The notes under the pieces: model-generated
Databases searched by the model: none
What the model was told of the DNA's origin: nothing
Seen by the model: the letters and a program-made list of their open reading frames with translations, nothing else
Part shown: positions 1-64,000 of the stretch, in pieces
How positions within the stretch are numbered: position 1 is the stretch's first letter
Layout of the letters: every line of letters begins with the position of its first letter
Position numbers and translations under genes: made by a program
NCBI GenBank assembly: GCA_008632985.1
Contig: QPGO01000117.1
Location: 186,001-250,000, forward strand
DNA from: Psammoneis japonica
Lineage: Eukaryota
Direction of reading: 5' to 3'
DNA: 64,000 bases

Positions 1-607
1 GTGCAACTCCCTTCACGACTTCAGAGACGATGCAAAGCACAAGATGAGCTTCAGAAAAGCACTCCTTCGATTGTCTAAGTTTTTCAAGAAGCTGAGCCAG
101 CAAAATCTCCAAAGTGGAATTGGCTCTCCTTCGTCTTTTACAGGGATCGTTGCACCATCACCAGCAACTCCAGCACAGCCGCCGAGGTGGATGCGCGGTG
201 AAATTCAAAAGGAGCCAACCAATTTTGTGGCAAAAGGAACTGGAAAGTCTCCCAAGCGCTCTCACCTAGAAGCTCTGCTGAAACCAAAGGACAGTTCTGA
301 AGAGGTCCCTTCCAAGCGATTCAAGAGTTGTCGGGGTGCACCTGTGTTCAGAGCAAATGAAAACAATGGAAGTGAGAAAGGGAGTGGAGCTTTGGCGCGA
401 TGCATCATGTGCGACTCCAAGACACATTGGCATTGCTCTGGCTGTCGTCAATGGCATTGTTGCGATAGTCCCCGTCCGCAAAGCGCTGGAGTCCCACACT
501 TTCAAGATTCATCAACGCACCGTGATGGGAAAAACAGGGATCGACCAATCGCCGGCGTGTGCACATGCTTTGTGCACTGTCACCCATCCATTGTGAACCA
601 GGGATAG
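1..607 (+). pseudogene. 3' end of a piggyBac-like transposase with C-terminal Cys-rich zinc ribbon; TpA-depleted
   Basis: ORF 44..607 ends in CxxC..T.W.CxxC..C...CF..H (CIMCDSKTHWHCSGCRQWHCC...TCFVHCHP), resembling the piggyBac C-terminal cysteine-rich domain; no Tyr in 187 aa. Confidence 0.5.
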
Positions 608-719
608 CAACATGCATTTGCATTTAGTGAATGTATCATCTTTTTGACCACCGGCGTAATTGTGGTGCTTTGGAGTGTCATTTGTTTCAAGTGAATGTGC
701 GAATGTGTGAAATTTGCGC

Positions 720-995
720 TGACAGGATTTGAACAGGATTTGGGTGCGCGCGAAGTGTCGCGCGCTGTTCAGTTTGCCGCGCACAGTTTTGTGTGCTTTA
801 GTTCCGTGCGTTCACGCGCGATGCAGTTTGCTTTCGAGCCACAAGGCTCACAAGGATGACAACAGTGGCCCGATTATACCGACTTGCACGTCTTTCGGCT
901 CCTGCAACGGTCTCTGAGCGGAGACTCATCTGCTGTTTAGACAGCAGCAAGGAGTTGTTGTTTGAATTCTTGCCATTTGCCTTCAATTTCTGTCA
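720..995 (+). repeat. 5' LTR (276 bp)
   Basis: Aligns without gaps to 7512..7787 with 19 mismatches, all transitions; TG...CA ends. Confidence 0.95.
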
Positions 996-1892
996 GATTA
1001 ACAGTCTTGCTCATTGTCAACCCATTGAGCAACCGCCATCGTCGTCGTTGATTTACCGACGACGCTGTTTCAATTCTGCGTGGACCTCCGCATGCATTCT
1101 ACATACATCGGCAAGTCTACGCGCGTTCAATGCCAGGCATCGGCAGGAATTTAACGTCACCGTCAAGTCTCCTTACCGCTGGATGTCTGGATTGATTGTG
1201 CCACCTTTGATCGCTGAAGACATGCATCAACGGTCACATCCAAGTCTGTCCTTGATCCTCATCCCTTGACATGCCCATTCAACGGTTAACGGTCAAGCAC
1301 CCTGCACATTCAAGGACCTTCGTCGCTGAAGACATGCACACACACACATCTTCACGGCCAAGGACTTGAACCCACTCTTCGGACTGCGGTTTTGCTGCCA
1401 CTCTACAAGCACACCGAGTCCATTGTACCTGATCTACCCCGGACTGCTGGTGCTCCACAGTTCTGCCAGGTCCACGAGGACAACTGTGAGAGCAAGCAGC
1501 CGTGATTGCAGCCTGCGTTGGGGCGAGGGTGCTTTCCCGCATTTGTTCGTTCGTCCACAGCGCCTGACGCCTACGTCAACTGGCCAGCCTGATCGGGAAA
1601 TCCAACCGACATAAAATGAGAATGGTTTGGGGGTCTTGTTCACCTCTAGTCAGCTCACCTGCAGGGGTTTACAACCCACTGCTCTGCTCGCAAGCAACCC
1701 AAAGCGCCGCTGGCTGCGGGTTCAGACGTGCCGGCACAACTCTACGGACCGGATAGGAAGTTCAGCACTTGACAACGAACGGGATGGCACAGCCCGGCGA
1801 CTTCTGATTTTAAGGTGGTTCAAGATTTCAAGTCAAGTCTGTTTCAAGTCAAGTCTGTTCTCACCCAAGTTTCAAGTCTGCCTTCGCTCCCC

Positions 1893-4800
1893 ATGGTTCT
1901 CACTCGTCAGCAACAAACCGATGGTTTCGAGCACGTTGTTGGAACCGTGCTTGCCCAAGGTGCTGGGAGCCCTCTTCGTTTGGCTTTGGCCCAAGACGGC
2001 ACGGACTCGCATCAAGAACTGTTCACGTTCATACCGCCCCAAATCGACTCGCTTGAGTGCGACAATGGCGCCAATGTGATCCCTTTGCCCCGCGGTTATA
2101 AGAACATGTCAGCAGCTCTAGCCAGTCTGTGCATTGTCAAAGCACACGAAGGTCTTGACGTTGCCAATGACTCCTCGTTGTTCACGCATGACGAGGTCCT
2201 TGCCTGCCGCCTCAGCCCCGACTGCATGTCTTCTGTGTCCATCGGCAGCTCTCCCCTCGCACCTCCGCATGTCACCAACCCGACCAAGGCACGCGACCCG
2301 GTGCGAGACTTCAAGCGAGGCATCAAGCGTGATCCCACCGCTTTCATGGCTCTCAAATCCGACAAGCAGTGGCACACTTGGCACACCTCACTTGTGGCAC
2401 AAGCCCGTGCCCAAGACGTCGAGTGCGTTCTAGACTCGTCGTACAAACCGACCAGCCCCGAAGACAAACTGCTCTTTGCTGAACAGCAAAAGCACATGTT
2501 CGCCGTCTTCGAACGCATCCTTCTCACCGACAAGGGCAAGGCTCTCATCCGCGAAAATGTGGGGTCTTCTGATGCCCAGACCATCCACCGCACCTTGTCT
2601 GAGCATGCGCTTGCCTCCACCCGCGCATCTGTCCAGTCCTCCACCTTGCTCACGCACCTTGCCACCACACGTCTTGGTGATGGCACTTGGAAAGGTCCGA
2701 CCCACGGGTTCATCCTTCATTGGCAAGATCAGTTGCGCAAGTGCGAGGCACTCATCCCGGCCAGTGACCACTTCTCTGAAGGACAGAAGCGCGTCATGCT
2801 CGAGAATGCCGCACACCCTGTCGAGGAACTCCATGCTGTCAAGAACCAAGCTGATCAGCATCGTACGCAGAGTGGCAAGAGCCTCACATGCGATCAATGC
2901 TGTGGCTTGCTCCTCTCCGCGGCAGCTCAATGCGACAGTGCGTTTCAACCCAAGACGACACCTCGAGCTCCCCGACGCGCCATGTGCGCACATGACGTCT
3001 GCTCTGAGGAACCGTCCGACGATGTGTTCTGCGACATTGACAGCGACATTGACGTCCTTCAGGCCAATGCTGCCTGCACCCATGGTCCCAGCCTCACCGG
3101 TGACCAATGGAAACGTCTCCCTCCCGACCACCAACGGATTTGGGATTCGTTGCCCCATTCCTCCAAGGCGATCATCCTTGAGCATTCTCGTCCGCCTCCC
3201 CGCAACCCGCGAGCCAGCAACTGCCATGAGTCCATTGCGAGCCAACCTTCACGACCAACGCCTTGGGAGTGACGGTGATGTCAACTTGTCCAACATGACT
3301 CCTGCTGACTCTGGTGACTCCGCTCCAAATGTGGGTGCCACCTCGGACAATCCCATCCTGGCGCACCTCACCAAGCGCAAGCCACTGCCACCCGGTGATC
3401 TGCAACGTCTGTTGTCTCCTAACCAAGCCCCCAACGCCAGTCGACCGGGGCCATCCGCCGCTCCCTCTACCCCGCCAGCTCCTGCCGATGACACAGAACT
3501 CAACGGCCGCACTTGCCACCGCGTCAACAACCACAATGTCATTTACTCTGCCTCTGCTCATCGCTCCACACGCACTGGCGCTCTAGTCGATCGTGGGGCC
3601 AACGGCGGCATTGCTGGCGACGACATTCGCGTCATTGCACGCACCTCTCGCCAAGTCGACGTTCAGGGCATTGACGACCACCAATTGGTGGACATCCCCA
3701 TTGTCACTGCTGGTGCCGTCATTGAGACCCAGCGTGGTCCCGTCATCGCCATCCTCCATCAGCACGCATGCACGGGCAAGGGCAAGACCATTCGTTCCTG
3801 CGGCCAGCTCGAATGGTGCAAACAGGATGTCAACGATCGCTCTGTCAAGGTGCCCAACGGCTTGCAACGTGTTGCCACTCCTGATGGCTGTGTCATCCCC
3901 ATTGACATCAAGGGCGGCCTGCCTTGTGTTGCCATGCGACCTTACACTGACACCGAATGGGACACCCTGCCCCATGTCATCCTCACCAGTGATGACACAT
4001 GGGATCCTTCCGTCCTCGATCACTCTGTCACTGATGACAACCAGTGGTGCGACGCGATCTCTGACCTGCAGGACGATCCCACTGCCAACCCATTTGACGA
4101 ATGCGGCAACTGCCGTCATCGTGTCGTTGTCAATGAGACCATCATGTCCGCTTCCTTGTCTGCCGATCACGCGTCTGCCCTCGATGATCATCTCATTCCG
4201 AACAACGACGTGTTCTACGAGTGTCATCTACACGCGATTGACCCCAAGGACGACGACGTTCCGCCCCCGGAGCGCACTGTGCAGCCCAAGGACCCCCCCT
4301 TCGAGTCTCTTTGGCCTTGCTTTGGCTTCCCACCTGCCGATGCGGTCCGTCGTACTTTTGACTGCACCACGCAGTGCGTCCGCATGCCCGCCGGTGCACA
4401 CCTCAGGAAGGCCTGCAAATCACCCAACCCCGCCCTTAATGTGCACCGCCGCAACGACCCCATCGCCACTGACACCGTTTGTGCTGACACCCCGGCCGTC
4501 GACTCCAGTTGCACCAGCGCCCAACTGTTTGTTGGCACCGAGTCTACCGTCACTGACGTCTGCGGCACCAAGACAGACAAGGAGTTTGTCAACACACTCG
4601 AGGATCAGATCCATGAGCGTGGTGCCCCATCCAAACTCATTAGCGACCGTGCTCAAGTTGAGATCAGCAACAAGGTGCTCGGGATTCTACGAGCCCTCTT
4701 CATCTCCAGCTGGCAAAGTGAGCCTCACCAGCAACACCAAAACTTTGCCGAGCGTCGACACCAGACCGTGAAGCGCATGGCGAACACTGTCATGGATCGT

Positions 4801-7564
4801 TTCGGTTCGCCTGCCCACACATGGCTGCTGGCGCTCATGCACATGTGCTTCACACTCAACCACACAGCATCCCCACGTCTCCACTGGCGCACGCCCCTCG
4901 AGACTCTCACTGGCTCCACCCCGGACATCAGCCCATTGCTTCGCTTTCACTGGTGGGAACCCGTGTGCTTCCACCTCGATGACTCCGATTGGCCGTCCGA
5001 ATCCCGTGAGTTGCGTGGACGCTTTGTTGGCATTGCTGAGCACGTCGGCCACCAGATGACCTTCAAGATTCTCTCTGACGAGACTCAGAAGATCCTCCAC
5101 CGGTCCAACGTACGATCCGCCACCACCGATCCTGCCGTTCGAAACCTGCGTCTTGATCCTCCTGATGGGGAGCCACCTGAACCCATCATCAAATCTTGCC
5201 ATGACGACAACCCCGTCGACTCTCCTGATGGGGAGATCAGGACACCCAAGATGCCAGTTTTCGATCCGCAAGACATCATTGGACGCACCTTCCTCATGCA
5301 GCCACAAGAGGACGGACAACGCCACAGAGCTCGCATCGTCAAGGCCGTCGAAGACCACGAATGGAAAGTGAACGGCAATCCCGAGCTCACTAAGTTCATC
5401 TGCTCTGTCAACAATGACGAATGCGAGGAAGTCCTTGCCTGCAACGACATCATGAATCACATTGAGCAAGAAGACGAAGACACCACTGTTTGGAAATTTC
5501 GACGCATCGTGTCACACGAAGGACCTCTGAAGCCTCATGACCCAACCTGGAAAGGCTCAAGCTGCAACATCATGCTTGAATGGGAAAGTGGGGAGATCAC
5601 GTCCGAGCCTCTTGCCATCATCGCCAAGGACAACCCCGTCACCTGCGCCATCTATGCACGAGAGAACGGACTTCTCGACACTGATGGCTGGAAGCGGTTC
5701 CGCACCATCGCGAGGCGCCAGAAGAAGCCATTTCGCATGGCCAACCAAGCCAAGCTTCGCTCCTTCCACACTGCACCTTGCCACAAGTGCGGATGCGAAG
5801 TTCCCCGGAACCACAAACACGCCATGTCACTAGACGAACACAACGGCAACCGCAAATGGGGAGATGCAACTAATCTCGAGATGGACCAACTCGGGGAATG
5901 CAAAGTCTTCCATGACTGCGGGCCCTTCGAGTCTTCCACTCCTCCTGCTGGACACAAGAAGATCCGAGTGCACCCAGTGTGCGACGTGAAACACGACAGT
6001 CGCCACAAGGCACAACTCGCAGCCGATGGGCACCTCACGGACGTACCCATCGACAGTGTCCACTCCGGAGTGGTCTCCCTCCGTGGCCTTCGGCTGATGA
6101 TTTTCCTGGCCAAACTCAACGAGTTGGAGACATGGGCCACTGACATTGGCAATGCCTGTCTTGAAGCCACCACCAAGGAGAAGCTCTACATTGCAGCCGG
6201 ACCCGAATTTGGCAAACTCGAAGGACACATCCTTGTCATCCACAAGGCCCTGCATGGACTGCGCAGCTCCGGTCTCCGCTGGCACGAGCGCTTCGCCGAC
6301 TGCCTGCGAGCTGAAGGCTTCTTCCCCTGCCGCGCCGAACCCGACATTTGGATGCGCAGGAACGGCGACCACTGTGGGTGCATTGCCATTTGTGTGGATG
6401 ACCTCGCCATTGCCATGAAGGACCCTCAATCTTTCGTCGACACTCTCACGGAAAAGTGCAAGTTCAAGCTCAAGGGTGCGGGACCCATTGAGTTCCATCT
6501 GGGTTGCGACTTTTCCCGGGATCCCGACGGCACCTTGTGCCTGTCTCCGCGCAAGCACATCGAGCGCATGGTCGACAGCCTGCACCCGACTGTTTGGGGA
6601 GAAACCCACCACCAACGCCCTGTCACCTCTGGAGAAGGGTGACCACCCCGAACTGGACACTTCCGAACTGCTGGAGCCCGATGGCATTCACAAGTTCCAG
6701 TCTCTTGTTGGTTCACTCCAATGGGCAGTGTCCCTTGGTCGAATTGACATTGCCACGGCCGTCATGTCACTCTCTAGCTTCCGAGCTGCGCCCCGTCAAG
6801 GCCACTTGGATCGTGCCAAACGCGTCTGTGGGTGCCTCTCCAAGATGCGACATGGCGCTCTCCGCGTTCACACGGAAGAGCCCGACTGTTCGGATCTCCC
6901 TGCTCTGGCCCATGAATGGATGCATTCCGTGCATGGCAAAGCAGAAGAGATGATCCCGAAGGACGCTCCACCGCCCCTTGGCAAGTTCGTCACTGCCACC
7001 CACTGCGTCAATGCAAACTTGCACCATTGCATGCTCACCGGATGCTCTGTCATGGGAATGCTCCACTTCCTCAACAAATTCCCAGCTGATTGGTTCTCTG
7101 AGAAGCAAGCCACCATGGAGACTGTGACCTGCGGGTCTGAATTTGTTGCTGCAAGGACTTGTGTCGAGCAGATTGTCGACCTGCGCATCACCCTGCGCTG
7201 CCTTGGCGTCCCGATCCACAATGTCAGTTACATGTTCGGTGACAACAAGTCGGTTGTAGACAGTGCCACCATCCCGCACTCCAAGTTACACAAGCGACAC
7301 ACCGCACTGTCATTCCACCATGTGCGTGAGGCAATTGCCTCTGGTTGCCTTGAGTTCCACTTCATCGAAGGCTCCCGCAACCCTGCTGACATTCTCAGCA
7401 AGCATTGGGGTCACTCCCAAATCTGGGACCTTCTCCACCCCCTCATGTTCTGGAACTTCATTCCATCCGAAGTTGAATCTGTTTCTGTGACTCCTCAAGC
7501 AAACTGGGGAGTGACAGGATTTGAACAGGATTCAGGTGCGCGCGAAATGTCGTGCGCTGTTTAG
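1893..7564 (+). pseudogene. Copia gag-pol polyprotein, two frameshifts (~3230, ~6580) and systematic Tyr->Cys/His changes
   Basis: Overlapping ORFs 1815..3272 (gag; FKRGIKRDP), 2476..6642 (PR-INT-RT) and 6476..7564 (RT end, RNase H); RT catalytic motif reads CVDD (TGT at 6391-6393); last ORF runs into the 3' LTR. Confidence 0.9.
7501..7511 (+). other. Polypurine tract
   Basis: aaactggggag directly abuts the TG of the 3' LTR. Confidence 0.6.
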
Positions 7565-7787
7565 TTTGCCACGCACAGTTTTGTGTGCTTTAGTTCCGCG
7601 CATTCACGCGCGATGCAGTTTGCTTTCGAGCCACAAGGCTCACAAGAACAACAACAGTGGCCCGATTGTGCCGACTTGCACATCTTTCGGCTCCTGCAAC
7701 GGTCTCTGAGTGGAGACTCATCTGCCATTTAGACAGCAGTGAGGAGTTGTTGTTTGAATTCTTGCCATTTGCCTTCAATTTCTGTCA
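7512..7787 (+). repeat. 3' LTR (276 bp)
   Basis: Direct repeat of 720..995. Confidence 0.95.
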
Positions 7788-8300
7788 CAAACCCCACCAC
7801 TCCTTCAACCTTGTGATGAACGGCCTTCATGCGCTGTCCCGCACAATTGTGTCAAATGCTTTTGCCTTCTGCATCTTGTAGATCATGTCCCGTTTCATGC
7901 AGTGGTTGCATTGCTTTCCCCAGATTGCCTTGTCCTTCTCTGATGTGGGTTTGCTTGATGGATGTTCTGGCTCCTCCACTTTGTTCTCCTGCCTCAGAGA
8001 TGCCAGTGCCTGCATTTCTGGCCTGAACATTCTTCCAACATGCTCACTCATTTTCTTGTGGTCTCCATGCAACCATCTGCCTGTCAACGTCACTCTGCAA
8101 TGGTGTTGTGCACACCCACTCCTTCAAATCTTTCATGCCTGCTCCACACTCAGTTGTGTCCTTGCCCATGTCAATGTTTGTTCCAGTCCAGCACAACTTT
8201 GCCCCACCCTCTTTCAGCAGACTCTGAACAGCTTCCTCACAGCAAGGTCCTCAGAGACTGTTTCTTTGCCTTTGTCTGGCCAGCACATTTGTCACAATCC
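7788..8300 (-). pseudogene. Degraded gag fragment of a second, different copia-like element, cut off by the 3' LTR
   Basis: ORF 7827..8093: EEPEHP...DKAIWGKQCNHCMKR...QKAKAFDTI resembles diatom copia gag (IWGKEYD.Y.KR...QKAK.F..I) with Y->C/H. Confidence 0.5.
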
Positions 8301-8416
8301 AATGATGGCACAAGTTGCGCCCTTGGATTCTTGATGACTTCCCAGCCAGCCCTTTTTGACTTTTGTGTTGGGATTTCATGGCTTGCTGACAGGTGTGTGC
8401 TCAGCCTCACCAGCCC

Positions 8417-9800
8417 TCAAACTTCCAGCATGGGGACCACAAACACATTTCCATTTCCATTGCTGCCATTGCTGTGTTGACTGGGTGCAAAAGCCAAAAA
8501 GTTGTGAGCACAAGACCCGCAACTCAACATGAGTTGCAATTGTAAATTTGCCACATGATCATCAACAATCATCAGTGCACCATTCACTGCAATGTTGTCT
8601 GTCTGTCCTGTGAAAACTGCCTCACAACCTGATGATGTTCCAACACTCAGCTGCTTTTGCCTTGTGGGTTGGCTTGCCAGGCCACTTTGGATTGAGCCAA
8701 TTGTGTTTCTGACCTGTGTCCATTTGTTGCACATTTCTGAGACTTGCAAATGGCAATGGAACCATTGTTGACACTGACTTGAAAGGCATCTTCACTTTCT
8801 GCCTTCTTGTTGTCCCCAATGGCAGCAGTGGAGCTGTCCAATGAGATGGATGTGGTTGACCCCGCCTGCTGCACTTCACAGCCTGGTGACAATTCTGTTG
8901 TGGTCGTGCCATCTGAGTCCTTGCCAAGCTTTGTTTTTGTGAGACCAGAATGAGTCAAATGGCTGTGATTGGACTTTCTGATGTTTGTCACAGCCCATGC
9001 TCCAACCACAGTCCCACTGCCATCACCACCCAAGTCAACTGCCGGACCAAATTTGTTGCCAGGTTGCACTTCTCCAATCAACAAATTCTTGCTCAAAATC
9101 TCATCATCCATTGTGGCACATCCATCTGAAAGCTGAAGACCAAAACACAGCTCCCAATTGCAAGGACCTGACCATTTTCCAACAAAGCCAGAGGGCTGCC
9201 ATTGCAGGTGCCATCATCAGACAAAAAGACATCATCATTGGCATGCAGCCACTTGCGCTCATCATCATCCACAAAACCACCAACTCTGCCCAGCAGGACA
9301 ACCCACAGGTGGTTGGATCACCCGCTCCCTCCCAAAGTGTTTTGAAACTCCACCTGTGCCTTCTTGCCAATCTCCTCCATGTCACTGTTCCTTGGGATGC
9401 ACCAACCTCACCAGAGCTTGGCCATCTCCTGACAAAAGAGCCACCATGATGTGGCCAGTCACACACCTGTCTCATCAGCAACCATGGCTGGTTGCAACCA
9501 TGAGCCCTCAACAAGGCTGCCATTGTGCACACACTGCCAGCAGCACAGACGTTGCTCTGCACAAGATGTGCTCCACCCAGAGGAGAAAGATCCACCACAA
9601 CTCACCCAAAAAGGCTTCTCACCTCCTCTTGGACCAAGTTGGCAAACCCCAGAAAACAGGTTGCTGCCCAACAAAATTGCTTTGCTGAGTGGCTTCAGCA
9701 CAAGGCTCATTTGATCAGGAGATGGCACCACAGAAGGGGGTGATGGCAGGGTGGTTGGATTTTGTGACACAGGTTTGCCACCCTTGGCTGTCAACAAAGA
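8417..9800 (-). pseudogene. Degraded host-like gene with FG-GAP/integrin-type beta-propeller repeats
   Basis: Fragments GNKFGPAVDLGGDGSGTVVGAW and SISLDSSTAAIGD resemble FG.SV.LS.DG..VAVGA repeats; broken frames; TA/CG-poor. Confidence 0.4.
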
Positions 9801-9828
9801 GCCTCATGTCATCATTGCGACCACTGCA

Positions 9829-9930
9829 GCTGTGGCAACAACAATGCAAACAACCAAAATGGCAAGCAGGCAAGACACAGCTGTGGTGACAACAGCACAA
9901 ATGACCAAAATGACAAGTGGGCAAGACACA
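9829..9930. repeat. 51-bp tandem repeat x2
   Basis: gctgtggcaacaacaatgcaaacaaccaaaatggcaagcaggcaagacaca versus gctgtggtgacaacagcacaaatgaccaaaatgacaagtgggcaagacaca. Confidence 0.85.
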
Positions 9931-11944
9931 CAATTTGGCCCTCTTGTTGCCCCAGTCCAGCCATCACTGCAGCACTGTCTTGAGGAAGTTGATGCAAACC
10001 CGCTGCAGCCAATGATGACATTGATGCAGTGGATGAGGTGTCTAAACCATTGCCCTCTTCTGGACATTTGCAACCATTGCTCCATCAGACTCCATGCATT
10101 TTGAGGCTGCAACTGTCCAATCGAAGACAAACGCTGCAGCAAGAACTTTTGAAATGTGCCACTTCACTTGTCATGGTGGCATGTCACATGCCAATTTTTC
10201 ACATGCCTGCCACCAGCCATTTTTCCAGCACCCACTGGTTCAAAGCTGGCGGCAATGAAAATGCCAGAAAACACAGGTGCAAAATGGTGGTGGCATGAGA
10301 AAGTTTTGGCCAACAAGAAGGAGATTGGTCTGGCAGCAACTGAGAGAATGAGATGGCTCAAGCAAAACTCAAGAGCAGCTCTGGCCCATCATCGCCCAAG
10401 CAAGGAATGCTGCACCAGGGTGCTCATGTGCAGAGCAAGTGTTTGGTTCCAGAGAACCTTTTGAGACTTTCAGGAAGCAGCTGTGCAATTGTTGTTCCAC
10501 CATGACAACGTGTTTCTCATTGTCAAATTCTTGGTGAGCTGTCAAGGAACATGCAGTTGATCTGCATTGACAAAACTGCGTTGATGCATCTGTCCTGTGG
10601 AGTGACAAATTTCAGTGAACAGAAGTTCTCTGTTTCTTGAATCCACTCTGTGGTGGATTGATGGCAGAGATGTGAAATGTCAAATCTCAAAAATAAAAAG
10701 TGTGGCTTGCGATGAGTTTTTCAATGGATTGCGCAAACTGTTTTTTGTGTGAAAGAGCTGGGCTGCAGTTTTCACGAGGTCAACAATGAACCACAAAATG
10801 GAACAATGCTGTGGAATGGGATTCATGTTGACGTTGTCGTCCATCTTGGTGTTGAGAAAGGGTCAGTTTCCCTTCGTCGTGCCCCGAGCCACAAGTCTTG
10901 AAGCCTGCGATGCACCCGCTCGACTTGAACATTTTTAAGTTTTGGCTGGAGAGAGACTTTGACCTCCCAACAGAGAGCAGAGCCACAAAATGCACAAGAT
11001 GTGAGCATCATTGGTCTCCTGCTCTTTAAACCAATGTTTTGCAAGAATGCAGCAGATGTGTTTTGTTCATGGTGTCAGGCATTTGAAGGTGGAGCTGACT
11101 TTTCACGGAGCACCATCGCACAGGAGGAAAGCGTGAGGGACAATGCTTGGTGACAGCTCCGCAACTGTCGCGACTCTCTGCTTGTGACCCCAAAAAGTTG
11201 TCGGAAACTTCGCATCAGTGTGACATTGGTCGGTTGGAAATGCATTTTGGTTGAAAAAAAGGGTTTTTGGTTTTTGTGACATTGTGCGTGGAAGCATGAC
11301 GTTGGGCCTCACAGCAGCCATGGGAGGGGACTCCGCAGAAATCACGCAGAAACGAATTTTTTTGGATCGAAACGAGAGTCACCTCATTCAACAGAGGGTG
11401 TTCAGAGGTGCTTGGAACGGGGCACAACTTTTTCATTGGCCTTGCATTTGTCGAGATTGAGAGTGATGAAGTGACCGCCATTTTCCCGCACTTTGCCGTG
11501 CAGCCACGACTGAAAAAATTCGAGTTTTTCGCACGTTGACTCATTTGTAGTTTTGGAATGTTGTTGTGGCTTTAAAGATGCCAATGGTGACTGACATCAT
11601 AAGTACAAGCTCTCGCGTCTCTCACAATGCATCTACCAAGTCACCTGACTGCGCAGTTGGAGAGAACGTGAAACAGCACTTTTCTCGATTTTGCGGCACT
11701 TCACCGTGTAAAAATCAACTGAGCACAAATGCACGCCATTTTCGCGGTGAAATTAAGGTCACATTTTCACAAGTGTAAAGAAATCTACCTTTTTTATTCT
11801 TTCCACTTGTCTGTTCTATGTTTAGAATTCCCCGTCACCCTTGGAGCAACAATCCAACTCGCCTCTCTCACAAGGTCACGTTCACTCGTTGTCTCCTCTG
11901 TTCTCGTGTTCGCATCCTTCTGCTTGTCACCATGGAGTCCTCTT

Positions 11945-12720
11945 CTAAAGTTTCATGAACATCCACATTTTCTGATTCCTCTTCTGTTTGCAAACCAATG
12001 CAAGTCGTTTCGTTGTCCTCCATCCCTTTGTGTCAATCTCATCGTCTTGGGAGTTGGCCAAAACAGGATCATCCAGAGGATGAACGTGCGCATCTCCATT
12101 GTCGATCGACATCCACTCGTGCTGACACGCTTCTTGCACCACCAATGGGTCCTTTGGATCTGGCCGAAGCCATCTGGTTGCCAAATCCTTGGCCGCCTCC
12201 GAAACATTGGCAAAGGCATCTGGCGCAAACGTCACTTGACCTTTGGTGGCTCCAGCAGTGTCACCGTCAAAAGGAGGAGTGCCACTTGGCAGACACAGAG
12301 AATGACTCCCAATGAAAACATGTCAGCCTTTTTTCCGCACTTCCTCATCCAGCAACTGTGTGATGGCATCACAACACTTTGGGTGCAAAGCACAGTGGCA
12401 TTCCACAAAAGGTCTTCAGGAGGCCCTCATCCTTTTTGGCCAATCTCCACAGTCTGTCAGCTTGATGCCAACACTGCATCAGAGTTGCAATCAATCATTG
12501 GAACATTTTCTGGCTTCAACTCACTGTGAAGGACCTGGCGGTCCTCGCCAAGATGTTGAACAGCACTGAGCAATCGTCTCATGACTCGGCGGCTTTCAAC
12601 TTCAGAGTTCTTGCCTTTGGACACGATCCGATCAAGAAGGTCACCACTGTGCAAAATCTCCATGAACTGTGGGCAAACTGTCATTTGAGGGAAGGGCAAG
12701 AGTCAGTGCTGCCATTGTTT
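11945..12720 (-). pseudogene. CAMK-group Ser/Thr kinase pseudogene
   Basis: GDLLDRIV...LHSELKPENV (HRDLKPEN), LKTFCGMPLCFAPKVL* (TFCGTPxYxAPEVL), VSEAAKDL...DP...HEWM; stops and frameshifts. Confidence 0.8.
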
Positions 12721-14240
12721 CACACATTGCCAACAAAAGATGGCAGGCATGACCAGATGCGTTCCCGCTGCACTCACCAAATGAGAACACTGGGTTTGCT
12801 GCTGCAAAACACACCGTGCCGCTGAAGGCATGATTCAATTCCTGCAACATGGTGGCTTTGGCTTGAAGTGTGGTGAATCCTCAGTCAACAGGGTTTGTTG
12901 TTTGGCTGGAATGCCCTTGACGGCAAACTCTTGTCCCGTGCGACAGCGGTGCATTTGCCAATGTGACGATCTGAATGATTGTGTGTGAAGACGTTGTTGT
13001 CGTCAATGAGCTTGCAACAAAAAGAAAGAAAAGAAAAGGGCTCTTTAGTGTCTTTGCAGAAGCAACATGTCTCCGTGACAAACAGAGAATCAATCACACC
13101 TTTTGGCATTGCAAAGCCAAACCGACAAGATCGGTTCCTGCCACAGCACTCGCATGTTCCTGTGAAACACAACTGTGAAAAGGTGGTGCAAACAAGTGAC
13201 AAAAGAAAATGACATTCGTTTCAATGACTGTGCTGTCAGAGACTCACCTTTGTTGAAATTCTGGAATGAAAGTGGGGTCGCTCACACTTCCTGTCATTGC
13301 TGTTCTGTTGAATCAGAAGAGTTGCATCCATCCATTCTCCATGTCACACCCGATCGTAAAGTGTCTTGGCACTCTTGAGACGCAACATCCTCTTGCAGAT
13401 GACTCGTTTTGAAATCTTCTGGGTGTCCATGATTGAAACAATGAATCTTAGAACAGTTCTGTTGAGTGCTTTGTGTGGAGTAGATCCGACATGGGAAACC
13501 CTGCAGTCCGCACGTGCCCTTCCTGACATTGTGAAAATGTCCCTTTTGCAACGCAGTGAGCAGATTTCCGACTTGCATGCATGCCGATGGGCCATCCTTT
13601 GACTTTGTTCCAATCAGGCGTCTCAGTTCTGCCTCATGAAAGTGCCATTTGGTGATGGCATGTTGTCCAAACGAGTTGCGTGGACATCCGCAAACATCTC
13701 AAAATCATTCGATGAGATTGCCATCAAAAGTTGTGCTTCGGTGCACCCCACCTAATTTGATGACGGCGGACACGATGGCATCAAAAGTGCAACTTTTTGT
13801 GATGATCCTGAGGGTGCGAAAGCGATTTGGTGAGAAACGGCAGGTTGATTTGGTTGTCGCTTGGCGAAGGCTGTGGTGGGAGATGGAAGCTCGGACTTGC
13901 GCGTTGTGAACGCACGTTGAGTCTTACGAATCGTGATCATGACACTTTTTTTTTGTCACGACGATGACGACCGCCATGGTCCATTTGGGCAACGAGGTTA
14001 ATTTTTCTAAAAAAAAACAGCTCCTGCGTGATTTCTACGGCGTCCCCACCCACAGCAGCGAGCACAACGATGCCGTACGCCGTGCGGTACAGTGCGACAC
14101 AACATTCGCAACCGCGCCATTTATTTTTGATCGCAGGATGAGCAACGCGAACCCAATCCAATCCCATCTACGCATTGTCAGACACTGCATCCTTTTGCGA
14201 CTCCTGACAACACTTAGATCACCTTACATGCAATGACGAA

Positions 14241-15641
14241 ATGCCGAGAAAGGTGGCTTACATTCACACTCTCTTGCGGAGCTGCTGTTTCTACGAGGTT
14301 GCAGATCTCGTTCAAGATGACCCTGATCAAGCAGCGGCTCTCAATTCGGCGAAAAGCAGCCCACTTGCGGTGCTGGTCAAGAGCGCAACATGGGGAACTG
14401 TCCAGACAGCCATCTGCCACAATGATCCAACACATGTGGAAGGCTTTGAAGAAGCGTTGGATGCGCTCGTGACAGCGTGTCCGGAAGCTGTGGCGCATCG
14501 CAACAAAAACGGTGATACGCCTCTTATGCTTGCCTGTCGTGACGGACACATCGCTCATACCCCGATGTTTGCTCAGCAAAGCTCTGCATGTTGTGACCTT
14601 CTCAAATGGGCGGTGGATCGAATGATTGACGCTTGTCCCGCAGCGGCAGCTGTTCGGGATAGCGAAGGCACTCCACCCATTGATCACGTTCTGGATCAGG
14701 GTTACGGTCCCATGGATGTCGCTGTCAAGTTGGTCCGTGCCCATCCCGACTCACTTTTACAGGGGAGTAACGGGTTTGGCGGCAGTGTCGCACCTGTGAT
14801 GGTGGGCAACATAAACTCGGCAGACTGTTGCCTCTGGGAACGTGTCAAGACACTCGTATCCTTGGTTCCGTCCTCAGCAGTGACTGCACAATTTCCCCAC
14901 TGCAACGCGATCCAGCAGTTATGGTTTAAGATTCGAAACCGCCCTGACTATGTTGCCAGACATCAACCAGGGGTTGGTCTGCCTCACATCCCAGATTGGC
15001 TCTCAGACGACATGATTGTCGACATTGCCAACAAAATGACGTCATCAGACGGTCAAGACCACGAATTCTATTCCAGGGCATTGGATTTGCTCTTGTTTCT
15101 ACTCAAGGCAGGATACCACAATAGAACGACTATTCCAGCTGATAATGAGGAAGATGACTTTTCTGCTGCCCATGCTGCGGCTGGACTCATCATTCCCTCC
15201 GAAGCCCTCCGCATGATAGTGACACTCTTTCCGGATCAAGTTACTTCCATCGACGACAACGGGCGGCTACCACTGCACATTGCTGCGGCCGGGCCGGGCC
15301 ACAGTCGTGGGTTTGACGAAATTGATCATCCCACTGGCGTGGAAGTCTTGGTGCAAGCCGATCCGGATGCCGTGCGGGTTCTGGACCGGAGTGGAAACCT
15401 ACCTCTCCACTTGGCCCTGCAGAATAGGCACCTACCTCCTTCATTGGGTCTTGGAATCAAGGCCTTGGTACAGGCGGACCCCAGGACGCTCCGGATCGCC
15501 AATGGTACTGGTGCATTTCCATTCTTGCTGGCCGCCACCGCCGCGCGTGACAGAGACGGCCTCGACTTGGTTTATCAATTGCTCAGAGCTGACCCCGCTG
15601 TCATGCGTCTGGCAACTCATGGATCACACGGACAAGATTAG
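14241..15641 (+). CDS. Ankyrin-repeat protein (466 aa)
   Basis: NGDTPLMLAC, NGRLPLHIAA, SGNLPLHLAL motifs; intact ORF. Confidence 0.8.
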   Translation: MPRKVAYIHTLLRSCCFYEVADLVQDDPDQAAALNSAKSSPLAVLVKSATWGTVQTAICHNDPTHVEGFEEALDALVTACPEAVAHRNKNGDTPLMLACRDGHIAHTPMFAQQSSACCDLLKWAVDRMIDACPAAAAVRDSEGTPPIDHVLDQGYGPMDVAVKLVRAHPDSLLQGSNGFGGSVAPVMVGNINSADCCLWERVKTLVSLVPSSAVTAQFPHCNAIQQLWFKIRNRPDYVARHQPGVGLPHIPDWLSDDMIVDIANKMTSSDGQDHEFYSRALDLLLFLLKAGYHNRTTIPADNEEDDFSAAHAAAGLIIPSEALRMIVTLFPDQVTSIDDNGRLPLHIAAAGPGHSRGFDEIDHPTGVEVLVQADPDAVRVLDRSGNLPLHLALQNRHLPPSLGLGIKALVQADPRTLRIANGTGAFPFLLAATAARDRDGLDLVYQLLRADPAVMRLATHGSHGQD

Positions 15642-15853
15642 TATCCGCCGAGTCAGGGCAAAATCAATCCTCGATCCTCATTGTGTCATTGCATACCATT
15701 TATATCATCATCTATCTTCACAGTAGTACTCACTCTAACTTTAGTCTAAAGAGTTCCATAGCTAATCGCAATGGGAGCTACTCACGACTATTGTAGCTGA
15801 AGCGGGAAATCGTATCTACGCAGCATTTGCGATTGTAGGAGGCTGATATAAAT

Positions 15854-17017
15854 TTACAGACTTCCTGTTTGCTCCCATTGTCCAGATTTTGAGCTCTTGT
15901 ACAACGCAAGCACAACCCTTACATCGTTAGCCGCACGAATGACAGTATCGTGAGCAGCATCTCCATCCTTTTCACGGCATATGCGGAGAATGTGCTTCCA
16001 GAGCCCAGCAAAACCCAGAAAGAATCCACCTTTTCGATCCGACGCAAACAATTCTTTTCCGTTCACATTCTCTTCATTGTATATTCGTAGTCCACCTGCT
16101 CCAGGATTATTTTTGAAGAGCCCATCACCATGAATGACAAGCTCACCCCTGTCCCCCGTGATTCGAAAGTACGGACAGGCATCATGAGCCATTGGAGCCG
16201 TAGCAAGCATGTTGCAACTATAGGTGGCAATTAGCGGGCCCGAACCTCGAGGTTGCGGTAATTCAGGAGCCATTTGAAACAATGCGTGTCCCAAGGACTC
16301 GCCTTCCATTTTCAGCTCTGGTGCTAGGTTGTTTCTTACAACGCCGACAACCTTCTCAATACGTCCGCACATTTCTGCCAAGGGTCTGATCCAATGAAGT
16401 CCACCATCAATAGCTATGCCACCTCCAGCACGAGCCAAAGAACCTCGCCATCCAAGGCCACCAGCATCATCCACGCTTCCTGACGTGACATTGTCGCGCA
16501 TGGATTCATAATAGTACGCGGCCGCCGAAACGACTGACCCGATTGCTCCTTGTTTGATTAGATTCTTTGCCAAGGCGACTTCTTCCCAATAGGGCGATTG
16601 TTCGGCAATCACTAGTCGTTTCGATTCGAGCGAGGCTTGAACGAGTCGATCACACGCCTCTTGGGTGGGTGCCAAGGGCTTTTCCATCACGACAATTTTA
16701 TGCGGTTCAATCGCAAGCGCTTGCGTCGCGATCGATTCATGCAAATCGTGTGGCACTGCAATAAAAATAACGTCAATGCTTTCCAAGACTTTTTGTTGTA
16801 ATTTTAAATCATCCAACGTGTCAAACTCTGCTATTTCAGTCGGTAGAGAACTCGGAGGACACAAGTCGCGGATCACTTGCCGTCGACCACACGATGGGTC
16901 ACACAGTGCCTGCACACAAAAAGCTTCAGTCGAGGAGATGGCTTCCAAGTGATGAGTAACAATTTGACCGCATCCCACGATAGCCAGACCCATTCGCTTC
17001 AAGTCGTTCTCAGCCAT
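15854..17017 (-). CDS. Gfo/Idh/MocA family NAD(P)-dependent oxidoreductase
   Basis: AIVGCGQI Rossmann motif, IAVPHDLH, VMEKPLA, GGGIAIDGGLHWI. Confidence 0.9.
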   Translation of the reverse strand: MAENDLKRMGLAIVGCGQIVTHHLEAISSTEAFCVQALCDPSCGRRQVIRDLCPPSSLPTEIAEFDTLDDLKLQQKVLESIDVIFIAVPHDLHESIATQALAIEPHKIVVMEKPLAPTQEACDRLVQASLESKRLVIAEQSPYWEEVALAKNLIKQGAIGSVVSAAAYYYESMRDNVTSGSVDDAGGLGWRGSLARAGGGIAIDGGLHWIRPLAEMCGRIEKVVGVVRNNLAPELKMEGESLGHALFQMAPELPQPRGSGPLIATYSCNMLATAPMAHDACPYFRITGDRGELVIHGDGLFKNNPGAGGLRIYNEENVNGKELFASDRKGGFFLGFAGLWKHILRICREKDGDAAHDTVIRAANDVRVVLALYKSSKSGQWEQTGSL

Positions 17018-17789
17018 GGCGTTTGCTGTAGTTGCAGTTGTCAGGAAAGAGCGCTCTAAAGGTAGCTTGGATGCACCGGTATGTGATGTGGTGTTGGTAA
17101 GTCACGACTTTAAGTCACACAACACAACATGAGATAAAATGAATGAGGTGGTGATGATGGATGAGGGTGAACAACGGTTATCCGCTTTCGGCCGGGATGC
17201 TTCAGTCGTGTCCCGCCCGCCCGCCCGCCCGCGCCGCACTGCTTTCCGTCCCAGCTTCATGCCACGTGTAAAAATTAACCCCCCGTTTTTAACCAAATAC
17301 CCACCTCGATCGACTAACAGTATCCAGATACGTAGTTCAGCACACTTTTGGGGGCCTAGTAGAATGGGGGTGAACGTTAGTTACTGACCAATCACTGAAT
17401 GTTGACTCTCGCACTTGCCCGTGTGATAAAGGTGCTCCACGAAAAGTTAGTTCTATTTTGAAATACCAGATACCACGAACAATACATACCTATTACATTC
17501 TCGCAAGGCATCTGTTTAAAGAGTATGAGACTGATAATGCTCATATCTTGTGTAATTTGTGGCTCTAGCTGGGGTCAAAGTCTAGCTTATTCTACCAAAA
17601 TTTTGAGTCGAGTGGGTCATACGGGATTGAAAACACGTGACTCGCTGTACGATGAGGTGAAATTGACTCGTTCTCGACACCGAGATTAGATGACAACATC
17701 ATCACAAACCGATTTTATGGCAATGTTCTACTTTCTAATTTGTCTTTGACCTCGTGAAAACTATATCTGACCTCTTTCATGCTATAAAT

Positions 17790-19620
17790 GGGTGAAGCAA
17801 TCCACGAACACTCACTCACAAGCCGCGCACTTTTCCATTTTCAGATTTGACATTTGTGTCTTTGCGATCAAGCATGGGTCCTTCAGGGTTGCAAGCCGGA
17901 AACAAGATGTTGTTGACAGTTTTCCACCAAAAAAGTTGCACATTTCAATGAAGCAAAGAAAACATGGCAGTTCTGCAATGTCCCGTTGACAACAAGCTTG
18001 CTGTTTGCCGCCAGAGTCGTTGTTGCGCGCATTCATCATGACATGGTCGCCCACAAAAAACTCCTTCGGCTCATCGCGCAAAAATTGTGGATGGTGATGA
18101 CGTCGCGAGAAGAGGTTTTGTACACAATGTTGTGGCACAAGTGCACGTGTGATGTCAACACACCACGCCCGCGGCTCCAGGAGTGACCCCTGTTTCACGC
18201 AGTGGCCCACGCCCGGCCGCCCGCCCCCATCCATGTCTGCATGCCTGCATGCTGCATGAAATCAAGTTTCAGTTGCAGAACTTTTGGAGTCATGATTCCA
18301 GCACAACAGCTTTGTGTTCAACAGAGCTGCCACTCTGCAACACCTTTGGTGCCCTCAAAGACCATGTGTTGCCATTGTTGAAAACATCTGTGCAGCACCC
18401 AGCACAAGAGCACACAAAAAGCCTTGCTGCCACACCTCAGCAGCGGGGAGGCAAGAAAAGCTTGTTGCTCAAAGGCAGTGCTGCTGGAGGCTGAAAAGGC
18501 AAAAAAAAACATTTGGTTAACAACAAGAAGAAAAGCTTGAGCATTTTTGTGCAAAGTGTGAGCAAATGAACCACAGGATCATGAAAAAAGGGCCGAGTTA
18601 GCATGCAGTTGAAAAATCAAGAAAACACTGTGCGATTCTTTGTTTTTTCAGGTGAAGTGCCTCCTTTGCAGTGCTGCCTGCAGAGAAACATGCCAGCTGA
18701 TGAGCTCCAAGCTGCCAAAAAGCTTCACCTGACAATGATGATGAAATGTGGTGCCGCTCTGCCACTTGTTCAGCTGTCCACGAGTGATGAAACCCCCAAC
18801 AATCAACAACGATGGAAAGATCTGGCATCTGCACAGCACCACAAGGAGGTGTTTTGTGGTTGATTGTTGAGTTGCTCTGAGATGGAATTCAGGGCAAACT
18901 TGTTCACCAGGATGGGCCAAAATGAACGGAGCACTTTTTGTTGTTGCGCATTCTTGCACAGCGCAAACTCGTGCAGCTCGTGCTTGTCGATTTGGCTGTC
19001 ATGCTGCCCTGAAAGAGACCAAAACACACTGGCCATCACATTGGTTGTTAGAGTTTTGTTTCCCACCAGCACTGAAAATCATGCAGGCATTGTGCAGAAT
19101 TTTTTTGTCATGCTCAACAGGAGGAAACTTTGTCAGCTCTTTTCCCCCCTGTGCCCCCGGCCCACCAGAGTCATGTGTTTTCTGCAAAAAGTTGAAAAAT
19201 GGCAACTCGGGCCTTTTTTCATCCTGCAGTTCACTTTGTCCCTCTCTCCTTTCAACCATTCCTTTTTGAAGCAGCTTGTGTGTGTGTCCAACACACAAAA
19301 TGAGCAGAGAGCAACACCCTTCGAGTGCCGCACCCTGAGCTCGTTGGGGTGCTGACAACTCCTTTCCAAGCCAACCCTCCTGCACCCCTGTGCCATTCTC
19401 TTGGCACACTTGCATTTACAGCCCACAGCCACAAGGGGGAATGCCCATAGCCTGATGCTTTTCCATCCCTCCACTGTTTGCTGCAGTGATTTCGCTGCTC
19501 TGTCACAAATGGTCCGCTTGTCTGGTGAGAGGAGAATGAAGACCCTCGCGACCTCCCACGCGCGATCAAGAAACGAGCACGCGCGCACGCACGCACGCCG
19601 TGCAACGTGACCTTCAACCA
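17790..19620. other. TpA-depleted degenerate block (unidentified repeat or gene relic)
   Basis: Only about 6 TpA in ~1.8 kb by eye; many overlapping C/H/Q/W-rich spurious ORFs; flanks have normal TpA. Confidence 0.75.
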
Positions 19621-19979
19621 TGGATCGCGATGCGTGCACGCAGCGTTCCTCCAAACCTTTGCTGGCAACGGAGAACCACAACGAAGATCCAACATACCGC
19701 TGTTTGCGGGAGAAAATGGCGTTCCTACCTGCGGAGAACCTCAGCTGTTGTTCTTTTACAACCCTGCCTCTTTAGAGCCGCACAAGACGACGGCGTGCCC
19801 AACGTTCTCTTAGTTGCTCTCAGACAAGCACGCACATTGCGCATTCAAGTTCGAACAAGTGGGAGCAAGATAGACGGTCCGGTTCTGCAAATTGCGAAGC
19901 TAAAAGCACTGAAGTAAAGAAGCAGTGTGTCAATTGGAGGATTTCATCAACTACACGGTGAAGGCATCTGAAATCCCAA

Positions 19980-22712
19980 ATGAGGCGTTGTGGCTTCACA
20001 TTTGTGGCAGCCGCAGCCTTGCCTCTCGTTGCATCTAGTAACTGCAACTCGACAGACACCTGTGAGAGGCTGCTTCGGCTGGGTTCCAAATGTGTCAGTG
20101 GCAGATGCACTAATCCCTTTGCTTCGGGTTGCCTAAATAAGCTCCTCGGTTCTCAGAAAAGAGTTTGTAATTCGGAGGATTCTTCGAATAGAACCTTTTG
20201 TAGAGAATCAAGGTTGAATTACACCGAAGTTCGAATTGCTCCTGCAAACTGGGAGTCGTCTATCTTTGTTAGTTGGGTCATGCAAATTTTGCTATCAGAA
20301 CTGGCTAACGTACCCGTGACTCTGGAAACGGGAGATGCTTCGGCAAAGTTTAGCTTTTACGACCAAGATCCCCAAAGTTTTTATTACCCGCAAACCGGAT
20401 ATAATTGGGATGCAATTTTCGAGTCAAACCGGGTCGGCGGAAACTGCATTGATTCTTCGAGACCCTGCGCCCACGTGTTGCCTGAGGTGTGGAATGGTCA
20501 GGAATCGGAGTATTTAGAAGCAAGATCCAGCGGTGACATTGAACCGGTCGAAGGAAACGGGATGGTTGGGGAGCTGTCCTTGTATATCCCCAAATTCTTA
20601 GCTGAGCGTGATTCCTCCCTTGTGAGCTTTTTCGGGCTGAGAGGAACAAAGAATCAACAAAAGCTTGCTGAAACATTCAAGAGACCAACCACCTGGGGGG
20701 AATATTGCCGTCAAGTGTCTCCCACAAATTGTAGTGCGGATGAATTTGCAGCACGGTCTCCTTTACCGGAGGAAGAGTCCAGATACTTTGTGGAAGATCT
20801 CTACAAGGGACATTTTCGATCTATGGATGATCAAAATTGCACTTTGAATCCCAGAACATGCAGGGGCTACTTGGTGGATTCCACATGTACCTGGTCCGGC
20901 TATACGGTGGCGCAGCTCTATTGGAATAATATTTTCCTTAAATCGGATGGACCCTTGGAACCAAATGGTGGATATCCCTACTCTGATCAGATTGAGATAT
21001 GGAAAGCCGCTAATGCAACAAAGTCGGCGGTCATCATGCTCTGGTACCGTCCTGATATAACCAGACAAGTGTTCCGTCGAAGTGAAGGTGAATTTCAGAC
21101 AATCATTTTGCCAGAACCAACGTATGAATGCACACGCAATCGGGTCAATGAGACAGCTCGATGTTCCGCTGACCTGCAACAACAACGTGGCCTGGAAAAG
21201 GGGGCGTGCGACTATGACCCTCATGCACTTCAAAAAATTACAGCCAGCTCATTAGCACAAAGGATCCAGAAGGAACCCGAAGCGAGCCGCAGTCCTGCAC
21301 TTGATCTTCTCCGTTCACTTCAAGTTTCCAATCTCGCCATTGAAGACATGTTCAATGCATGGAGTGATCGTGACGGGGGTTTGAATGGCTACAACGCAAG
21401 AGAGGCTGTATGTGGATGGGTGGCGGAGAACATTGACTTGCTGGGACGGTATGTTCCCTTGGGATACCCAAGAAGGATTCAAGAGGAAGCGCAGTATAGC
21501 GGGGGCGGCACATATGCTGCTTATGCTGTTGGAGCCTTTGTAACGGTAGTCGTTTTACTCACTGCGGCCCTTACATTTCGGTATCGGACAGAACGTGTTG
21601 TCGTATGTGCACGTCCCGTGTTCCTAAGTTTGATTTTGGCCGGTTTTTTCCTCGTGGCTTTGGGTGCGACAATATATCCCATGGAGCCTTCAAAGGCATC
21701 GTGCGTGACCAAGCAATGGCTGGTGATGCTTGGATACACATTGGAACTCGTTCCTCTCTTGGTCAAGGTTGCTGCCATAAACAAACTGTTCCGGAAGGCG
21801 GAGAGGTTGCTCCGCTTTGAATTATCACAAAGATCCCTGTTTGCAAAGGTGACTGTAGTAACATTACTGGTGATTGTTTATCTCATAATATGGACCGTTA
21901 TCGATCCACCAACACGAACCGAAGAATTGGTGTTAAAAGAGGCCGAGAGCGGGATCGTGGAAGTAAACGTCGAATGCGCTTCGTCGTCTGATGTATGGAT
22001 GCTGGTGGCACTTGGATGGAACACGCTGTTGTTAGTTTGTGCAACGGTACTCGCGTTTCAGTCGAGAAATATTCGACAACAAGAATTCAACGAGTCCAGA
22101 ACGTTGGCTGTTATGGTGTATTCACATTTCTTATTTTTGGTCATTATGCTCACCATGTACTTTATGTCGTCGAACTTCCCGGCAAGTACGGTGGCGGTAA
22201 TTGCAAGCTTCTTACTGAGCTTTGACACTCTAACGGCGTTGGTAATATATTTTGGATCCAAGTTCTTCATCATTTTTTCCGAAGAAGCGGCTACAAACGA
22301 CAGGTCGTCAGTGAGAAATTCTCAAAAAGTGTCGTCTTTGTACGGCGAGGGTGACAACGACATGAATTCGCGTTGCGACCTGCCTAACCCACCTCTACAC
22401 GAAGATTGTTGGGAAGACGACAACGAATTGACGACCGAAAACAAAGAGACGAAAGATGGTGCTACGTTGTCACCCCGTGAAGAAGATAATATACCGTTAG
22501 ATACCGAAGAGGAGAGTCCAGATGAAGTTGATCCTTTCGATGGAAGTTCCGATTTCAGATCAGAGTTGAATTCTCCAATTTTCTTACCATCAGTGGCGGT
22601 TACAAGTTCGAACGATCCTTACAAACAGCTAGAAACACACAATAAGAGATGTTGCGATCATTTGAACCTCTCGGCAGGTGATGTTCAGTTGAGCAAATCA
22701 AACAGCGTTTGA
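19980..22712 (+). CDS. Class C (7tm_3, GABA-B-like) GPCR-type receptor with large extracellular domain (910 aa)
   Basis: Signal peptide, Cys-rich N-terminus, seven hydrophobic segments, WTVIDPP and EFNESRTLAVMVYS motifs, acidic tail. Confidence 0.85.
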   Translation: MRRCGFTFVAAAALPLVASSNCNSTDTCERLLRLGSKCVSGRCTNPFASGCLNKLLGSQKRVCNSEDSSNRTFCRESRLNYTEVRIAPANWESSIFVSWVMQILLSELANVPVTLETGDASAKFSFYDQDPQSFYYPQTGYNWDAIFESNRVGGNCIDSSRPCAHVLPEVWNGQESEYLEARSSGDIEPVEGNGMVGELSLYIPKFLAERDSSLVSFFGLRGTKNQQKLAETFKRPTTWGEYCRQVSPTNCSADEFAARSPLPEEESRYFVEDLYKGHFRSMDDQNCTLNPRTCRGYLVDSTCTWSGYTVAQLYWNNIFLKSDGPLEPNGGYPYSDQIEIWKAANATKSAVIMLWYRPDITRQVFRRSEGEFQTIILPEPTYECTRNRVNETARCSADLQQQRGLEKGACDYDPHALQKITASSLAQRIQKEPEASRSPALDLLRSLQVSNLAIEDMFNAWSDRDGGLNGYNAREAVCGWVAENIDLLGRYVPLGYPRRIQEEAQYSGGGTYAAYAVGAFVTVVVLLTAALTFRYRTERVVVCARPVFLSLILAGFFLVALGATIYPMEPSKASCVTKQWLVMLGYTLELVPLLVKVAAINKLFRKAERLLRFELSQRSLFAKVTVVTLLVIVYLIIWTVIDPPTRTEELVLKEAESGIVEVNVECASSSDVWMLVALGWNTLLLVCATVLAFQSRNIRQQEFNESRTLAVMVYSHFLFLVIMLTMYFMSSNFPASTVAVIASFLLSFDTLTALVIYFGSKFFIIFSEEAATNDRSSVRNSQKVSSLYGEGDNDMNSRCDLPNPPLHEDCWEDDNELTTENKETKDGATLSPREEDNIPLDTEEESPDEVDPFDGSSDFRSELNSPIFLPSVAVTSSNDPYKQLETHNKRCCDHLNLSAGDVQLSKSNSV

Positions 22713-23099
22713 GTGTGGCTGCGGTCGAAGAAAGCAGACCAGGAAACAGCGTTGGCGGCGCGAGCACATGACACACGATGGAGCCGGAGAACTTTACAGC
22801 AGGGTACGGTAACTCTTTGGAGTGCAGGAACTTCTGCCATCCATGTAAAACTACACAGGATGCTTTTTTGTTCAAGTCAACAGCCAAGTTTCTATGGCTA
22901 GCCAGTGCCTGCCGGGACCACAGACATTAGATGTACGAAAACGGAAAGGGTGCGCTGACTGTTGGCAATGATTGAAGCAGTGTCAGCAAAAGATTTTGCG
23001 GTGAAACGGGGAAGATTAGAGCAATGATAATTTATCAAATGTGTGCATTGTACAAGACTCTAATCATCTCGAATCTCTAACGAATGAAATGAACCGTAG

Positions 23100-23977
23100 A
23101 TGCCAACTGATTCAGAATCAAAGCGCTGCCACTTGATGAGCAACACTTGATGAGCAAACAGATGTCATGGTCCATGAGCTTCGCACACTCCTGGCAAGCC
23201 CAAATGAGAACCACCAAGAATGGTTGTGGTGGCTGAGCCACAGAGTGACACAACAGATCACAACTCCAATCAAGTTGCAGTGGCTGTCAATCATGACATT
23301 CACAAAGATGAGAGAAGGCAACATGGTGATGTCGTCAACAGCAAAATTGTGACAGCTTGAGATGATGTGGTTGTTTGAAGGGTGCTTGGACAGTCGTCAG
23401 TGCAAAAACATGCAGAATGTGCAACAATCCCAGCTCTCCTTGCATTTTTCAAAAGCAAAAAGATGATGTTGATTGACATGTCATTTCTCCACACTTGTGT
23501 TGGTGTGGACAAAGGACATGTGCCGGCCGAGACAGAGCGGAGAACACATTGGCCACCTTGCCATCTTTTTGTTTCTGCCAATGTTGGCCAATGCTTGTGT
23601 GGCAAGTTTGGAAAGTGTGAAAGCAAAGCATTTTTTGTGTCATCACCTTGCTCTGCCATGCATTCTTCAGCACAGATCAGAGAGTCTGTGTGCCTCTTCA
23701 CACCGCAGCAGCGGGGTTGTTTCGCACTGCTGCCACACAGAAGCAGCAGACGCAGTTGCGAGCACCTCTCAAGCCACAGCAAGCTCAATCTTTTCTTTTG
23801 ACAACGTTGCATTGCACGTTGATGAGTCGAGAGCAAGTTTTTCGCTTGCAGCCCGTGCCACCCAGCCTTGCGGCTCTCTGGCTGAAGCTCCATTTCCGGG
23901 TTCCCCAGAATTGTTGCGAGCTCCAGCTTGAGGTCTGGTGCTCGTGGCTTGCGCAACACCGCACAGAGAAAAAAACA
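23100..23977. other. TpA-free block directly upstream of alpha-mannosidase copy 1
   Basis: No TpA seen between ~23099 and 23999. Confidence 0.8.
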
Positions 23978-26900
23978 ATGGCGCTGTGGAGGACCGCGGT
24001 AGTTCTTTCATACCTTTATGCAGCAGTACAGGGAAAGTTTAGTGCTAAACAGGACGATAGTGTGCTCAACATTCATTTAGTCCCTCACACACATGACGAT
24101 GTTGGATGGCTCAAGACGGTGGAACAGTATTTTTACGGCCTCAACAGCACCGTCTCGCAAGCCTATGTCAGGTCCATTCTAGACACTGCTATTCAAGAAT
24201 TAACAAAAAATCCCAACCGCACCTTTACCTATGTTGAAATGAAGTTCTTTTCAATGTGGTGGGAATTACAACCGGACTCCATAAAAAAAAAGGTTCGAGA
24301 GTTGGTGAAGAACGGGCAGTTTTCCTTTGCCAATGGGGGGTGGTGCATGCACGACGAAGCCACTACGCATTACATGGGGATGATTGATCAAACAACATTG
24401 GGTCATTCGTTTTTGAAAAAGGAATTAGGCGTTGTTCCTACAGTGGGTTGGCAGTTGGATCCCTTTGGGCATTCTGCAACACAAGCGTCTGTGCTTTCGG
24501 GTCTTGTTGGATTTGATGCATTGTATTTTGGTCGAATCGACTACCAGGACCTGGAATTGAGGAAGAAGACACAGGAATGTGAAGGCTTGTGGTCTTCCTC
24601 GCCCAATTTGAAAGAAACGGTGTTTTGGGGTCTTACCGGCAGCTTTAATGGGAACTATGGTCCGCCAAAAGGTTTTAATTTTGATATCCATAGCTCGGAC
24701 ACGGCACTTGTAGGATTAGGCCATGACCCTCTGAAGCATCGAATCAAGGATTTCTTAAAACAAGTAAAAATACAAAGCGACCGAACCAAGGATAACAACG
24801 TTATGCTGACCATGGGGGAGGACTTTCACTACGAACGAGCTGACAAGAACTTCAACAACATGGACGCACTTATTGACGCGGTTCTGCAGTTCCAGGCATC
24901 TGGAGAGATTGACGTTGCCACCATGTTTGGACCGCGATTCAGCTCCATAAATATTTTTTACTCGAATCCTTCCTACTACACCAAGCAGAAATTTGAATGG
25001 ACGATTCGACAGCGAGCTCTTGGTAATCTGGATGATAACATAGCCGCTGTCAGTGCTGCGTCTCCTTGGTCCGTCAAACGTGACGACTTTTTCCCGTACG
25101 CTGATTGTCCGCATTGCTTTTGGACGGGATACTTCACGTCACGTGCTGGTTTAAAACGTTTGGAACGAATGGCTTCGTCGTTTCTCCAAGCTGCTCGACA
25201 AATCGAGGCCATGCCAGATAGCAATGACTGCGATTGTTGTCGTCCCCTTGCGGAACTCGAAGATGCGATTAGCGTGCTGCAGCATCACGATGGTGTATCT
25301 GGAACGTCGAAACAACATGTTGCCAATGATTATGCCAAGAGGGTGCAATCGGGAATCGACATTGCGTCGAACTATGTGGGAAGCAAGTTGAAGAGATTGC
25401 TTGGCTTGAACGATTCCATTAGTGAGCCAAAATTTTGTCAGTTGTTGAACGAAACAACGTGTGGCGACTTTGAGGTGCGTAGGTTTGCACATTTGTCTTG
25501 GTCTATCATCATCGTCATTTTCTTCTTCGTTCTCACTCAAAGCATCTTATTTCGCCACAACATTGCAGGTGGCAGAAGACGGCACACAACGGGATTTGAT
25601 TGTTGTAGTGTACAACAGCCTCGCGTCATATCGCTCGGAAACCATAGGTATTCCAGTGCCAGTACAAGGCACATACATCGTTTCTTACGCTGTGGAAACG
25701 GGCGCTGAAGACCCAAGGTATATTCAAGTCACAGCGTCGCTAATCCGTAAGGATGATTCAGACTCCTCTGAAAAGCATGTCTTGTTCTTCAACACCGGGC
25801 CGATTGATCCAGTCGGAGCCAAGGCATTCCGAATTCAGTATGTGGGCGGTGTTGAAGACAAGCACCAGTCAACGAACGCAGGCGGTATTCGCAACTCGCG
25901 TGTGACGGCAACAAAGAGACGTGGGGTCGATCATGACTCTCTCTCCTCCGACGGCGACACATTCAGCGCAACCAATGGCATTGTGACTGTATTTTTTGAG
26001 AGGTACGTTCGTTTGCATACATCGAAGACGTCTAAACAAAGTCTCACTTTTGATCATGTTGCTTCTAGATCCACTGGCGCTATTAGAAGCATCGGGTCTG
26101 CCGACGATGGTTATTACCTCAATGTTACCCAGGATTGGGGGTATTATACCGCCTTTGATCCGGCAAACGACAAAACAAATTCTACCGATACCCAGGTTTC
26201 TAGTGCCTACGTTTTTCGACCCTCTACCCCCAAGCAGAAAATGAAGGTGATAAGTCCCCGTCGGCAGGCGGTGGAAGTATACAAAACAAAGGCTGTGACT
26301 GAGGTTCATGTAAAATTTACGCAACCTTGGATTAAGCAAGTGACTAGGCTTCTCCAAGGGCAAGACTATGTCGAAGTCGAATACACAGTTGGACCCGTGC
26401 CAATCGATGACAATGTTGGAAAGGAAGTCTCGACACGCTATTCTACGCCCATTCGGAGCAACAAAATCTTTCACACAGATTCCAATGGAAGAGAGTTTTT
26501 GTTGCGGAAACGGAGTTATCGACCAACATGGGAGCTTGATGAGACTGAGTTTGTTGCAGGAAACTATTATCCTGTCAATGCAGCGACATATATCGAGGAC
26601 GAAGAAAGTTCCTTTTCTGTGGTGGTTGATCGGTCTCAGGGTGGGGCCTCCTTGATCGACGGCGCGATCGAGCTCATGGTGCAACGTCGTACCATTGCCG
26701 ATGACAACAAACATGCGTTGAGGGAACCCATGAACGAGACCGATGGAGGTATCACGCCTTGTCCACCGTACGGTAATGCGACTCGTATTGGACAAGGAGT
26801 GGTAATCAAAGGGAAGCACCGAATCATGATTGGCAAGGGACGGAGCGGTGCCGCGATGGCCCGAGCGCAAATGGACAAGGCGTTTGCCGAACCGATGGTG

Positions 26901-27368
26901 TTCATGTCAACTATACCTCCACAAGCATCTGAATTCTCCGGCTCGAGGTCCTTTTCGGCGTTGCAATCAGCTCTTCCGAAGAATGTCATGCTTGTCACGT
27001 TCTCCCGCCTTCATGATGAGCCACACACAACCTTCTTGGTGAGACTGGGCCATCAATATGGGAGTGACGAAGATGTAGAAATGTCCAAACCCGTTGAAGT
27101 TGATATGAGCGATTTGTTTGCAAACTACACTGTTGTGTCCATAAGGGAGAAAACGCTATCAGGCAATCGCGATTATGCTGAATGGAAGCAGAATCGGTTG
27201 GCTTGGGTGGCCGCACCTGATAATTCGAAGGATGATCAACATGGCTCAACAAGTAGTCGTAACGGTCTCACCATCCAGCTAAAGCCAATGGAGATTCGAA
27301 CCTATGAGGTGCGTGTAGACGAAAGAAGAAATAGTCGTACTGAGCATTTTGACGAAGTTGAAAACTAG
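23978..27368 (+). CDS. GH38 lysosomal-type alpha-mannosidase, copy 1 (exons 23978-25474, 25569-26002, 26069-27368)
   Basis: Signal peptide, HTHDDVGWLKT, WQLDPFGHS, QHHDGVSGT, AGNYYPVN; GT-AG introns of 94 and 66 bp. Confidence 0.93.
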
Positions 27369-27707
27369 AATACGATACAAGCTGGCGTTTTATTGAGGTT
27401 AGATATTAACTCCCTAGAAATGTCTGCGTCTGTAAGAGGCAGACGACCAAATGTTAATGACACTTGTGTTTCAACCTGTGAAATGTCGGAGTCGGACCTC
27501 AAAGTTGTCAAAGGTTAGATGCGAGTGGCGGTCCTATTCACTGGTCAATCACAGCTTCCTTTGACGAAGCTTCCGTCGCTATTTGGGGGGGCGTCTGCGG
27601 TGTCCGGTTTTTCACTTGTCACTTTTGCCCCTTTCTTGACGAGTCTTTGAATGCCCGACGATGTCAAACGAAGCACGTGAAGTGTTCTTGGTTGTCTCCG
27701 GTCTGGT

Positions 27708-28133
27708 TTAGACAGAATCCTGTTCCGTATCATCTGAAGATTGGTTTTGCTGTAGTCGTCTTGTAGAATCCGTAGCCGGTGGAACAGACGCTCCAACGAT
27801 ACACCGTCCGAGGGTGTAAATAACTGACCCATCTGGTTGTGCTTCTCGCCATTTCTGACAGGTCGGTCTCAAGTAGACAAACGCATTCAAAAATCCTTGG
27901 AGAGGGTAGAAACAATGAGCTAAGATGGATACGGCGAAGAGAATGGGGCCCTTCGCATTGAGCTCGCTGACAAGGATACCGCCAAAGTACCAAAGGAAGC
28001 AGTTGATGTAAATCGCACAGTACAAAATGGCCTGCATTGCAACCTGCCTCAGCAGCTTTTGGTTAGCATCTTGGACGGAAGCGTGGAACGCACATCTTCG
28101 ACTTTGGCCGATTTGTACTCTGAAAGATTTCTG
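27708..28133 (-). pseudogene. 5'-truncated 7TM receptor (cAMP-receptor/GPR157-like C-terminal helices)
   Basis: VAMQAILYCAIY...FYPLQGFLNAFVYLRP; the upstream part is replaced by the TA-free block at ~28134. Confidence 0.65.
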
Positions 28134-28191
28134 TGAGCATGTGGAATTGGGATCATTGCATTTTGCCACAGCTGCTCTGTCATCTCACCTC

Positions 28192-28437
28192 CATTGCAAC
28201 TGAACTCAGAATCACCACTTCACCTCCCTTTCCATTTGCCACTTCTGAATCCACACCTGCCATCTCCTGCAATGTCAAACCAAATGATCACACAGGGCAT
28301 TGTCAGTTTTGTTGCATTGCAGCCAAATTCAGAATCACCGCTTCACCCCCCTTTCCGTTTGCCACTTTCTCCATCCACAGCTGTCATCTCCTTCAATGTC
28401 AAACCAAGCAATCACAGGGCAATGTTGGTTTCATTGT
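28192..28437. repeat. ~123-bp tandem duplication near the left end of the block
   Basis: Units start at ~28192 and ~28315 (cattgca...cagaatcacc...caatgtcaaacca...cacagggca); several TG/CA swaps. Confidence 0.75.
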
Positions 28438-31400
28438 GTTGTGTCACTTTTGTGGGAGCTTGTGTTCTGCGTCACCTTGCTCCAGTTTGTCCTGTCCCAT
28501 TCACCCATGTTTGTTTCTGCTCCATCATTGTGCACTTCTCTGCATTGTCAGATTCCCTTTTGTGCAACTCCACCTTTTTGTGATTGTGGTTTGTTTCAAA
28601 TCTTCAACTGCAATCACCAGCCCTCCCCTTTTTGTGTCTTTTTCTCATTTGTGTCTCTGCAACAGTTGTGTTGAATTTGTCTTCATGTGCCAATGTTTCT
28701 TGCATTTGCACTCAGTTTTGAGTTGCTTTCCTTTTTGTTCATGGATGTGAGACATTCAGGCAGCCACAATTGCACTCTCTCATTTGTTTCATTTGTTGCA
28801 TGTGTTTTGTTCAATTTGCCCTGTCATGTGCTGCATTTTCACTTTTGCCCTTTGCATTGTTTCATTTGAATCTTGTTCAGCCATTTCCTGGGCACTGTTT
28901 GTGCACAGAATTCTCTGTGTTTTGTTCAACTGTCTGCACACACTCTCAAATGCTTGCACTGTTTGCGCTGTCATGCTCTTTCGAACACACCTCTGTTCAC
29001 TGCCAATCCTCACTCTGCAGCAAAACTCAGCTCCACAATGCACTGCACATGCTCTGTTGCATTGCTTCTCATCAACCATGGTGCCTCAAAGGGACAATGA
29101 TGCAGAAGCATGCAAGGCAGAACTTGGAGCCACTGAAAACAGCCTCCCAGGTTTGAGCACCACTCAAACAACCAAACAATTCATGGAGCTGTTGTTGACC
29201 CTTGGAATTCACAATCATTTGGCATCACATTTGTTTTAACTAAATTCCTCTCTTCATTGTGTGCTCTTTCCAAAACCATCCTGCACAAGTTCAGAGACAT
29301 CCACTCTCTCACCTTTGCAACCCAGTGAATTTCCCTTTTGGAAGATTGGCCAGAAGATTTGTTGTGATTTCTCATCTTGCACTCTAATTTGTTGTGGGAC
29401 CTTGCAAACCATTCTCCTTGTGTTTCCTTCTGTTTTCCTTTGCCTGTTTTTCTCCTCCATTGGAAATGGAGCAGCAGAGTGAGGGCAGAATGTCTCCCAC
29501 CTGGTGTGACCTCAGCATGTTTGTGGCCAAAGGCAGGTTCCTCTTGGTGCAACACTTCTCATCAACTTTGTCAATGGAAATTTCCAACTTGGATTCATTT
29601 GTGCCATTTCATGTGGGGTTCCACCATTTGACTGAGATGCTTCCTTTGCTGTTTCATTGTGCACAGCCAGACATGTGCCAATGTAAGAACAGACCTGTGC
29701 CACATGTTTGACCCATGGAAAAAGGTCAATGAACGTTTTTGCTGCATTGCCAACACCGGCTGCATTTTTGATTCACTGGCCTGTAAAACATGTGACACAC
29801 ATTCCATCATCAATGCTCCACAAGGTGAGCAACAAGTCCATGCCAGTGATTTCTGTCTGTGTCATGCACAAGCTTGCCATTGCACAAAACAACAATGCAC
29901 AATTGGGGTTGTCAGCTGCATCAGGAACTCCACCAAATTCCTCATGTGCATTTCCTGGGTCTCTGTGATTCTTTCTCACCAAACCATCAAAGTCAGTTGC
30001 TGATGCCGATGTCCACACCTTGTTCAAAAGATCCAGGCTGAGTTTGTCATTTTGTGAAACACCGAGTGCCTCCCACACTTCTGTCATCTCAAACCCCACC
30101 ACTCTCTGTGATGTTTCATCTTTGCCCTCCTGCCTTCTTGACCTTGTGCATGCTTGCAAACACTCAATGGTGAATTTGCCATTTTTGAAACAAAGCAAAC
30201 TTCCTCCTCCAACAAAGTTTCCACCACATGCTTGGAAAGCAAATGAGCAGATGGCCATTTCTTGCCTTCCTGCTTTGGTCCACAAAGAGCGTGCACAAAA
30301 GGACCAAACATCCACTCGTTGCCTTGGTGGGCCGCCTGAAGCTGTTGTGAACAGTGGCTGTGGTTTGGCACAGGGTGCATCTTTTTAGACATGGTGCAGA
30401 CAAACTTGGGCAATGCTTGCATTCCAACATCCTGCACATGCATGCCAGACATGGTCACATGTCCGGAATTGTCAGTCCATTGCTTTTCCCAACTTGTCAC
30501 CAGATGGACTGTGGAAAGATGGAAAATCAATCACCAATGGATTTGCACCAATTTGACCAATTGATGGCACTTGGGTGCTGTTGCTTTGTTTCAGTGGGCT
30601 GGTGTTTGCAAGTGGAAAAACAACATCAGACAGATTTTGACAATCAATGACTTCTGTCCCATCATTGCACATCAGAGATGAGTGTGTGTCCATTTCTCTC
30701 AGAAGCAATGCATCAGTGCTGACATGTGCATGGCTCAACTTTGGCAAAAGAGCATCAGCGCTGATTGACCACATTTTAAAATGCTTTGCAGTTGGCAGCA
30801 GCCATGAAACAACAGCACCAATGTTTTGCTGTCATCCGAAAGCACTCTTGTTGGTTGACAGCATTCTTGCTGTGGACACAGGCCTGTTTTCTCACTTGCC
30901 AATTGCATGGTTGCACATTCACAAAGTTTCAAAACATTTGGGAAACTGACAACAAATCAACAACCAATTGTTTGATTTTTTGCATCATGTTGGTGCAAAT
31001 GTCTTTGTGTTTGGAACACATTTTTTTTGTCATGCAATGACACAACCAATGCTGTGTGAGTGCAAACACAAAATGACGCCACCAGACCTTGTTCAAAAAT
31101 GGCCTTTCCAAACACATGTGATCATCACCTGTCAATGCAACACCAGTCGATGCAACACATTCTTGTGGCAGAATTGACCACAATGCTCACTTGCAAGTCA
31201 AGATGTGTGTCTGTGAATGCAGAGCTTCATGTGTGCCCATGCACTGCAGAGGGGTGCATTGCAAGCATGCACCATCATTCAAAAAACAAGCTGCACAAAG
31301 TCCAGCAGGAGGCAATGAAGGAACACATGGTGGTGACATCAGCTTGGAGCATTCTTGCGAGTTGCTTTTCAATCCCCATTTGTTGGGAAATTCTGTGTGT

Positions 31401-33699
31401 GATCTTGGTGGTGGTGTGGGAGGATTTGCAGTTGTGGCCAATTGCCTTTGCCTGTGGTGCACAGCCACAAACATGGAATTGGATCTAGAGCATCATGAAC
31501 TCACCAAAACACTTGTTGAGTTGGTCACAAAAAAGTTGAATGTGGTCCAACCTTGTTCCATGCATCATTTCTTGATGACGACAATTCTGTTCTGGATGTT
31601 CTCAAGCAAGAAAGCCCAAAATTGTTCTCAAACAATCACAGTGGAACAATGATTGACAAGCACAACACTCAGCAGTGTTTGGAGAAAAAGTTGACAGATG
31701 TTTGAGTGCAAGGAATTGTCCTGACAGCACTGGCATGGTCATGAGGGGACACTCACATTGCTGGAATTGCAAAGCCTTCAAGGCAAGTGCATGTGACAAT
31801 GATTTGACTTGGTGCAGTGACAGCATGTCCTCTCACAAGAGATTCACAAGTGCACCAAATTGTCAATGGCGGGTGACTCAGTGTCCAAACACATGCAAAG
31901 GCTAGAACCTGTGGCAATTGACTGCATTTTCTGCCCACAATGACATGCTCTGGTGTCATTTTTCAATGGACACATTGGTCTTTGCAAAGCAAACTGCACC
32001 TTGTGCAATTTTCTTGTTGGTGGTTTTTAACTGATTTGAGTGGGTTTTCCGTTCCTGCAATTGAAAATGTTGCACAGCAGAACAAAATGCATCATTTCAC
32101 ATTTGAAGGACAGCACAGACTGAACAACAATGTCAACTGTTGCATTCTGCAGCAAGAAAACAGCATCAAAAATCAATGAAATTTTTGAGTGGATGGTTGA
32201 TTCTCTTGCAATTAAAGAGAGATTGCATGGCAGAACAAAATGAGTCACACAGATTCAACCACATTGTTGAGCTGTTGCATTCTGCAACAGGCAAACAGCA
32301 TCAAAAATCAATGATCAGTGTGCAAGTAAAAAAAAATTACACAAATTCAAGTGTTTCTGACAAAAATGTTAAAAACAATCAGATGTTGGAAAATCAGTGA
32401 GACAAACTCATCACCAAGCGATTCTTGTCTGTCTTCATCATGCAGGTTGTTGGGTCAAGAACCTTCAGACTCTGCAATTGCATCCCCATTGCTTTGGTGC
32501 TCAATGTTTGCATTGACTTTGCAGTGCATCCCCTCACCCAACCATGATGTTTGATCATTTGTCAATCGCGTCTGAAGAATGCCCGGACAGAAACTGGTGG
32601 GAGACCATTTTGATGGAAGCTGCAGACAAAGCATCAACTGGGATGTGCATCATCTCCAATTGTTTTGTTGAAAGGAAACCATCTTTGGCTGCCACAAAGT
32701 TGGTGATCCAACATTGCTGCAAATGTTGCCAGAAGAACAAACATGCTTCTTCTGTCAGTGGAGCCACCCTGTGCATTTTGTGAAAACAGTGTTGGGTTGT
32801 TGCCAAGCCCATCTGAAGCTGAGATGCTTGGAAAGAAAAATGGCACATGTGTGGGTGGGTTTGTTTTGGGACATGTTAACACATGGCATTGTGTCACCTT
32901 TGGTGATGAATCCTTTCTGCAAGGAGCAAAAAAAAGCCACAAAAGAAACCTGCACAGTGAAAAAATGTGGAAGGACACTTTTTGGTTGTTGCTCATGAGT
33001 CTGTCAGGTCATTTTGACTTGCCTGAAAGATGCAAAATGTGTGGTGGACTGCATGATCCACTGAGCAGCATTGAGTTGATGTTGGCCAGATCCAAGTGTG
33101 GATTTTTTGTGAGCAAGTTGATGACAAGGCAGCAGTTCTTTGAAAAGTGGCAGCAAAGCTGAAGATCTTGCAATGACTCAAGCAAAGAAAGACATGCTTT
33201 GTGTGGACTTGTGTCCATTTGCAATGGAACATGTGCTTTGTTCTCCCAGCAAAGACATGACATCATTGTCCCAGAATGAGGAAACCATTCAAATGCTTGG
33301 AACTTTCTGGGACCTTTGCAGCCAGGAAATCATGTCATGCCATGTTCCAGCAGAAGTTGTCATTGTGGGATTCATGCCAAAGGATCTTTTGGGGGAGCTC
33401 CATTTGAGAGTGGCCATGCAGAATGGACTTTGCCACTCCTGGTGCTGCATTGTGTCTGACCATGAAATTAAGAAGCTTTGGTGGTCTGAAGCACATGCTG
33501 AACTTGCTGAAAACACTCCAGGACAAGGCTGCAGATGGAATGGATCAACCACCAGTTGGAAAAGAACATTGGTTGCATGGTTGCTCAGTCCAAAGCAGCA
33601 CAGACACAATTCTGTTGATGAGCACTCCATGGCCACAATGCAGTGGGAAAAGTGTGGTGGCACCAATCAACTTAGAATCACTGGACATTGTGTTTGAGA

Positions 33700-36400
33700 A
33701 CAACAGAAACAGAGAGAAAGAGAAAAATGATCTGCCAAATAAAAAGGACCAGCCACTCATTAAAAGTCAATTGTGCACCCATGCATCCTCTAGATCAAAA
33801 CATTCCATCACATCCAGACCAATTTTCATCCACTTGACACTGGGCAGAACAACCAAAATGTGTGCAGCTGCATCTTCATTGTCAGTGAATTTGTCAGTCA
33901 CTCTCTCCATTGGTGGAAGGATGCAAGCAACAGACTGAACCATGCCAACAGGCATCACATGCACTGCTTTTTTGATGGTGTCCCCCTTGAAAAAGGGTGA
34001 GTCAGGCTTCGGATCTGCACTGGACATTGACTGGATGGCACACTCTGAAACACTGGAGCTGGTGCACAGGTTCTTAACTGTTGCCCAAAGCAGTGCTCTG
34101 GCCACATGATTGCAAACACATTGCCCGGTTGACCAGTGGATCATTGCCCAGTCATGCCACTGACTTCTCTCCCATGGGTGGGAGCAGGAATTGGGATGAC
34201 ATCGCATGATGGCTCTGTCATGAGATGACGATGACTCCATGTTGTCACCCATGAGAGAATCACTGCCAACAGAGTTTCTTGCATCTGTCTTTGGAGTGTC
34301 ACACACCCAAAGTGGAAATCAACATGGTTGGCTTGGAATCCTGCATGTTCTGATGCCCATTGACTCCCATGAGAGCCATCGACAAATGGGCAGGAGGGTG
34401 CACCTGGCTGCTTCCCATTGAGCAAAGTTTCTCAGTGTGAGGAAGACCAACTTGTCTGGCAGAGGAGTTGAGAGGTGCATCTCTTGCCAAACAATGCATG
34501 ACAGAGCTGTGGGGTTGACACCCAGTTGCAAGATCCTTTGGCTCCCCCTTGTTGTTTTTCTCCTTGGAGGAGGGGGTTGATGTGGAAGGACTGTTGTCCG
34601 CTTTGAGATGACCAATGCCCACAAGATGGTCATGGGAGGCTTGACAAACATGACCCTCATGTTGGTGTGTCATGAGGTCAAGAATGAGACAATCCTGTCC
34701 ATGACTGGTTTTTTGAATGATTGTTTGACCATGCTCTTTAAAAAGGACTCACAGAAACCACCAAAGAAATTGCTGGTGGTGCCGTGCCATTTGATGCACC
34801 AAACCATGTGCTTCAAATCATGAGTTTTGAGCATTTGGAGACCAGATTGAGACACAGCCTCTTAACATGGTCCAACCACAGCAAAACAAATGCAAAGGAA
34901 CTTGACTGTGCACTTGTCCTCTGACCATTGCAGGAAAGTGGTGCAATGCAACACATTGTTGCTGAGTGCAGCATCCAACGCTAGTGACACAAATGTCAAC
35001 AAGGCAAAATTTCTTTCCACTGCAAACAAATCAGGACTGTTGATGGGGAAAGCATGCCTTTCATGGCTGCCAAGGTGATGAGGCACAAACTGGGGTGCTC
35101 TTGACTGGACAAACAAGTTTGGTCAGTGACTCCATTCTTGAATGGTGCTCTTGGCATCTCACGGTCACTTTGACATTTGAGTGCTCTTGCAGCCACTTGG
35201 AATCTTTTTCAAACTCAGATTTGTCAAACAACTCAGGGAGGCTGTTGAAATCAACACTGGGTTTGTTGGCACAGTCTCCTTCATCCAGTGAAAATGAACC
35301 ATCAGTTGTTTCTTTTTCACTGGATTTTTCCATTGCATTTGATGAAAGTTGGCTGATGCCTTCTTCTGATGCCCATGCAACAGCGACACCAGTTCATCAA
35401 CTGGGGGGTGGCAAGCAACAAAAGTTAAAAAGGATCCACAACAAGTGCTCCACAATTCCAAGGCAGAACAAATGCAGCATTTCTCATGGCAGCATGCCAA
35501 ATGTGCCTTGTGCATTGCCACCTTGAGGAATTTCCCAAAAAGAAGGTCAGACAAGGTGCAGGAGACATGCCTGGCAGATTCTTCAGTGGCTGTCACTTTG
35601 CCATGTTCTTGTTGTTCCACAACCTTGACTGCATCCTCCACTGTCTCTGAAATCTCAGCTTGTCAGACAAAATTACAATCACAGGTGGGGTCATCCCCAA
35701 ACCTTTGGGGAATGTCACAATCCATCCAGGAGATGTTGGAGGAATGAGAGTTGTGGTGGCATTGCATGTCATTGTGGCCTTTGGTGTCACCTGTTGTCAT
35801 GCACAAACAAAGGTGCAAATGGACAAACACTGCAGTCATCACCAAGATCAACGGGGTTTCCCCCTTTCAGCAATGCAAGGGCTTTGGCTTCTTCAAAAAT
35901 GAAACGCAGACAATCATGGCAGAGCTGGATGCAGCTCTCCTGGGATTTGACTGTGTTTCTGTCCTCTGACCTTTCATTGGAAGATTTGGGTGAGTTGGGA
36001 TCATGCCAAGGATGAACCAACTCTTGGCAAGATGACACAAGTGATTGTTGATGTTTGACATTGCCAAAGGAGCTGAGAACAGGCTGGACAACTGGTCCTC
36101 TGATTTGGTGCACAAAGTGGAGTCATCAAAGGCAACAATGGGCATGACAAAGTGAAGTCTGGGAAGATGGTTTGCACCAAGTTCTTCCAAATCTTGTTGA
36201 AGGTGCAGCTCAGTTTCTTTCCACCAATCACCACTTTTCAGTGGTCCAAACATGCAATCATTGAGATCTTCTTTGCTGTGCTTGTCCTGGTGCATCCACA
36301 TGACATCTTTTTGAAACTGTGGCTCTTGGAGGAGATGATGTGTGTTGTGAAGAAGTGAAAAATGGTGGACACACGTGGGAGGAAATTTGGGTCCCAAGAC
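33700..36400 (-). pseudogene. Plavaka-type transposase relic
   Basis: SGDWWKETE...MPIVAFDDSTLC, QPVLSSFGNV, WFILGMIP, GDTKGHNDMQCH...DCDIP, CQSDREMPRAPFKNGVTD, HMVWCIKWHGTTSNFFGGFCES occur in the expected order across frames. Confidence 0.65.
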
Positions 36401-38219
36401 AAGGGTGTCATGGAGAGGAGGTGGACCGGCACAAGGGAGATGCTTCTTCTTATTTGCCTTGTGGCAGTGGCGTGTGATGGCACCTCAGAAAAATCACACT
36501 GAGAAAGACAGGAATTGTGGCAGAAGGACATGACATCTTGGCAAAGGTGCACTTGAAGATGGCTCTTCCTCATCATGACAACAAGATCCTCTTCAACTGG
36601 ATGAATCTTCTCAGTTGCTGCATCAATTGCAGGAGAAACACTGTTTTGGAAGATGGATGAGGAAAAATCAGTCACACCAGGGTTGGTGAAGGCAAAAGAA
36701 CCATCTGAGGACAAGCTGGATCTGTCATCTTTGTCATCAATGCCTGGAGGAAACAAGGGCGGTGCTTCAAAGTTTTCTTGCATGAGCCCAACCTGACAAA
36801 ACCAATGAAGCAAGGATTCATCAGAGGCTGCAGCAGATTGAGTGGGGAGACTTTGTTCATCAGAAGAGCAATTGACACAACATCTTGGCTGCAAGGATGG
36901 CAAAAAAAAATCAGGAGGAGCAACAATCTGCAGGCCTTCATCACCATCATGAGCTGCTGTGTCATCAACAAGAATGGACAACACATCAGTGGAATCAAAG
37001 AAGGAGGATTCCATGGGAAAGTCAAAGGATTCAGCATCACAGGAGATGCCAGTTTAAGCATCAACCAACAAAGAGGTGGTGCCAGCTGAAGAAATGTTGT
37101 CAGCAGAGAGGCTGTCCATTGTGATGGAATCATCTGGCTGGTGGTGGGGTGGGTTCACGGCAAGGTGGGGAGGAGTCCTCTCCACAGGGAAACAAGATGT
37201 CATTGTCAGAGTCTGCAAGATTGCAAGAAGGACTCTTGATCAAATGTCATTGAGGGAGCTCCTGGAAGCAAATGCAGCAGACAAGCATTTGGCATTGGGG
37301 CACTTGTGATCCGCTGTTGCCAACCAAAGAAAAGGGCAAGGGAAAGCAATGCAACACACAAAGGAAGAAATGACAGTGGACAAGAACAAGAAAAACGGCC
37401 AACAACTGGGTGGCAGAACAGGAGAGAGGTGCAAAGCAGATGGGGATGGATGGAGAAGGAAGGAAAACAAAGAAGTGAGGGAAAAAACAATGCCAGCAGG
37501 GGAACAATCAACAAACAGTTGTGCAATCCCTGTCACAGTCCAAAATGCATGTGTCAAAATGTTCACATTGTTTTGCACATGGTGCAACAAATCTGTCTGG
37601 ATCAAACAAACACTGCAATGACAAAATGACAAATTGGTTTGTCAATCAAGTTCCAGTTTGCAAGAATTCAATTGAGTGTTGAAAAGGGGTTGCACTGCAA
37701 AGGGAAAATGTTTTGCAGATGATGGGCAGAGACCCCTCCTTTGGTGCTGGAGCAATGGGGTGCAGCAGCTGCAATGTGCTGAGCCAAGGAAAAGGAGCAA
37801 ACACAGTTGGCTGAGCCTTCCAGCACATTGTTGGCAACAGCTGCCATCATCACATCATCCAGCGCAAAGGCCACAGAGCTGAGGTCAGTTGAACTCTGTT
37901 CTTCCACCAGTGGGGGGGGGAGTGGTGTCATCATGTGGGGTTTGCTGCAGCTGGCGAGATCGCCTGCCAGGCCAAAGTTGTCATGCCCCATCCCATGGCT
38001 GTGGGGTGGACCCACCACTGTGTGATGCTTGCTGCAGCTGCGCTGCTCCAACTCCCAGCACATCAGAGCCACGCAGCAGCACGACAGGCAAAGCATTGTC
38101 ATCAGGCAGTGAGCCATGTGCTGGCAGCTGCTGTGGTGACAGACGCAGCCATTTCTCCCAATGTGGTTGACCTGCACTGGGTTGGCAGCCATGTAAAGCC
38201 CCTCATCACCTCTCTCACT

Positions 38220-38243
38220 TGTGTGTGTGTGTGTGTGTGTGTG
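38220..38243. repeat. (TG)12 microsatellite
   Basis: Direct reading. Confidence 0.95.
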
Positions 38244-38436
38244 CCCTTGGCACGGGTCCTTTTTCAACAGCTGTGAGGCAGCAGGTGGTTGATCATGTGT
38301 ACAGCACAACAGCCACTCTAAAAAGGTGCTTTTTTATGGAAAAACGTGAAATTGTCTTCTGGCAAAAAAAAAAAGCAATCTCTCCAAATCTGATGATTCA
38401 TCAAGATCAACACCCTAGCTCTAGAGGTAATAGAAA

Positions 38437-41400
38437 ATGGCGTTGCTGTGGCGAACTTCAGCAGTTGTTCTTTCGCTCCTCTTTGCAGCAGTACAGGGAA
38501 AGTTTAGTGCTAAACAGGACGATAGTGTGCTCAACATTCATTTAGTCCCTCACACACATGACGATGTTGGATGGCTCAAGACGGTGGAACAGTATTTTTA
38601 CGGCCTCAACAGCACCGTCTCGCAAGCCTATGTCAGGTCCATTCTAGACACTGCTATTCAAGAATTAACAAAAAATCCCAACCGCACCTTTACCTATGTT
38701 GAAATGAAGTTCTTTTCAATGTGGTGGGAATTACAACCGGACTCCATAAAAAAAAAGGTTCGAGAGTTGGTGAAGAACGGGCAGTTTTCCTTTGCCAATG
38801 GGGGGTGGTGCATGCACGACGAAGCCACTACGCATTACATGGGGATGATTGATCAAACAACATTGGGTCATTCGTTTTTGAAAAAGGAATTAGGCGTTGT
38901 TCCTACAGTGGGTTGGCAGTTGGATCCCTTTGGGCATTCTGCAACACAAGCGTCTGTGCTTTCGGGTCTTGTTGGATTTGATGCATTGTATTTTGGTCGA
39001 ATCGACTACCAGGACCTGGAATTGAGGAAGAAGACACAGGAATGTGAAGGCTTGTGGTCTTCCTCGCCCAATTTGAAAGAAACGGTGTTTTGGGGTCTTA
39101 CCGGCAGCTTTAATGGGAACTATGGTCCGCCAAAAGGTTTTAATTTTGATATCCATAGCTCGGACACGGCACTTGTAGGATTAGGCCATGACCCTCTGAA
39201 GCATCGAATCAAGGATTTCTTAAAACAAGTAAAAATACAAAGCGACCGAACCAAGGATAACAACGTTATGCTGACCATGGGGGAGGACTTTCACTACGAA
39301 CGAGCTGACAAGAACTTCAACAACATGGACGCACTTATTGACGCGGTTCTGCAGTTCCAGGCATCTGGAGAGATTGACGTTGCCACCATGTTTGGACCGC
39401 GATTCAGCTCCATAAATATTTTTTACTCGAATCCTTCCTACTACACCAAGCAGAAATTTGAATGGACGATTCGACAGCGAGCTCTTGGTCATCAGGATGA
39501 TAACATAGCCGCTGTCAGTGCTGCGTCTCCTTGGTCCGTCAAACGTGACGACTTTTTCCCGTACGCTGATTGTCCGCATTGCTTTTGGACGGGATACTTC
39601 ACGTCACGTGCTGGTTTAAAACGTTTGGAACGAATGGCTTCGTCGTTTCTCCAAGCTGCTCGACAAATCGAGGCCATGCCAGATAGCAATGACTGCGATT
39701 GTTGTCGTCCCCTTGCGGAACTCGAAGATGCGATTAGCGTGCTGCAGCATCACGATGGTGTATCTGGAACGTCGAAACAACATGTTGCCAATGATTATGC
39801 CAAGAGGGTGCAATCGGGAATCGACATTGCGTCGAACTATGTGGGAAGCAAGTTGAAGAGATTGCTTGGCTTGAACGATTCCATTAGTGAGCCAAAATTT
39901 TGTCAGTTGTTGAACGAAACAACGTGTGGCGACTTTGAGGTGCGTAGGTTTGCACATTTGTCTTGGTCTATCATCATCGTCATTTTCTTCTTCGTTCTCA
40001 CTCAAAGCATCTTATTTCGCCACAACATTGCAGGTGGCAGAAGACGGCACACAACGGGATTTGATTGTTGTAGTGTACAACAGCCTCGCGTCATATCGCT
40101 CGGAAACCATAGGTATTCCAGTGCCAGTACAAGGCACATACATCGTTTCTTACGCTGTGGAAACGGGCGCTGAAGACCCAAGGTATATTCAAGTCACAGC
40201 GTCGCTAATCCGTAAGGATGATTCAGACTCCTCTGAAAAGCATGTCTTGTTCTTCAACACCGGGCCGATTGATCCAGTCGGAGCCAAGGCTTTCCGAATT
40301 CACTATATGGGTGGTGTCGACGACAAACACCAGTCAACGAATGCAGGCGGTATTCGCAACTCGCGTGTGACGGCAACAAAGAGACGTGGGGTCGATCATA
40401 ACTTTCTCTCCTCCTTTGACGACACATTCAGTGCAACCAATGGCATTCTTACTGTAAATTTTGACAGGTACGTTCTTTTTGAATTCATTGTAAACAATCG
40501 AAACAAAGTCTCACTTTTGATCATGTTTCTTCTAGATCCACTGGCGCTTTAAGAAACATCGGGTATGCTAACGATGGGTTTTACCTCAATGTTACCCAGG
40601 ATTGGGGATATTATACCGCCTTTGATCCAGCAAACGACAAAACAAATTCAACAGATACTCAGGCGTCAGGCGCCTATATTTTTCGACCCTCGACCCCCAA
40701 GCAGAAAATGAAGGTAATAAGTCCTCGTCGGAAGGGGGTGGAAGTATACAAAACAAAGGCTGTGACTGAGATTCATGTAAAATTTGCGCAACCTTGGATA
40801 AAGCAAGTGACTAGGCTTCTCCAGGGGCAAGACTATATCGAAGTCGAATACACAGTTGGACCCGTGCCAATCGATGACAATGTTGGAAAGGAAATCTCGT
40901 TGCGTTATTCTACGCCCATTCGAAGCAAAAAAATCTTTCACACAGATTCCAATGGAAGAGAGTTTTTGTTGAGGAAACGGAGTCATCGACCAACATGGGA
41001 GCTTAACGAGACTGAGTTTGTTGCAGGAAACTATTATCCTGTCAACGCAGCAACCTACATTGAGGACGAAGAAAGTTCCTTTTCCGTCGTGGTTGATCGG
41101 TCTCAGGGTGGGGCATCCTTGATTGACGGCACGATCGAGCTCATGGTGCAACGTCGTACTGTCGTTGATGACAACCGTGGAGTTGGCGAACCCATGAATG
41201 AGACTGACGGAGGTATCACGCCTTGTAGACCGTTCGGCAATGCTACTCGTGTCGGACAAGGAGTAGTAATCAAAGGGAAGCACCGAATTATGATTGGAAA
41301 GGGACGCAGCGGTGCAGCACAGGCACGCGCTCAGATGGACAAGGCGTTTGCCGAACCGATGGTGTTCATGTCGACTATACCTTCACAAGCACCTACTACT

Positions 41401-41838
41401 TTCTCCAGTTCGATATCCTTTTCGGCATTGCAATCAGCTCTTCCGAAGAATGTCATGCTTGTCACGTTCTCCCGCCTGCACGATGAGCCCAAGAAAACCT
41501 TCTTGGTGAGACTTGGCCATCAATACGGAAGTGGCGAAGATGCAGAAATGTCCAAACCCGTTGAAGTTGATATGAGCAATTTGTTTGCAAACTACACTGT
41601 TGTGTCCATAAGGGAGAAAACGCTATCAGGCAATCGCGATTATGCTGAATGGAAGCAGAATCGGTTGGCTTGGGTCGCGGCACGTGATAAACTTAGGGGA
41701 GAGTTGCATGGCCCATCAGGCAGCAAAGTCCTCACCATCCAGCTAAAGCCAATGGAGATTCGAACATACGAGGTGCGTGTAGACGAAGGAAGATATACCG
41801 GTAGCTATTCCGAGCATGTCGACGAAGTTGAAAAATAG
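38437..41838 (+). CDS. GH38 alpha-mannosidase, copy 2 (exons 38437-39939, 40034-40467, 40536-41838)
   Basis: Paralog of copy 1 at an offset of 14465 bp; same motifs; introns of 94 and 68 bp. Confidence 0.93.
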
Positions 41839-42119
41839 AGGAAGGAGAAAGCTGACGATTCAAAACAGTTTTAACTCGCTTTTAATGTCCGCATCTCCGA
41901 CCAGACGTCAATATGATTCTAGAGCCCAAAATCCATCCAAAATGCGGCTGCTATTGGTTACGACCGCGTTGGACCTCCTTGGTAAATTTGGGTAGCTTAC
42001 TTCTTCATAAATAAGTGAGTCACATAGAACGTCAAAGAGCAACAAATTCCCTTGTATGGAAAAGGTGACACCGAAGAAATCGTTCATGCTAGGGCCCTAG
42101 CTCGTTGCGGTGGGCACTC

Positions 42120-42332
42120 TCATCTTGGTCGTCACTACCTCCTTGAACTCGTCCAAGCTGACTCCATTTCCATCAGGATCAAAACTAGATACCAAGTTGG
42201 GGTGATCTCGTCATCAGTCAGATTCGTAGCCATTACACGTCGGACTGTCTCAACGTCAACGAAACTGTCTTCATTCTTGCCCAGCATTTTGAAAGCGACA
42301 CGGGATCTTGCTGTGTTACTAATTTCGTCCAA
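42120..42332 (-). pseudogene. Calmodulin-like EF-hand fragment with a frameshift
   Basis: AFKMLGKNEDSFVDVETVRRVMATNLTDDEI, then in another frame LVSSFDPDGNGVSLDEFKEVV. Confidence 0.45.
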
Positions 42333-42476
42333 CCATGTGTTGAAAATACCGGGAAAGAGCTCATCAAGACATATTGCAAAGGTTAAGGAAATACATGGTG
42401 TTACTGAAGTTAAAAAGTGGAAGACGGAACCAGCTGGCGTTTTTTGAGATGTCTATCGATGGACGAGATCATCTCG

Positions 42477-42566
42477 GCCCGACCGTCAATTCGACTTGAG
42501 TTTCGACCTGCGAGATCTAAGAGTCAGAATCTCACAGGTGTCATTATCAAAGGTATGGGGTCGGGC
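42477..42566 (-). promoter_or_regulatory. SECIS element in the 3' UTR of the selenoprotein gene
   Basis: Minus strand: GCCCGACC...AUGAC ACCUGUGAGAU [UCUGACUCUUAG] AUCUCGCAGGU CGAA...GGUCGGGC; AUGA/GA core, 11-bp upper helix, 8-bp basal helix, starting ~40 nt after the stop. Confidence 0.85.
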
Positions 42567-42603
42567 TCGAGAGTCTATCTATTTTTCATTGATCATTCAC
42601 AGT

Positions 42604-43565
42604 TTACTTCGACGAAGCTTCCGTTGCGATTCGGAGCACCTCTTTGATATCCGGCGTATCACCAGGTACCTTGTCATTCCACTGATAAAGCACTTCATCC
42701 CCGCTTACTACAAACGTACCACCAAGGCGTTTTACGCCCTCTGGAATTTCACTGGTGGCACCTTCCTCAATAGGAGAGAGCTCAATGGCATTGGAAAGGT
42801 ATTTCCACCAGGCGCCAATGCCGCCTAGCGCGGGTGCTGACAGTTTCACACTTTTCAACTCCTCCTTACTCGTATCAGTTAGCGAGCCAAATCCTACAGA
42901 CTTATAAGCACGAAACGTATAGTCGTCAACAAATACTTTATCACGAGGAACGTTGGGGTTCAGCTCCAAAAACTTGTTCAACTTCTTCTCGTCTCCAATA
43001 GACTGGGAGCAAGGAAAGGTGTAAGTCAACCACCCAATGATATCGCGAAACTTTCACATAAAACAGACTTACAATGAAGAGAGGACCAACTACACCAGCA
43101 TCATCCATTTCTTGCTGGAGCTCACACCAATCCTAGAACACCGGTATTCGAAAGAACGAAAAGATGAGATCAGAGAAGCTTCCGATCAAAGTATGACAAA
43201 TTTCCCTGGCATACCTTGGCGTAGCTCCAGCAGTAGGGTCAGGCTAGATGCCGAAGAAAAACAACAACCGAGGTTCCAGCCTTCATTTTATCGCCAAGGA
43301 CAATGGATTCACCATTGACATCCGTGAGAACCGCAGAACGAAGAATGCCACCAGATCCCTTTTGCGAAACCAAATCAGCACTTTCAAGGCCTTCTGGTGC
43401 GTCGCAAACCGACTCTGTCTCGGCCATGAGCCTGGAACTGTGTGATACATAGCGATGGCCTTTAATACTTTTGTTTGCAAGGCCTCGAGGGATAGGCTTG
43501 GGAGCAAATGCGAATGCTGCGTTTCTTCCGAAGACCAGTGATGAGAGCAGAAGCGAGAATCTCAT
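42604..43565 (-). CDS. AhpC/TSA-like (SelU/PRXL2 family) selenoprotein with UxxC motif, probably plastid-targeted, 269 aa (exons 43565-43215, 43132-43073, 43002-42604)
   Basis: FLRHLA-TGA-PYCWSYAK (TGA at 43241-43239) continues in frame to a GT donor; RLGGTFVV motif; presequence ...NAAFA|FAP; downstream SECIS. Confidence 0.88.
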
Positions 43566-43901
43566 CTTCACACCTAGTAGCCTACTGTCCCGCTTCTCTC
43601 ACAAAAGAATTTTTGAAAACAAAATTAAATATAAGCACCAGGTGTAAATGGTGAACGTGATGAGTTGCGGCGGTGCTAAATGCAAATTGTGGGCGACGCT
43701 AAACGCCATCGCCTCCGCTTTGGCGGAATCAGCGAAGAGCCGCAGAGCAAAAAGTGAGTGAGTCAGCGTCGTTCGTACGTTGTCCGTAGACCTCGCGGGT
43801 GCAGACTGTTGATCCCGTGACTGGGAGAGGTGCAAGTCAGAAGAGACGACAGAAGTCACTATTTATTCTCGGTAAGATCGCTTTTATTATCATGATCCTT
43901 T

Positions 43902-44906
43902 CTAACGCACTCCGCGAGTAAGATTTGAGGCATACGAAACCTTTTCTTTGGTGTCCTGCGCCAAAGCTTTTCCGTATCCAGATCGGTACTCGGTCGCCGC
44001 AGACGGATCCTTGGGCGCACTCGGTCGGGCCCATTCAAGCTTGAGGATTAAATGATCATATCCATATCCCTGCAGTTTTTCCATGGCTCGAGCTGCATCT
44101 TCTCGATGGACAAAACTTACAAAGGCAAATCCTCGAGAGATCATGGTTTCCTTATCCTTTGCGAGATAGACGCGTGAAATACGTCCAAAGGGCTGGAACA
44201 AGTCCTGTAAATCGGCTTCGGTTGTGTTTTCCGAAATGTTTGTGACTCGGATCGTATTCAAGTCGTCGCTGCGTCGTTCCGTACCTGGAGGGGCGGATCC
44301 TCCCTTACCCATAAGACCAGCTCGAGCCGCAGGTGGAACATACTTGCCGGGAGCTCCTGCAGCTCCAGAAGAGCCAACCTGCGTCCATCCATCACCACCC
44401 GAAGCACCACCACCCGAAGCCTGTCCACCAGGCGCATCTCCATCAACATCAACATCATACTTGCGCTGCAGTTGACGCTGTTGCTGCTTCTGCCAGAACG
44501 CGTTCAAGTTTCCAGCCAATGCAGCTGCGGGATCCTCGTCCTGCAAATCAGTATCTGCGTGCGGGTCCTCCAAGAAAATATCATCGCGAGACGTAATTGT
44601 GACATTGCTAGTGTCTTCTTCCTTAGCGGCTTGTCCAAATTTCTTCCACTTGCGACGCTTTTCCACATCACGGTGTTCACGGACGCTCCGAGTGGTAACC
44701 CGGACTTTTGTCACGGTCTTCATCAATTGACTCGGATTAGTCGGATGAGCACGATACGACGTAATAACCTGAATGCCTTTCGAGTCGACGCGAGACTTGT
44801 GCGTTGGAGGAATCTTGAGGGTCTCGTCCCTATGATCGCTCACCGGCATGCCGATATCATCATCGTCCGAATCATCCGCATCTCCCCATCGTGTTTTTGA
44901 CGCCAT
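43902..44906 (-). CDS. EIF3G: Eukaryotic translation initiation factor 3 subunit G
   Basis: MASKTRWGD, RRKWKKFG, GKYVPP, C-terminal RRM (TIRVTNISE...SRGFAFVSF...GYGYDHLILKLEWA). Confidence 0.95.
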   Translation of the reverse strand: MASKTRWGDADDSDDDDIGMPVSDHRDETLKIPPTHKSRVDSKGIQVITSYRAHPTNPSQLMKTVTKVRVTTRSVREHRDVEKRRKWKKFGQAAKEEDTSNVTITSRDDIFLEDPHADTDLQDEDPAAALAGNLNAFWQKQQQRQLQRKYDVDVDGDAPGGQASGGGASGGDGWTQVGSSGAAGAPGKYVPPAARAGLMGKGGSAPPGTERRSDDLNTIRVTNISENTTEADLQDLFQPFGRISRVYLAKDKETMISRGFAFVSFVHREDAARAMEKLQGYGYDHLILKLEWARPSAPKDPSAATEYRSGYGKALAQDTKEKVSYASNLTRGVR

Positions 44907-45227
44907 GGTGTACGTTTCAATCGACAACGCGATGCTCCTTTTTTTTCGTGTGGCTTCTTTTGCTGGTGATTTCGTGCGGTCAGACGTGCGGTCGACGCAA
45001 GACCTACACACTACTGAAAGCTACGTAGATTCTACATACGTGTTCTTCTAATGAGAATGTTCGTAACACTTTATAGATTTATCCGTACCTGATTACTACG
45101 GCCAGTTTACAGATATAATATTCTACGTATGCTTAGATATTTATTTTGCTCCGCCCCTGCGAGCTCACAGTTCTCCAGACTCCAGATCTCAGATCACAGA
45201 TCACAGAAAGCGTTTTGACCTTTGACC

Positions 45228-47234
45228 ATGAAGAAGAGCGCAAGAAAGGGAGGCGACGAAGAGAGGGAGGGTCACCAAAAAAAGTCCTTTGTGGCATCAT
45301 CACTGAGTGTGTTTTCCAGAAGAAAGGCCAAAAATAGAGGAGAGTCCAGTTCCAACGACAACGGTGCAAACTCACATGATGGAAATGATCGAGGCAACGA
45401 TGATGATGCGCAGAGGCAATCTTCTGTACTGCCCACCGATGCGACTCTGGTGTCCAGTACGAGTACGAGTGAGCGGCCATCGGTTGTGCCAGGGGCTGTG
45501 GCGATTCGAGGAACTGGTTTTCAGGAGGATGAGCAAAGTGCAAGCGGAGGAGATGATCATGCGTCGGACATCGCTTCATCACCAAATCAACAACGAGAAG
45601 AGCTTGTCAGTGCCTACGTTGTGAACGCATCGTCGGTTGCTTTGGTACAAGATGATTCCAGTTTTTCGAATGGCTCGACACGCTTATTTCATATCGACAA
45701 AAAGAGCGGCTGCTGCCTGAAGCACCCAGATGTTCAAGTAAAACGTAAAAAGCGTAAGGGGCCCTTGCGACGAACCTCGTGGGAATCACTCAAACCATTC
45801 TGCGAGCGATGCCAAGCAGAATGGGATTTAGATATGGAAGAGCGCCGACGAAGAATAGAAAAAGAAACAAATAGTAACAATAACGCCCACGATGCAAAAG
45901 ACGAGGTGGCCTACCAAGCCGTTTGCAAAGGACGAGAAAACGGTGATTCGGTCGCGATTGTGGCAGCCATGCATCAATGTCAGTGGTCTCCCCGTGTCCA
46001 GACCAAAGCTTGTAAAGCCCTCAAGGAATTGGCGACAAAAAAGAAACGTAATCCGACCATTACGGCATCGGTTGGCGGCGTGGACGCCGTCGTTGCCGCC
46101 ATGCGTGCATATCCCACCGACGAGGAACTCTTGATTCAAGCCGCCGCTGCCTTGCAGGCGTTGGCAAAACGAGACCAAAACAAGGTTGCAATCGTCACGT
46201 CGGGAGGTGTGGGAGCCCTATTGGCGGCCATGCGGACTCACATGCAGTCCAGTCGGCTGCAGAGGCATTGTTGTGGGGCGTTGGGAAACTTGGCACGCAA
46301 CGAACAAAACCAAGTCACCATTGTTTCCTCTGGAGGCGTCGGTGCAATCGTCTCGGCGATGCGCACGCATTTAGACGAGCCAAGAGTCTTGGAGGAAGCT
46401 TGTGGGGCGTTGGAGAATTTTGCCAGAAACGAAGAAAACAAAACGAGCATAGCCGAGGCCGGTGGCACTGCGTTAGTTTTGTCAGCCATGAGGGAACACC
46501 CGGATCACCGTTGGCTGCAGTTTCGTGCCTGTGGTGCACTCTCGTTGTTGGCACGGAAAAGCGATGAAAATAAGATTGCCATTATATCCACCGGTGGTAT
46601 CAAACTCATCACGGAGGCAATGACCAATCACCCCGAAGTAGTGTCTCTACAGGTTCAAGGGTGCGATGCGCTCATCACGCTCAGCTCTGCCATAAACGAC
46701 CGATACGACAAAGCAACTGCATCATATGGCACAATGGATGTAGTGATTGCTTCAATGGCCACCTTTCCGAAGAAACACAAAGTTCAAGAGCGAGCTTGTG
46801 TTGCGTTGGGCTCATTGTGTTGGACCGATCATATGAAAGCTGCCGTTAGAGATGCGGGTGGCATCGAGGCCATTACCAAAGCAATGAATAATCATCCAAA
46901 CAATCTCAAGGTACAGTGCGAAGCATGTCACACGCTTTTGCGCTTGGCATACGACGACAAAAACAAAATCGCCATTGCATCGGCGGGGGGTATCGATGCC
47001 GTTGAGTCTGCAATGTCTGCCCACGACAAGGCCGAATTGCGGGACCGAGCATGCCGATTACTTCGTGCACTGTCTTTGGAACCAATTAATCTCTCTAGAC
47101 TTGTTGAGCTACGTCCGGCACTTGAGGCTGCACGAGACAAAGTCTCTGACGACACGAGGAAGCAACTGGACGCCACGTTGAAGCGGCTCTCACAGTATTC
47201 AGAAACAAAATCAAATGAAGCTAGTTCCAAGTGA
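45228..47234 (+). CDS. Armadillo-repeat protein (~668 aa)
   Basis: Repeated ~42-aa units (GG..A+..AM..H......Q...C.AL..LA....NK..I); low-complexity N-terminus. Confidence 0.9.
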   Translation: MKKSARKGGDEEREGHQKKSFVASSLSVFSRRKAKNRGESSSNDNGANSHDGNDRGNDDDAQRQSSVLPTDATLVSSTSTSERPSVVPGAVAIRGTGFQEDEQSASGGDDHASDIASSPNQQREELVSAYVVNASSVALVQDDSSFSNGSTRLFHIDKKSGCCLKHPDVQVKRKKRKGPLRRTSWESLKPFCERCQAEWDLDMEERRRRIEKETNSNNNAHDAKDEVAYQAVCKGRENGDSVAIVAAMHQCQWSPRVQTKACKALKELATKKKRNPTITASVGGVDAVVAAMRAYPTDEELLIQAAAALQALAKRDQNKVAIVTSGGVGALLAAMRTHMQSSRLQRHCCGALGNLARNEQNQVTIVSSGGVGAIVSAMRTHLDEPRVLEEACGALENFARNEENKTSIAEAGGTALVLSAMREHPDHRWLQFRACGALSLLARKSDENKIAIISTGGIKLITEAMTNHPEVVSLQVQGCDALITLSSAINDRYDKATASYGTMDVVIASMATFPKKHKVQERACVALGSLCWTDHMKAAVRDAGGIEAITKAMNNHPNNLKVQCEACHTLLRLAYDDKNKIAIASAGGIDAVESAMSAHDKAELRDRACRLLRALSLEPINLSRLVELRPALEAARDKVSDDTRKQLDATLKRLSQYSETKSNEASSK

Positions 47235-47414
47235 TTGGGTGGAGTCCATGTCGATCAAGTTTAAGATTTGTCTCTCCCCCGCTAAAGTTTAGTCTGTTGT
47301 AGCTACTGTCGACAGTCAATGTGACTTGTCTGTGGTCGGGGAAGAACGAAAAGGAATAACTTGTCCAGGAGCAAAACAATTCTTACATGCTTAATCGCTA
47401 TTCGATCGGAAATT

Positions 47415-50400
47415 TTAAAGCACGTCACAATGGTCGCAGGTTTTGGGACACACTAGCGCAACGTCCAAGAATTGACAAAGATACCCGTACCGGACCATGT
47501 TCTCGCCAAGCCAGCCGCACTCGCGCATTCCGGCAACATTGTCCGCAAGGAACTCGTCCGTGGTGTCCTCGCATTCTTCTTCGTCGGGTGCACCACCAGG
47601 CGGCAACGTTGGCCCCGGCGGAAAGACTGGGATACGGGTAGGTGATGTGGTTGGGGGTTGAGGTGCTGGTGGATTCGTGGTACTTCCTGTTTCCTGTCCA
47701 CGATAGAATACAGTCTTCGAGTTACCTTCCAAAGCCAGGCAGCGATCTTCCTCGGAAAAGCCCGCCTCGATCATGCTCGGAATGGCTGCGATCATATACG
47801 GCAAGATACCACCTGGGAATTGATTCACGTCGGACCCGTAAATGACTCTATCGGACAATCCTGCATCGACTACCTTCTGTAAGTTCTCACGGGCAAGAGG
47901 GCGCTGGAATTCCCCATCTTCGTCTTTCCTGAGAAAAGCAGAAATTTCCAGGTACACGTTGGGGTATGCATTGGCAAGATAGATAGCTTCGTCCACCAAA
48001 GTCCCATTGTAGTTGGGGAGACCGTCATCTAAAGACCAAAGAAGGACAGAACAAAACGGTCAGCGGTGTCAAAGTCACACGTCAGGCGTAGCAAGTGACG
48101 ACGACAAACTTACCTTCGTCTTCGTCAAGAAAGTCGGACCCAATGTGCAAAAGAACAAACGAAACCTCTGGAAAATCTTGAATCAACGGCTCGAGAAAAA
48201 TTGGGTTGACGTACTCAGGCTCACAGCATCCACGTTTCCCGAGAATAATGTCCCCAAACGGGCCACAGAAGGGAGTTGTTCCTGAATGGATAGCAAGGGC
48301 TGGACTAGGACTGTCTGCAACCACTGCAACTACTTCACGAATAATGTCCCCATTCAAAGGAAGGCAAGTATGCGGAGGAGCCAACTTGGTGCCAACAAAC
48401 TCATCGCGCTGCAAAGCTGTCGAAAGGCGATTCAACTCGTCGTCTCGAGTCTCTTCCCAAACGCCTGTTGTATTCAAGGAAGCTAGACCTACAATCCTTC
48501 CGTCACTCTCAAGAGAAATTCGAGAGACGTCCTCATTGGGGTCTGTACCGAAGGGATTGGTCGGTCCATAAACAGAATACATGATACCGCGATTGACGCC
48601 GCTTCTGTCGAATTCGTCTACGAGAGGCCCGGCGGAAGAAAACCAGGTCGCGAGATGGAGATGAGCATCGATGATCTCGCCACACCGTTCGATTTCGCTG
48701 GTGATAAACGGTGGTAAGCTGGGACCAGAAGGTGGCCCGGAGCTGTCTCCGTGCCCAGGAACGAGAAAAGTAACTTCCTCACCCGAACCATACTCGCCGT
48801 TTCCCTTCACCAGGAGGTCGCTATCAGGAACTGATGGAGCATAAATGGCCCAAGATCCTGTGCCGTAGCTGCAACAAATTCCATCTCCATATGAATCAGT
48901 GATGGAGAACGTATATTCTCTACCCGGTGTGAGAGAAAACGTCTCTGCAATGTCACTTTCACCCGAAGAGTAAGTACCAGGGGGCACCTCCGCGACGATC
49001 TCGTCATTGTCTGTGGCTCGAATTGACCATCCGGTTTCCCCAGGGTACTGGTCAAAGACAATCTCCAGCAAGATATCCACAGTGGGCGCGTCCCGAGCCG
49101 GACATGAGAGGTTTATATCGGCGGGGCATTCAATTGGCTCATCACGGTCCCAGAACCAGCGTCCACCTTGCCGAAAACCAAACACGTGAATGTCTCTTGC
49201 TTCCTGAAGAGGTTCAGAAGTCGCAACGCATCAAAGATGAGAAAGGCTACGAAGCCGTCAAGCACACACTGATTCTTTCGCGATTACTTACAAACACTGG
49301 TATGTAAAGCTCAGCCAGTCCATCCGGACCGTCTCGGTCGAAGCGGATGGCTGGACCTCCAATAGTAGAGATTGTCAATCCGAACGGATCCGTCATGGGT
49401 GTTTGCGTGGTGCTCTCGCCATAAATGTCGTTGATGTCCAAGATGACATTAGAATCATACCGCCAGTCGATGCTCGTTGGTTCGAGTATCCAGACTTTTG
49501 CGGCTTCGTCCCCTCCGACTAAGATCCACGGCCGCTTTGTTGGGTCGCTTTCATCGCTCCTTCTAGGATAGAATGGTTGGGCGATACCTGGTGCCATACG
49601 GCTTCTCGTAGCATTTGGGAGCGATGGCTGCGGACGAATGTTGTCAAGAAGAATGTGGGTAATCCATTCATCATTGAAAATGTCGCCACTAGGGGGCTGT
49701 TCCAACGCAAAGACCCGCCCCGGAATATCACTCTCGAACTGACAGTTGTCGGACTCGTGGTTTGTGGCGAGAACTTCAGGGCGTCCGTCTCCGTTCAAGT
49801 CGACAATGTCGATTGTGAAGGGTGTGCCTTGGTCCGTTGAAATGTCCGCCACACGCAATGGTGGTGCTGCGTTGTTTAGAGCATCAACATCGGCCCAGGT
49901 TCCTCCTTCTGGAGCACCGTAAATCGCAATCTTCTTGCCTGAAAAGAAATGGGTGGCGACGATCTCTTCTTCCCCGTCTCCATCAAAATCGTGGCTAGCT
50001 AAGAACATGTCAGGTCCAAGAAAGCCAGCGCTTTGTCCACCAAAGATCACGGTCTCTTCCCATGGTGTATTAGGGTCGAGCAAGGAACCGGGATTCTTAA
50101 ACCAAACCAGCTCAGAGAAGGGAGGATAGACACTTGGCACCACCTTGAAGCCTGATCGCACCGTCACAATGTCATCGAGCCCATCCTTATCCATGTCCAT
50201 GAACAGTACAGTATGGTATGTTCGAGGGGAGTTGTTCGGATCCAAAGGGAAAGTGAAACCAGATGGTAGCTGGGTACTCTGGTGCACGATGTATTCCGTT
50301 TTAGCTGGGTCGTCCATGTTGATCACTGAAAAACGTCCCGGAAATGGAGAGGTGATAAAACCCTGTGGAACTGCCAGAGCTTCGAAGGGAAACATGCCAT

Positions 50401-50779
50401 CAGGACAGCGCTTGGCATCGTTGGGCCAGACAGTGCGAGGCATGCCAGGAGCGAGATCCGTGAGTACCTCAAGATCAAAGTCATCTGCATCCAAGTCGTC
50501 AATGTTGTTGATGCGAGCGACAAGATCATTTCCTAGCACTTCAAAGGGAGGATTCCCACCGGGGTTCACCGCAACGTTATGGAAACTCGTCACGGTCATT
50601 GCCTCTCCATCACTGAAATCAGCGACACGAAGAAAGGAAGGGTTGAAGTCCAATGAGATCACGCCTTTCTCGTAAACCGCTGGACATTCTGGAGCCCCTT
50701 CTGCAGCCTTCCCGCAAAGGAGGGAGTAAGCTGAACAGAAGAGAATCCACGTAAAAGACTTCTTATAAATTGGAATCAT
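47415..50779 (-). CDS. Secreted multidomain protein: FG-GAP/VCBS propeller + DxYGDGICC module + amidohydrolase_2 + PT linker + Cys-rich (ShK-like) domain, ~1063 aa (exons 50779-49292, 49203-48114, 48028-47415)
   Basis: Signal peptide; DMDKDGLDDIV, DFDGDGEEEIV, DLNGDGRPEV; IIDAHLH, IHSG, LLHIG, NVYLEIS, RVIYGSD; two GT-AG introns join three ORFs in frame. Confidence 0.8.
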
Positions 50780-51312
50780 TTTGAAATTATGAGATCAACA
50801 TAATCGGTGTCCATCTCGCTTTTAGTCAACATCGCGCGACTGGAAGTCACCATACTGTACTGTACTTCTTTCTTTTTGCGGGATTCAAATCACGTGGTGG
50901 CGAGTCACAAGCGGACACTTCGAAAAAGAATATGCTAAAAATATTTCAGTCGTGGACAATCCCGGACCTCGAATCTTGAATCGAGCGAGTCAATCCCGGA
51001 AAAGCAAGTGAAGTTTGGTCTTGGGCTCTATCCGTTCCAAGATGGAAGCCAAGACAAGGTCGATCAATCTCCATATCGCGTGATGGGACACTACCACTAT
51101 ACATCATAGCATCATAGACCTTCTCTTGACGTTGAGAAGGAGAAAGCAAGCCAAAGAGAACCTGGACTCACTTCTGCGGATAAAATCACGAACCGAAATC
51201 ACGGACCGCAATATGTGGTTTGGCAGGGTATGTGATAGCTTCACAAAAAATCGCCCAGAAACAGAAAATAACATCTCACTTTTCTGAGAAGCGAAAAAGG
51301 ACGAATTTCACC

Positions 51313-52212
51313 ATGGCGAGACTTTTGTTGACTAATCTCGCGTTCTTGCTCATGCAAGGAATCCAAACTCATGGGGAAGTTGTTACCTCCACCATGCAGC
51401 TTAGCGGCGTGTCCGGGCAGCTTCGTTACTTCTACGATGACTCCGTCTCTACTGCATGTGATTGCGTCATGCTTCTTGGAGTCGGAACTGCAATGTCTGT
51501 CAACGACTATAATCTTTTATCTTCTGAAATCGTCTCCGGGAACTCCGTTGTCAACATTATTGTTGACCACAGCCCTCGCTGGTTCGTCAAGACTAGCTCA
51601 AGCGGCTACGCTGACTTTGTTAACGCAATCGCTGAGCAAATCACAGAAATCGTGCCTGCTTGCGAGAAGCCTCCCAAAGATGGTTTCATTGTTGGCGGAC
51701 ATTCAGCCAGTGGACAGGCCGCACTCGGAGCCCTTCCGCTCCTGAACTTCGACCCCGTCGGCTTCTTCGGCTTGGATCCTTTCCGTATCGATCCAAGGCG
51801 AGCCAATATCGACCTTCCTGCCATGTTCTGGGGTCTTTCAGACACCACCTGTAGGGTCGACGTGAACCTAGCCGCCAAGGGTGCTTACCAAGCCAGCAGC
51901 ACCGACCAGCGCGTCCTCTACCAGATTCAGAACCCGGCACGACGAGTGAGCCACTGCGCCTTCACCGATTCGGGATGCTTCGGTGCGATTTGTCCATCGA
52001 GTGAGTCGGATTCATGGGTACGAGAGTCGGTTGGTGAATCAGCCAAGAAGTTCATTGGAGCCATTGCCTCGGGAGACTTTGCAGGGGTGAGCTTCGATGT
52101 CAACGCAAGCAACGTCCAAGTCTTTGTGAATGAAGAACAGGCCGGAGACCGTGTACGCTCCTTGCGCGGAGCACCCCTCACAGAGGGAAATGCCGCCCTT
52201 GTCGGCGCTTAA
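51313..52212 (+). CDS. Secreted alpha/beta hydrolase (chlorophyllase-like)
   Basis: Signal peptide, GGHSASG nucleophile elbow, GLDP, SHCAFTD. Confidence 0.75.
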   Translation: MARLLLTNLAFLLMQGIQTHGEVVTSTMQLSGVSGQLRYFYDDSVSTACDCVMLLGVGTAMSVNDYNLLSSEIVSGNSVVNIIVDHSPRWFVKTSSSGYADFVNAIAEQITEIVPACEKPPKDGFIVGGHSASGQAALGALPLLNFDPVGFFGLDPFRIDPRRANIDLPAMFWGLSDTTCRVDVNLAAKGAYQASSTDQRVLYQIQNPARRVSHCAFTDSGCFGAICPSSESDSWVRESVGESAKKFIGAIASGDFAGVSFDVNASNVQVFVNEEQAGDRVRSLRGAPLTEGNAALVGA

Positions 52213-52414
52213 AACACTCTGCATATCCGTTCCTGGTTGATGACTAACTGTGTGCAAGCTCTCTGAAACCGTAGTAATTGAACAATATAATGGAGCATGA
52301 CGTTCGGTACGATGGCGACTTTAACTCTCTCTCAGTAGGTGTGAGTCACAATCCTCCTGCGTTCATCTAGAAGAGGACCGCATCCCTAAAGCAGTACGTT
52401 GGGAAGAACGCCGA

Positions 52415-53485
52415 TCATCGTCTAGTGCCACTTTCTCTCTCCTTTCCCGATTCTTTCGGCAAGCCGCACATTCACATTTGCCAAGACAAAATGGGCAACT
52501 GCAGGATAAAAAATTAAACGCATAAGAAAGTTGTCACTACTCGCAGTACTTCAGAACACGCAAACAAACTTACTGCCAGTCTTTATCGTTGTAAGAATCC
52601 TTCAACTCCACCATGGTTGCTCCGTGATAGGTCATGAGGCAGCCAAAGCAAAAGGTCTTTGAACACTTTCGACCATTGTCATACCAAAAGTGACACCTAC
52701 GGAAATTTGATTTTGCCAACTTGCAGTGATGGCATCTACGCGTTGGTTTCGGTTTGATATTGCCAGTGGCGGTAGTCGAAGCAGGCCGGGAGTTGTCGTC
52801 CTTGTCAATCTTTCGTTTCTTCCCGGTATCCGACCCAGAATCGATGGATTGTGCACGCGTTAAATTTACGGCCGACAGTAGAGCTTGAAAGGGAGCATCA
52901 GCTGACGGAGCAGTAGCCGTCGCCGTCGCCGCAGACCTACTTTCGGCACGAGCGCGTTCTTTCAGCATTCTCTGCACGTGATCACTAATGACGGCTTTTG
53001 CATTCTCCTCGCGCCGATTGTCTTCCTCTTCTTTTTCTTGCAGACCAAAATCGCCTTGATAAGAATCAAGAGTGTATCCTCCCCTCACGGCCTGTGTAAG
53101 ATTTGTCAACTCGTTAATGACCGGACTAGTGGCAAGCAAAACTTCTCGAGCCGCATCACCCGTTTCGCACAACTCGGCTTGCTCTGCCGCTTGTTCCATT
53201 TGAGCACGAAGACGCCGTGCAAGCTGCAACTGTAAATGCACACGCCGCCTCCGACTCGGTTCTCGCGCTTCTGCCGTCAATCCGCCTCCCACAGTCACAA
53301 CTGCCTGAAAAGTAGAAGGGGTGAGAGTTGTCCAAGAACCAAGAACAGAAAAAAATACCGTTACATCATCTTGATTACTGTGCTTTTTTCAAACTCACTT
53401 TATCCCTCAAAACTGCTTGAATCACCGATTCTGAGACATCGCCTGACATGTCCGCTGATTCGTCATTGGTGTTGTTGTCTGACAT
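52415..53485 (-). CDS. zf-4CXXC_R1 (CDCA7/JMJD1-type) zinc-finger protein (exons 53485-53399, 53304-52574, 52498-52415)
   Basis: CHHC...C...C...FCFGCL...Y...WHCPFCLGKCECAAC after splicing canonical introns. Confidence 0.75.
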
Positions 53486-53747
53486 GTCAATACTTCTGGC
53501 TTTCAGATGGCTCCGGCTTCTTGTGCAGCACAAAACCTTGCAGCAACAAGCAAGCTGGAAGCTCCAAAAGCACCAACACATCCAACATCCAACAAGCAGC
53601 ACAAACAACAGAGGTTTTAGCGCTCCAACAAACCTCGCAATTGAAGAGGTTCAGTCGTGTCTATTCGTGACTAAAAACTTCGGTGACGTCACTTTCAATT
53701 TTGCTTTTATGCCATTTTTTCGCGGTCTCGACGCCGCACACCCGACA

Positions 53748-54617
53748 ATGATACGGTCGCCGAAGAGGCCGTCGACGACTTGGTTTGTTGTCACTCTGAC
53801 TATAATAATGTCCATGTCGCCTCTCACTGCTGCCATGACCAGTTTGTCGGGTCGAAGAGTTCTTGTGACTGGAGGAGGTCGAGGAATAGGCCGAGCGATT
53901 GCGCTCTTGTGCAGTCAAGAAGGCGCACGAGTTGCCGTGTCGTCTCGAACAAAATCTGAACTGGAAGAAACGGCAGCCATGGCTAGCGGCAAAATAGACA
54001 CATACGTATCAGATGTAACAAGCAAGGAATCGGTTGAATCCATGGTGACGTCTATTGTGGACAATTGGGGTGGCATTGATGTGTTGGTCAATAATGCTGG
54101 CGGGGGGCAGAGTGTGAAGGGACCGACCGAAACCTTGGACAGCGATGAACTGCGAAAGATATTGGATTTGAATGTTGTCTCGGTTCATATCGTCACTTCT
54201 GCAGTTCTTCGCCATGCTATGAAGGACAGCAATGGTCAGCATCATATTATCAACATTTCATCACGTGCCGGAAAAGTCGGTCTCCCCAACTACTCCTTTT
54301 ACGTGGCCTCTAAGTTTGCATTGGAAGGATTGACTGCCTCCTTAGCAGAAGAATTAAGAGAACGAAATATTTTTGTAAATACTCTGAGTCCCGGGATGGT
54401 AAACACGCAATCTTTTCCCAAACCTCCGGGCAAAAAGGGAGTGCGACCTGCTGAGTCTGTTCGTGATGGATTCTTGACGGTGCTCGCGAGCGGACTGACG
54501 GGTCACTATCTTCATGTGGATGAGCTGGACGAAGCAAGGGAACTGGGACTAGATGACAACGCTGCTATGAAGCCAATTCGTGAGCCCCTTTTTGTGGATA
54601 GTTGCTCTAGTAGATAG
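53748..54617 (+). CDS. Short-chain dehydrogenase/reductase (start codon uncertain)
   Basis: TGGGRGIG, NNAG, NISS, YVASK. Confidence 0.92.
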   Translation: MIRSPKRPSTTWFVVTLTIIMSMSPLTAAMTSLSGRRVLVTGGGRGIGRAIALLCSQEGARVAVSSRTKSELEETAAMASGKIDTYVSDVTSKESVESMVTSIVDNWGGIDVLVNNAGGGQSVKGPTETLDSDELRKILDLNVVSVHIVTSAVLRHAMKDSNGQHHIINISSRAGKVGLPNYSFYVASKFALEGLTASLAEELRERNIFVNTLSPGMVNTQSFPKPPGKKGVRPAESVRDGFLTVLASGLTGHYLHVDELDEARELGLDDNAAMKPIREPLFVDSCSSR

Positions 54618-54770
54618 ATTCTACGTTATTCTCCTCATCGCCCTCGTGGAACCCAGTCACGCTCATGACTTGATTTTGGCGGGAAATTTTATCGAACATT
54701 CATCATTCCTCATGAATCAAGAATGTTACCTTCTGCCAAATCTCAACGCTCACACAAAGTTGTTGCTACC

Positions 54771-55628
54771 ATGACGACAGCGAATAAGCAACAGCAAGTC
54801 GCAACACTGTTGCAGTCCATTTTGGCGCGTGGTGTCGATGTAAAGGATGCTGTTCCTACTGTCAAGATGCTTGTGGAAGCCAAGATATTTTCCTTGGATG
54901 AGTTGACTCCAAGCAACGTCCCTTCTTCCATGAATTCCAAAATCCGTAAGAAATTGCTTCCGACAAATAAGAAAGCATCTCCCAACAAACGTCGCAAGAC
55001 CAACCCAATTGTCGTTCCTCCCATCACATCGACTCCATCCTCGGTTCTCATCAATCGCTCACCCGTCTTGACCTTGTGGACGACCATTGTGTCGCAACGA
55101 CTCTTTTCAGTTGAATTGCACGAAGCCGTCACAATAGGTAATGCCGTCTCGGCAAACATTGCCAGAGCCAAGGGCAAAAGCCTCGGGATTTATGCAAATG
55201 ACAAGGACACGAGCAACAAATCAGAGGAAAAGTCGAGTGAAGCTGCTGCTAGTCAAAAGGAGGAGGAACGTCACGAATATTATATTATGGGTATGGAGGT
55301 TTCTGCAGTTCGAACACCCGAGGGAATTCGTGCCTTGGATCAAAATGAAAACCCGCTTGATCCACACAAGACATGGAATCTCTTGGAACGCAAGTTTGGT
55401 GATAGCTTTGGCTATGTATATGACAAGATGAAGGAGGCAGCCGCCATGCCCCCAACTCTGGATGATTTGAGTGTCTCGGCATACAACTACTATGTGCACA
55501 TTCGTCCCGACATTCCTCACGGAACAAAAGGTTGGGGAGCACATGGATCCTTGGACATGGCCAAACTGTCGGACTTTTTTCAACCAACGACAAAAGTAGG
55601 ATCCAGTGAGAAAGAAGGCGCAAGTTGA
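54771..55628 (+). CDS. Conserved hypothetical protein
   Basis: Intact ORF; INRSPVLTLW...AKGKSLGI...Y..IRPDIP.G.KGWGA.G motif resembles an uncharacterised domain I recall from fungi and bacteria. Confidence 0.65.
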   Translation: MTTANKQQQVATLLQSILARGVDVKDAVPTVKMLVEAKIFSLDELTPSNVPSSMNSKIRKKLLPTNKKASPNKRRKTNPIVVPPITSTPSSVLINRSPVLTLWTTIVSQRLFSVELHEAVTIGNAVSANIARAKGKSLGIYANDKDTSNKSEEKSSEAAASQKEEERHEYYIMGMEVSAVRTPEGIRALDQNENPLDPHKTWNLLERKFGDSFGYVYDKMKEAAAMPPTLDDLSVSAYNYYVHIRPDIPHGTKGWGAHGSLDMAKLSDFFQPTTKVGSSEKEGAS

Positions 55629-55699
55629 ATCGAAAGAGGCGAACCTCTTATCCTCTCACACCAGCGAACGCCGCATCCTCCGCAGTTCCTTCTGCGTTT

Positions 55700-56600
55700 T
55701 CTACTGACAATCAGTGATTGCTCATCGAAACTTTACACAGTCAGTATTGAGAAACGCGTCTTTCAAGGTTGCTTTGAAGCTCATTTTGTTGAAAAGGCCT
55801 GTTTGTTGAAACGAAACCGTCCACTTCCAGCTTGCTTCAACCATACATCATAGTCGTATTCCGCCAATTTGTCGCAATCTTTTGTCGGTACATACATCTC
55901 TTAGCTACAGATAAATCTCTAGCTAGAGAGATCCCCCTGAATACCAAAATCTGTAATCGAAGGGGCGCGAGTTTGTTTCTTTTCTCGTAGTTCACCTTCT
56001 CGAATCTCTGTGGCTCTGCTTGTGCCTCCGTTAAACAACTCTCCCTTCTTCTACCAGCAGGGCCAATGCTTTATAAGCATGATCAATAATCTCATTCGCA
56101 CTCTCCTTCAAGCTGGGCTCGCACTCATTGAGAACAGTGCTGGGAAATGACCCCTGGAGATTCCCAGGTCCCGTGCACAAGAACTCATGGAATTTTGCAA
56201 CAGAGAATCCGATCGGCACATGCAGTGGAATGCCTCTGTTGGCATGCATAAGGTTGCAAATGCATCAGCCACTCCAAGAGGGCCAGCTGCGTCACAGCTG
56301 GGCTCTTCAGTGTCTTGTTCATCACCAGATCTCTATAGAGAAACCAGGCTTCTCCAACTCGGAGGATCCACATTGCGAAGACCTCGATGAATATGGACGG
56401 GGCGAATCCGAATCAAGTCGTGGTTTGCTCTAGTAGAGATGTTGAAAATCCATTTTTGAGGGCATGCAATATGCAGTGTCCATAGGCAAAACCTATTTTA
56501 GAATTATCACTAAACCTAATTATATTTCCATTGGCATCAACTATTGAGCTAGTTATCCCCTTCCCCGTCCCCCCAAACGTAGCAAAAGGTGGTGTGGTGG
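55700..56600 (-). pseudogene. Possible degraded coding sequence, unidentified
   Basis: Chain of short protein-like minus-strand ORFs broken by stops and frameshifts; normal TpA content. Confidence 0.25.
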
Positions 56601-56675
56601 CAGCCCCCACGAAATTTTGTTACTTCGAATCAATGGACGCTTTTCGGCTGCTTCGTCGTCCTGTCTTTGACGGGA

Positions 56676-57176
56676 CTACTTTTTGTTGGTTTTGTTGTGT
56701 TTGTCCGTCTTGCGGTTACGACTGAAGGCACCTTGTCGTTTTAGCCTTTCCATGTGTCCTTTTTCTTCAAAACCGTGCTCTTCTAAAAAGAGCTCCAGCG
56801 TGCCGTGGCCGAACTTTCCAAAGGGGACGTCGCCATAGCGCGGACGAATGGCGTTGCCCAAGACGTGCTTGCGTTTGGTGGCGGGTGAAAGATCCGTGCG
56901 ATCGTAATAGGAACGAATGACCTCGACAAGATCATCGGCCGAGACATTTTCCCAGGGCTTGGGAAGGGCAGTTTCCGCCACCAAAGCCGCAGCCATGCCA
57001 GGATCATTGGCAATGATTTCTTTCGCCTTGAGAGCGCTGTCTTTGAGATTCGGTTTATTGGGTCCGTTGTACTGATGCAAGCACTGTTTCGAGTTCATGT
57101 GCTTTCGGACATCACCCCATTTGCCAAAGATCTGCTTGCAGCCATCCGAAAGGCAAGCATATTGTTTCTCCGTCAT
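56676..57176 (-). CDS. Small protein with C2H2-like zinc finger and possible OST-HTH/LOTUS-like domain
   Basis: YACLSDGCKQIFGKWGDVRKHM; LGNAIRPRYGDVPFGKFGHGTLELFL. Confidence 0.6.
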   Translation of the reverse strand: MTEKQYACLSDGCKQIFGKWGDVRKHMNSKQCLHQYNGPNKPNLKDSALKAKEIIANDPGMAAALVAETALPKPWENVSADDLVEVIRSYYDRTDLSPATKRKHVLGNAIRPRYGDVPFGKFGHGTLELFLEEHGFEEKGHMERLKRQGAFSRNRKTDKHNKTNKK

Positions 57177-57357
57177 GTTTGGTACAGTAAATAGAGCTAC
57201 TCTAGAGTTGGTCGTTGGTCGTTGGTCGACAGTCGAGTGTCGACGAAGTCACGATGCGCGCTCATCTGCCCGCCTGTTCCAATCCACGCTAAATTTCCGC
57301 AGCAGTAGATCTATCCATGCAGCACTGAACATGAACACATGCGTGGGGGCCCATGTA

Positions 57358-58319
57358 ATGACACCAGTGAGGCCTTCAAGAACAAGGGGGAGGATTGGAA
57401 AGATTCCACCAGGCGTGCCATCGTGTTTTCTGAAAAAAGCGGAATGGATGGGAGCCAAAGCTTCTGTGACTTTGGAGCAACCTTCTCTTCCTTCGGATTT
57501 CATTCCTTCGTTGGATTCGTCACATTCGCTGGATTTTTCACTTGCAACTGATTCGTTGTCTTCTTCGTTGGATTCATCACTTTCATTGGATTTTTCACTC
57601 ACAACCCATTCTTCATCTTCTCTGGCTGCACAACAGCAGCACAGCGTGTCTGCCAGGAAAAGGGCTGCAAGTGTCGTTCCAAACCAATGTTTGCCAGTGC
57701 AGCTGACGATGCATGGATGAAACATGAGACGGACTCTGCTGCAGAAAACAACAAAGACCTCAAAAACCCAGGCAATTCTGCTTCTGGTTGGCAGATCATT
57801 CCAAAATGCTCCCAAACCTCCAAGGAGCACACCACCATGAACAAGGCCGAGTGGATCAAGAACAAAGCACAAAGCCACAACCCATTCTCGAAAGTGCTGG
57901 CTGCAGAACATGAGAAATGCAGACACGGAAGCATCCACTTGCAGTGGCAAAACATCAACACATGATTTTTCATGGGATGACAGAGAGAAACAGCACAAAA
58001 TGTCACAGTGCCATGTGCCTGTGGCAGCAACATCAGTGCGCAACCATGAATGAAGCCCAACAGATTCCGCAGAATCACACGCAAACCACCAACAGCACAT
58101 TTTCGAACATGCTGGAGGCTCAAAGTGGTCCATCCAGATGGTGAGATCAGCGCGCTGCACATGATTTCATTTTTGTGTGCGGTGCCAAAAAGACTCAGCT
58201 GCGCTGATGCCTCGGGCTTTGTCCGCCACAACTTGATCGTGCATCTCTTGGATCTGGATCTGGTCGTTGCGTCTTGGAGTCTCACACGGCGCACGAAGTT
58301 CAAATCTGGGGGAAGTCTC
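57358..58319. other. TpA-free block (unidentified relic) with an internal ~57-bp duplication at ~57508-57605
   Basis: No TpA seen in ~960 bp. Confidence 0.8.
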
Positions 58320-58873
58320 TAGCCAGCTGCTGGCTGAAGAATCTTGTGTAGAATTTGCACTGAAAGAGTCTGTCAATCTATGCGTTAGGGGGTTTTGGGG
58401 GACGCTGGACAGATTCGTCGTCTTTTTCGTACGTAAAAATTGTACTGGCAAAAGCCCCCAAACGCACTGACGGCCAAGCGTCTGCCTGCCTGTTCCAACC
58501 TTTTCTTATCGCATTGGAAGCAGCTTTCCCCAGTACTGAACCTCCGTAGGCTTCTACGCCAGAATTTGGCGGGAGATGACGCCACGCACATCCTCATCGT
58601 GGAACCCCACAAATACGCGGGGACCCGTAACCCGGAAATGTGTAGAGTTGTACGTGCATGTATGGGGACTCTTTACGTAGGTTTTGTACCAGAGCTATCT
58701 CGCGAACTAGGCGTTTTTTCGAAATTTTGTCGTAGAAACTGTACCAGTTTTGCGTATGTAGGCTACATGTTTCAGTACCACATACAAAAATGAGCGTAGA
58801 CCTCTACAGGAGGGTCCCCGCGTATTTGCGGGGTTCCACGATGAATCCGACACATTAGAAAGAAGACGTAGCC

Positions 58874-61834
58874 ATGGCGGAGCTGTTGTCGTCATGGTGC
58901 GCCTCTGTCAGTGATCAACCTCTCATTTTGGGATGGACGTCGCTCTGTCTATTGGTGCTTGTTTTATTGGTGGGAGACGCTGGTTCTGGAACACCTCTGT
59001 CGCAGCTTGGACGTCGTCCCATGGGATGGGGCCTGTGGACTTATTTGTGGAACTATCCCCGCGCCGGAGTTTGGGGATACGATTCTAGTCTGGGCTCGTG
59101 GTCTCCTCCAATTCGCTTGGGGATCCATACGTCTCTTTGTTGTGGATTATGGGCAATGATAACATTTGTTTTGCAGTCTTGTTGCGGCAAAGAAAGCGGT
59201 TTCGATGTTGCTTACACCGGACTAGCTTCTGTAGCTCTCTATCTGGGATTCTTCTTTCTCTTGGATGCGCTAAAACCAGGCGTCTCGCACCCAGGAGGCC
59301 CACGAGCTCACAAGATTCAACGTCAACCAGAATGGACGGACAAGGTCACCAAGGTTTCTTCTGCAGCCGAGTGGAGGTGCGCTGTAGCCGAGGATTCGCA
59401 CAACGTGACCAACAATCGATTTGCTTTCTCGTCACAAGCACTCTCGGGAGAACCAGCGGGCCGTCAGATGTGGACTCGTGACGGCGTTGATACTAAAAAG
59501 AGGGTTGACAAAAAACTTGTTCAGGAATTGGCATCCGGAGGACGTTCCGAAGGTTTCAATCCGAGTGTCAACCCAAACACGTGCGACATGGTCTTTCGTG
59601 CGCAGCAGATTAAAGCCTACATGGCGAGCGGCTCGACACCACCCAGCACCAAGGATCGACCGAAAACTCCCGCTGAAGCAGCGAAAAAGGGAGCTCACTT
59701 TTACTCCATGCTTCAAACTGAAGACGGGCATTGGGCGGGAGACTATGGTGGTCCTCACTTTCTCATGCCTGGTCTCATTGTCGCGTGGTATGTCATGGGA
59801 AAGCCTGATCTCATGCTGGACGAACAGCAACGCGGCCTAATGAAACACTACATTGCGGTTCATCAGCAAGCCGACGGTGGATGGGGCACTCACATTGAAA
59901 GCCCGTCCACCATGTTTGGTACCGTGATCATGTACGTGGCGATTCGACTCTTGGGTGCCGATAAGTCGGATGATGTCTGCAAGAAGGGTCTCGAGTTTAT
60001 TCAAACTCATGGAGGAGCCATAATGACTGGATCGTGGGCCAAGTTTTATCTTTGTTTGTTGGGTTGCATGGAATGGGATGGACACAATAGCGTCCCTGCT
60101 GAAATGTGGCTCTTGCCCAATTGGTTCCCCTTTCACCCAGGACGACTCTGGTGTCATTGTCGAATGGTGTACCTCCCCATGGGATATCTTTATGGATCGC
60201 GCTTTGTCTATCCAGAGGCAGAGACCGACCCACTCATTGCATCACTCCGCAAGGAGTTGTACTGTGAGCCATACGAAACCATCCCGTGGATCAAGACTCG
60301 TCACATGGTTGCACCCATGGACAATTATTCTCCCATTGGCATTATGAAGTTGTTTCAAAACATTTTGGCCCGATATGAAACGTGGACTGTATTCCAACCT
60401 CTTAAGAATTGGATTCGCCCTTATGGTTTGAAGTTTTGCGTCGAGTACATGGCGGCCGAGGATTTGCAAACCAACTTTATCGATATCGGACCCGTCAACA
60501 AGGTTCTCAATATGATTTCTGCTTTTCACAATGCCGGAAACAACGTCAAAGATCCCAAGGTCATTCGGCACATGATGCGTATTCCTGATTATCTTTGGGT
60601 CGCCGAAGACGGAATGAAAATGCAGGGCTACAATGGTAGTCAATGCTGGGATACCTCGTTTGCCATTCAAGCCATGTATGAAGCAAATCTCTTGGATGAA
60701 TTCCCCGTCGTGTCCACCAATGTATGGAAGTATCTGGAACGCACCCAGATTCTTTCGACAAAGACTTCTCAGTCTTCGCCTGCCTATGAATACGAGTCTA
60801 ATGCCATGCGTGACAAGTACTATCGGCACGTGTCGGAGGGTGGATGGCCCTTTTCGACAAGTGCCCACGGATGGCCAATCAGTGACTGTACCGGAGAAGG
60901 CCTCAAGGGCGTTTTGTGTTTGACAAACTGCAGGGCTGTTGAGGATGGCATCAAAAGTGGCAAGCTACCCGCCATGAACGAGAAGCGACTGGAGAATGCA
61001 ATTAACGTCATTATTACGCTTCAGAACGAAGACGGAGGTGCGTTCGTGCAACGATACTATTGATACTTGAGTCTTTTTTCTGTACACTTACACAGACTCT
61101 TCTCCCGCCGTTTTACTCTCTCTTCTCCTAGGCTGGGCGACTTATGAAAACAACAGAGGCTGGGGTTGGTACGAGCATTTGAACCCCAGTGAAGTGTTTG
61201 GTGACATTATGATTGACTATTCATATGTGGAATGCAGCATGGCAAGTCTGACCGCTTTGGCAGATTTTCACGAAATGTATCCAAACCACCGCCGTGCCGA
61301 AATTGAGCACTCGATTGAACGAGGCAAGGATTTATCAAGAGCATTCAACGGAATGATGGATCTTGGTACGGTTCTTGGGCTGCTGTTTTTGTTATGGATG
61401 TTGGTTTGGTATTGAGGGTTTAGTTCAGGCTGGTGAACCAGTGTCTTCCCCCGTCATTACCAAGTGTTGCGATTTCTGTTGAAGCACCAGCGTCCCAATG
61501 GCGGTTGGGGTGAAGACTTTACGTCGTGCTATGACAAGGACTACGCGGCGAACGGAATGGACGCGTACGGCGATGATGGAAGTGGTGTTGTCAACACGGC
61601 TTGGGCACTCATGGCACTGTCCAAGGCTAAATGCCAAGACGTGGAGGCCGTTCGTCGAGGCGTCCGCTACCTCATGGAACGCCAGTTGCCGTGTGGAGAT
61701 TGGCCGCAGGAAGGTATTGCAGGAGTTTTCAATCGAGCGTGTGGAATCACGTACACAGCCTATCGCAATGTCTTTCCCATCTGGGCCTTGGTCGTTGCGT
61801 TGCGACTTACGGAGATGCTCTGAATGAAAATTGA
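58874..61834 (+). CDS. Oxidosqualene cyclase (cycloartenol synthase type) with hydrophobic N-terminal extension; intron 61038-61131; three 1-bp deletions in exon 2
   Basis: QTEDGHWAGDYGGP, QQADGGWG, WCHCRMVYLPM, catalytic SDCTGE, QW repeats, YRNVFPIWAL. Confidence 0.92.
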
Positions 61835-61987
61835 ACGTCATAATTTCAATTCATCTGCCACACATTTTGAATGTGAATGCGGGAGGCGATGGTAGGAAAG
61901 ATTTCAAGTTTTTGATAGACGCGAGTTTGACTATTCAAGTTCCAAACGCACTGGCCTATAAAACTATTCCTGCCCATCCACACGATT

Positions 61988-62350
61988 TCATGACTTCTTT
62001 TTGGTTTCCGACTCTGTAGTACTCTTTTCTGATGCCGTTTTTTCTTCTTTATCGGTCTTGCTCGTCATGGCCACTTTTACGCCCCCAACAAATTCCCTTA
62101 CAAGTACTGGCATGTCCTGTCCCATTTGTCTTGCGGCGGTGGAGTTGTGATCCTTCAAGTTTTCATTCACAGTTGCAACTATCTCGGCCAAATCCTCTTG
62201 TTGCATAAAGGAATTGATTCCCTTCACAATCAAGCCCGCACCAACTTCCTGCATGCTTGGGTGGTTGATAACGGCTGCCGCGAACGTCGCTGCAAATTGA
62301 ACGGCTCCATCAAACATGGCAGAAGAGATGTTACCCATGTTGTACAACAA
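61988..62350 (-). CDS. Hypothetical protein (3' part; start or upstream exon unresolved)
   Basis: 120-aa ORF with protein-like composition, convergent with the OSC gene. Confidence 0.45.
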   Translation of the reverse strand: MLYNMGNISSAMFDGAVQFAATFAAAVINHPSMQEVGAGLIVKGINSFMQQEDLAEIVATVNENLKDHNSTAARQMGQDMPVLVREFVGGVKVAMTSKTDKEEKTASEKSTTESETKKKS

Positions 62351-62816
62351 ATATTATCAATTGTGGAACCGAGACAACACCGAGAAGAAGCACAGAAAGC
62401 ACCATGGCGGATCTTCTTGGATCATGGAATTCGCGCGATTGGATTCCATCTGCAATATTTTAAATATATGTATGTATGTATAAAATAATTAAAAAACTAT
62501 TCAGTACTGGATGTTTAATATTAAAAAATATGTCCCAACGGACAATGTCTGTCTGTGCATCGGCAGGCGCCAATCATGTCAAATTTTATGTCAAACGCAC
62601 CTCGAGCTCGGAGCGAGCGAGCGGTGACCATGCCGCCAGCGCACATAAGCGTCAAGCGTCGCTTCAACACACAAGTTGCTTTGATCTGTTGCAACAGTAG
62701 TCAGCAAGACAGCAAATATCGTCATACCGACCTTATCGTATTTCTTAGTCAAGGCCAAAAGGGGTCTTTGTTGCGTGTATTCGTTCATTTGCAACTGGCC
62801 TGATATATTATTCTTC

Positions 62817-64000
62817 ATGGGTACCTATCTCTCCACACCGGTCGTTGACAAGGACACGGAATCGGGTGAATCCCTGAAATGTCCCATCTCACCCGTGGCT
62901 TGGGGCGTCGTTGATATGCAAGGATGGCGCAAGACCATGGAAGACGCTCACGTGGCGTGTACAGATCTTGATATACCCCTACATTTAGACGTACAGGAAA
63001 GCTCTAAAATGACAAAGCATCAGGCAAAGGTGTTTGGAGTTTTTGATGGTCACGGAGGACCGGAAGTTGCTCGGTTTTGTCAATTGTATCTCGTTGATGT
63101 AATCAAGTGTATGCATACCTGGAAGCAGGACTCGCCAAAAGAGAGGGACGCTGTGGGACAAGCGCTTGTGACGGCTTTTCATGCTCTGGATCGAATGATT
63201 GATGATCCCTCGAGAAGGTATGCTCTACCTTACCGTATGAATTTGTTTGCGCACTTAAGAACGGCAAAGCGTTTTATTATGAGTTGTTCAGAGCCTATTT
63301 CATACGTCTCATGTCTGTCTTTTTGCTTATGTTTTGATTACACAGAGAAGAACTGTTTCGCTTACAACACGAGAAACCACAGCACGGAGAGCGACGGACG
63401 GTCATTCTAGACTTGCCAGAAGGATTTTACGAGGGTCCAATGCCGCACCTGCATAATGTCAACGATACAGATGATAGTAAAATGGACACGACAACAAAGG
63501 AAGAGACCAAAGAAGCGAGCAAGGATACGCCAGATGTCAACGATACAGATGACTGTGAAATGGACACAACAACAAAGGAAGAGCCCAAAGAAGCCAGCAA
63601 GGATACTGAGACTCCAGAGGACGAAGCTTCAGCAACGAAAGAAGTCAATGACGCATCTGGAAAAGATCAAAACGGTACAGACTCAAAAAGAAGAGGATGA
63701 CTCCAAGGATGATGACTCCAACAAAAAGGTTGGTGTCAGCGAAGAAGAACAGAATGAATTTGAAATGGAGAGCGAAAGTAGTAACCAAGAAGAGAAGGAG
63801 CGCCAGCAACGAACTCTGTCCGTTGTCCAACCCGGTGGAATTTTGGAGCAAATTCTAGACATTGGCGGCGGAGATCAATTGTCGATTTCTCGCGGTGATT
63901 CTGGGCAAGTAGAGATTCAAGTCACCGACGAAGAGGGCGTGGAGGACGGTAATGGTAAGTGCTGTTCTTGGTATGTTGTTCTGGTGTTGTTGAATCTCGT
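62817..64000 (+). CDS. Protein phosphatase 2C with acidic insertion (PPM1G-like), partial; intron ~63218-63345
   Basis: MGTYLSTP myristoylation-type start, MQGWRKTMEDAH, FGVFDGHGG; acidic insert; apparent +1 A at ~63685-63689. Confidence 0.88.
63456..63609 (+). repeat. 78-bp (26-aa) coding tandem duplication in the PP2C acidic insert
   Basis: VNDTDDSKMDTTTKEETKEASKDT / VNDTDDCEMDTTTKEEPKEASKDT. Confidence 0.9.

Follow-up and report, generated by a model that had tools for sequence, protein, structure and literature searches.

A TpA-erasing mutational scar in a Ty1/copia retrotransposon and neighbouring non-genic DNA of the diatom Psammoneis japonica

The two long terminal repeats (LTRs) of a retrotransposon in Psammoneis japonica (GenBank assembly GCA_008632985.1) differ by transitions only, which raises the question of whether TpA dinucleotides were destroyed there in DNA, how far the loss extends, and by what process it arose. 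The window analyzed here is a stretch of 64,000 nucleotides (contig QPGO01000117.1, positions 186,001 to 250,000, forward strand), and positions are counted from its first letter. The initial annotation had read the LTR pair as a record of DNA-level change on both strands. Upon realignment of 720-995 with 7512-7787, its counts were reproduced: 276 bp, no gaps, and 19 mismatches, all of them transitions. Three mismatches involved a TA in one LTR (positions 770, 876, and 878), six a CG (761, 779, 807, 810, 890, and 919), and eight made up TG-versus-CA sites (741/742, 857/858, 934/935, and 948/949), leaving two outside the TA and CG contexts (755 and 855).

A host alpha-mannosidase duplicate in the same window was used for comparison. 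Its mismatches comprised 97 transitions and 88 transversions, and the LTR proportion (19/19 vs 97/185) differed clearly (Fisher p = 1.2e-5). TA- or CG-linked contexts accounted for 17/19 LTR mismatches vs 56/97 of the control transitions (p = 0.009). About 52% of random single transitions in the LTR (142/274) make or destroy a TA or a CG, which leaves the context count, taken by itself, as evidence of moderate strength only. No target-site duplication (TSD) brackets the element, its flanks being TGCGC and CAAAC, and position 755, one of the two out-of-context mismatches, segregates among sister copies (A in 66% of summed depth). The LTRs may therefore come from two sister copies, as the annotation had cautioned, and the element is suggested to be a recombinant of two copies; inter-element LTR recombinants are known for the CoDi elements of diatoms (PMC2806351). 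As a clock the LTR pair is imperfect, and it proves DNA-level change less strongly than was first thought. The reading itself (TA loss in DNA, on both strands, not by ADAR) held, with support that comes mostly from outside the pair.

The features are collected in Table 1. Direct terminal repeats with TG...CA ends and a copia reverse transcriptase (RT; PF07727, Pfam) with an integrase-like region upstream (motifs; 57-69% identity to full-length homologues) identify the element, as judged from sequence, as a Ty1/copia LTR retrotransposon of the CoDi type. Protease and integrase were assigned from motifs and homologue alignment, and RT from Pfam. The missing TSD lowers the reading as a single intact insertion and leaves the family assignment untouched. 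CoDi elements of diatoms have LTRs of 153-844 bp and the order PR-IN-RT-RH (PMC2806351); the element shares the TG...CA LTR ends, a length inside this range, and the same order. Most of its homologues consist of a single ORF of about 1850-1900 aa. The putative primer-binding site would, we presume, pair with the tRNA-Asn anticodon arm, with priming by a half-molecule as our guess; no tRNA genes were found in the window.

Table 1. Coordinates of the element and of the neighbouring features in the window.
Feature	Position	Strand	Details
5' LTR	720-995	+	276 bp; termini TGACAG...CTGTCA; 4 TA remaining
Putative primer-binding site	996-1006	+	Directly after 5' LTR; TA kept, in TTAA, the best-surviving context
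5' leader	996-1892	+	18 TA, 20 per kb
gag-like ORF piece	1893-3272	+	Tyr 0.4%; frame break after
pol piece	3274-6579	+	Protease-like, integrase-like, then RT (PF07727, about 5944-6579)
RNase H-like piece	6602-7471	+	Other frame; second frame break near 6580-6600
Purine-rich tract	7496-7511	+	Before 3' LTR; nearly the same in a sister contig ahead of its LTR
3' LTR	7512-7787	+	3 TA remaining, each within TTTAG
Flanking block	7788-11500	.	Nearly without TA; 8001-10000 also nearly without CG
TA-erased inverted-repeat copy	10658-11266	+	615 columns; partner 17277-17871
Broken protein-kinase pseudogene	11945-12702	-	PF00069, E = 3e-7, below gathering score
Alpha-mannosidase copy 1	23996-27390	+	Negative control; copy 2 at 38461-41860
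10-kb depleted block	28100-38400	.	TA rho 0.01-0.07; CG rho 0-0.22
Weak Plavaka transposase match	35870-36484	-	E = 1.3e-4, below gathering score

Unlike its usual CoDi-type relatives, the element is stripped of tyrosine (0.3-0.4%, vs 2.9-4.5% in the best 120 of 515 homologues, none of which falls below 1.5%). At conserved columns of the alignment with these 120, 32 of the 35 tyrosines were altered, to Cys (21, TA>TG), His (9, TA>CA), or Phe (2), and the YVDD motif of the RT reads CVDD at 6391. Conserved columns of Trp (0/22), Pro (0/40), and Asn (0/17) were intact. A change from A to G in the middle of the codon was found for Tyr at 21/35 columns, vs Asn 0/17, Asp 0/52, Gln 0/19, His 1/23, Glu 1/31, and Lys 3/37, and AA was not depleted (rho 1.07-1.25). 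The A>G and T>C changes are confined to TpA and occur on both strands. With a TA rho of 0.11-0.16 and about 90% of TA gone at a CG rho of 0.84, TpA loss in the element is near saturation. The excess of Cys over His (21:9, p = 0.043), a sense-strand excess, is attributed to Tyr codons always being TAY. TA density is 20 per kb in the 5' leader vs 5-5.5 per kb in the coding part, and sister copies have many more TA in the leader.

Sister copies were contigs of four runs of one sample, possibly the assembly's own source, aligned on 560-1400. In run X1, 98 of 109 variant places were transitions. At 28 of the 40 best-supported variant rows examined (of 109), the sisters carried TA where the element has TG (15) or CA (13). 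Together with the tyrosine columns of the intact homologues, these copies establish that TA was lost and not gained. Most contigs of the smaller runs had TA, which shows that there are sisters with fewer mutations. Within the sister LTRs, T at 770 made up 97% of the depth and C at 807 made up 99%; TA was present at 775-776 and 866-867, where both LTRs of the element have TG, and also at 756-757 in a loose end of the sister contigs. Position 866-867 is polymorphic in the family, with TG, TA, and CA all present. With about 14% of CpG lost in each LTR, roughly 0.2 TG/CA sites are expected from CG, whereas the chance of such a site is 25-40% per ancestral TA; judged by these rates, TA is a much more likely ancestor than CG for most of the four TG-versus-CA sites.

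The loss extends beyond the element. Depleted blocks were delimited from the TA/CG profile of the window, and the rho values were 0.16 (element), 0.04 (other depleted blocks), and 0.55 (genic DNA) for TA, and 0.84, 0.26, and 0.97, respectively, for CG. Downstream of the 3' LTR, a run of 1500 bp (8543-10043) is free of TA. The kinase pseudogene sits within a further TA-free run of 1100 bp (11946-13046), showing that host-type sequence can be erased too. Of the two arms of the inverted repeat, one is erased and the other rich in TA: opposite the partner's 35 TA, 25 are TG/CA and 1 is kept, and at 66% identity the arms are too diverged for a test of flanks. Most depleted blocks lack a family match; 29 of 32 ORFs searched, nearly all from these blocks, gave no Pfam match at E<=0.01. 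Weak matches to FG-GAP_2 and DUF2975 were disregarded, and one to Tertiapin (E = 0.049) was taken as chance. An ankyrin-repeat ORF that borders on a depleted block has intermediate TA in its 5' part (14208-15000; rho 0.40 over 14001-15000), and depletion is possibly spreading into it.

The mannosidase copies (3.4 kb, 94% identical, 14.5 kb apart) contain 133 and 131 TA, 109 of them shared, and were spared though the DNA between and upstream of them is TA-erased. Duplication alone is therefore not sufficient here, as far as one pair can tell and given that selection could mask an effect. A 903-bp TA-free run (23097-24000) ends sharply at the start of copy 1; copy 2 has a different upstream region with TA present. 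The first 1600 columns of the duplicate hold 9 mismatches and the rest diverges by about 10%, which suggests gene conversion or assembly collapse in the 5' half. TA loss is seen restricted to foreign, mobile, or dead DNA, and host genes are spared. Among the genes lies a lone TA-free run of 964 bp (57356-58320) with a 57-bp tandem repeat (57506-57619) and no Pfam match. The squalene-hopene/oxidosqualene cyclase family gene at 58859-61063 (PF13249) is an ordinary host gene. The nearest named relatives of a neighbouring host gene were from Amphora coffeaeformis (71%) and Seminavis robusta (64%), which points to a raphid pennate diatom as the host.

The loss of CpG seems to be a separate matter. 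Hits per site were estimated as about 2.4 for the TA of Tyr codons vs about 0.15 for the CG of Arg codons, and given intensities some 16-fold apart, the loss of TpA and the decay of CpG are better regarded as two distinct processes. The CpG class of LTR mismatches would fit ordinary decay of methylated CG; in Phaeodactylum, DNMT5 methylates CG of LTR-copia elements (10.1101/2021.06.11.447926). The naive LTR divergence is 7.2%, vs an out-of-context background of about 1.0% (0.13-3.8%, two events). As the annotation had expected, dating by LTR divergence is inflated, here near 7-fold (2-57), and would give ages too old in such genomes. Protein-based repeat annotation would be degraded as well, by the change of Tyr to Cys or His.

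Survival of TA depends on its flanks. Surviving TA were enriched in YTAR (chi2 p = 2e-15; p = 3e-4 against intact relatives), with survival of 0.53 in TTAA, 0.28 in CTAA/TTAG, 0.26 in CTAG, 0.03 in ATAC/GTAT, and 0 in ATAT. Where both strands offered the same flank class, changes were symmetrical (21:19). At sites with TAY on one strand only, the TAY strand was changed 22:9 (p = 0.03), and 31:16 (p = 0.04) when the inverted repeat (5:4) and a metagenome relative described below (4:3), neither supportive alone, were added. In the older blocks, TAY-strand products exceeded TAR-strand products by 16 per kb vs 1.9 in genes. TA followed by a pyrimidine is thus preferred, the strand-resolved test being modest. 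By sequence, adenine damage in TAY equals thymine damage in RTA, and the pattern fits either equally.

Relatives of the element were also collected from metagenomes, as the best 80 of at least 456 confirmed loci (one of the two seeds contained Tyr). Their TA rho was 0.34-0.98 (median 0.69) vs 0.11 for the element. One locus, L059 (1-2759, a copia fragment), had 13 of 23 conserved Tyr altered (7 Cys and 6 His), vs 20 Cys or His at 2292 such columns in the other 79 loci (p = 7e-20), and a TA rho of 0.31-0.34. It belongs to a different family (65% nucleotide identity to the element) and a different sample, and represents the same process half done, although one locus in 80 gives no estimate of prevalence. 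The flank bias of its surviving TA was not significant (p = 0.34). Five loci (L003, L004, L022, L075, and L080) were strongly depleted in CpG (rho 0.14-0.28) with Tyr intact, so in other samples CpG decays with no loss of TpA. Most terminal repeats of the 80 loci turned out to be overlaps from assembly, and they could not serve as LTR-pair controls. The degenerate LTR pattern had no matches in the metagenome contigs, none of 29 candidate relatives in viral contigs was confirmed by alignment, and no look-alike stretches were found in the other genomes scanned.

An explanation has to cover the direction of change, its occurrence on both strands, its TpA specificity and near saturation, the restriction to non-genic DNA, and the reach beyond retro-transposed DNA, all of which were observed. 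On balance we lean towards a TpA-specific A:T to G:C process that acts after insertion in silenced chromosomal DNA, is TadA/ADAT2-like, and is not guided by homology. Mobile or dead DNA, presumably silenced, would be mutated in the chromosome after insertion, and TpA would be hit on either strand independently, giving TG or CA. The lesion would be adenine deaminated to hypoxanthine by a TadA/ADAT2-like enzyme, recruited presumably via silenced chromatin and not via DNA-DNA homology. Slower decay of 5-methylcytosine at CpG would proceed in parallel, and each LTR would be hit on its own, producing the TG-versus-CA sites. Adenine deamination in silenced DNA is the likeliest chemistry, and the TadA/ADAT2-like enzyme is a candidate. 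Engineered TadA-derived editors prefer YAC or YAY>YAR (PMC12528748); the A-to-G outcome and the favoured YA with a following pyrimidine resemble this. The natural DNA-editing ADAT2 of amphioxus prefers GAA and TCG, not TA (PMC10354150). In the accessible text of these two papers, action of TadA/ADAT2 on DNA is engineered or in vitro, with no link to transposon defence.

Products and flank pattern would be identical if thymine were instead oxidised to 5-hydroxymethyl- or 5-formyluracil by a TET/JBP-type enzyme with an R-T-A preference, and the product mispaired with G. This route seems improbable: nothing in our analysis points to 5hmU in diatoms, and we know of no report of near-saturating mispairing from a 5hmU-type base. 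In dinoflagellates, 5hmU is tied to transposon silencing (PMC11572971). Rated a shade lower is resynthesis of silenced DNA by an error-prone polymerase (Pol iota or eta type), for instance after repair of deaminated 5mC, with G placed opposite T. Such polymerases have A/T hot spots, and the losses of TA and CG share blocks; however, AA is intact, which led to rejection of the WA signature of Pol eta, the LTR pair has no transversions, and TA was nearly eliminated in the element at an almost ordinary CG content (rho as given above), which means that the loss of TA does not follow that of CpG. No better placed is a RIP-like process, triggered by homology, linked to the sexual cycle, and of opposite chemistry. 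Repeats are indeed the main victims and the mutation is dense, but the linked mannosidase duplicate was spared, with the proviso on selection already given, and the chief target in Bigelowiella natans exists as a single copy and mutates in clonal lines (10.64898/2026.01.13.699255).

ADAR- or APOBEC-like editing of the retroelement's RNA or cDNA while it is reverse-transcribed, with LTRs from two edited sisters, would suit the lack of a TSD and the segregation at 755, and is nevertheless very improbable. The changes are not the sense-only A>G of ADAR: T-to-C is about as frequent as A-to-G (13:15 at the sister-polarised sites), which is impossible from editing of sense RNA. Moreover, depletion is not limited to the transcript and passes both LTR borders, through the kinase pseudogene and the Plavaka-like block; that flanking DNA-transposon-like and pseudogene blocks are TA-erased excludes RNA editing. 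The annotation's claims of change in DNA and on both strands, and its argument against ADAR, were thereby substantiated. That the family is simply biased in composition, or that the pattern is an assembly artefact, is hardly credible: TA is mildly under-represented in most genomes and the genes here have a TA rho of only 0.55, but relatives lie far above the element, conserved tyrosines including that of YVDD were destroyed, and sister copies in the same organism retain TA. UV photoproducts at TA, which give mainly A>T and are not repeat-restricted, were rejected on these grounds.

The mutational scar is strongly supported as real, with adenine deamination and its enzyme as candidates. More speculatively, and less probably than not, the process could be a dedicated diatom genome defence based on a natural double-strand DNA adenine deaminase with a TAY target and guidance to silenced chromatin, one that several diatom populations possess (as L059 would indicate) and that has a common origin, across SAR, with the B. 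natans process. If true, a deaminase defence would strip nearly all transposon tyrosine codons, and the TAY motif would help in finding the natural enzyme; deamination of adenine in DNA has otherwise been met chiefly in engineered base editors. A literature search, covering few subscription papers, found no TpA hypermutation in diatoms and surfaced the B. natans preprint alone, and the term "TpA" is absent from the accessible text of the CoDi paper (PMC2806351). A targeted TA-erasing pattern has so far been reported in print for one unrelated alga only. With the present case, TpA hypermutation would reach beyond the single rhizarian preprint into diatoms, and beyond viral inserts into retrotransposons, there near saturation.

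Among known systems, repeat-induced point mutation (RIP) of ascomycetes changes C to T, chiefly CpA to TpA, is triggered by duplication and most efficiently by linked repeats, and is premeiotic and dependent on RID/DIM-2. The scar resembles RIP in being dense, transition-only, dinucleotide-specific, post-insertional, and directed at repeats, with inflated LTR divergence. Unlike RIP, which makes TpA, it destroys TA and enriches TG/CA, and a linked near-identical gene duplicate was spared (one pair, selection possible). The closest likeness is to B. natans, a rhizarian whereas the present host is a diatom, in which integrated NCLDV and virophage DNA undergoes TpA hypermutation (10.64898/2026.01.13.699255, preprint). 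There too, A>G and T>C occur only at TpA, giving TpG or CpA on both strands, and foreign or silent DNA is targeted; mutation-accumulation lines acquired the same spectrum de novo, at an about 1000-fold rate in clonal lines. An ADAT2-like deaminase is proposed and unproven there, and is likewise a candidate here. The accessible main text of the preprint does not contain the words diatom, LTR, CpG, trinucleotide, or context, and its supplements may hold flank data. Its viral inserts are partly depleted (rho 0.45), vs 0.11-0.16 for the LTR element and 0.04 for the older blocks, and its transposons are implicated by composition only, whereas here an LTR element is itself near saturation.

Follow-up and report, generated by a model that had tools for sequence, protein, structure and literature searches.

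What precedents exist for a process that rewrites TpA dinucleotides in mobile DNA? The closest was described in Bigelowiella natans (Mettrop et al., bioRxiv 10.64898/2026.01.13.699255, 2026), where NCLDV and virophage sequences integrated into the genome undergo A:T>G:C hypermutation exclusively at TpA. Mutation-accumulation lines of this organism yielded 231 de novo mutations across two viral inserts, of which 230 were A>G or T>C, every one of these 230 at TpA; an ADAT2-like deaminase was proposed, and TpA-depleted coding sequences were enriched in reverse transcriptase and DDE domains (10.64898/2026.01.13.699255). Flanking bases, retrotransposons and diatoms did not turn up when this preprint was searched by term. 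Fungal RIP (see also PMC7296669) makes C>T changes, mostly CpA>TpA, creating TpA and lowering GC, while APOBEC3 edits the cDNA of retroviruses and LTR retrotransposons (PMC4866542). Here we analysed a stretch of DNA of 64,000 nucleotides (the window). In our preferred reading, to which we assign a probability of roughly 0.78, a copia element, together with six or more further blocks, was hypermutated as chromosomal DNA after its arrival, TpA being converted to TpG/CpA near saturation while adjacent host genes were spared. The process would be of the same kind as in B. natans, acting here in a diatom-like genome and on transposons.

The element that contains 1893-7500 is a Ty1/copia LTR retrotransposon, as seen from its TG...CA LTRs and from the RVT_2 domain in a long polyprotein (74.5 bits against a cut-off of 31.6, E 1.3e-20; Pfam). 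Its features are as follows.

720..995, plus strand: 5' LTR, 276 bp with TG...CA ends; self-BLAST pair with 7512-7787, 93.1% identity
1893..3218, plus strand: N-terminal gag-like polyprotein part, frame 3; tblastn homolog P0002, residues 1-449
3219..3288, plus strand: first frameshift interval, from the tblastn frame change; one base at 3240 is absent from other copies
3289..6582, plus strand: central polyprotein segment including the RVT_2 reverse transcriptase, frame 1; tblastn P0002 residues 482-1553
6579..6586, plus strand: second frameshift, from the tblastn frame change; one base at 6579 or 6580 is absent from some other copies
6587..7468, plus strand: C-terminal polyprotein segment, frame 2; tblastn P0002 residues 1555-1848, 71% identity
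7512..7787, plus strand: 3' LTR, 276 bp; 19 differences from the 5' LTR, all transitions

By tblastn, the polyprotein is thus broken over three frames (1893-3218, 3289-6582 and 6587-7468), whereas its homologs are single ORFs, mostly of about 1850-1900 aa. Read through the two frameshifts, the window copy comprises 1840 codons with 0 stops. All seven covering contigs of read run X1 omit one base at 3240, and a base is omitted at 6579 in eight X1 contigs and at 6580 in six. A Pfam search of the N-terminal part, 1893..3218, gave no match.

Between 1893 and 7500, TA has an observed/expected ratio (O/E) of 0.12, compared with about 0.5 in neighbouring genes, and the products derived from TpA are gained (TG 1.60, CA 1.34), with CG at 0.85. 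As AA (1.04), AT (1.03) and TT (1.01) stay near 1 (AG 0.86), the depletion is specific to TpA, and the signal noted by the first-pass annotation proves even stronger than it had described. GC in the element is 0.55-0.60 versus about 0.47-0.50 elsewhere. Among related copia loci from metagenomes, 79 of 80 have a TA O/E of 0.35-1.00; an independent metagenome contig, L069, is in the same TA-poor state as the window.

The polyprotein is also poor in tyrosine. Its 1840 codons include 8 for Tyr (0.4%), 64 for Cys (3.5%) and 98 for His (5.3%), against 2.9-4.6% Tyr, 0.5-1.9% Cys and 2.6-4.6% His among the 120 homologs listed. Where at least 70% of 60 homologs have Tyr, a definition that yields 49 family-conserved columns, the window has Cys in 24, His in 13, Tyr in 6, Phe in 5 and Trp in 1; other conserved residues, in contrast, are retained at 721 of 813 columns (Fisher p 2.6e-31). 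Cys or His codons occupy 37 of the 43 replaced positions (TGC 18, TGT 6, CAC 11, CAT 2). The earlier observation of about 8 Tyr, with dozens of family tyrosines turned into Cys or His, is thereby confirmed, as are its individual codons: the catalytic YVDD of the RVT_2 segment is CVDD (TGT at 6391), ALYGL is ALHGL (CAT at 6253), GNAYL is GNACL (TGT at 6157), SVYSGV is SVHSGV (CAC at 6061), ERRYQ is ERRHQ (CAC at 4759), TYGSEF is TCGSEF (TGC at 7130), LRYLG is LRCLG (TGC at 7199), and the first Tyr of HQYAY is His (CAC at 3763). The change of VYDVKH to VCDVKH does not hold up as a family example, its column having no Tyr majority in the family consensus and the call resting on general copia knowledge. 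On the coding strand of copia, TG exceeds CA (O/E 1.60 versus 1.34), and Cys exceeds His at the conserved Tyr columns (24:13, p 0.10); there is room for a partly strand-biased component.

What do the LTRs reveal about the timing of these changes? The pair is 100% identical in purine/pyrimidine code, and of the 19 transitions in 276 bases, 17 lie at TA- or CG-derived sites. They comprise four TG-versus-CA doublets, three TA-versus-TG/CA, six CG-versus-TG/CA and two other differences, so that TA-derived sites account for 11 of them and CpG for 6, the remaining 2 lying elsewhere. Given the doublets, these LTR sites must have been TA when the LTR was duplicated. Based on 9 observable sites, TA loss amounts to about 73% per LTR copy, which compares with 2 non-YpR differences in 276 bp and is, by our own arithmetic, roughly 100-fold; the implied number of TA per LTR at insertion is about 13, or 4.7 per 100 bp, near normal density. 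Since the two LTRs lost TA independently, the element had a normal TA density at insertion and was mutated later. Copia was thus mutated as chromosomal DNA after insertion; among the affected blocks, such LTR evidence for mutation in place is confined to copia.

The same TA loss is found in six sharply bounded blocks of the window, two of which are also CpG-poor. TA O/E is 0.00-0.14 in the blocks versus mostly 0.45-0.62 in 2-kb gene windows, and the TA-poor blocks hold 113 TA in 26,200 bp compared with 1,277 in the 35,500 bp of the remaining regions. The TA-poor stretches other than copia are listed here.

1..719, unstranded: TA-poor flank, one copy of a repeat; 4 TA in 1-500, while the commoner read version keeps TA
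7788..11547, unstranded: TA-poor block, from TA positions; CpG O/E 0.06-0.17 in 8001-10500
11947..13045, unstranded: TA-free interval of 1099 bp with minus-strand protein-kinase fragments; TA stays scarce up to about 13998
17786..19416, unstranded: TA-poor block adjoining the TA-normal repeat 17350-17785, from TA counts and positions
23098..23999, unstranded: sharply bounded 902-bp interval free of TA, located upstream of GH38 copy 1; flanking TAs at 23078, 23097 and 24000, 24011
28117..38193, unstranded: 10-kb block that has lost both TA and CG; TA O/E 0.00-0.12, CG O/E 0.00-0.21 from 28501 to 38000
57357..58319, unstranded: TA-free interval of 963 bp with sharp edges; flanking TAs at 57312, 57356 and 58320, 58349

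Block boundaries are sharp, at a resolution of about 10-30 bp. TA removal is most complete in ATA/TAT contexts and least so in TTAA, and a TG/CA count ratio of 0.88-1.12 in the five larger blocks indicates that both strands are affected. Within the blocks, the kinase fragments on the minus strand (12460-12702, E 3.2e-7; 11948-12322, E 0.005) both fall below the Pfam cut-off, as does one weak Plavaka transposase match in 28117..38193 (35870-36484, minus strand, E 1.3e-4), a block for which a homolog search found no useful homologs. In a repeat pair within the window, 30 TAs of the TA-normal copy appear in the TA-poor copy as TG (12), CA (8), TA (1) or other (9). GH38 gene duplicates served as a control: the 103 transitions and 81 transversions that separate them show no bias to TA. 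With the direction of change given by homologs, by other copies in the reads and by the repeat pair, the DNA-level, TpA-specific A:T>G:C process that the first-pass annotation had proposed for the transposon is borne out, and it affects other blocks as well. The TA-normal repeat 17350-17785 directly adjoins a TA-poor block, and TA is preserved in the more frequent copies of the 1-667 repeat; repeat status alone is therefore insufficient for targeting. The block edges could alternatively stem from the transposition of non-autonomous elements that were already mutated. Where CpG is lost as well, in two blocks, the cause is either the usual decay of 5-methylcytosine or another arm of this system.

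Could the TA-poor state be an artefact of sequencing or assembly, in which a long-read base-caller misread modified bases of silenced DNA (e.g., 6mA at TpA and 5mC at CpG) as G or T while the true sequence is TA? Strand-dependent miscalls could leave TG or CA at random at palindromic sites, and the two single-base insertions in copia that other copies lack are as in imperfectly polished long-read assemblies. Moreover, the three read runs found share a single sample and study, and the assembly may itself derive from them; with their platform not on record, the exclusion of a long-read base-calling artefact proceeds by inference from contig quality. However, X1 contigs at single-copy depth (473-5857 bp, depth 56-70) agree with the TA-poor unique blocks as closely as with normal genes, at 0-2 differences: those of depth 63-70 match 8147-11389 at 0-2 differences, and one of depth 62 matches 18091-20000 with 1 difference. 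Contigs of this kind can be assembled only from accurate reads. In addition, this run contains further copies of the same sequence context in which TA is present: in 1-667, a 545-bp contig sequenced to depth 790 differs from the window at 18 listed places, and at 15 of these it reads TA against TG or CA in the window. This site-by-site comparison covers the listed places, and 545 further differing places, those of copia among them, lie beyond it. The state of the independent contig L069 also speaks against miscalling, as does the Illumina origin of the B. natans data (10.64898/2026.01.13.699255). We thus regard an artefact, which the first-pass annotation had named as a way for its claim to fail, as highly improbable. 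Barely credible is a native composition, i.e., avoidance of TA by the transposon family through selection or GC-biased gene conversion, without hypermutation. While UpA avoidance is common in viruses and the raised GC of the element would fit, the catalytic YVDD has become CVDD, 37 of 49 conserved tyrosines are now Cys or His and the polyprotein carries two frameshifts; TA O/E is at least 0.35 in 79 of the 80 relatives, the LTR differences are neutral post-insertion changes, and a general AT>GC bias would deplete AA, AT and TT, none of which is depleted.

Two further explanations accept the mutations and differ in their timing or chemistry. The RNA or cDNA of the retrotransposon might have been deaminated during retrotransposition, in the manner of ADAR, ADAT or APOBEC, and the mutated copy then integrated, which would account for the sharp element edges and agree with the modest sense-strand A>G excess in copia (Cys over His, TG over CA) and with the 5' U/T preference typical of RNA adenosine deaminases (10.64898/2026.01.13.699255). 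Yet the LTRs lost TA independently, the four TG-versus-CA doublets included, both strands are affected, single-copy blocks without sign of a retroelement are affected too, and the B. natans mutations arise de novo in integrated DNA (10.64898/2026.01.13.699255), which renders editing before integration quite improbable. The lesion could also lie on thymine: TET/JBP-type hypermodification of T at TpA in silenced DNA, to 5hmU or a derivative, would mispair with G and yield T>C, with targeting and outcome unchanged. A thymine modification biased to TpA is reported from dinoflagellates, but 5hmU base-pairs mainly with A, and we consider this route improbable. TA>CA on one strand is TA>TG on the other, so that sequence cannot separate A>G from T>C, a point shared by the B. 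natans study (10.64898/2026.01.13.699255).

How might hypermutation of TpA in chromosomal DNA come about? The changes are nearly all transitions, as in all 19 LTR differences and at 37 of the 43 replaced tyrosines, and within a repeat family some copies are affected while others are spared. The agent is probably a DNA adenine deaminase, which would convert adenine to hypoxanthine, subsequently copied as G. Such an enzyme would prefer A after T, and a signal from chromatin or from a sequence guide would bring it to DNA that is silenced or foreign; mobile DNA would be disabled without the creation of stop codons. TadA/ADAT-family enzymes have this preference on U33-A34 of tRNA, and a member of this family is a tentative candidate. 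The Pol-eta (WA motif) alternative raised by the first-pass annotation is a poor fit: WA-motif mutagenesis yields A>G at both TpA and ApA, and ApA is not depleted here (AA O/E 1.04, AG 0.86). On a broader and rather unlikely view, diatoms and chlorarachniophytes might have in common a natural defence in which a DNA adenine deaminase introduces TpA>TpG/CpA changes into mobile DNA that is silenced, guided enough to halt at element ends, with ATA/TAT preferred, and paired in some targets with active CpG deamination. If so, both self-complementary YpR steps would be driven to TpG/CpA, and the SAR supergroup would harbour a naturally occurring adenine base editor of DNA that works like RIP with the polarity reversed.

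Among known systems, fungal RIP resembles this process in that transitions alone inactivate repeated or mobile DNA where it sits, without spreading past the element and at a rate well in excess of background. Its direction is opposite, as the first-pass annotation had stated: RIP creates TpA and lowers GC, whereas here TpA is destroyed and GC raised to 0.55-0.60. RIP also affects all copies of a duplicated sequence, while here single-copy blocks are affected and some repeat copies spared. The decay of 5-methylcytosine (CpG>TpG/CpA) gives the same products and appears to occur here too, in the CpG-poor blocks and the six CG-derived LTR differences, but it cannot remove TpA, and copia keeps CpG at 0.85 with TpA at 0.12. 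ADAR occurs in animals alone, and its marks on a retroelement would be limited to the strand that is transcribed. ADAR-type editing fixed by retrotransposition is at odds with the presence of both TG and CA products and with the independent divergence of the LTRs. ADAR hyper-editing and ADAT/TadA share A>G changes with U/T favoured before the edited A (10.64898/2026.01.13.699255), yet act on RNA, in contrast to the two affected strands, DNA-only blocks and post-insertion timing seen here. APOBEC3 likewise leaves edited genomic copies of LTR elements by deaminase-based hypermutation (PMC4866542). It does so by C>U changes in the minus strand of the cDNA, which appear as G>A on one strand and precede integration, as opposed to A:T>G:C on both strands after integration. 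Closest is B. natans, in which changes are TpA>TpG/CpA only, with CpA and TpG gained, and are localised to DNA of foreign or mobile origin while the genome is otherwise unaffected; there, only some lines are affected (10.64898/2026.01.13.699255), just as only some copies are here. That host is a chlorarachniophyte (Rhizaria), whereas the host genes here are diatom-like. Its hypermutable viral inserts are far from saturation, with TA at 3.3% and 9.2% of dinucleotides, and its mutations were measured directly de novo (10.64898/2026.01.13.699255), while ours are inferred from standing sequence. The window adds an LTR retrotransposon as target, LTR-based timing, sharp edges, the strong preference for ATA/TAT over TTAA and CpG loss in some blocks. 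The first-pass annotation's view that no eukaryotic system with this signature had been described is superseded by the preprint, which reports exactly this TpA>TpG/CpA hypermutation (10.64898/2026.01.13.699255): the signature is already described in B. natans, and the window extends it to another lineage, in which transposons are the targets and TpA loss is nearly saturated.

What has become of the TpA dinucleotide in this part of the Psammoneis japonica genome? Normally, a 500-bp window holds about 10-29 TAs, a number that falls to 0-4 in several blocks, delimited here by TA positions:

TA-poor blocks of the window
1 to ~11547, TA-poor block
11947 to ~13998, TA-poor block
17786-19416, TA-poor block
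23098-23999, TA-poor block
28117-38193, TA-poor block
57357-58319, TA-poor block

These blocks contain 113 TAs in 26,200 bp, as against 1,277 in 35,500 bp outside them. Their edges are sharp, as far as the spacing of TAs can resolve them: TAs at 23078 and 23097 are followed by the next at 24000 and 24011, and those at 57312 and 57356 by one at 58320. CpG is lost too in 8001-10500 and 28117-38193, where its observed/expected ratio (O/E) is 0.00-0.21 in most windows, and both losses begin at a common edge, before which CG last occurs at 28109 and TA at 28116.

The first block includes a Ty1/copia retrotransposon with the following parts:

720-995, 5' LTR (276 bp)
1893-3218, 3289-6582 and 6587-7468, polyprotein in three frames
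2476-6642, ORF with an RVT_2 domain (Pfam, E 1.3e-20)
7512-7787, 3' LTR (276 bp)

The LTRs share 93.1% identity (self-BLAST) and both have TG...CA termini; the 5 bases upstream of the 5' LTR and the 5 downstream of the 3' LTR, compared for a target-site duplication, do not match. Pfam yielded zero matches for 2-607 and for the gag-like and C-terminal segments of the element. A word-indexed search retrieved 1476 homologs, the best 120 of which have 51-64% identity and are mostly single ORFs of ~1850-1900 aa. As tblastn with one of these (P0002) distributes the polyprotein over three frames, the copy in the window carries two frameshifts. The reads show other copies to be one base shorter at 3240 and at 6579/6580; the frame is therefore shifted here either by single-base insertions specific to this copy or by indels of the assembly. 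Abundance of the family is clear from its summed contig depth in sequencing run X1, 64,914-156,131 compared with 56-67 in unique bins, summed depth not being equivalent to copy number.

Across 1893-7500, TA is reduced to an O/E of 0.12, with TG at 1.60, CA at 1.34, CG at 0.85, and AA, AT and TT at 1.01-1.04. TA retention is higher at the 5' end of the element, with 22 TAs in 799-2119 (1321 bp) and 27 in 2120-7500 (5381 bp); per base, TAs are ~3 times more frequent from the 5' LTR through the leader to the start of gag than in the remainder. The protein bears the imprint of this loss. A first-pass annotation, made from the sequence alone, had described tyrosine as depleted, with Cys or His at tyrosine positions of the family, and this is borne out: a read-through of 1840 codons (X at both breaks) contains 8 Tyr (0.4%), 64 Cys (3.5%) and 98 His (5.3%), where the best 120 homologs have 2.9-4.6%, 0.5-1.9% and 2.6-4.6%, respectively. 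At 49 columns with Tyr in at least 70% of 60 homologs, the window has Cys or His in 37 (Tyr 6, Cys 24, His 13, Phe 5, Trp 1), encoded by TGC 18, TGT 6, CAC 11, CAT 2, TAC 5, TAT 1, TTC 5 and TGG 1, whereas other conserved residues persist in 721 of 813 columns (Fisher p 2.6e-31). The first-pass annotation had correctly read the codons that it cited, TGT at 6391 (YVDD>CVDD), CAT at 6253 and TGT at 6157; its VYDVKH example has to be dropped, the family having no majority Tyr at that column. The read-through has zero stops, and as the process converts no sense codon into a stop, an element can be heavily mutated and yet appear open.

Related copia loci from metagenomes have a TA O/E of 0.35-1.00 in 79 of 80 cases, in a set skewed toward unmutated copies because one of the two search patterns included Tyr. 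The exception, positions 1-1025 of a metagenome contig (L069; 1025 bp), has a TA O/E of 0.04 and shows ERRYQ>ERRCQ and LMYVCF>LMCVCF, at a DNA identity to the window element of only 66.5%. The same state is thus present in an environmental sample.

Could the TG and CA calls have been produced by base calling? A search found three sequencing runs, from one sample of one study, with the platform unrecorded; the assembly may itself have been built from them. Contigs assembled from X1 were compared over window positions 1-20000:

Agreement of X1 contigs with the window
8147-8619, depth 68, 0 differences
8594-10307, depth 63, 1 difference
10284-11001, depth 67, 2 differences
10989-11389, depth 70, 1 difference
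18091-20000, depth 62, 1 difference
14030-17268 (normal genes), depth 56, 0 differences

The unique blocks poor in TA and CG thereby agree with X1 as closely as normal genes do. Kilobase contigs free of errors at such depth imply accurate reads, which give a methylated base as its parent base, and elsewhere in X1 the same sequence occurs in copies that retain TA. This makes an artefact of base calling unlikely; the check covers the unique blocks, and over the copia 545 further differing places lie beyond those listed. Over the 20 kb, X1 and the window differ by A>G at 129 positions, T>C at 128, C>T at 133 and G>A at 113, with 6-13 for each type of transversion. The hypermutation is a real and striking feature of this DNA.

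Three independent lines identify TA as the ancestral state, namely the homologs, a repeat pair within the window, and the reads. The repeat is old, with a TA-poor copy at 10600-11200 and a TA-normal one at 17350-17950; opposite the 30 TAs of the normal copy in the alignment, the poor copy has TG in 12 cases, CA in 8, TA in 1 and other dinucleotides in 9. At the start of the window, a 545-bp read contig that spans 8-552 (depth 790) carries TA in place of TG or CA at 15 of the 18 listed differing places in 1-667, and the commoner version of this repeat retains TA. Hypermutation is accordingly copy- or locus-specific, as 17350-17785 has been spared and its diverged relative at 10600-11200 is TA-poor. 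The spared repeat (summed depth 3,593 in its bin) directly adjoins the TA-poor block that starts at 17786.

The timing can be read from the LTRs, which are identical at the insertion of an element. Here they differ at 19 of 276 positions, by transitions only, such that they are 100% identical in a purine/pyrimidine code. The differences comprise 4 TG-versus-CA doublets, 3 cases of TA versus TG or CA, 6 of CG versus TG or CA, and 2 others. Each doublet requires a TA in the ancestor, hit on one strand in one LTR and on the other strand in its partner; an origin from CpG is ruled out, since just 6 of 21 CpG sites are altered in either LTR. If hidden double hits in the same direction are assumed to equal the doublets in number, each LTR had ~13 TAs at insertion (4.7 per 100 bp, normal being 3.6) and has since lost ~73% of them, with only 2 differences outside YpR steps. 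From this near-normal initial density and later loss it follows that the element was unmutated on insertion and that most of its TAs disappeared later. By our own arithmetic on few sites, the excess in rate at TpA is roughly hundred-fold, and several-fold over CpG. As a control, a duplicated GH38 alpha-mannosidase gene in the window shows 103 transitions and 81 transversions and no TA bias.

Both strands are affected, as the ratio of TG to CA counts is 0.88-1.12 in the five larger blocks; Cys and His in the copia stand at 24:13 (p 0.10). Survival of TA depends on its neighbors (chi-square 92.5, 9 d.f., p 5e-16, strand-symmetrised counts): between the poor blocks and the remaining, mostly genic DNA, counts are 0 versus 100 for ATAT, 4 versus 197 for ATAC/GTAT, 5 versus 152 for ATAG/CTAT, 7 versus 183 for ATAA/TTAT, 11 versus 54 for CTAG and 21 versus 51 for TTAA. 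Given the uncertain ancestral composition, product 4-mers were too noisy to separate the base after the A from the base two before it as the source of the ATA/TAT preference. In sum, the process is TpA-specific, acts on two strands, makes transitions only, follows insertion and is sharply bounded.

Which mechanism could account for this? The LTR doublets and the two-strand pattern are at odds with pre-integration editing of RNA or cDNA; in blocks without LTRs, elements already mutated may have transposed to their present place. Mutagenesis at WA motifs by Pol eta, one candidate of the first-pass annotation, fails because ApA is undepleted (AA O/E 1.04). Modification of thymine would be another route to the same outcome at TpA, chemically a less likely one. 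We favor deamination of adenine to hypoxanthine, by an enzyme that would prefer an A after T. tRNA deaminases act on A34, which follows the invariant U33, making the TadA/ADAT family the natural suspect, and we tentatively give it about one chance in three of being the agent. Adenine in chromosomal DNA is not known to be a substrate of any natural deaminase, and the adenine base editors of the laboratory had to be evolved from a tRNA enzyme. That block edges are sharp and some copies are spared favors targeting by a sequence-guided or locus-specific signal over plain repeat sensing.

Among 126 ORFs of the TA-poor blocks, Pfam gave only sub-threshold matches (Pkinase fragments, Plavaka, FG-GAP_2, DUF2975). 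The Pkinase fragments lie in 11948-12702(-) (E 3.2e-7 and 0.005, both below cut-off), within a TA-free interval of 1099 bp, and this region may represent either a pseudogene that has been hypermutated or a gene brought in by a mobile or viral insert. The sole hint at the identity of the 28-38 kb block is a weak match to a Plavaka (KDZ-type) transposase in 35870-36484(-) (E 1.3e-4, below cut-off), an ORF for which a word-indexed search found no match among longer proteins; for ORF 36241-37053(-), HMMER returned only 4 weak matches among 1.84 billion representatives (best E 4.8e-5). A self-search in purine/pyrimidine code for concealed homology between blocks recovered the LTRs, the GH38 pair and one short tandem only. 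Self-comparison shows short tandem duplications at 28192-28443, 32114-32314 and 63456-63606 (units 67-131 bp, identity 82-92%).

The genes of the window are long ORFs without interruption. GH38 occurs twice in common orientation, at 23977-27369 and 38436-41839, with 3201 of 3385 aligned bases identical (94.6%); the copies flank a 10-kb block devoid of TA and CG, and each is directly preceded by TA-free DNA. Lacking TAA and TAG, TA-free DNA gives rise to long false ORFs in all six frames. Spurious minus-strand ORFs occur in 2096-6687, for example 2430-3245(-) and 5830-6687(-), and 23621-24070 adds a false N-terminal extension of 150 aa to the first GH38 ORF. Gene callers are thus at risk of being misled, and transposon proteins will show Cys or His for Tyr.

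The host genes resemble those of diatoms and set this DNA apart from the chlorarachniophyte Bigelowiella natans. For an eIF3g-like ORF, the nearest protein-atlas clusters are most often from Bacillariophyta, and the best named relatives of a cycloartenol-synthase ORF are pennate diatoms (Fistulifera, Mayamaea, Cylindrotheca, Seminavis, Epithemia and Nitzschia; 55-62% identity), with a chlorarachniophyte match far lower in the ranking. A literature search combining diatoms with TpA, hypermutation or RIP-like processes found no diatom report; the SPLASH paper was discarded as a precedent, as its "hypermutation" concerns immunoglobulins. A TpA-specific hypermutator of mobile DNA has been reported once before, in a 2026 preprint on the chlorarachniophyte Bigelowiella natans (Mettrop et al., bioRxiv 10.64898/2026.01.13.699255), which describes TpA-specific A:T>G:C hypermutation and overtakes the first-pass statement that no such eukaryotic system had been described. 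Integrated NCLDV and virophage DNA accounted for 231 of the 302 nuclear mutations in its mutation-accumulation lines; 230 of these 231 were A>G or T>C, every one of the 230 at TpA, at a rate ~1000 times background and in part of the lines. Reverse-transcriptase and DDE domains were over-represented among coding sequences depleted in TpA, and an ADAT2-like deaminase was proposed, in agreement with the deaminase suggested at first pass. Diatoms, flanking bases and retrotransposons gave no matches in a term search of the preprint. The near-saturated signature on diatom retrotransposons suggests that the system is widespread in marine algae, in which case tractable diatoms would offer a way to the enzyme and its targeting signal. 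The process in P. japonica is of the same kind as that reported for B. natans; the lineage and the targets are new.

Follow-up and report, generated by a model that had tools for sequence, protein, structure and literature searches.

Transition hypermutation directed at particular DNA is known from RIP in Neurospora and other fungi, which changes C to T at CpA, enriches TpA and needs duplicated DNA. Adenine editing is known from tRNA and mRNA. TadA edits the U-A-C-G loop of tRNA-Arg and eukaryotic ADAT2/3 acts on U33-A34-N35; in the natural substrates the 3' base is C for TadA and G, A or C for ADAT2/3, which edits TAG and TAA contexts in several tRNAs. To our knowledge, AUN anticodons carry no A34 in natural TadA/ADAT substrates. 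The 3'-side G or A contexts (TAG, TAA) are favoured by ADAR and by fungal mRNA editing. The error motif of Pol eta is WA, that is, TA and AA.

The closest described system is that of Bigelowiella natans, in which, according to the accessible part of the report, integrated giant-virus and virophage DNA undergoes A:T to G:C hypermutation at TpA only, the product being TpG or CpA according to the strand affected, and elsewhere in the genome mutation is normal (bioRxiv 10.64898/2026.01.13.699255). The same source counts 231 mutations in hypermutable regions of mutation accumulation lines, where the mutation rate is higher by orders of magnitude, describes TpA-poor, CpA+TpG-rich clusters that bear transposon-type domains, and proposes, as a candidate not demonstrated, an ADAT2-like adenine deaminase (10.64898/2026.01.13.699255). 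The words 'context', 'trinucleotide', 'tetranucleotide', 'flanking' and 'TTAA' occur zero times in that part of the preprint text, which holds no flank analysis, and a flank rule is therefore new relative to it (10.64898/2026.01.13.699255). A literature search on this signature, its enzyme and diatom mutation spectra, with subscription journals thinly covered, gave the preprint as its sole match. Natural, region-chosen rewriting of A:T to G:C has this one printed precedent.

Here we describe comparable DNA in a diatom window (the whole stretch of DNA that was analysed, 64 kb), on which the entire analysis rests. Our main reading, to which we give a probability of roughly 0.7, is a region-targeted, strand-symmetric process converting TpA to TpG/CpA at a rate set mainly by the outer neighbour base, accompanied by CpG decay.

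The converted block and other converted DNA

The block that is the subject of this study, two features within it and the genes on either side are as follows.

28134..38300, no strand: converted block, TpA and CpG nearly all rewritten to TpG/CpA by dinucleotide rho values
28178..28444, plus strand: local tandem duplication inside the block (28192-28309 vs 28315-28431, 82% identity)
35867..36484, minus strand: weak trace of a Plavaka-type DNA transposase relic, a hint only (PF18759, E 1.3e-4, 21.8 bits, under the curated cut-off of 26.3)
23977..27369, plus strand: GH38 alpha-mannosidase gene copy 1, left neighbour, unconverted (Glyco_hydro_38N, E 1e-67; TA rho ~0.5-0.6)
38436..41839, plus strand: GH38 alpha-mannosidase gene copy 2, right neighbour, unconverted (94% identity to copy 1 over 3411 columns)

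The block (10167 bases) held 29 TA (rho 0.04) and 52 CG (rho 0.10), and its TG and CA numbered 1186 and 1184 (rho 1.84 and 1.91; sum 2370). In a sample of its flanks the rho was 0.54 for TA and 1.00 for CG, which makes the TpA depletion 13-fold relative to the flanks, with CpA enriched. At the TA density of the unconverted DNA of the window (1264 TA in 35433 bases), ~363 TA would be expected, and the initial annotation, which had put the survivors at about 28 against several hundred expected, was borne out. The other NA dinucleotides were not depleted (AA rho 1.24, CA 1.91, GA 0.96; TT 1.21); since TA alone was depleted among them, the target A has a T immediately on its 5' side.

Both borders were sharp. 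On the left, no TA lies between 28116, outside the block, and 29237, inside it; on the right, TA occurs at 38194 and 38300 and is dense thereafter, the block ending ~140-240 bases upstream of the ATG of copy 2 (38437). Converted blocks stop within ~100-250 bases of adjoining genes, and the two GH38 genes keep normal TA. The regions upstream of the two GH38 genes were compared as a possible converted/unconverted pair, and no homology was found before 23977/38436. TG and CA were balanced in each of ten ~1-kb bins across the block, which rules out a strand or replication asymmetry of conversion. The purine fraction drifts from 0.37 to 0.59 across the block, a gradient that transitions cannot make.

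Rfam and tRNA scans found no Rfam family or tRNA in the block. A Pfam search of 20 stop-to-stop ORFs in it returned two weak matches only, the Plavaka-type one listed above and a chance-level TPR. The copies of the tandem duplication show several TG-vs-CA discordances at matching places, which we take as a sign that a single ancestral TA or CG was converted independently, and in place, in each copy. The block is silent, decayed, dead DNA, probably of transposon origin.

Four further stretches of converted DNA served as a replicate set.

7800..14000 (7800-11600 and 11801-14000), no strand: converted DNA, TA rho 0.05-0.07
17801..19600, no strand: converted block, TA rho 0.05, CG rho 0.52
23101..24000, no strand: converted block adjoining the start of mannosidase copy 1, TA-free over 23097-24000
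57301..58300, no strand: converted block, TA-free over 57356-58320

Nothing above cut-off was found by Pfam in 13 ORFs of these other blocks. The fully converted part at 8594-11389 is covered by contigs at a single-copy depth of 63-70, with 0-2 differences.

The window also holds pairs of copies, and a retrotransposon, from which the state before conversion can be judged.

720..7787, plus strand: Copia retrotransposon, most TpA lost, CpG kept (RVT_2, E 1.3e-20)
720-995 and 7512-7787, plus strand: the two Copia LTRs, 276 bases each, 93% identical to each other
17224..17993, plus strand: short repeat, unconverted copy; the converted partner, inverted at 10538-11328, is 70% identical

The two LTRs of this one Copia insertion show TG/CA discordances, and one TTAG site was converted in both. 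In the repeat pair, 27 TA were listed for the unconverted member, and at just one of them (TTAA, at 17517) does the converted member retain TA; three of four YTAR sites were converted, TA having become TG or CA. The discordances between the LTRs and between the tandem copies in the block show that conversion acted in place, after duplication or insertion. We rejected RNA editing ahead of reverse transcription as a general cause: the LTRs of one insertion differ by TG/CA, DNA not derived from retroelements is also converted, and the borders are sharp. The Copia family reached a depth of ~1e5, vs ~65 for single-copy DNA, when 15296 contig pieces from one sample's assembled contigs were placed. 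The contig tally in X1 gave A>G 209, T>C 256, C>T 225 and G>A 206, and 18-28 for each transversion. Tetramer-excess analysis within the Copia element was confounded by its GC-rich coding composition.

Conserved tyrosines of the Copia polyprotein provided ancestral TA at known positions, a comparison that requires no background. Of the 54 codons at which Tyr is found in 60% or more of the homologues covering the position (60 searched), five TTC and one TGG were set aside; the homologues, at most 62% identical, supply ancestral Tyr positions and no ancestral DNA. Such codons were found rewritten to Cys or His codons, and the TA was kept in 3/7 preceded by T, 2/19 preceded by C and 1/22 preceded by a purine.

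Surviving TpA sites and flank-dependent rates

The 29 survivors in the block fall, in strand-symmetric classes, into TTAA 13, CTAG 4, CTAA/TTAG 4, GTAA/TTAC 6 and ATAA/TTAT 2, with zero in the RTAY classes (ATAT, ATAC/GTAT, GTAC) and zero in CTAC/GTAG and ATAG/CTAT. YTAR thus makes up 21/29 (13 + 4 + 4), exactly the composition given for about 21 survivors in the initial annotation; its remark that ATA/TAT is nearly absent also agrees with our counts (2/29 survivors vs 49% in the background). Among the 1264 unconverted TpA, YTAR accounts for 16.8%, RTAY for 29.7% and TTAA for 4.4%. The expected classes were taken from DNA standing in for the block's ancestral sequence. The probability of at least 21 YTAR among 29 was 5.5e-11 against all unconverted DNA (16.8% YTAR), 5e-12 against long-ORF DNA (14.8%), 2.6e-9 against non-ORF unconverted DNA (20.5%) and 1.5e-8 against the block's own flanks around TA+TG+CA (22.5%), and that of no RTAY among the 29 was 3.6e-5. 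Within the 64-kb window, then, residual NTAN frequencies do not match background, YTAR being in excess against all four. In the replicate blocks, the Copia element excluded, 15/31 surviving TA were YTAR and one was RTAY (P = 4.6e-5 and 2.5e-4). Surviving CpG in converted DNA showed no context bias (chi2 P = 0.14), and the survivor bias is therefore specific to TpA.

These counts bear on the proposal that the survivors carry no information on the mutator, being either new TA derived from TG, CA or other dinucleotides by subsequent mutation or a reflection of an odd ancestral sequence. TG and CA are abundant in the block (2370) and could revert by transition, and stand-in DNA takes the place of the ancestral sequence. 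Against this, the block's flank usage predicts 22.5% YTAR, where 72% was observed (P = 1.5e-8), and 7.4% TTAA, where 45% was observed (P = 4.2e-8); the same bias recurs in other blocks of different origin, and it appears at Tyr codons, for which homologues reveal the ancestral TA. We consider this proposal highly improbable. Even if some TA were new, context-dependent removal would still be needed, because the steady state is enriched in YTAR.

The survivors were fitted with an additive two-strand hazard model, in which each TpA site is treated as two half-sites. The model was better than a uniform rate (LRT chi2 65, P = 4e-14), and its goodness of fit was P = 0.09 in the block, where it was only fair at single classes (CTAG 4 vs fitted 1.3, CTAA 4 vs fitted 7.6), and 0.23 in the replicate blocks. 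The fitted hazards by 3' base were A 0.12, G 1.23, C 2.38 and T 3.49 in the block and A 0.55, G 0.83, C 1.68 and T 2.55 in the replicates; the order T > C > G > A is common to the block and the independent blocks. Pooled, the TAR/TAY rate ratio was 0.25 (95% CI 0.18-0.34), TAR being ~4x slower. Four rates described the data better than a two-rate Y/R model (P = 2e-4). In relative terms the rates were TAT 1, TAC 0.67, TAG 0.34 and TAA 0.10, the very low value for TAA hinging on the TTAA density assumed for the ancestral DNA. Because TAA is ~3x slower than TAG (0.10 vs 0.34), the spared class is essentially TTAA. Of the earlier formula that TAY is hit and YTAR spared, the flank preference stands, a TA followed by a pyrimidine being converted faster; the Y/R split proved too coarse, and YTAR sites were also converted.

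The same survivors could be left if YTAR sites, TTAA and CTAG among them, were protected as whole duplexes, for example by local helix shape, base modification or protein binding, the direction of conversion being random. Palindromes account for two of the three classes with the strongest enrichment (TTAA 13, CTAG 4), and CTAG exceeds the additive fit. The additive half-site model nevertheless fits without a palindrome term, and we know of no base modification at YTAR. The remaining evidence on this protection comes from the direction of conversion.

Direction of conversion

Survivors alone cannot tell T-A-Y from its mirror R-T-A, and direction was therefore tested. At YTAY Tyr codons the products were 16 TG and 5 CA (two-sided P = 0.027), and at RTAY Tyr codons the TG:CA ratio was 12:9, matching the prediction of the rule; the contrast between the two sets was not significant (Fisher P = 0.33). 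Changes fitting and not fitting the rule numbered 4:3 in the LTR pair and 4:4 in the paralogue pair formed by the short repeat, together 8:7. When the YTAY Tyr codons, the LTR pair and the paralogue pair were pooled, 24/36 fitted the nearest-base rule. The rule predicts 0.75, with which this proportion is compatible (P = 0.25); the mirror rule is excluded (P = 2e-7), and random direction is not rejected (two-sided P = 0.065).

The products left in the DNA provided a second measure, which presumes symmetric CpG decay. The YTGY/RTGR ratio was 1.07 in unconverted DNA, 1.30 in the block and 1.25 in the other blocks; simulation at the fitted rates gave 1.28 under the nearest-neighbour rule, 1.04 (range 0.90-1.21) when direction was random and 0.85 under the mirror rule. 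Unconverted DNA resampled in 10-kb lengths spanned 0.86-1.29, which places the block's 1.30 just at the edge. Three segments had no excess: Copia 2101-7000 (0.84), 11801-14000 (1.09) and 57301-58300 (1.02). The Copia value of 0.84 runs counter to the prediction.

For protection of the whole duplex, the 8:7 count of the LTR and paralogue pairs, the pooled direct events and the missing YTGY excess in the three segments are all favourable. The bias of the Tyr codons towards TG at YTAY (16:5, as compared with 12:9 at RTAY) argues against it, as do the ratios of 1.30 and 1.25, which lie beyond the simulated random-direction range, and on balance we regard it as distinctly unlikely. As for the target T-A-Y named in the initial annotation, its mirror is rejected and TAY is favoured; TAY is not proven, given the P of 0.065 for random direction.

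Mechanism and comparison with known systems

Under the main reading, a strand-symmetric process in silent DNA would rewrite TpA to TpG or CpA almost to completion, with CpG decay to TpG/CpA on top. Each TpA would present two mutable base pairs, the rate of each being set mainly by its outside neighbour; in terms of the A strand (5'-T-A-N-3'), these rates would be ~0.67 for TAC, 0.34 for TAG and 0.10 for TAA, relative to TAT at 1. Because the two hazards of a site add, RTAY sites would be lost first, mixed sites next and TTAA last, and after ~92% loss the survivors would be mostly YTAR, nearly half of them TTAA. The chemical step may be adenine deamination in T-A-Y by a chromatin-guided DNA deaminase. 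We tentatively propose, as a possibility that may well prove wrong, that silent DNA in a stramenopile alga is the substrate of a chromatin-guided base editor that reads 5'-T-A-Y-3' (TAT > TAC > TAG > TAA) and changes A:T to G:C on both strands until no sites but TTAA-like ones are left.

The footprint would be no different if the lesion lay on the paired T of R-T-A. An alternative to deamination is accordingly an oxidised or modified T in 5'-R-T-A-3' that mispairs with G, or error-prone repair synthesis in silent chromatin, for example by Pol eta at WA. For the altered T, the change T-A-Y to T-G-Y is R-T-A to R-C-A on the other strand, and the sequence cannot tell which base was hit; Pol eta is known to prefer TA. 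Its WA motif includes AA, yet AA and TT are undepleted in the block (rho 1.24 and 1.21), and the errors of a polymerase would hardly produce near-total loss at one dinucleotide. We consider these alternatives unlikely.

A quantitative flank rule is a fingerprint for candidate enzymes that can be read on simple oligonucleotides, and it allows the diatom and Bigelowiella processes to be compared. Since TTAA persists longest, converted DNA could be better detected and dated. Two effects call for caution in annotation: converted DNA lacks TAA and TAG stops and therefore holds many spurious long ORFs, and its Tyr codons are read as Cys or His. Should the 3'-base order also hold in B. natans, distant algal lineages would have in common a single natural A-to-G DNA editor or a single class of editor; such a shared editor would be a second RIP-like genome defence of opposite chemistry.

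The footprint resembles that of TadA/ADAT/ADAR-type enzymes in the T (U) on the 5' side of A, and TAC, the TadA context, is a good target here. Unlike in TadA and ADAT2/3, the best target is TAT, absent from natural A34 substrates, and the order is T > C > G > A; TAG and TAA are the poorest targets, unlike in ADAT2/3, ADAR and fungal mRNA editing, and the substrate is chromosomal DNA on both strands, unlike that of tRNA and RNA deaminases. The Pol eta signature (TA and AA) differs in that AA and TT are undepleted here. The profile thus fits TadA and Pol eta poorly. Like fungal RIP, the process directs transition hypermutation at particular regions, prefers a dinucleotide and has sharp borders; in both, mobile DNA is killed and genes are spared. 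The direction is opposite: RIP turns CpA into TpA with a gain of TpA, whereas here TpA is erased and CpA enriched. RIP acts on duplicated DNA, and here 8594-11389 was converted at single-copy contig depth, although it was perhaps repeated in the past.

Compared with B. natans, as far as the accessible text of that report goes, conversion here is much closer to saturation (rho TpA 0.04, against 0.45 in the NCLDV region) and is accompanied by a CpG rho of 0.10 in the block, where the report gives no CpG loss (10.64898/2026.01.13.699255). The process there is known from mutation accumulation lines of a different alga, and here from assembled sequence. As in B. natans, the loss is at TpA and the products are TpG/CpA, seen here as a TA rho of 0.04 with TG/CA at 1.84/1.91 and in the changes of the repeat pair, the LTRs and the Tyr codons. 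In both, the process is confined to foreign, mobile or silent DNA, the Copia element and the weak Plavaka relic being converted here and the GH38 genes spared.

Composition of the window and of the surviving TpA

The genes of this eukaryotic window are long and nearly without introns, and those that could be named encode a 7tm_3 receptor, eIF3g, armadillo proteins, ankyrin proteins and two copies of a GH38 alpha-mannosidase. The composition is a mosaic, in which about 35 kb has a TA rho (observed/expected, as used throughout) of 0.4-0.7 with CG near 1, and ten segments, between 0.6 and 10.3 kb in length, each have a TA rho of 0.00-0.14. The largest TA-poor segment, 28134-38300 (the block), sits between the mannosidase copies.

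23977-27369: GH38 alpha-mannosidase
38436-41839: GH38 alpha-mannosidase, 94% identical to the other copy over 3411 columns

The pair is a tandem duplication with detectable homology from the start codon region to near the stop and with unrelated flanks, and each copy is broken into two or three ORFs by frameshifts or introns. The block itself holds 29 TA (rho 0.04), with 363 expected at the TA density of unconverted DNA, together with 52 CG (rho 0.10), 1186 TG (rho 1.84) and 1184 CA (rho 1.91). A scan of the block for Rfam families and tRNA returned none, and the protein search of the block gave a sub-threshold match to a Plavaka transposase relic (35867-36484, minus strand) and a TPR match at chance level, with no protein signal apart from these. 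Across the block the plus-strand purine fraction shows a steady climb, with 0.37 on the left edge and 0.59 on the right; this skew is ancestral because transitions leave purine content unchanged. Spurious long ORFs crowd the converted DNA, that is, DNA with TpA rewritten to TpG or CpA, in all six frames, since it has lost the TAA and TAG stops. The 53 stop-to-stop ORFs of at least 90 aa that overlap 28000-38400 illustrate this trap for gene callers. An ORF at the window end contains two tandem 73-base copies (63456-63606, 78 bases apart, 92% identical).

The initial annotation had proposed, from the TpA surviving in the block, that TAY is targeted and YTAR is spared. Our recount agrees with its tally of YTAR, which accounts for 21 of the 29 survivors (13 TTAA, 4 CTAG and 4 CTAA/TTAG); the others are 6 GTAA/TTAC and 2 ATAA/TTAT. 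ATAT, ATAC/GTAT, GTAC, CTAC/GTAG and ATAG/CTAT are all absent among the 29, and RTAY is 0/29. In the main background, the 1264 TA of the window's unconverted DNA, YTAR makes up 16.8%, RTAY 29.7%, TTAA 4.4% and ATA/TAT-containing sites 49%. The block departs from these values with P = 5.5e-11, 3.6e-5, 7e-11 and 1.2e-6, respectively, the last bearing out the reported near-absence of ATA/TAT. The YTAR excess was also found against long-ORF DNA (14.8%, P = 5e-12), non-ORF unconverted DNA (20.5%, P = 2.6e-9) and the flanks that the block itself has around TA, TG and CA (22.5%, P = 1.5e-8). The bias of the survivors is real, far beyond chance, and holds whichever stand-in background is chosen; residual NTAN frequencies, the comparison suggested by the annotation, mismatch every background tried within the 64-kb window. 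Regeneration of TA from TG or CA does not account for the bias, because the own-flank background represents the flanks expected of TA so formed. Unlike the surviving TpA, the 52 surviving CpG have no flank preference (chi2 13.4, 9 df, P = 0.14), which fits CpG loss by a separate process.

Graded rates and before/after comparisons

The other converted blocks (7800-11600, 11801-14000, 17801-19600, 23101-24000 and 57301-58300), with the Copia element left out, retain 31 TA, among them 15 YTAR (P = 4.6e-5) and 1 RTAY (P = 2.5e-4). The bias is weaker in the less fully converted Copia interior (996-7511), with 15 YTAR and 8 RTAY among 48 TA. To describe the rates, each TA site was modeled as two strands with a separate hazard for each base 3' of the A, the two hazards being summed.

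Fitted hazards by the base 3' of A, and pooled relative rates
Context; block; replicate blocks; pooled relative rate
TAT; 3.49; 2.55; 1
TAC; 2.38; 1.68; 0.67
TAG; 1.23; 0.83; 0.34
TAA; 0.12; 0.55; 0.10

Both data sets rank the four contexts alike. A uniform rate was rejected by likelihood ratio (P = 4e-14 for the block and 5e-6 for the replicate), and the additive model gave a fair fit (P = 0.09 and 0.23). The pooled speed of TAR relative to TAY was 0.25 (95% CI 0.18-0.34), and four rates were better than two (P = 2e-4), with TAA differing from TAG (P = 6e-4) and a weak difference between TAT and TAC (P = 0.02).

Copies that differ in conversion allow the sites to be compared directly.

720-7787: Copia element with two LTRs of 276 bases each, 93% identical
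17224-17993: unconverted copy of a 0.6-kb repeat
10538-11328: converted copy of the same repeat, in inverted orientation

At four places TG in one LTR faces CA in its partner, five more mismatched columns hold unpaired transitions, and a TATA of one LTR corresponds to TGTG in the other; conversion therefore took place in situ, after insertion. The Copia family is very high-copy, with a contig word depth of ~60000-140000 in run X1 compared with ~63-70 over neighbouring single-copy DNA. The element has lost most TA and kept its CpG (rho 0.85-0.97); loss of CpG therefore lags behind that of TA. At adjacent paired positions within 12741-12751 and 13210-13231, other contigs from this sample carry CA in place of the window's TG (T>C with G>A); these are further repeat copies, independently converted in the opposite direction.

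In the paralogue pair, only one of the 27 TA listed in the unconverted copy is still TA in the converted copy, and it is a TTAA. YTAR is not immune: three of four YTAR sites of this pair were converted, and one TTAG was lost from both LTRs, becoming TG in one copy and CA in its partner. An ancestral state was also taken from 60 homologous Copia polyproteins (identity no higher than 62%) aligned to the element by tblastn: at 54 codons, Tyr occurs in 60% or more of the homologues that cover the position. These now read Cys (TGY) at 28, His (CAY) at 14, Tyr at 6, Phe at 5 and Trp at 1. With Phe and Trp left out, TA was kept in 3/7 codons preceded by T, 2/19 preceded by C and 1/22 preceded by a purine (T versus purine, Fisher P = 0.034), the order predicted by the model and obtained without a background assumption. 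What is spared is chiefly TTAA. The annotation had the direction of the preference right, but its dichotomy should be restated as a graded trinucleotide preference, TAT > TAC > TAG > TAA, with the outer neighbour setting the rate at each of the two base pairs.

Direction of conversion

Survivors cannot separate an A hit in T-A-Y from an A hit in R-T-A, because both rules spare exactly YTAR. The discriminating evidence is the direction of conversion at mixed sites, where the TAY rule predicts YTAY to YTGY and RTAR to RCAR and the mirror rule the reverse. Among the Tyr codons that follow a pyrimidine, 16 became TG and 5 became CA (two-sided P = 0.027); for those preceded by a purine, which are TAY on both strands, TG:CA was 12:9. 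The direction counts were 4:3 in the LTR pair and 4:4 in the paralogue pair. Pooled, 24 of 36 events obey the TAY rule, compatible with the predicted 0.75 (P = 0.25), and the mirror rule is rejected (P = 2e-7).

A nearest-neighbour (TAY) rule is likely. That sites are purely protected as a whole, with conversion in random direction, we regard as improbable, although the pooled events do not depart clearly from it (P = 0.065); the 16:5 ratio of the pyrimidine-preceded Tyr codons argues against it. An indirect measure is the YTGY/RTGR ratio on both strands, which stands at 1.30 in the block and 1.25 in the other blocks, compared with 1.07 where the DNA is unconverted. Simulation of the fitted model, starting from unconverted DNA and letting 90% of CpG decay symmetrically, gave a ratio of 1.28 (1.08-1.49) under the TAY rule, 1.04 (0.90-1.21) under random direction and 0.85 (0.73-1.00) under the mirror rule. 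Both observed values lie above the random range and agree with the TAY direction, but 10-kb resamples of unconverted DNA already span 0.86 to 1.29, and the excess is absent from the Copia interior (0.84), 11801-14000 (1.09) and 57301-58300 (1.02), as random direction would allow.

Proposed mechanism and known systems

The process acts in place on chromosomal DNA and on both strands equally, since TG and CA are balanced in ten of ten bins of the block. The borders of conversion are sharp, ~100-250 bases from the genes, which suggests that the state of the chromatin, and not the sequence, guides the process. Chemically, A:T most likely changes to G:C at the pair adjoining a 3' pyrimidine, and the simplest reading of the sequence pattern is that adenine may be deaminated in 5'-T-A-Y-3'. 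The footprint would be identical if the lesion were on the paired T, in 5'-R-T-A-3', and sequence alone does not discriminate between this and adenine deamination. A Pol eta-type error spectrum seems unlikely because AA and TT are undepleted in the block (rho 1.24 and 1.21). For finding the responsible enzyme, the flank rule is a usable fingerprint.

The context of TadA is UAC, ADAT2/3 edits A34 before G, A or C, and ADAR and fungal mRNA editing prefer a 3' purine. In contrast, TAT is best and TAA worst here, and to our knowledge this 3' profile matches no known adenosine deaminase. Fungal RIP is alike in outline and opposite in chemistry: RIP creates TpA, and the process here erases it. The sole precedent found in the literature searched is a 2026 preprint on Bigelowiella natans, the text of which reports two integrated viral regions with 231 de novo mutations, 230 of them A>G or T>C and all of these on TpA, describes TpA-poor, CpA- and TpG-rich clusters elsewhere in the genome, proposes adenine deamination and contains no flanking-base analysis (Mettrop et al., bioRxiv 10.64898/2026.01.13.699255). 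The process in the window is a variant, and a new one, of this barely described targeted hypermutation.
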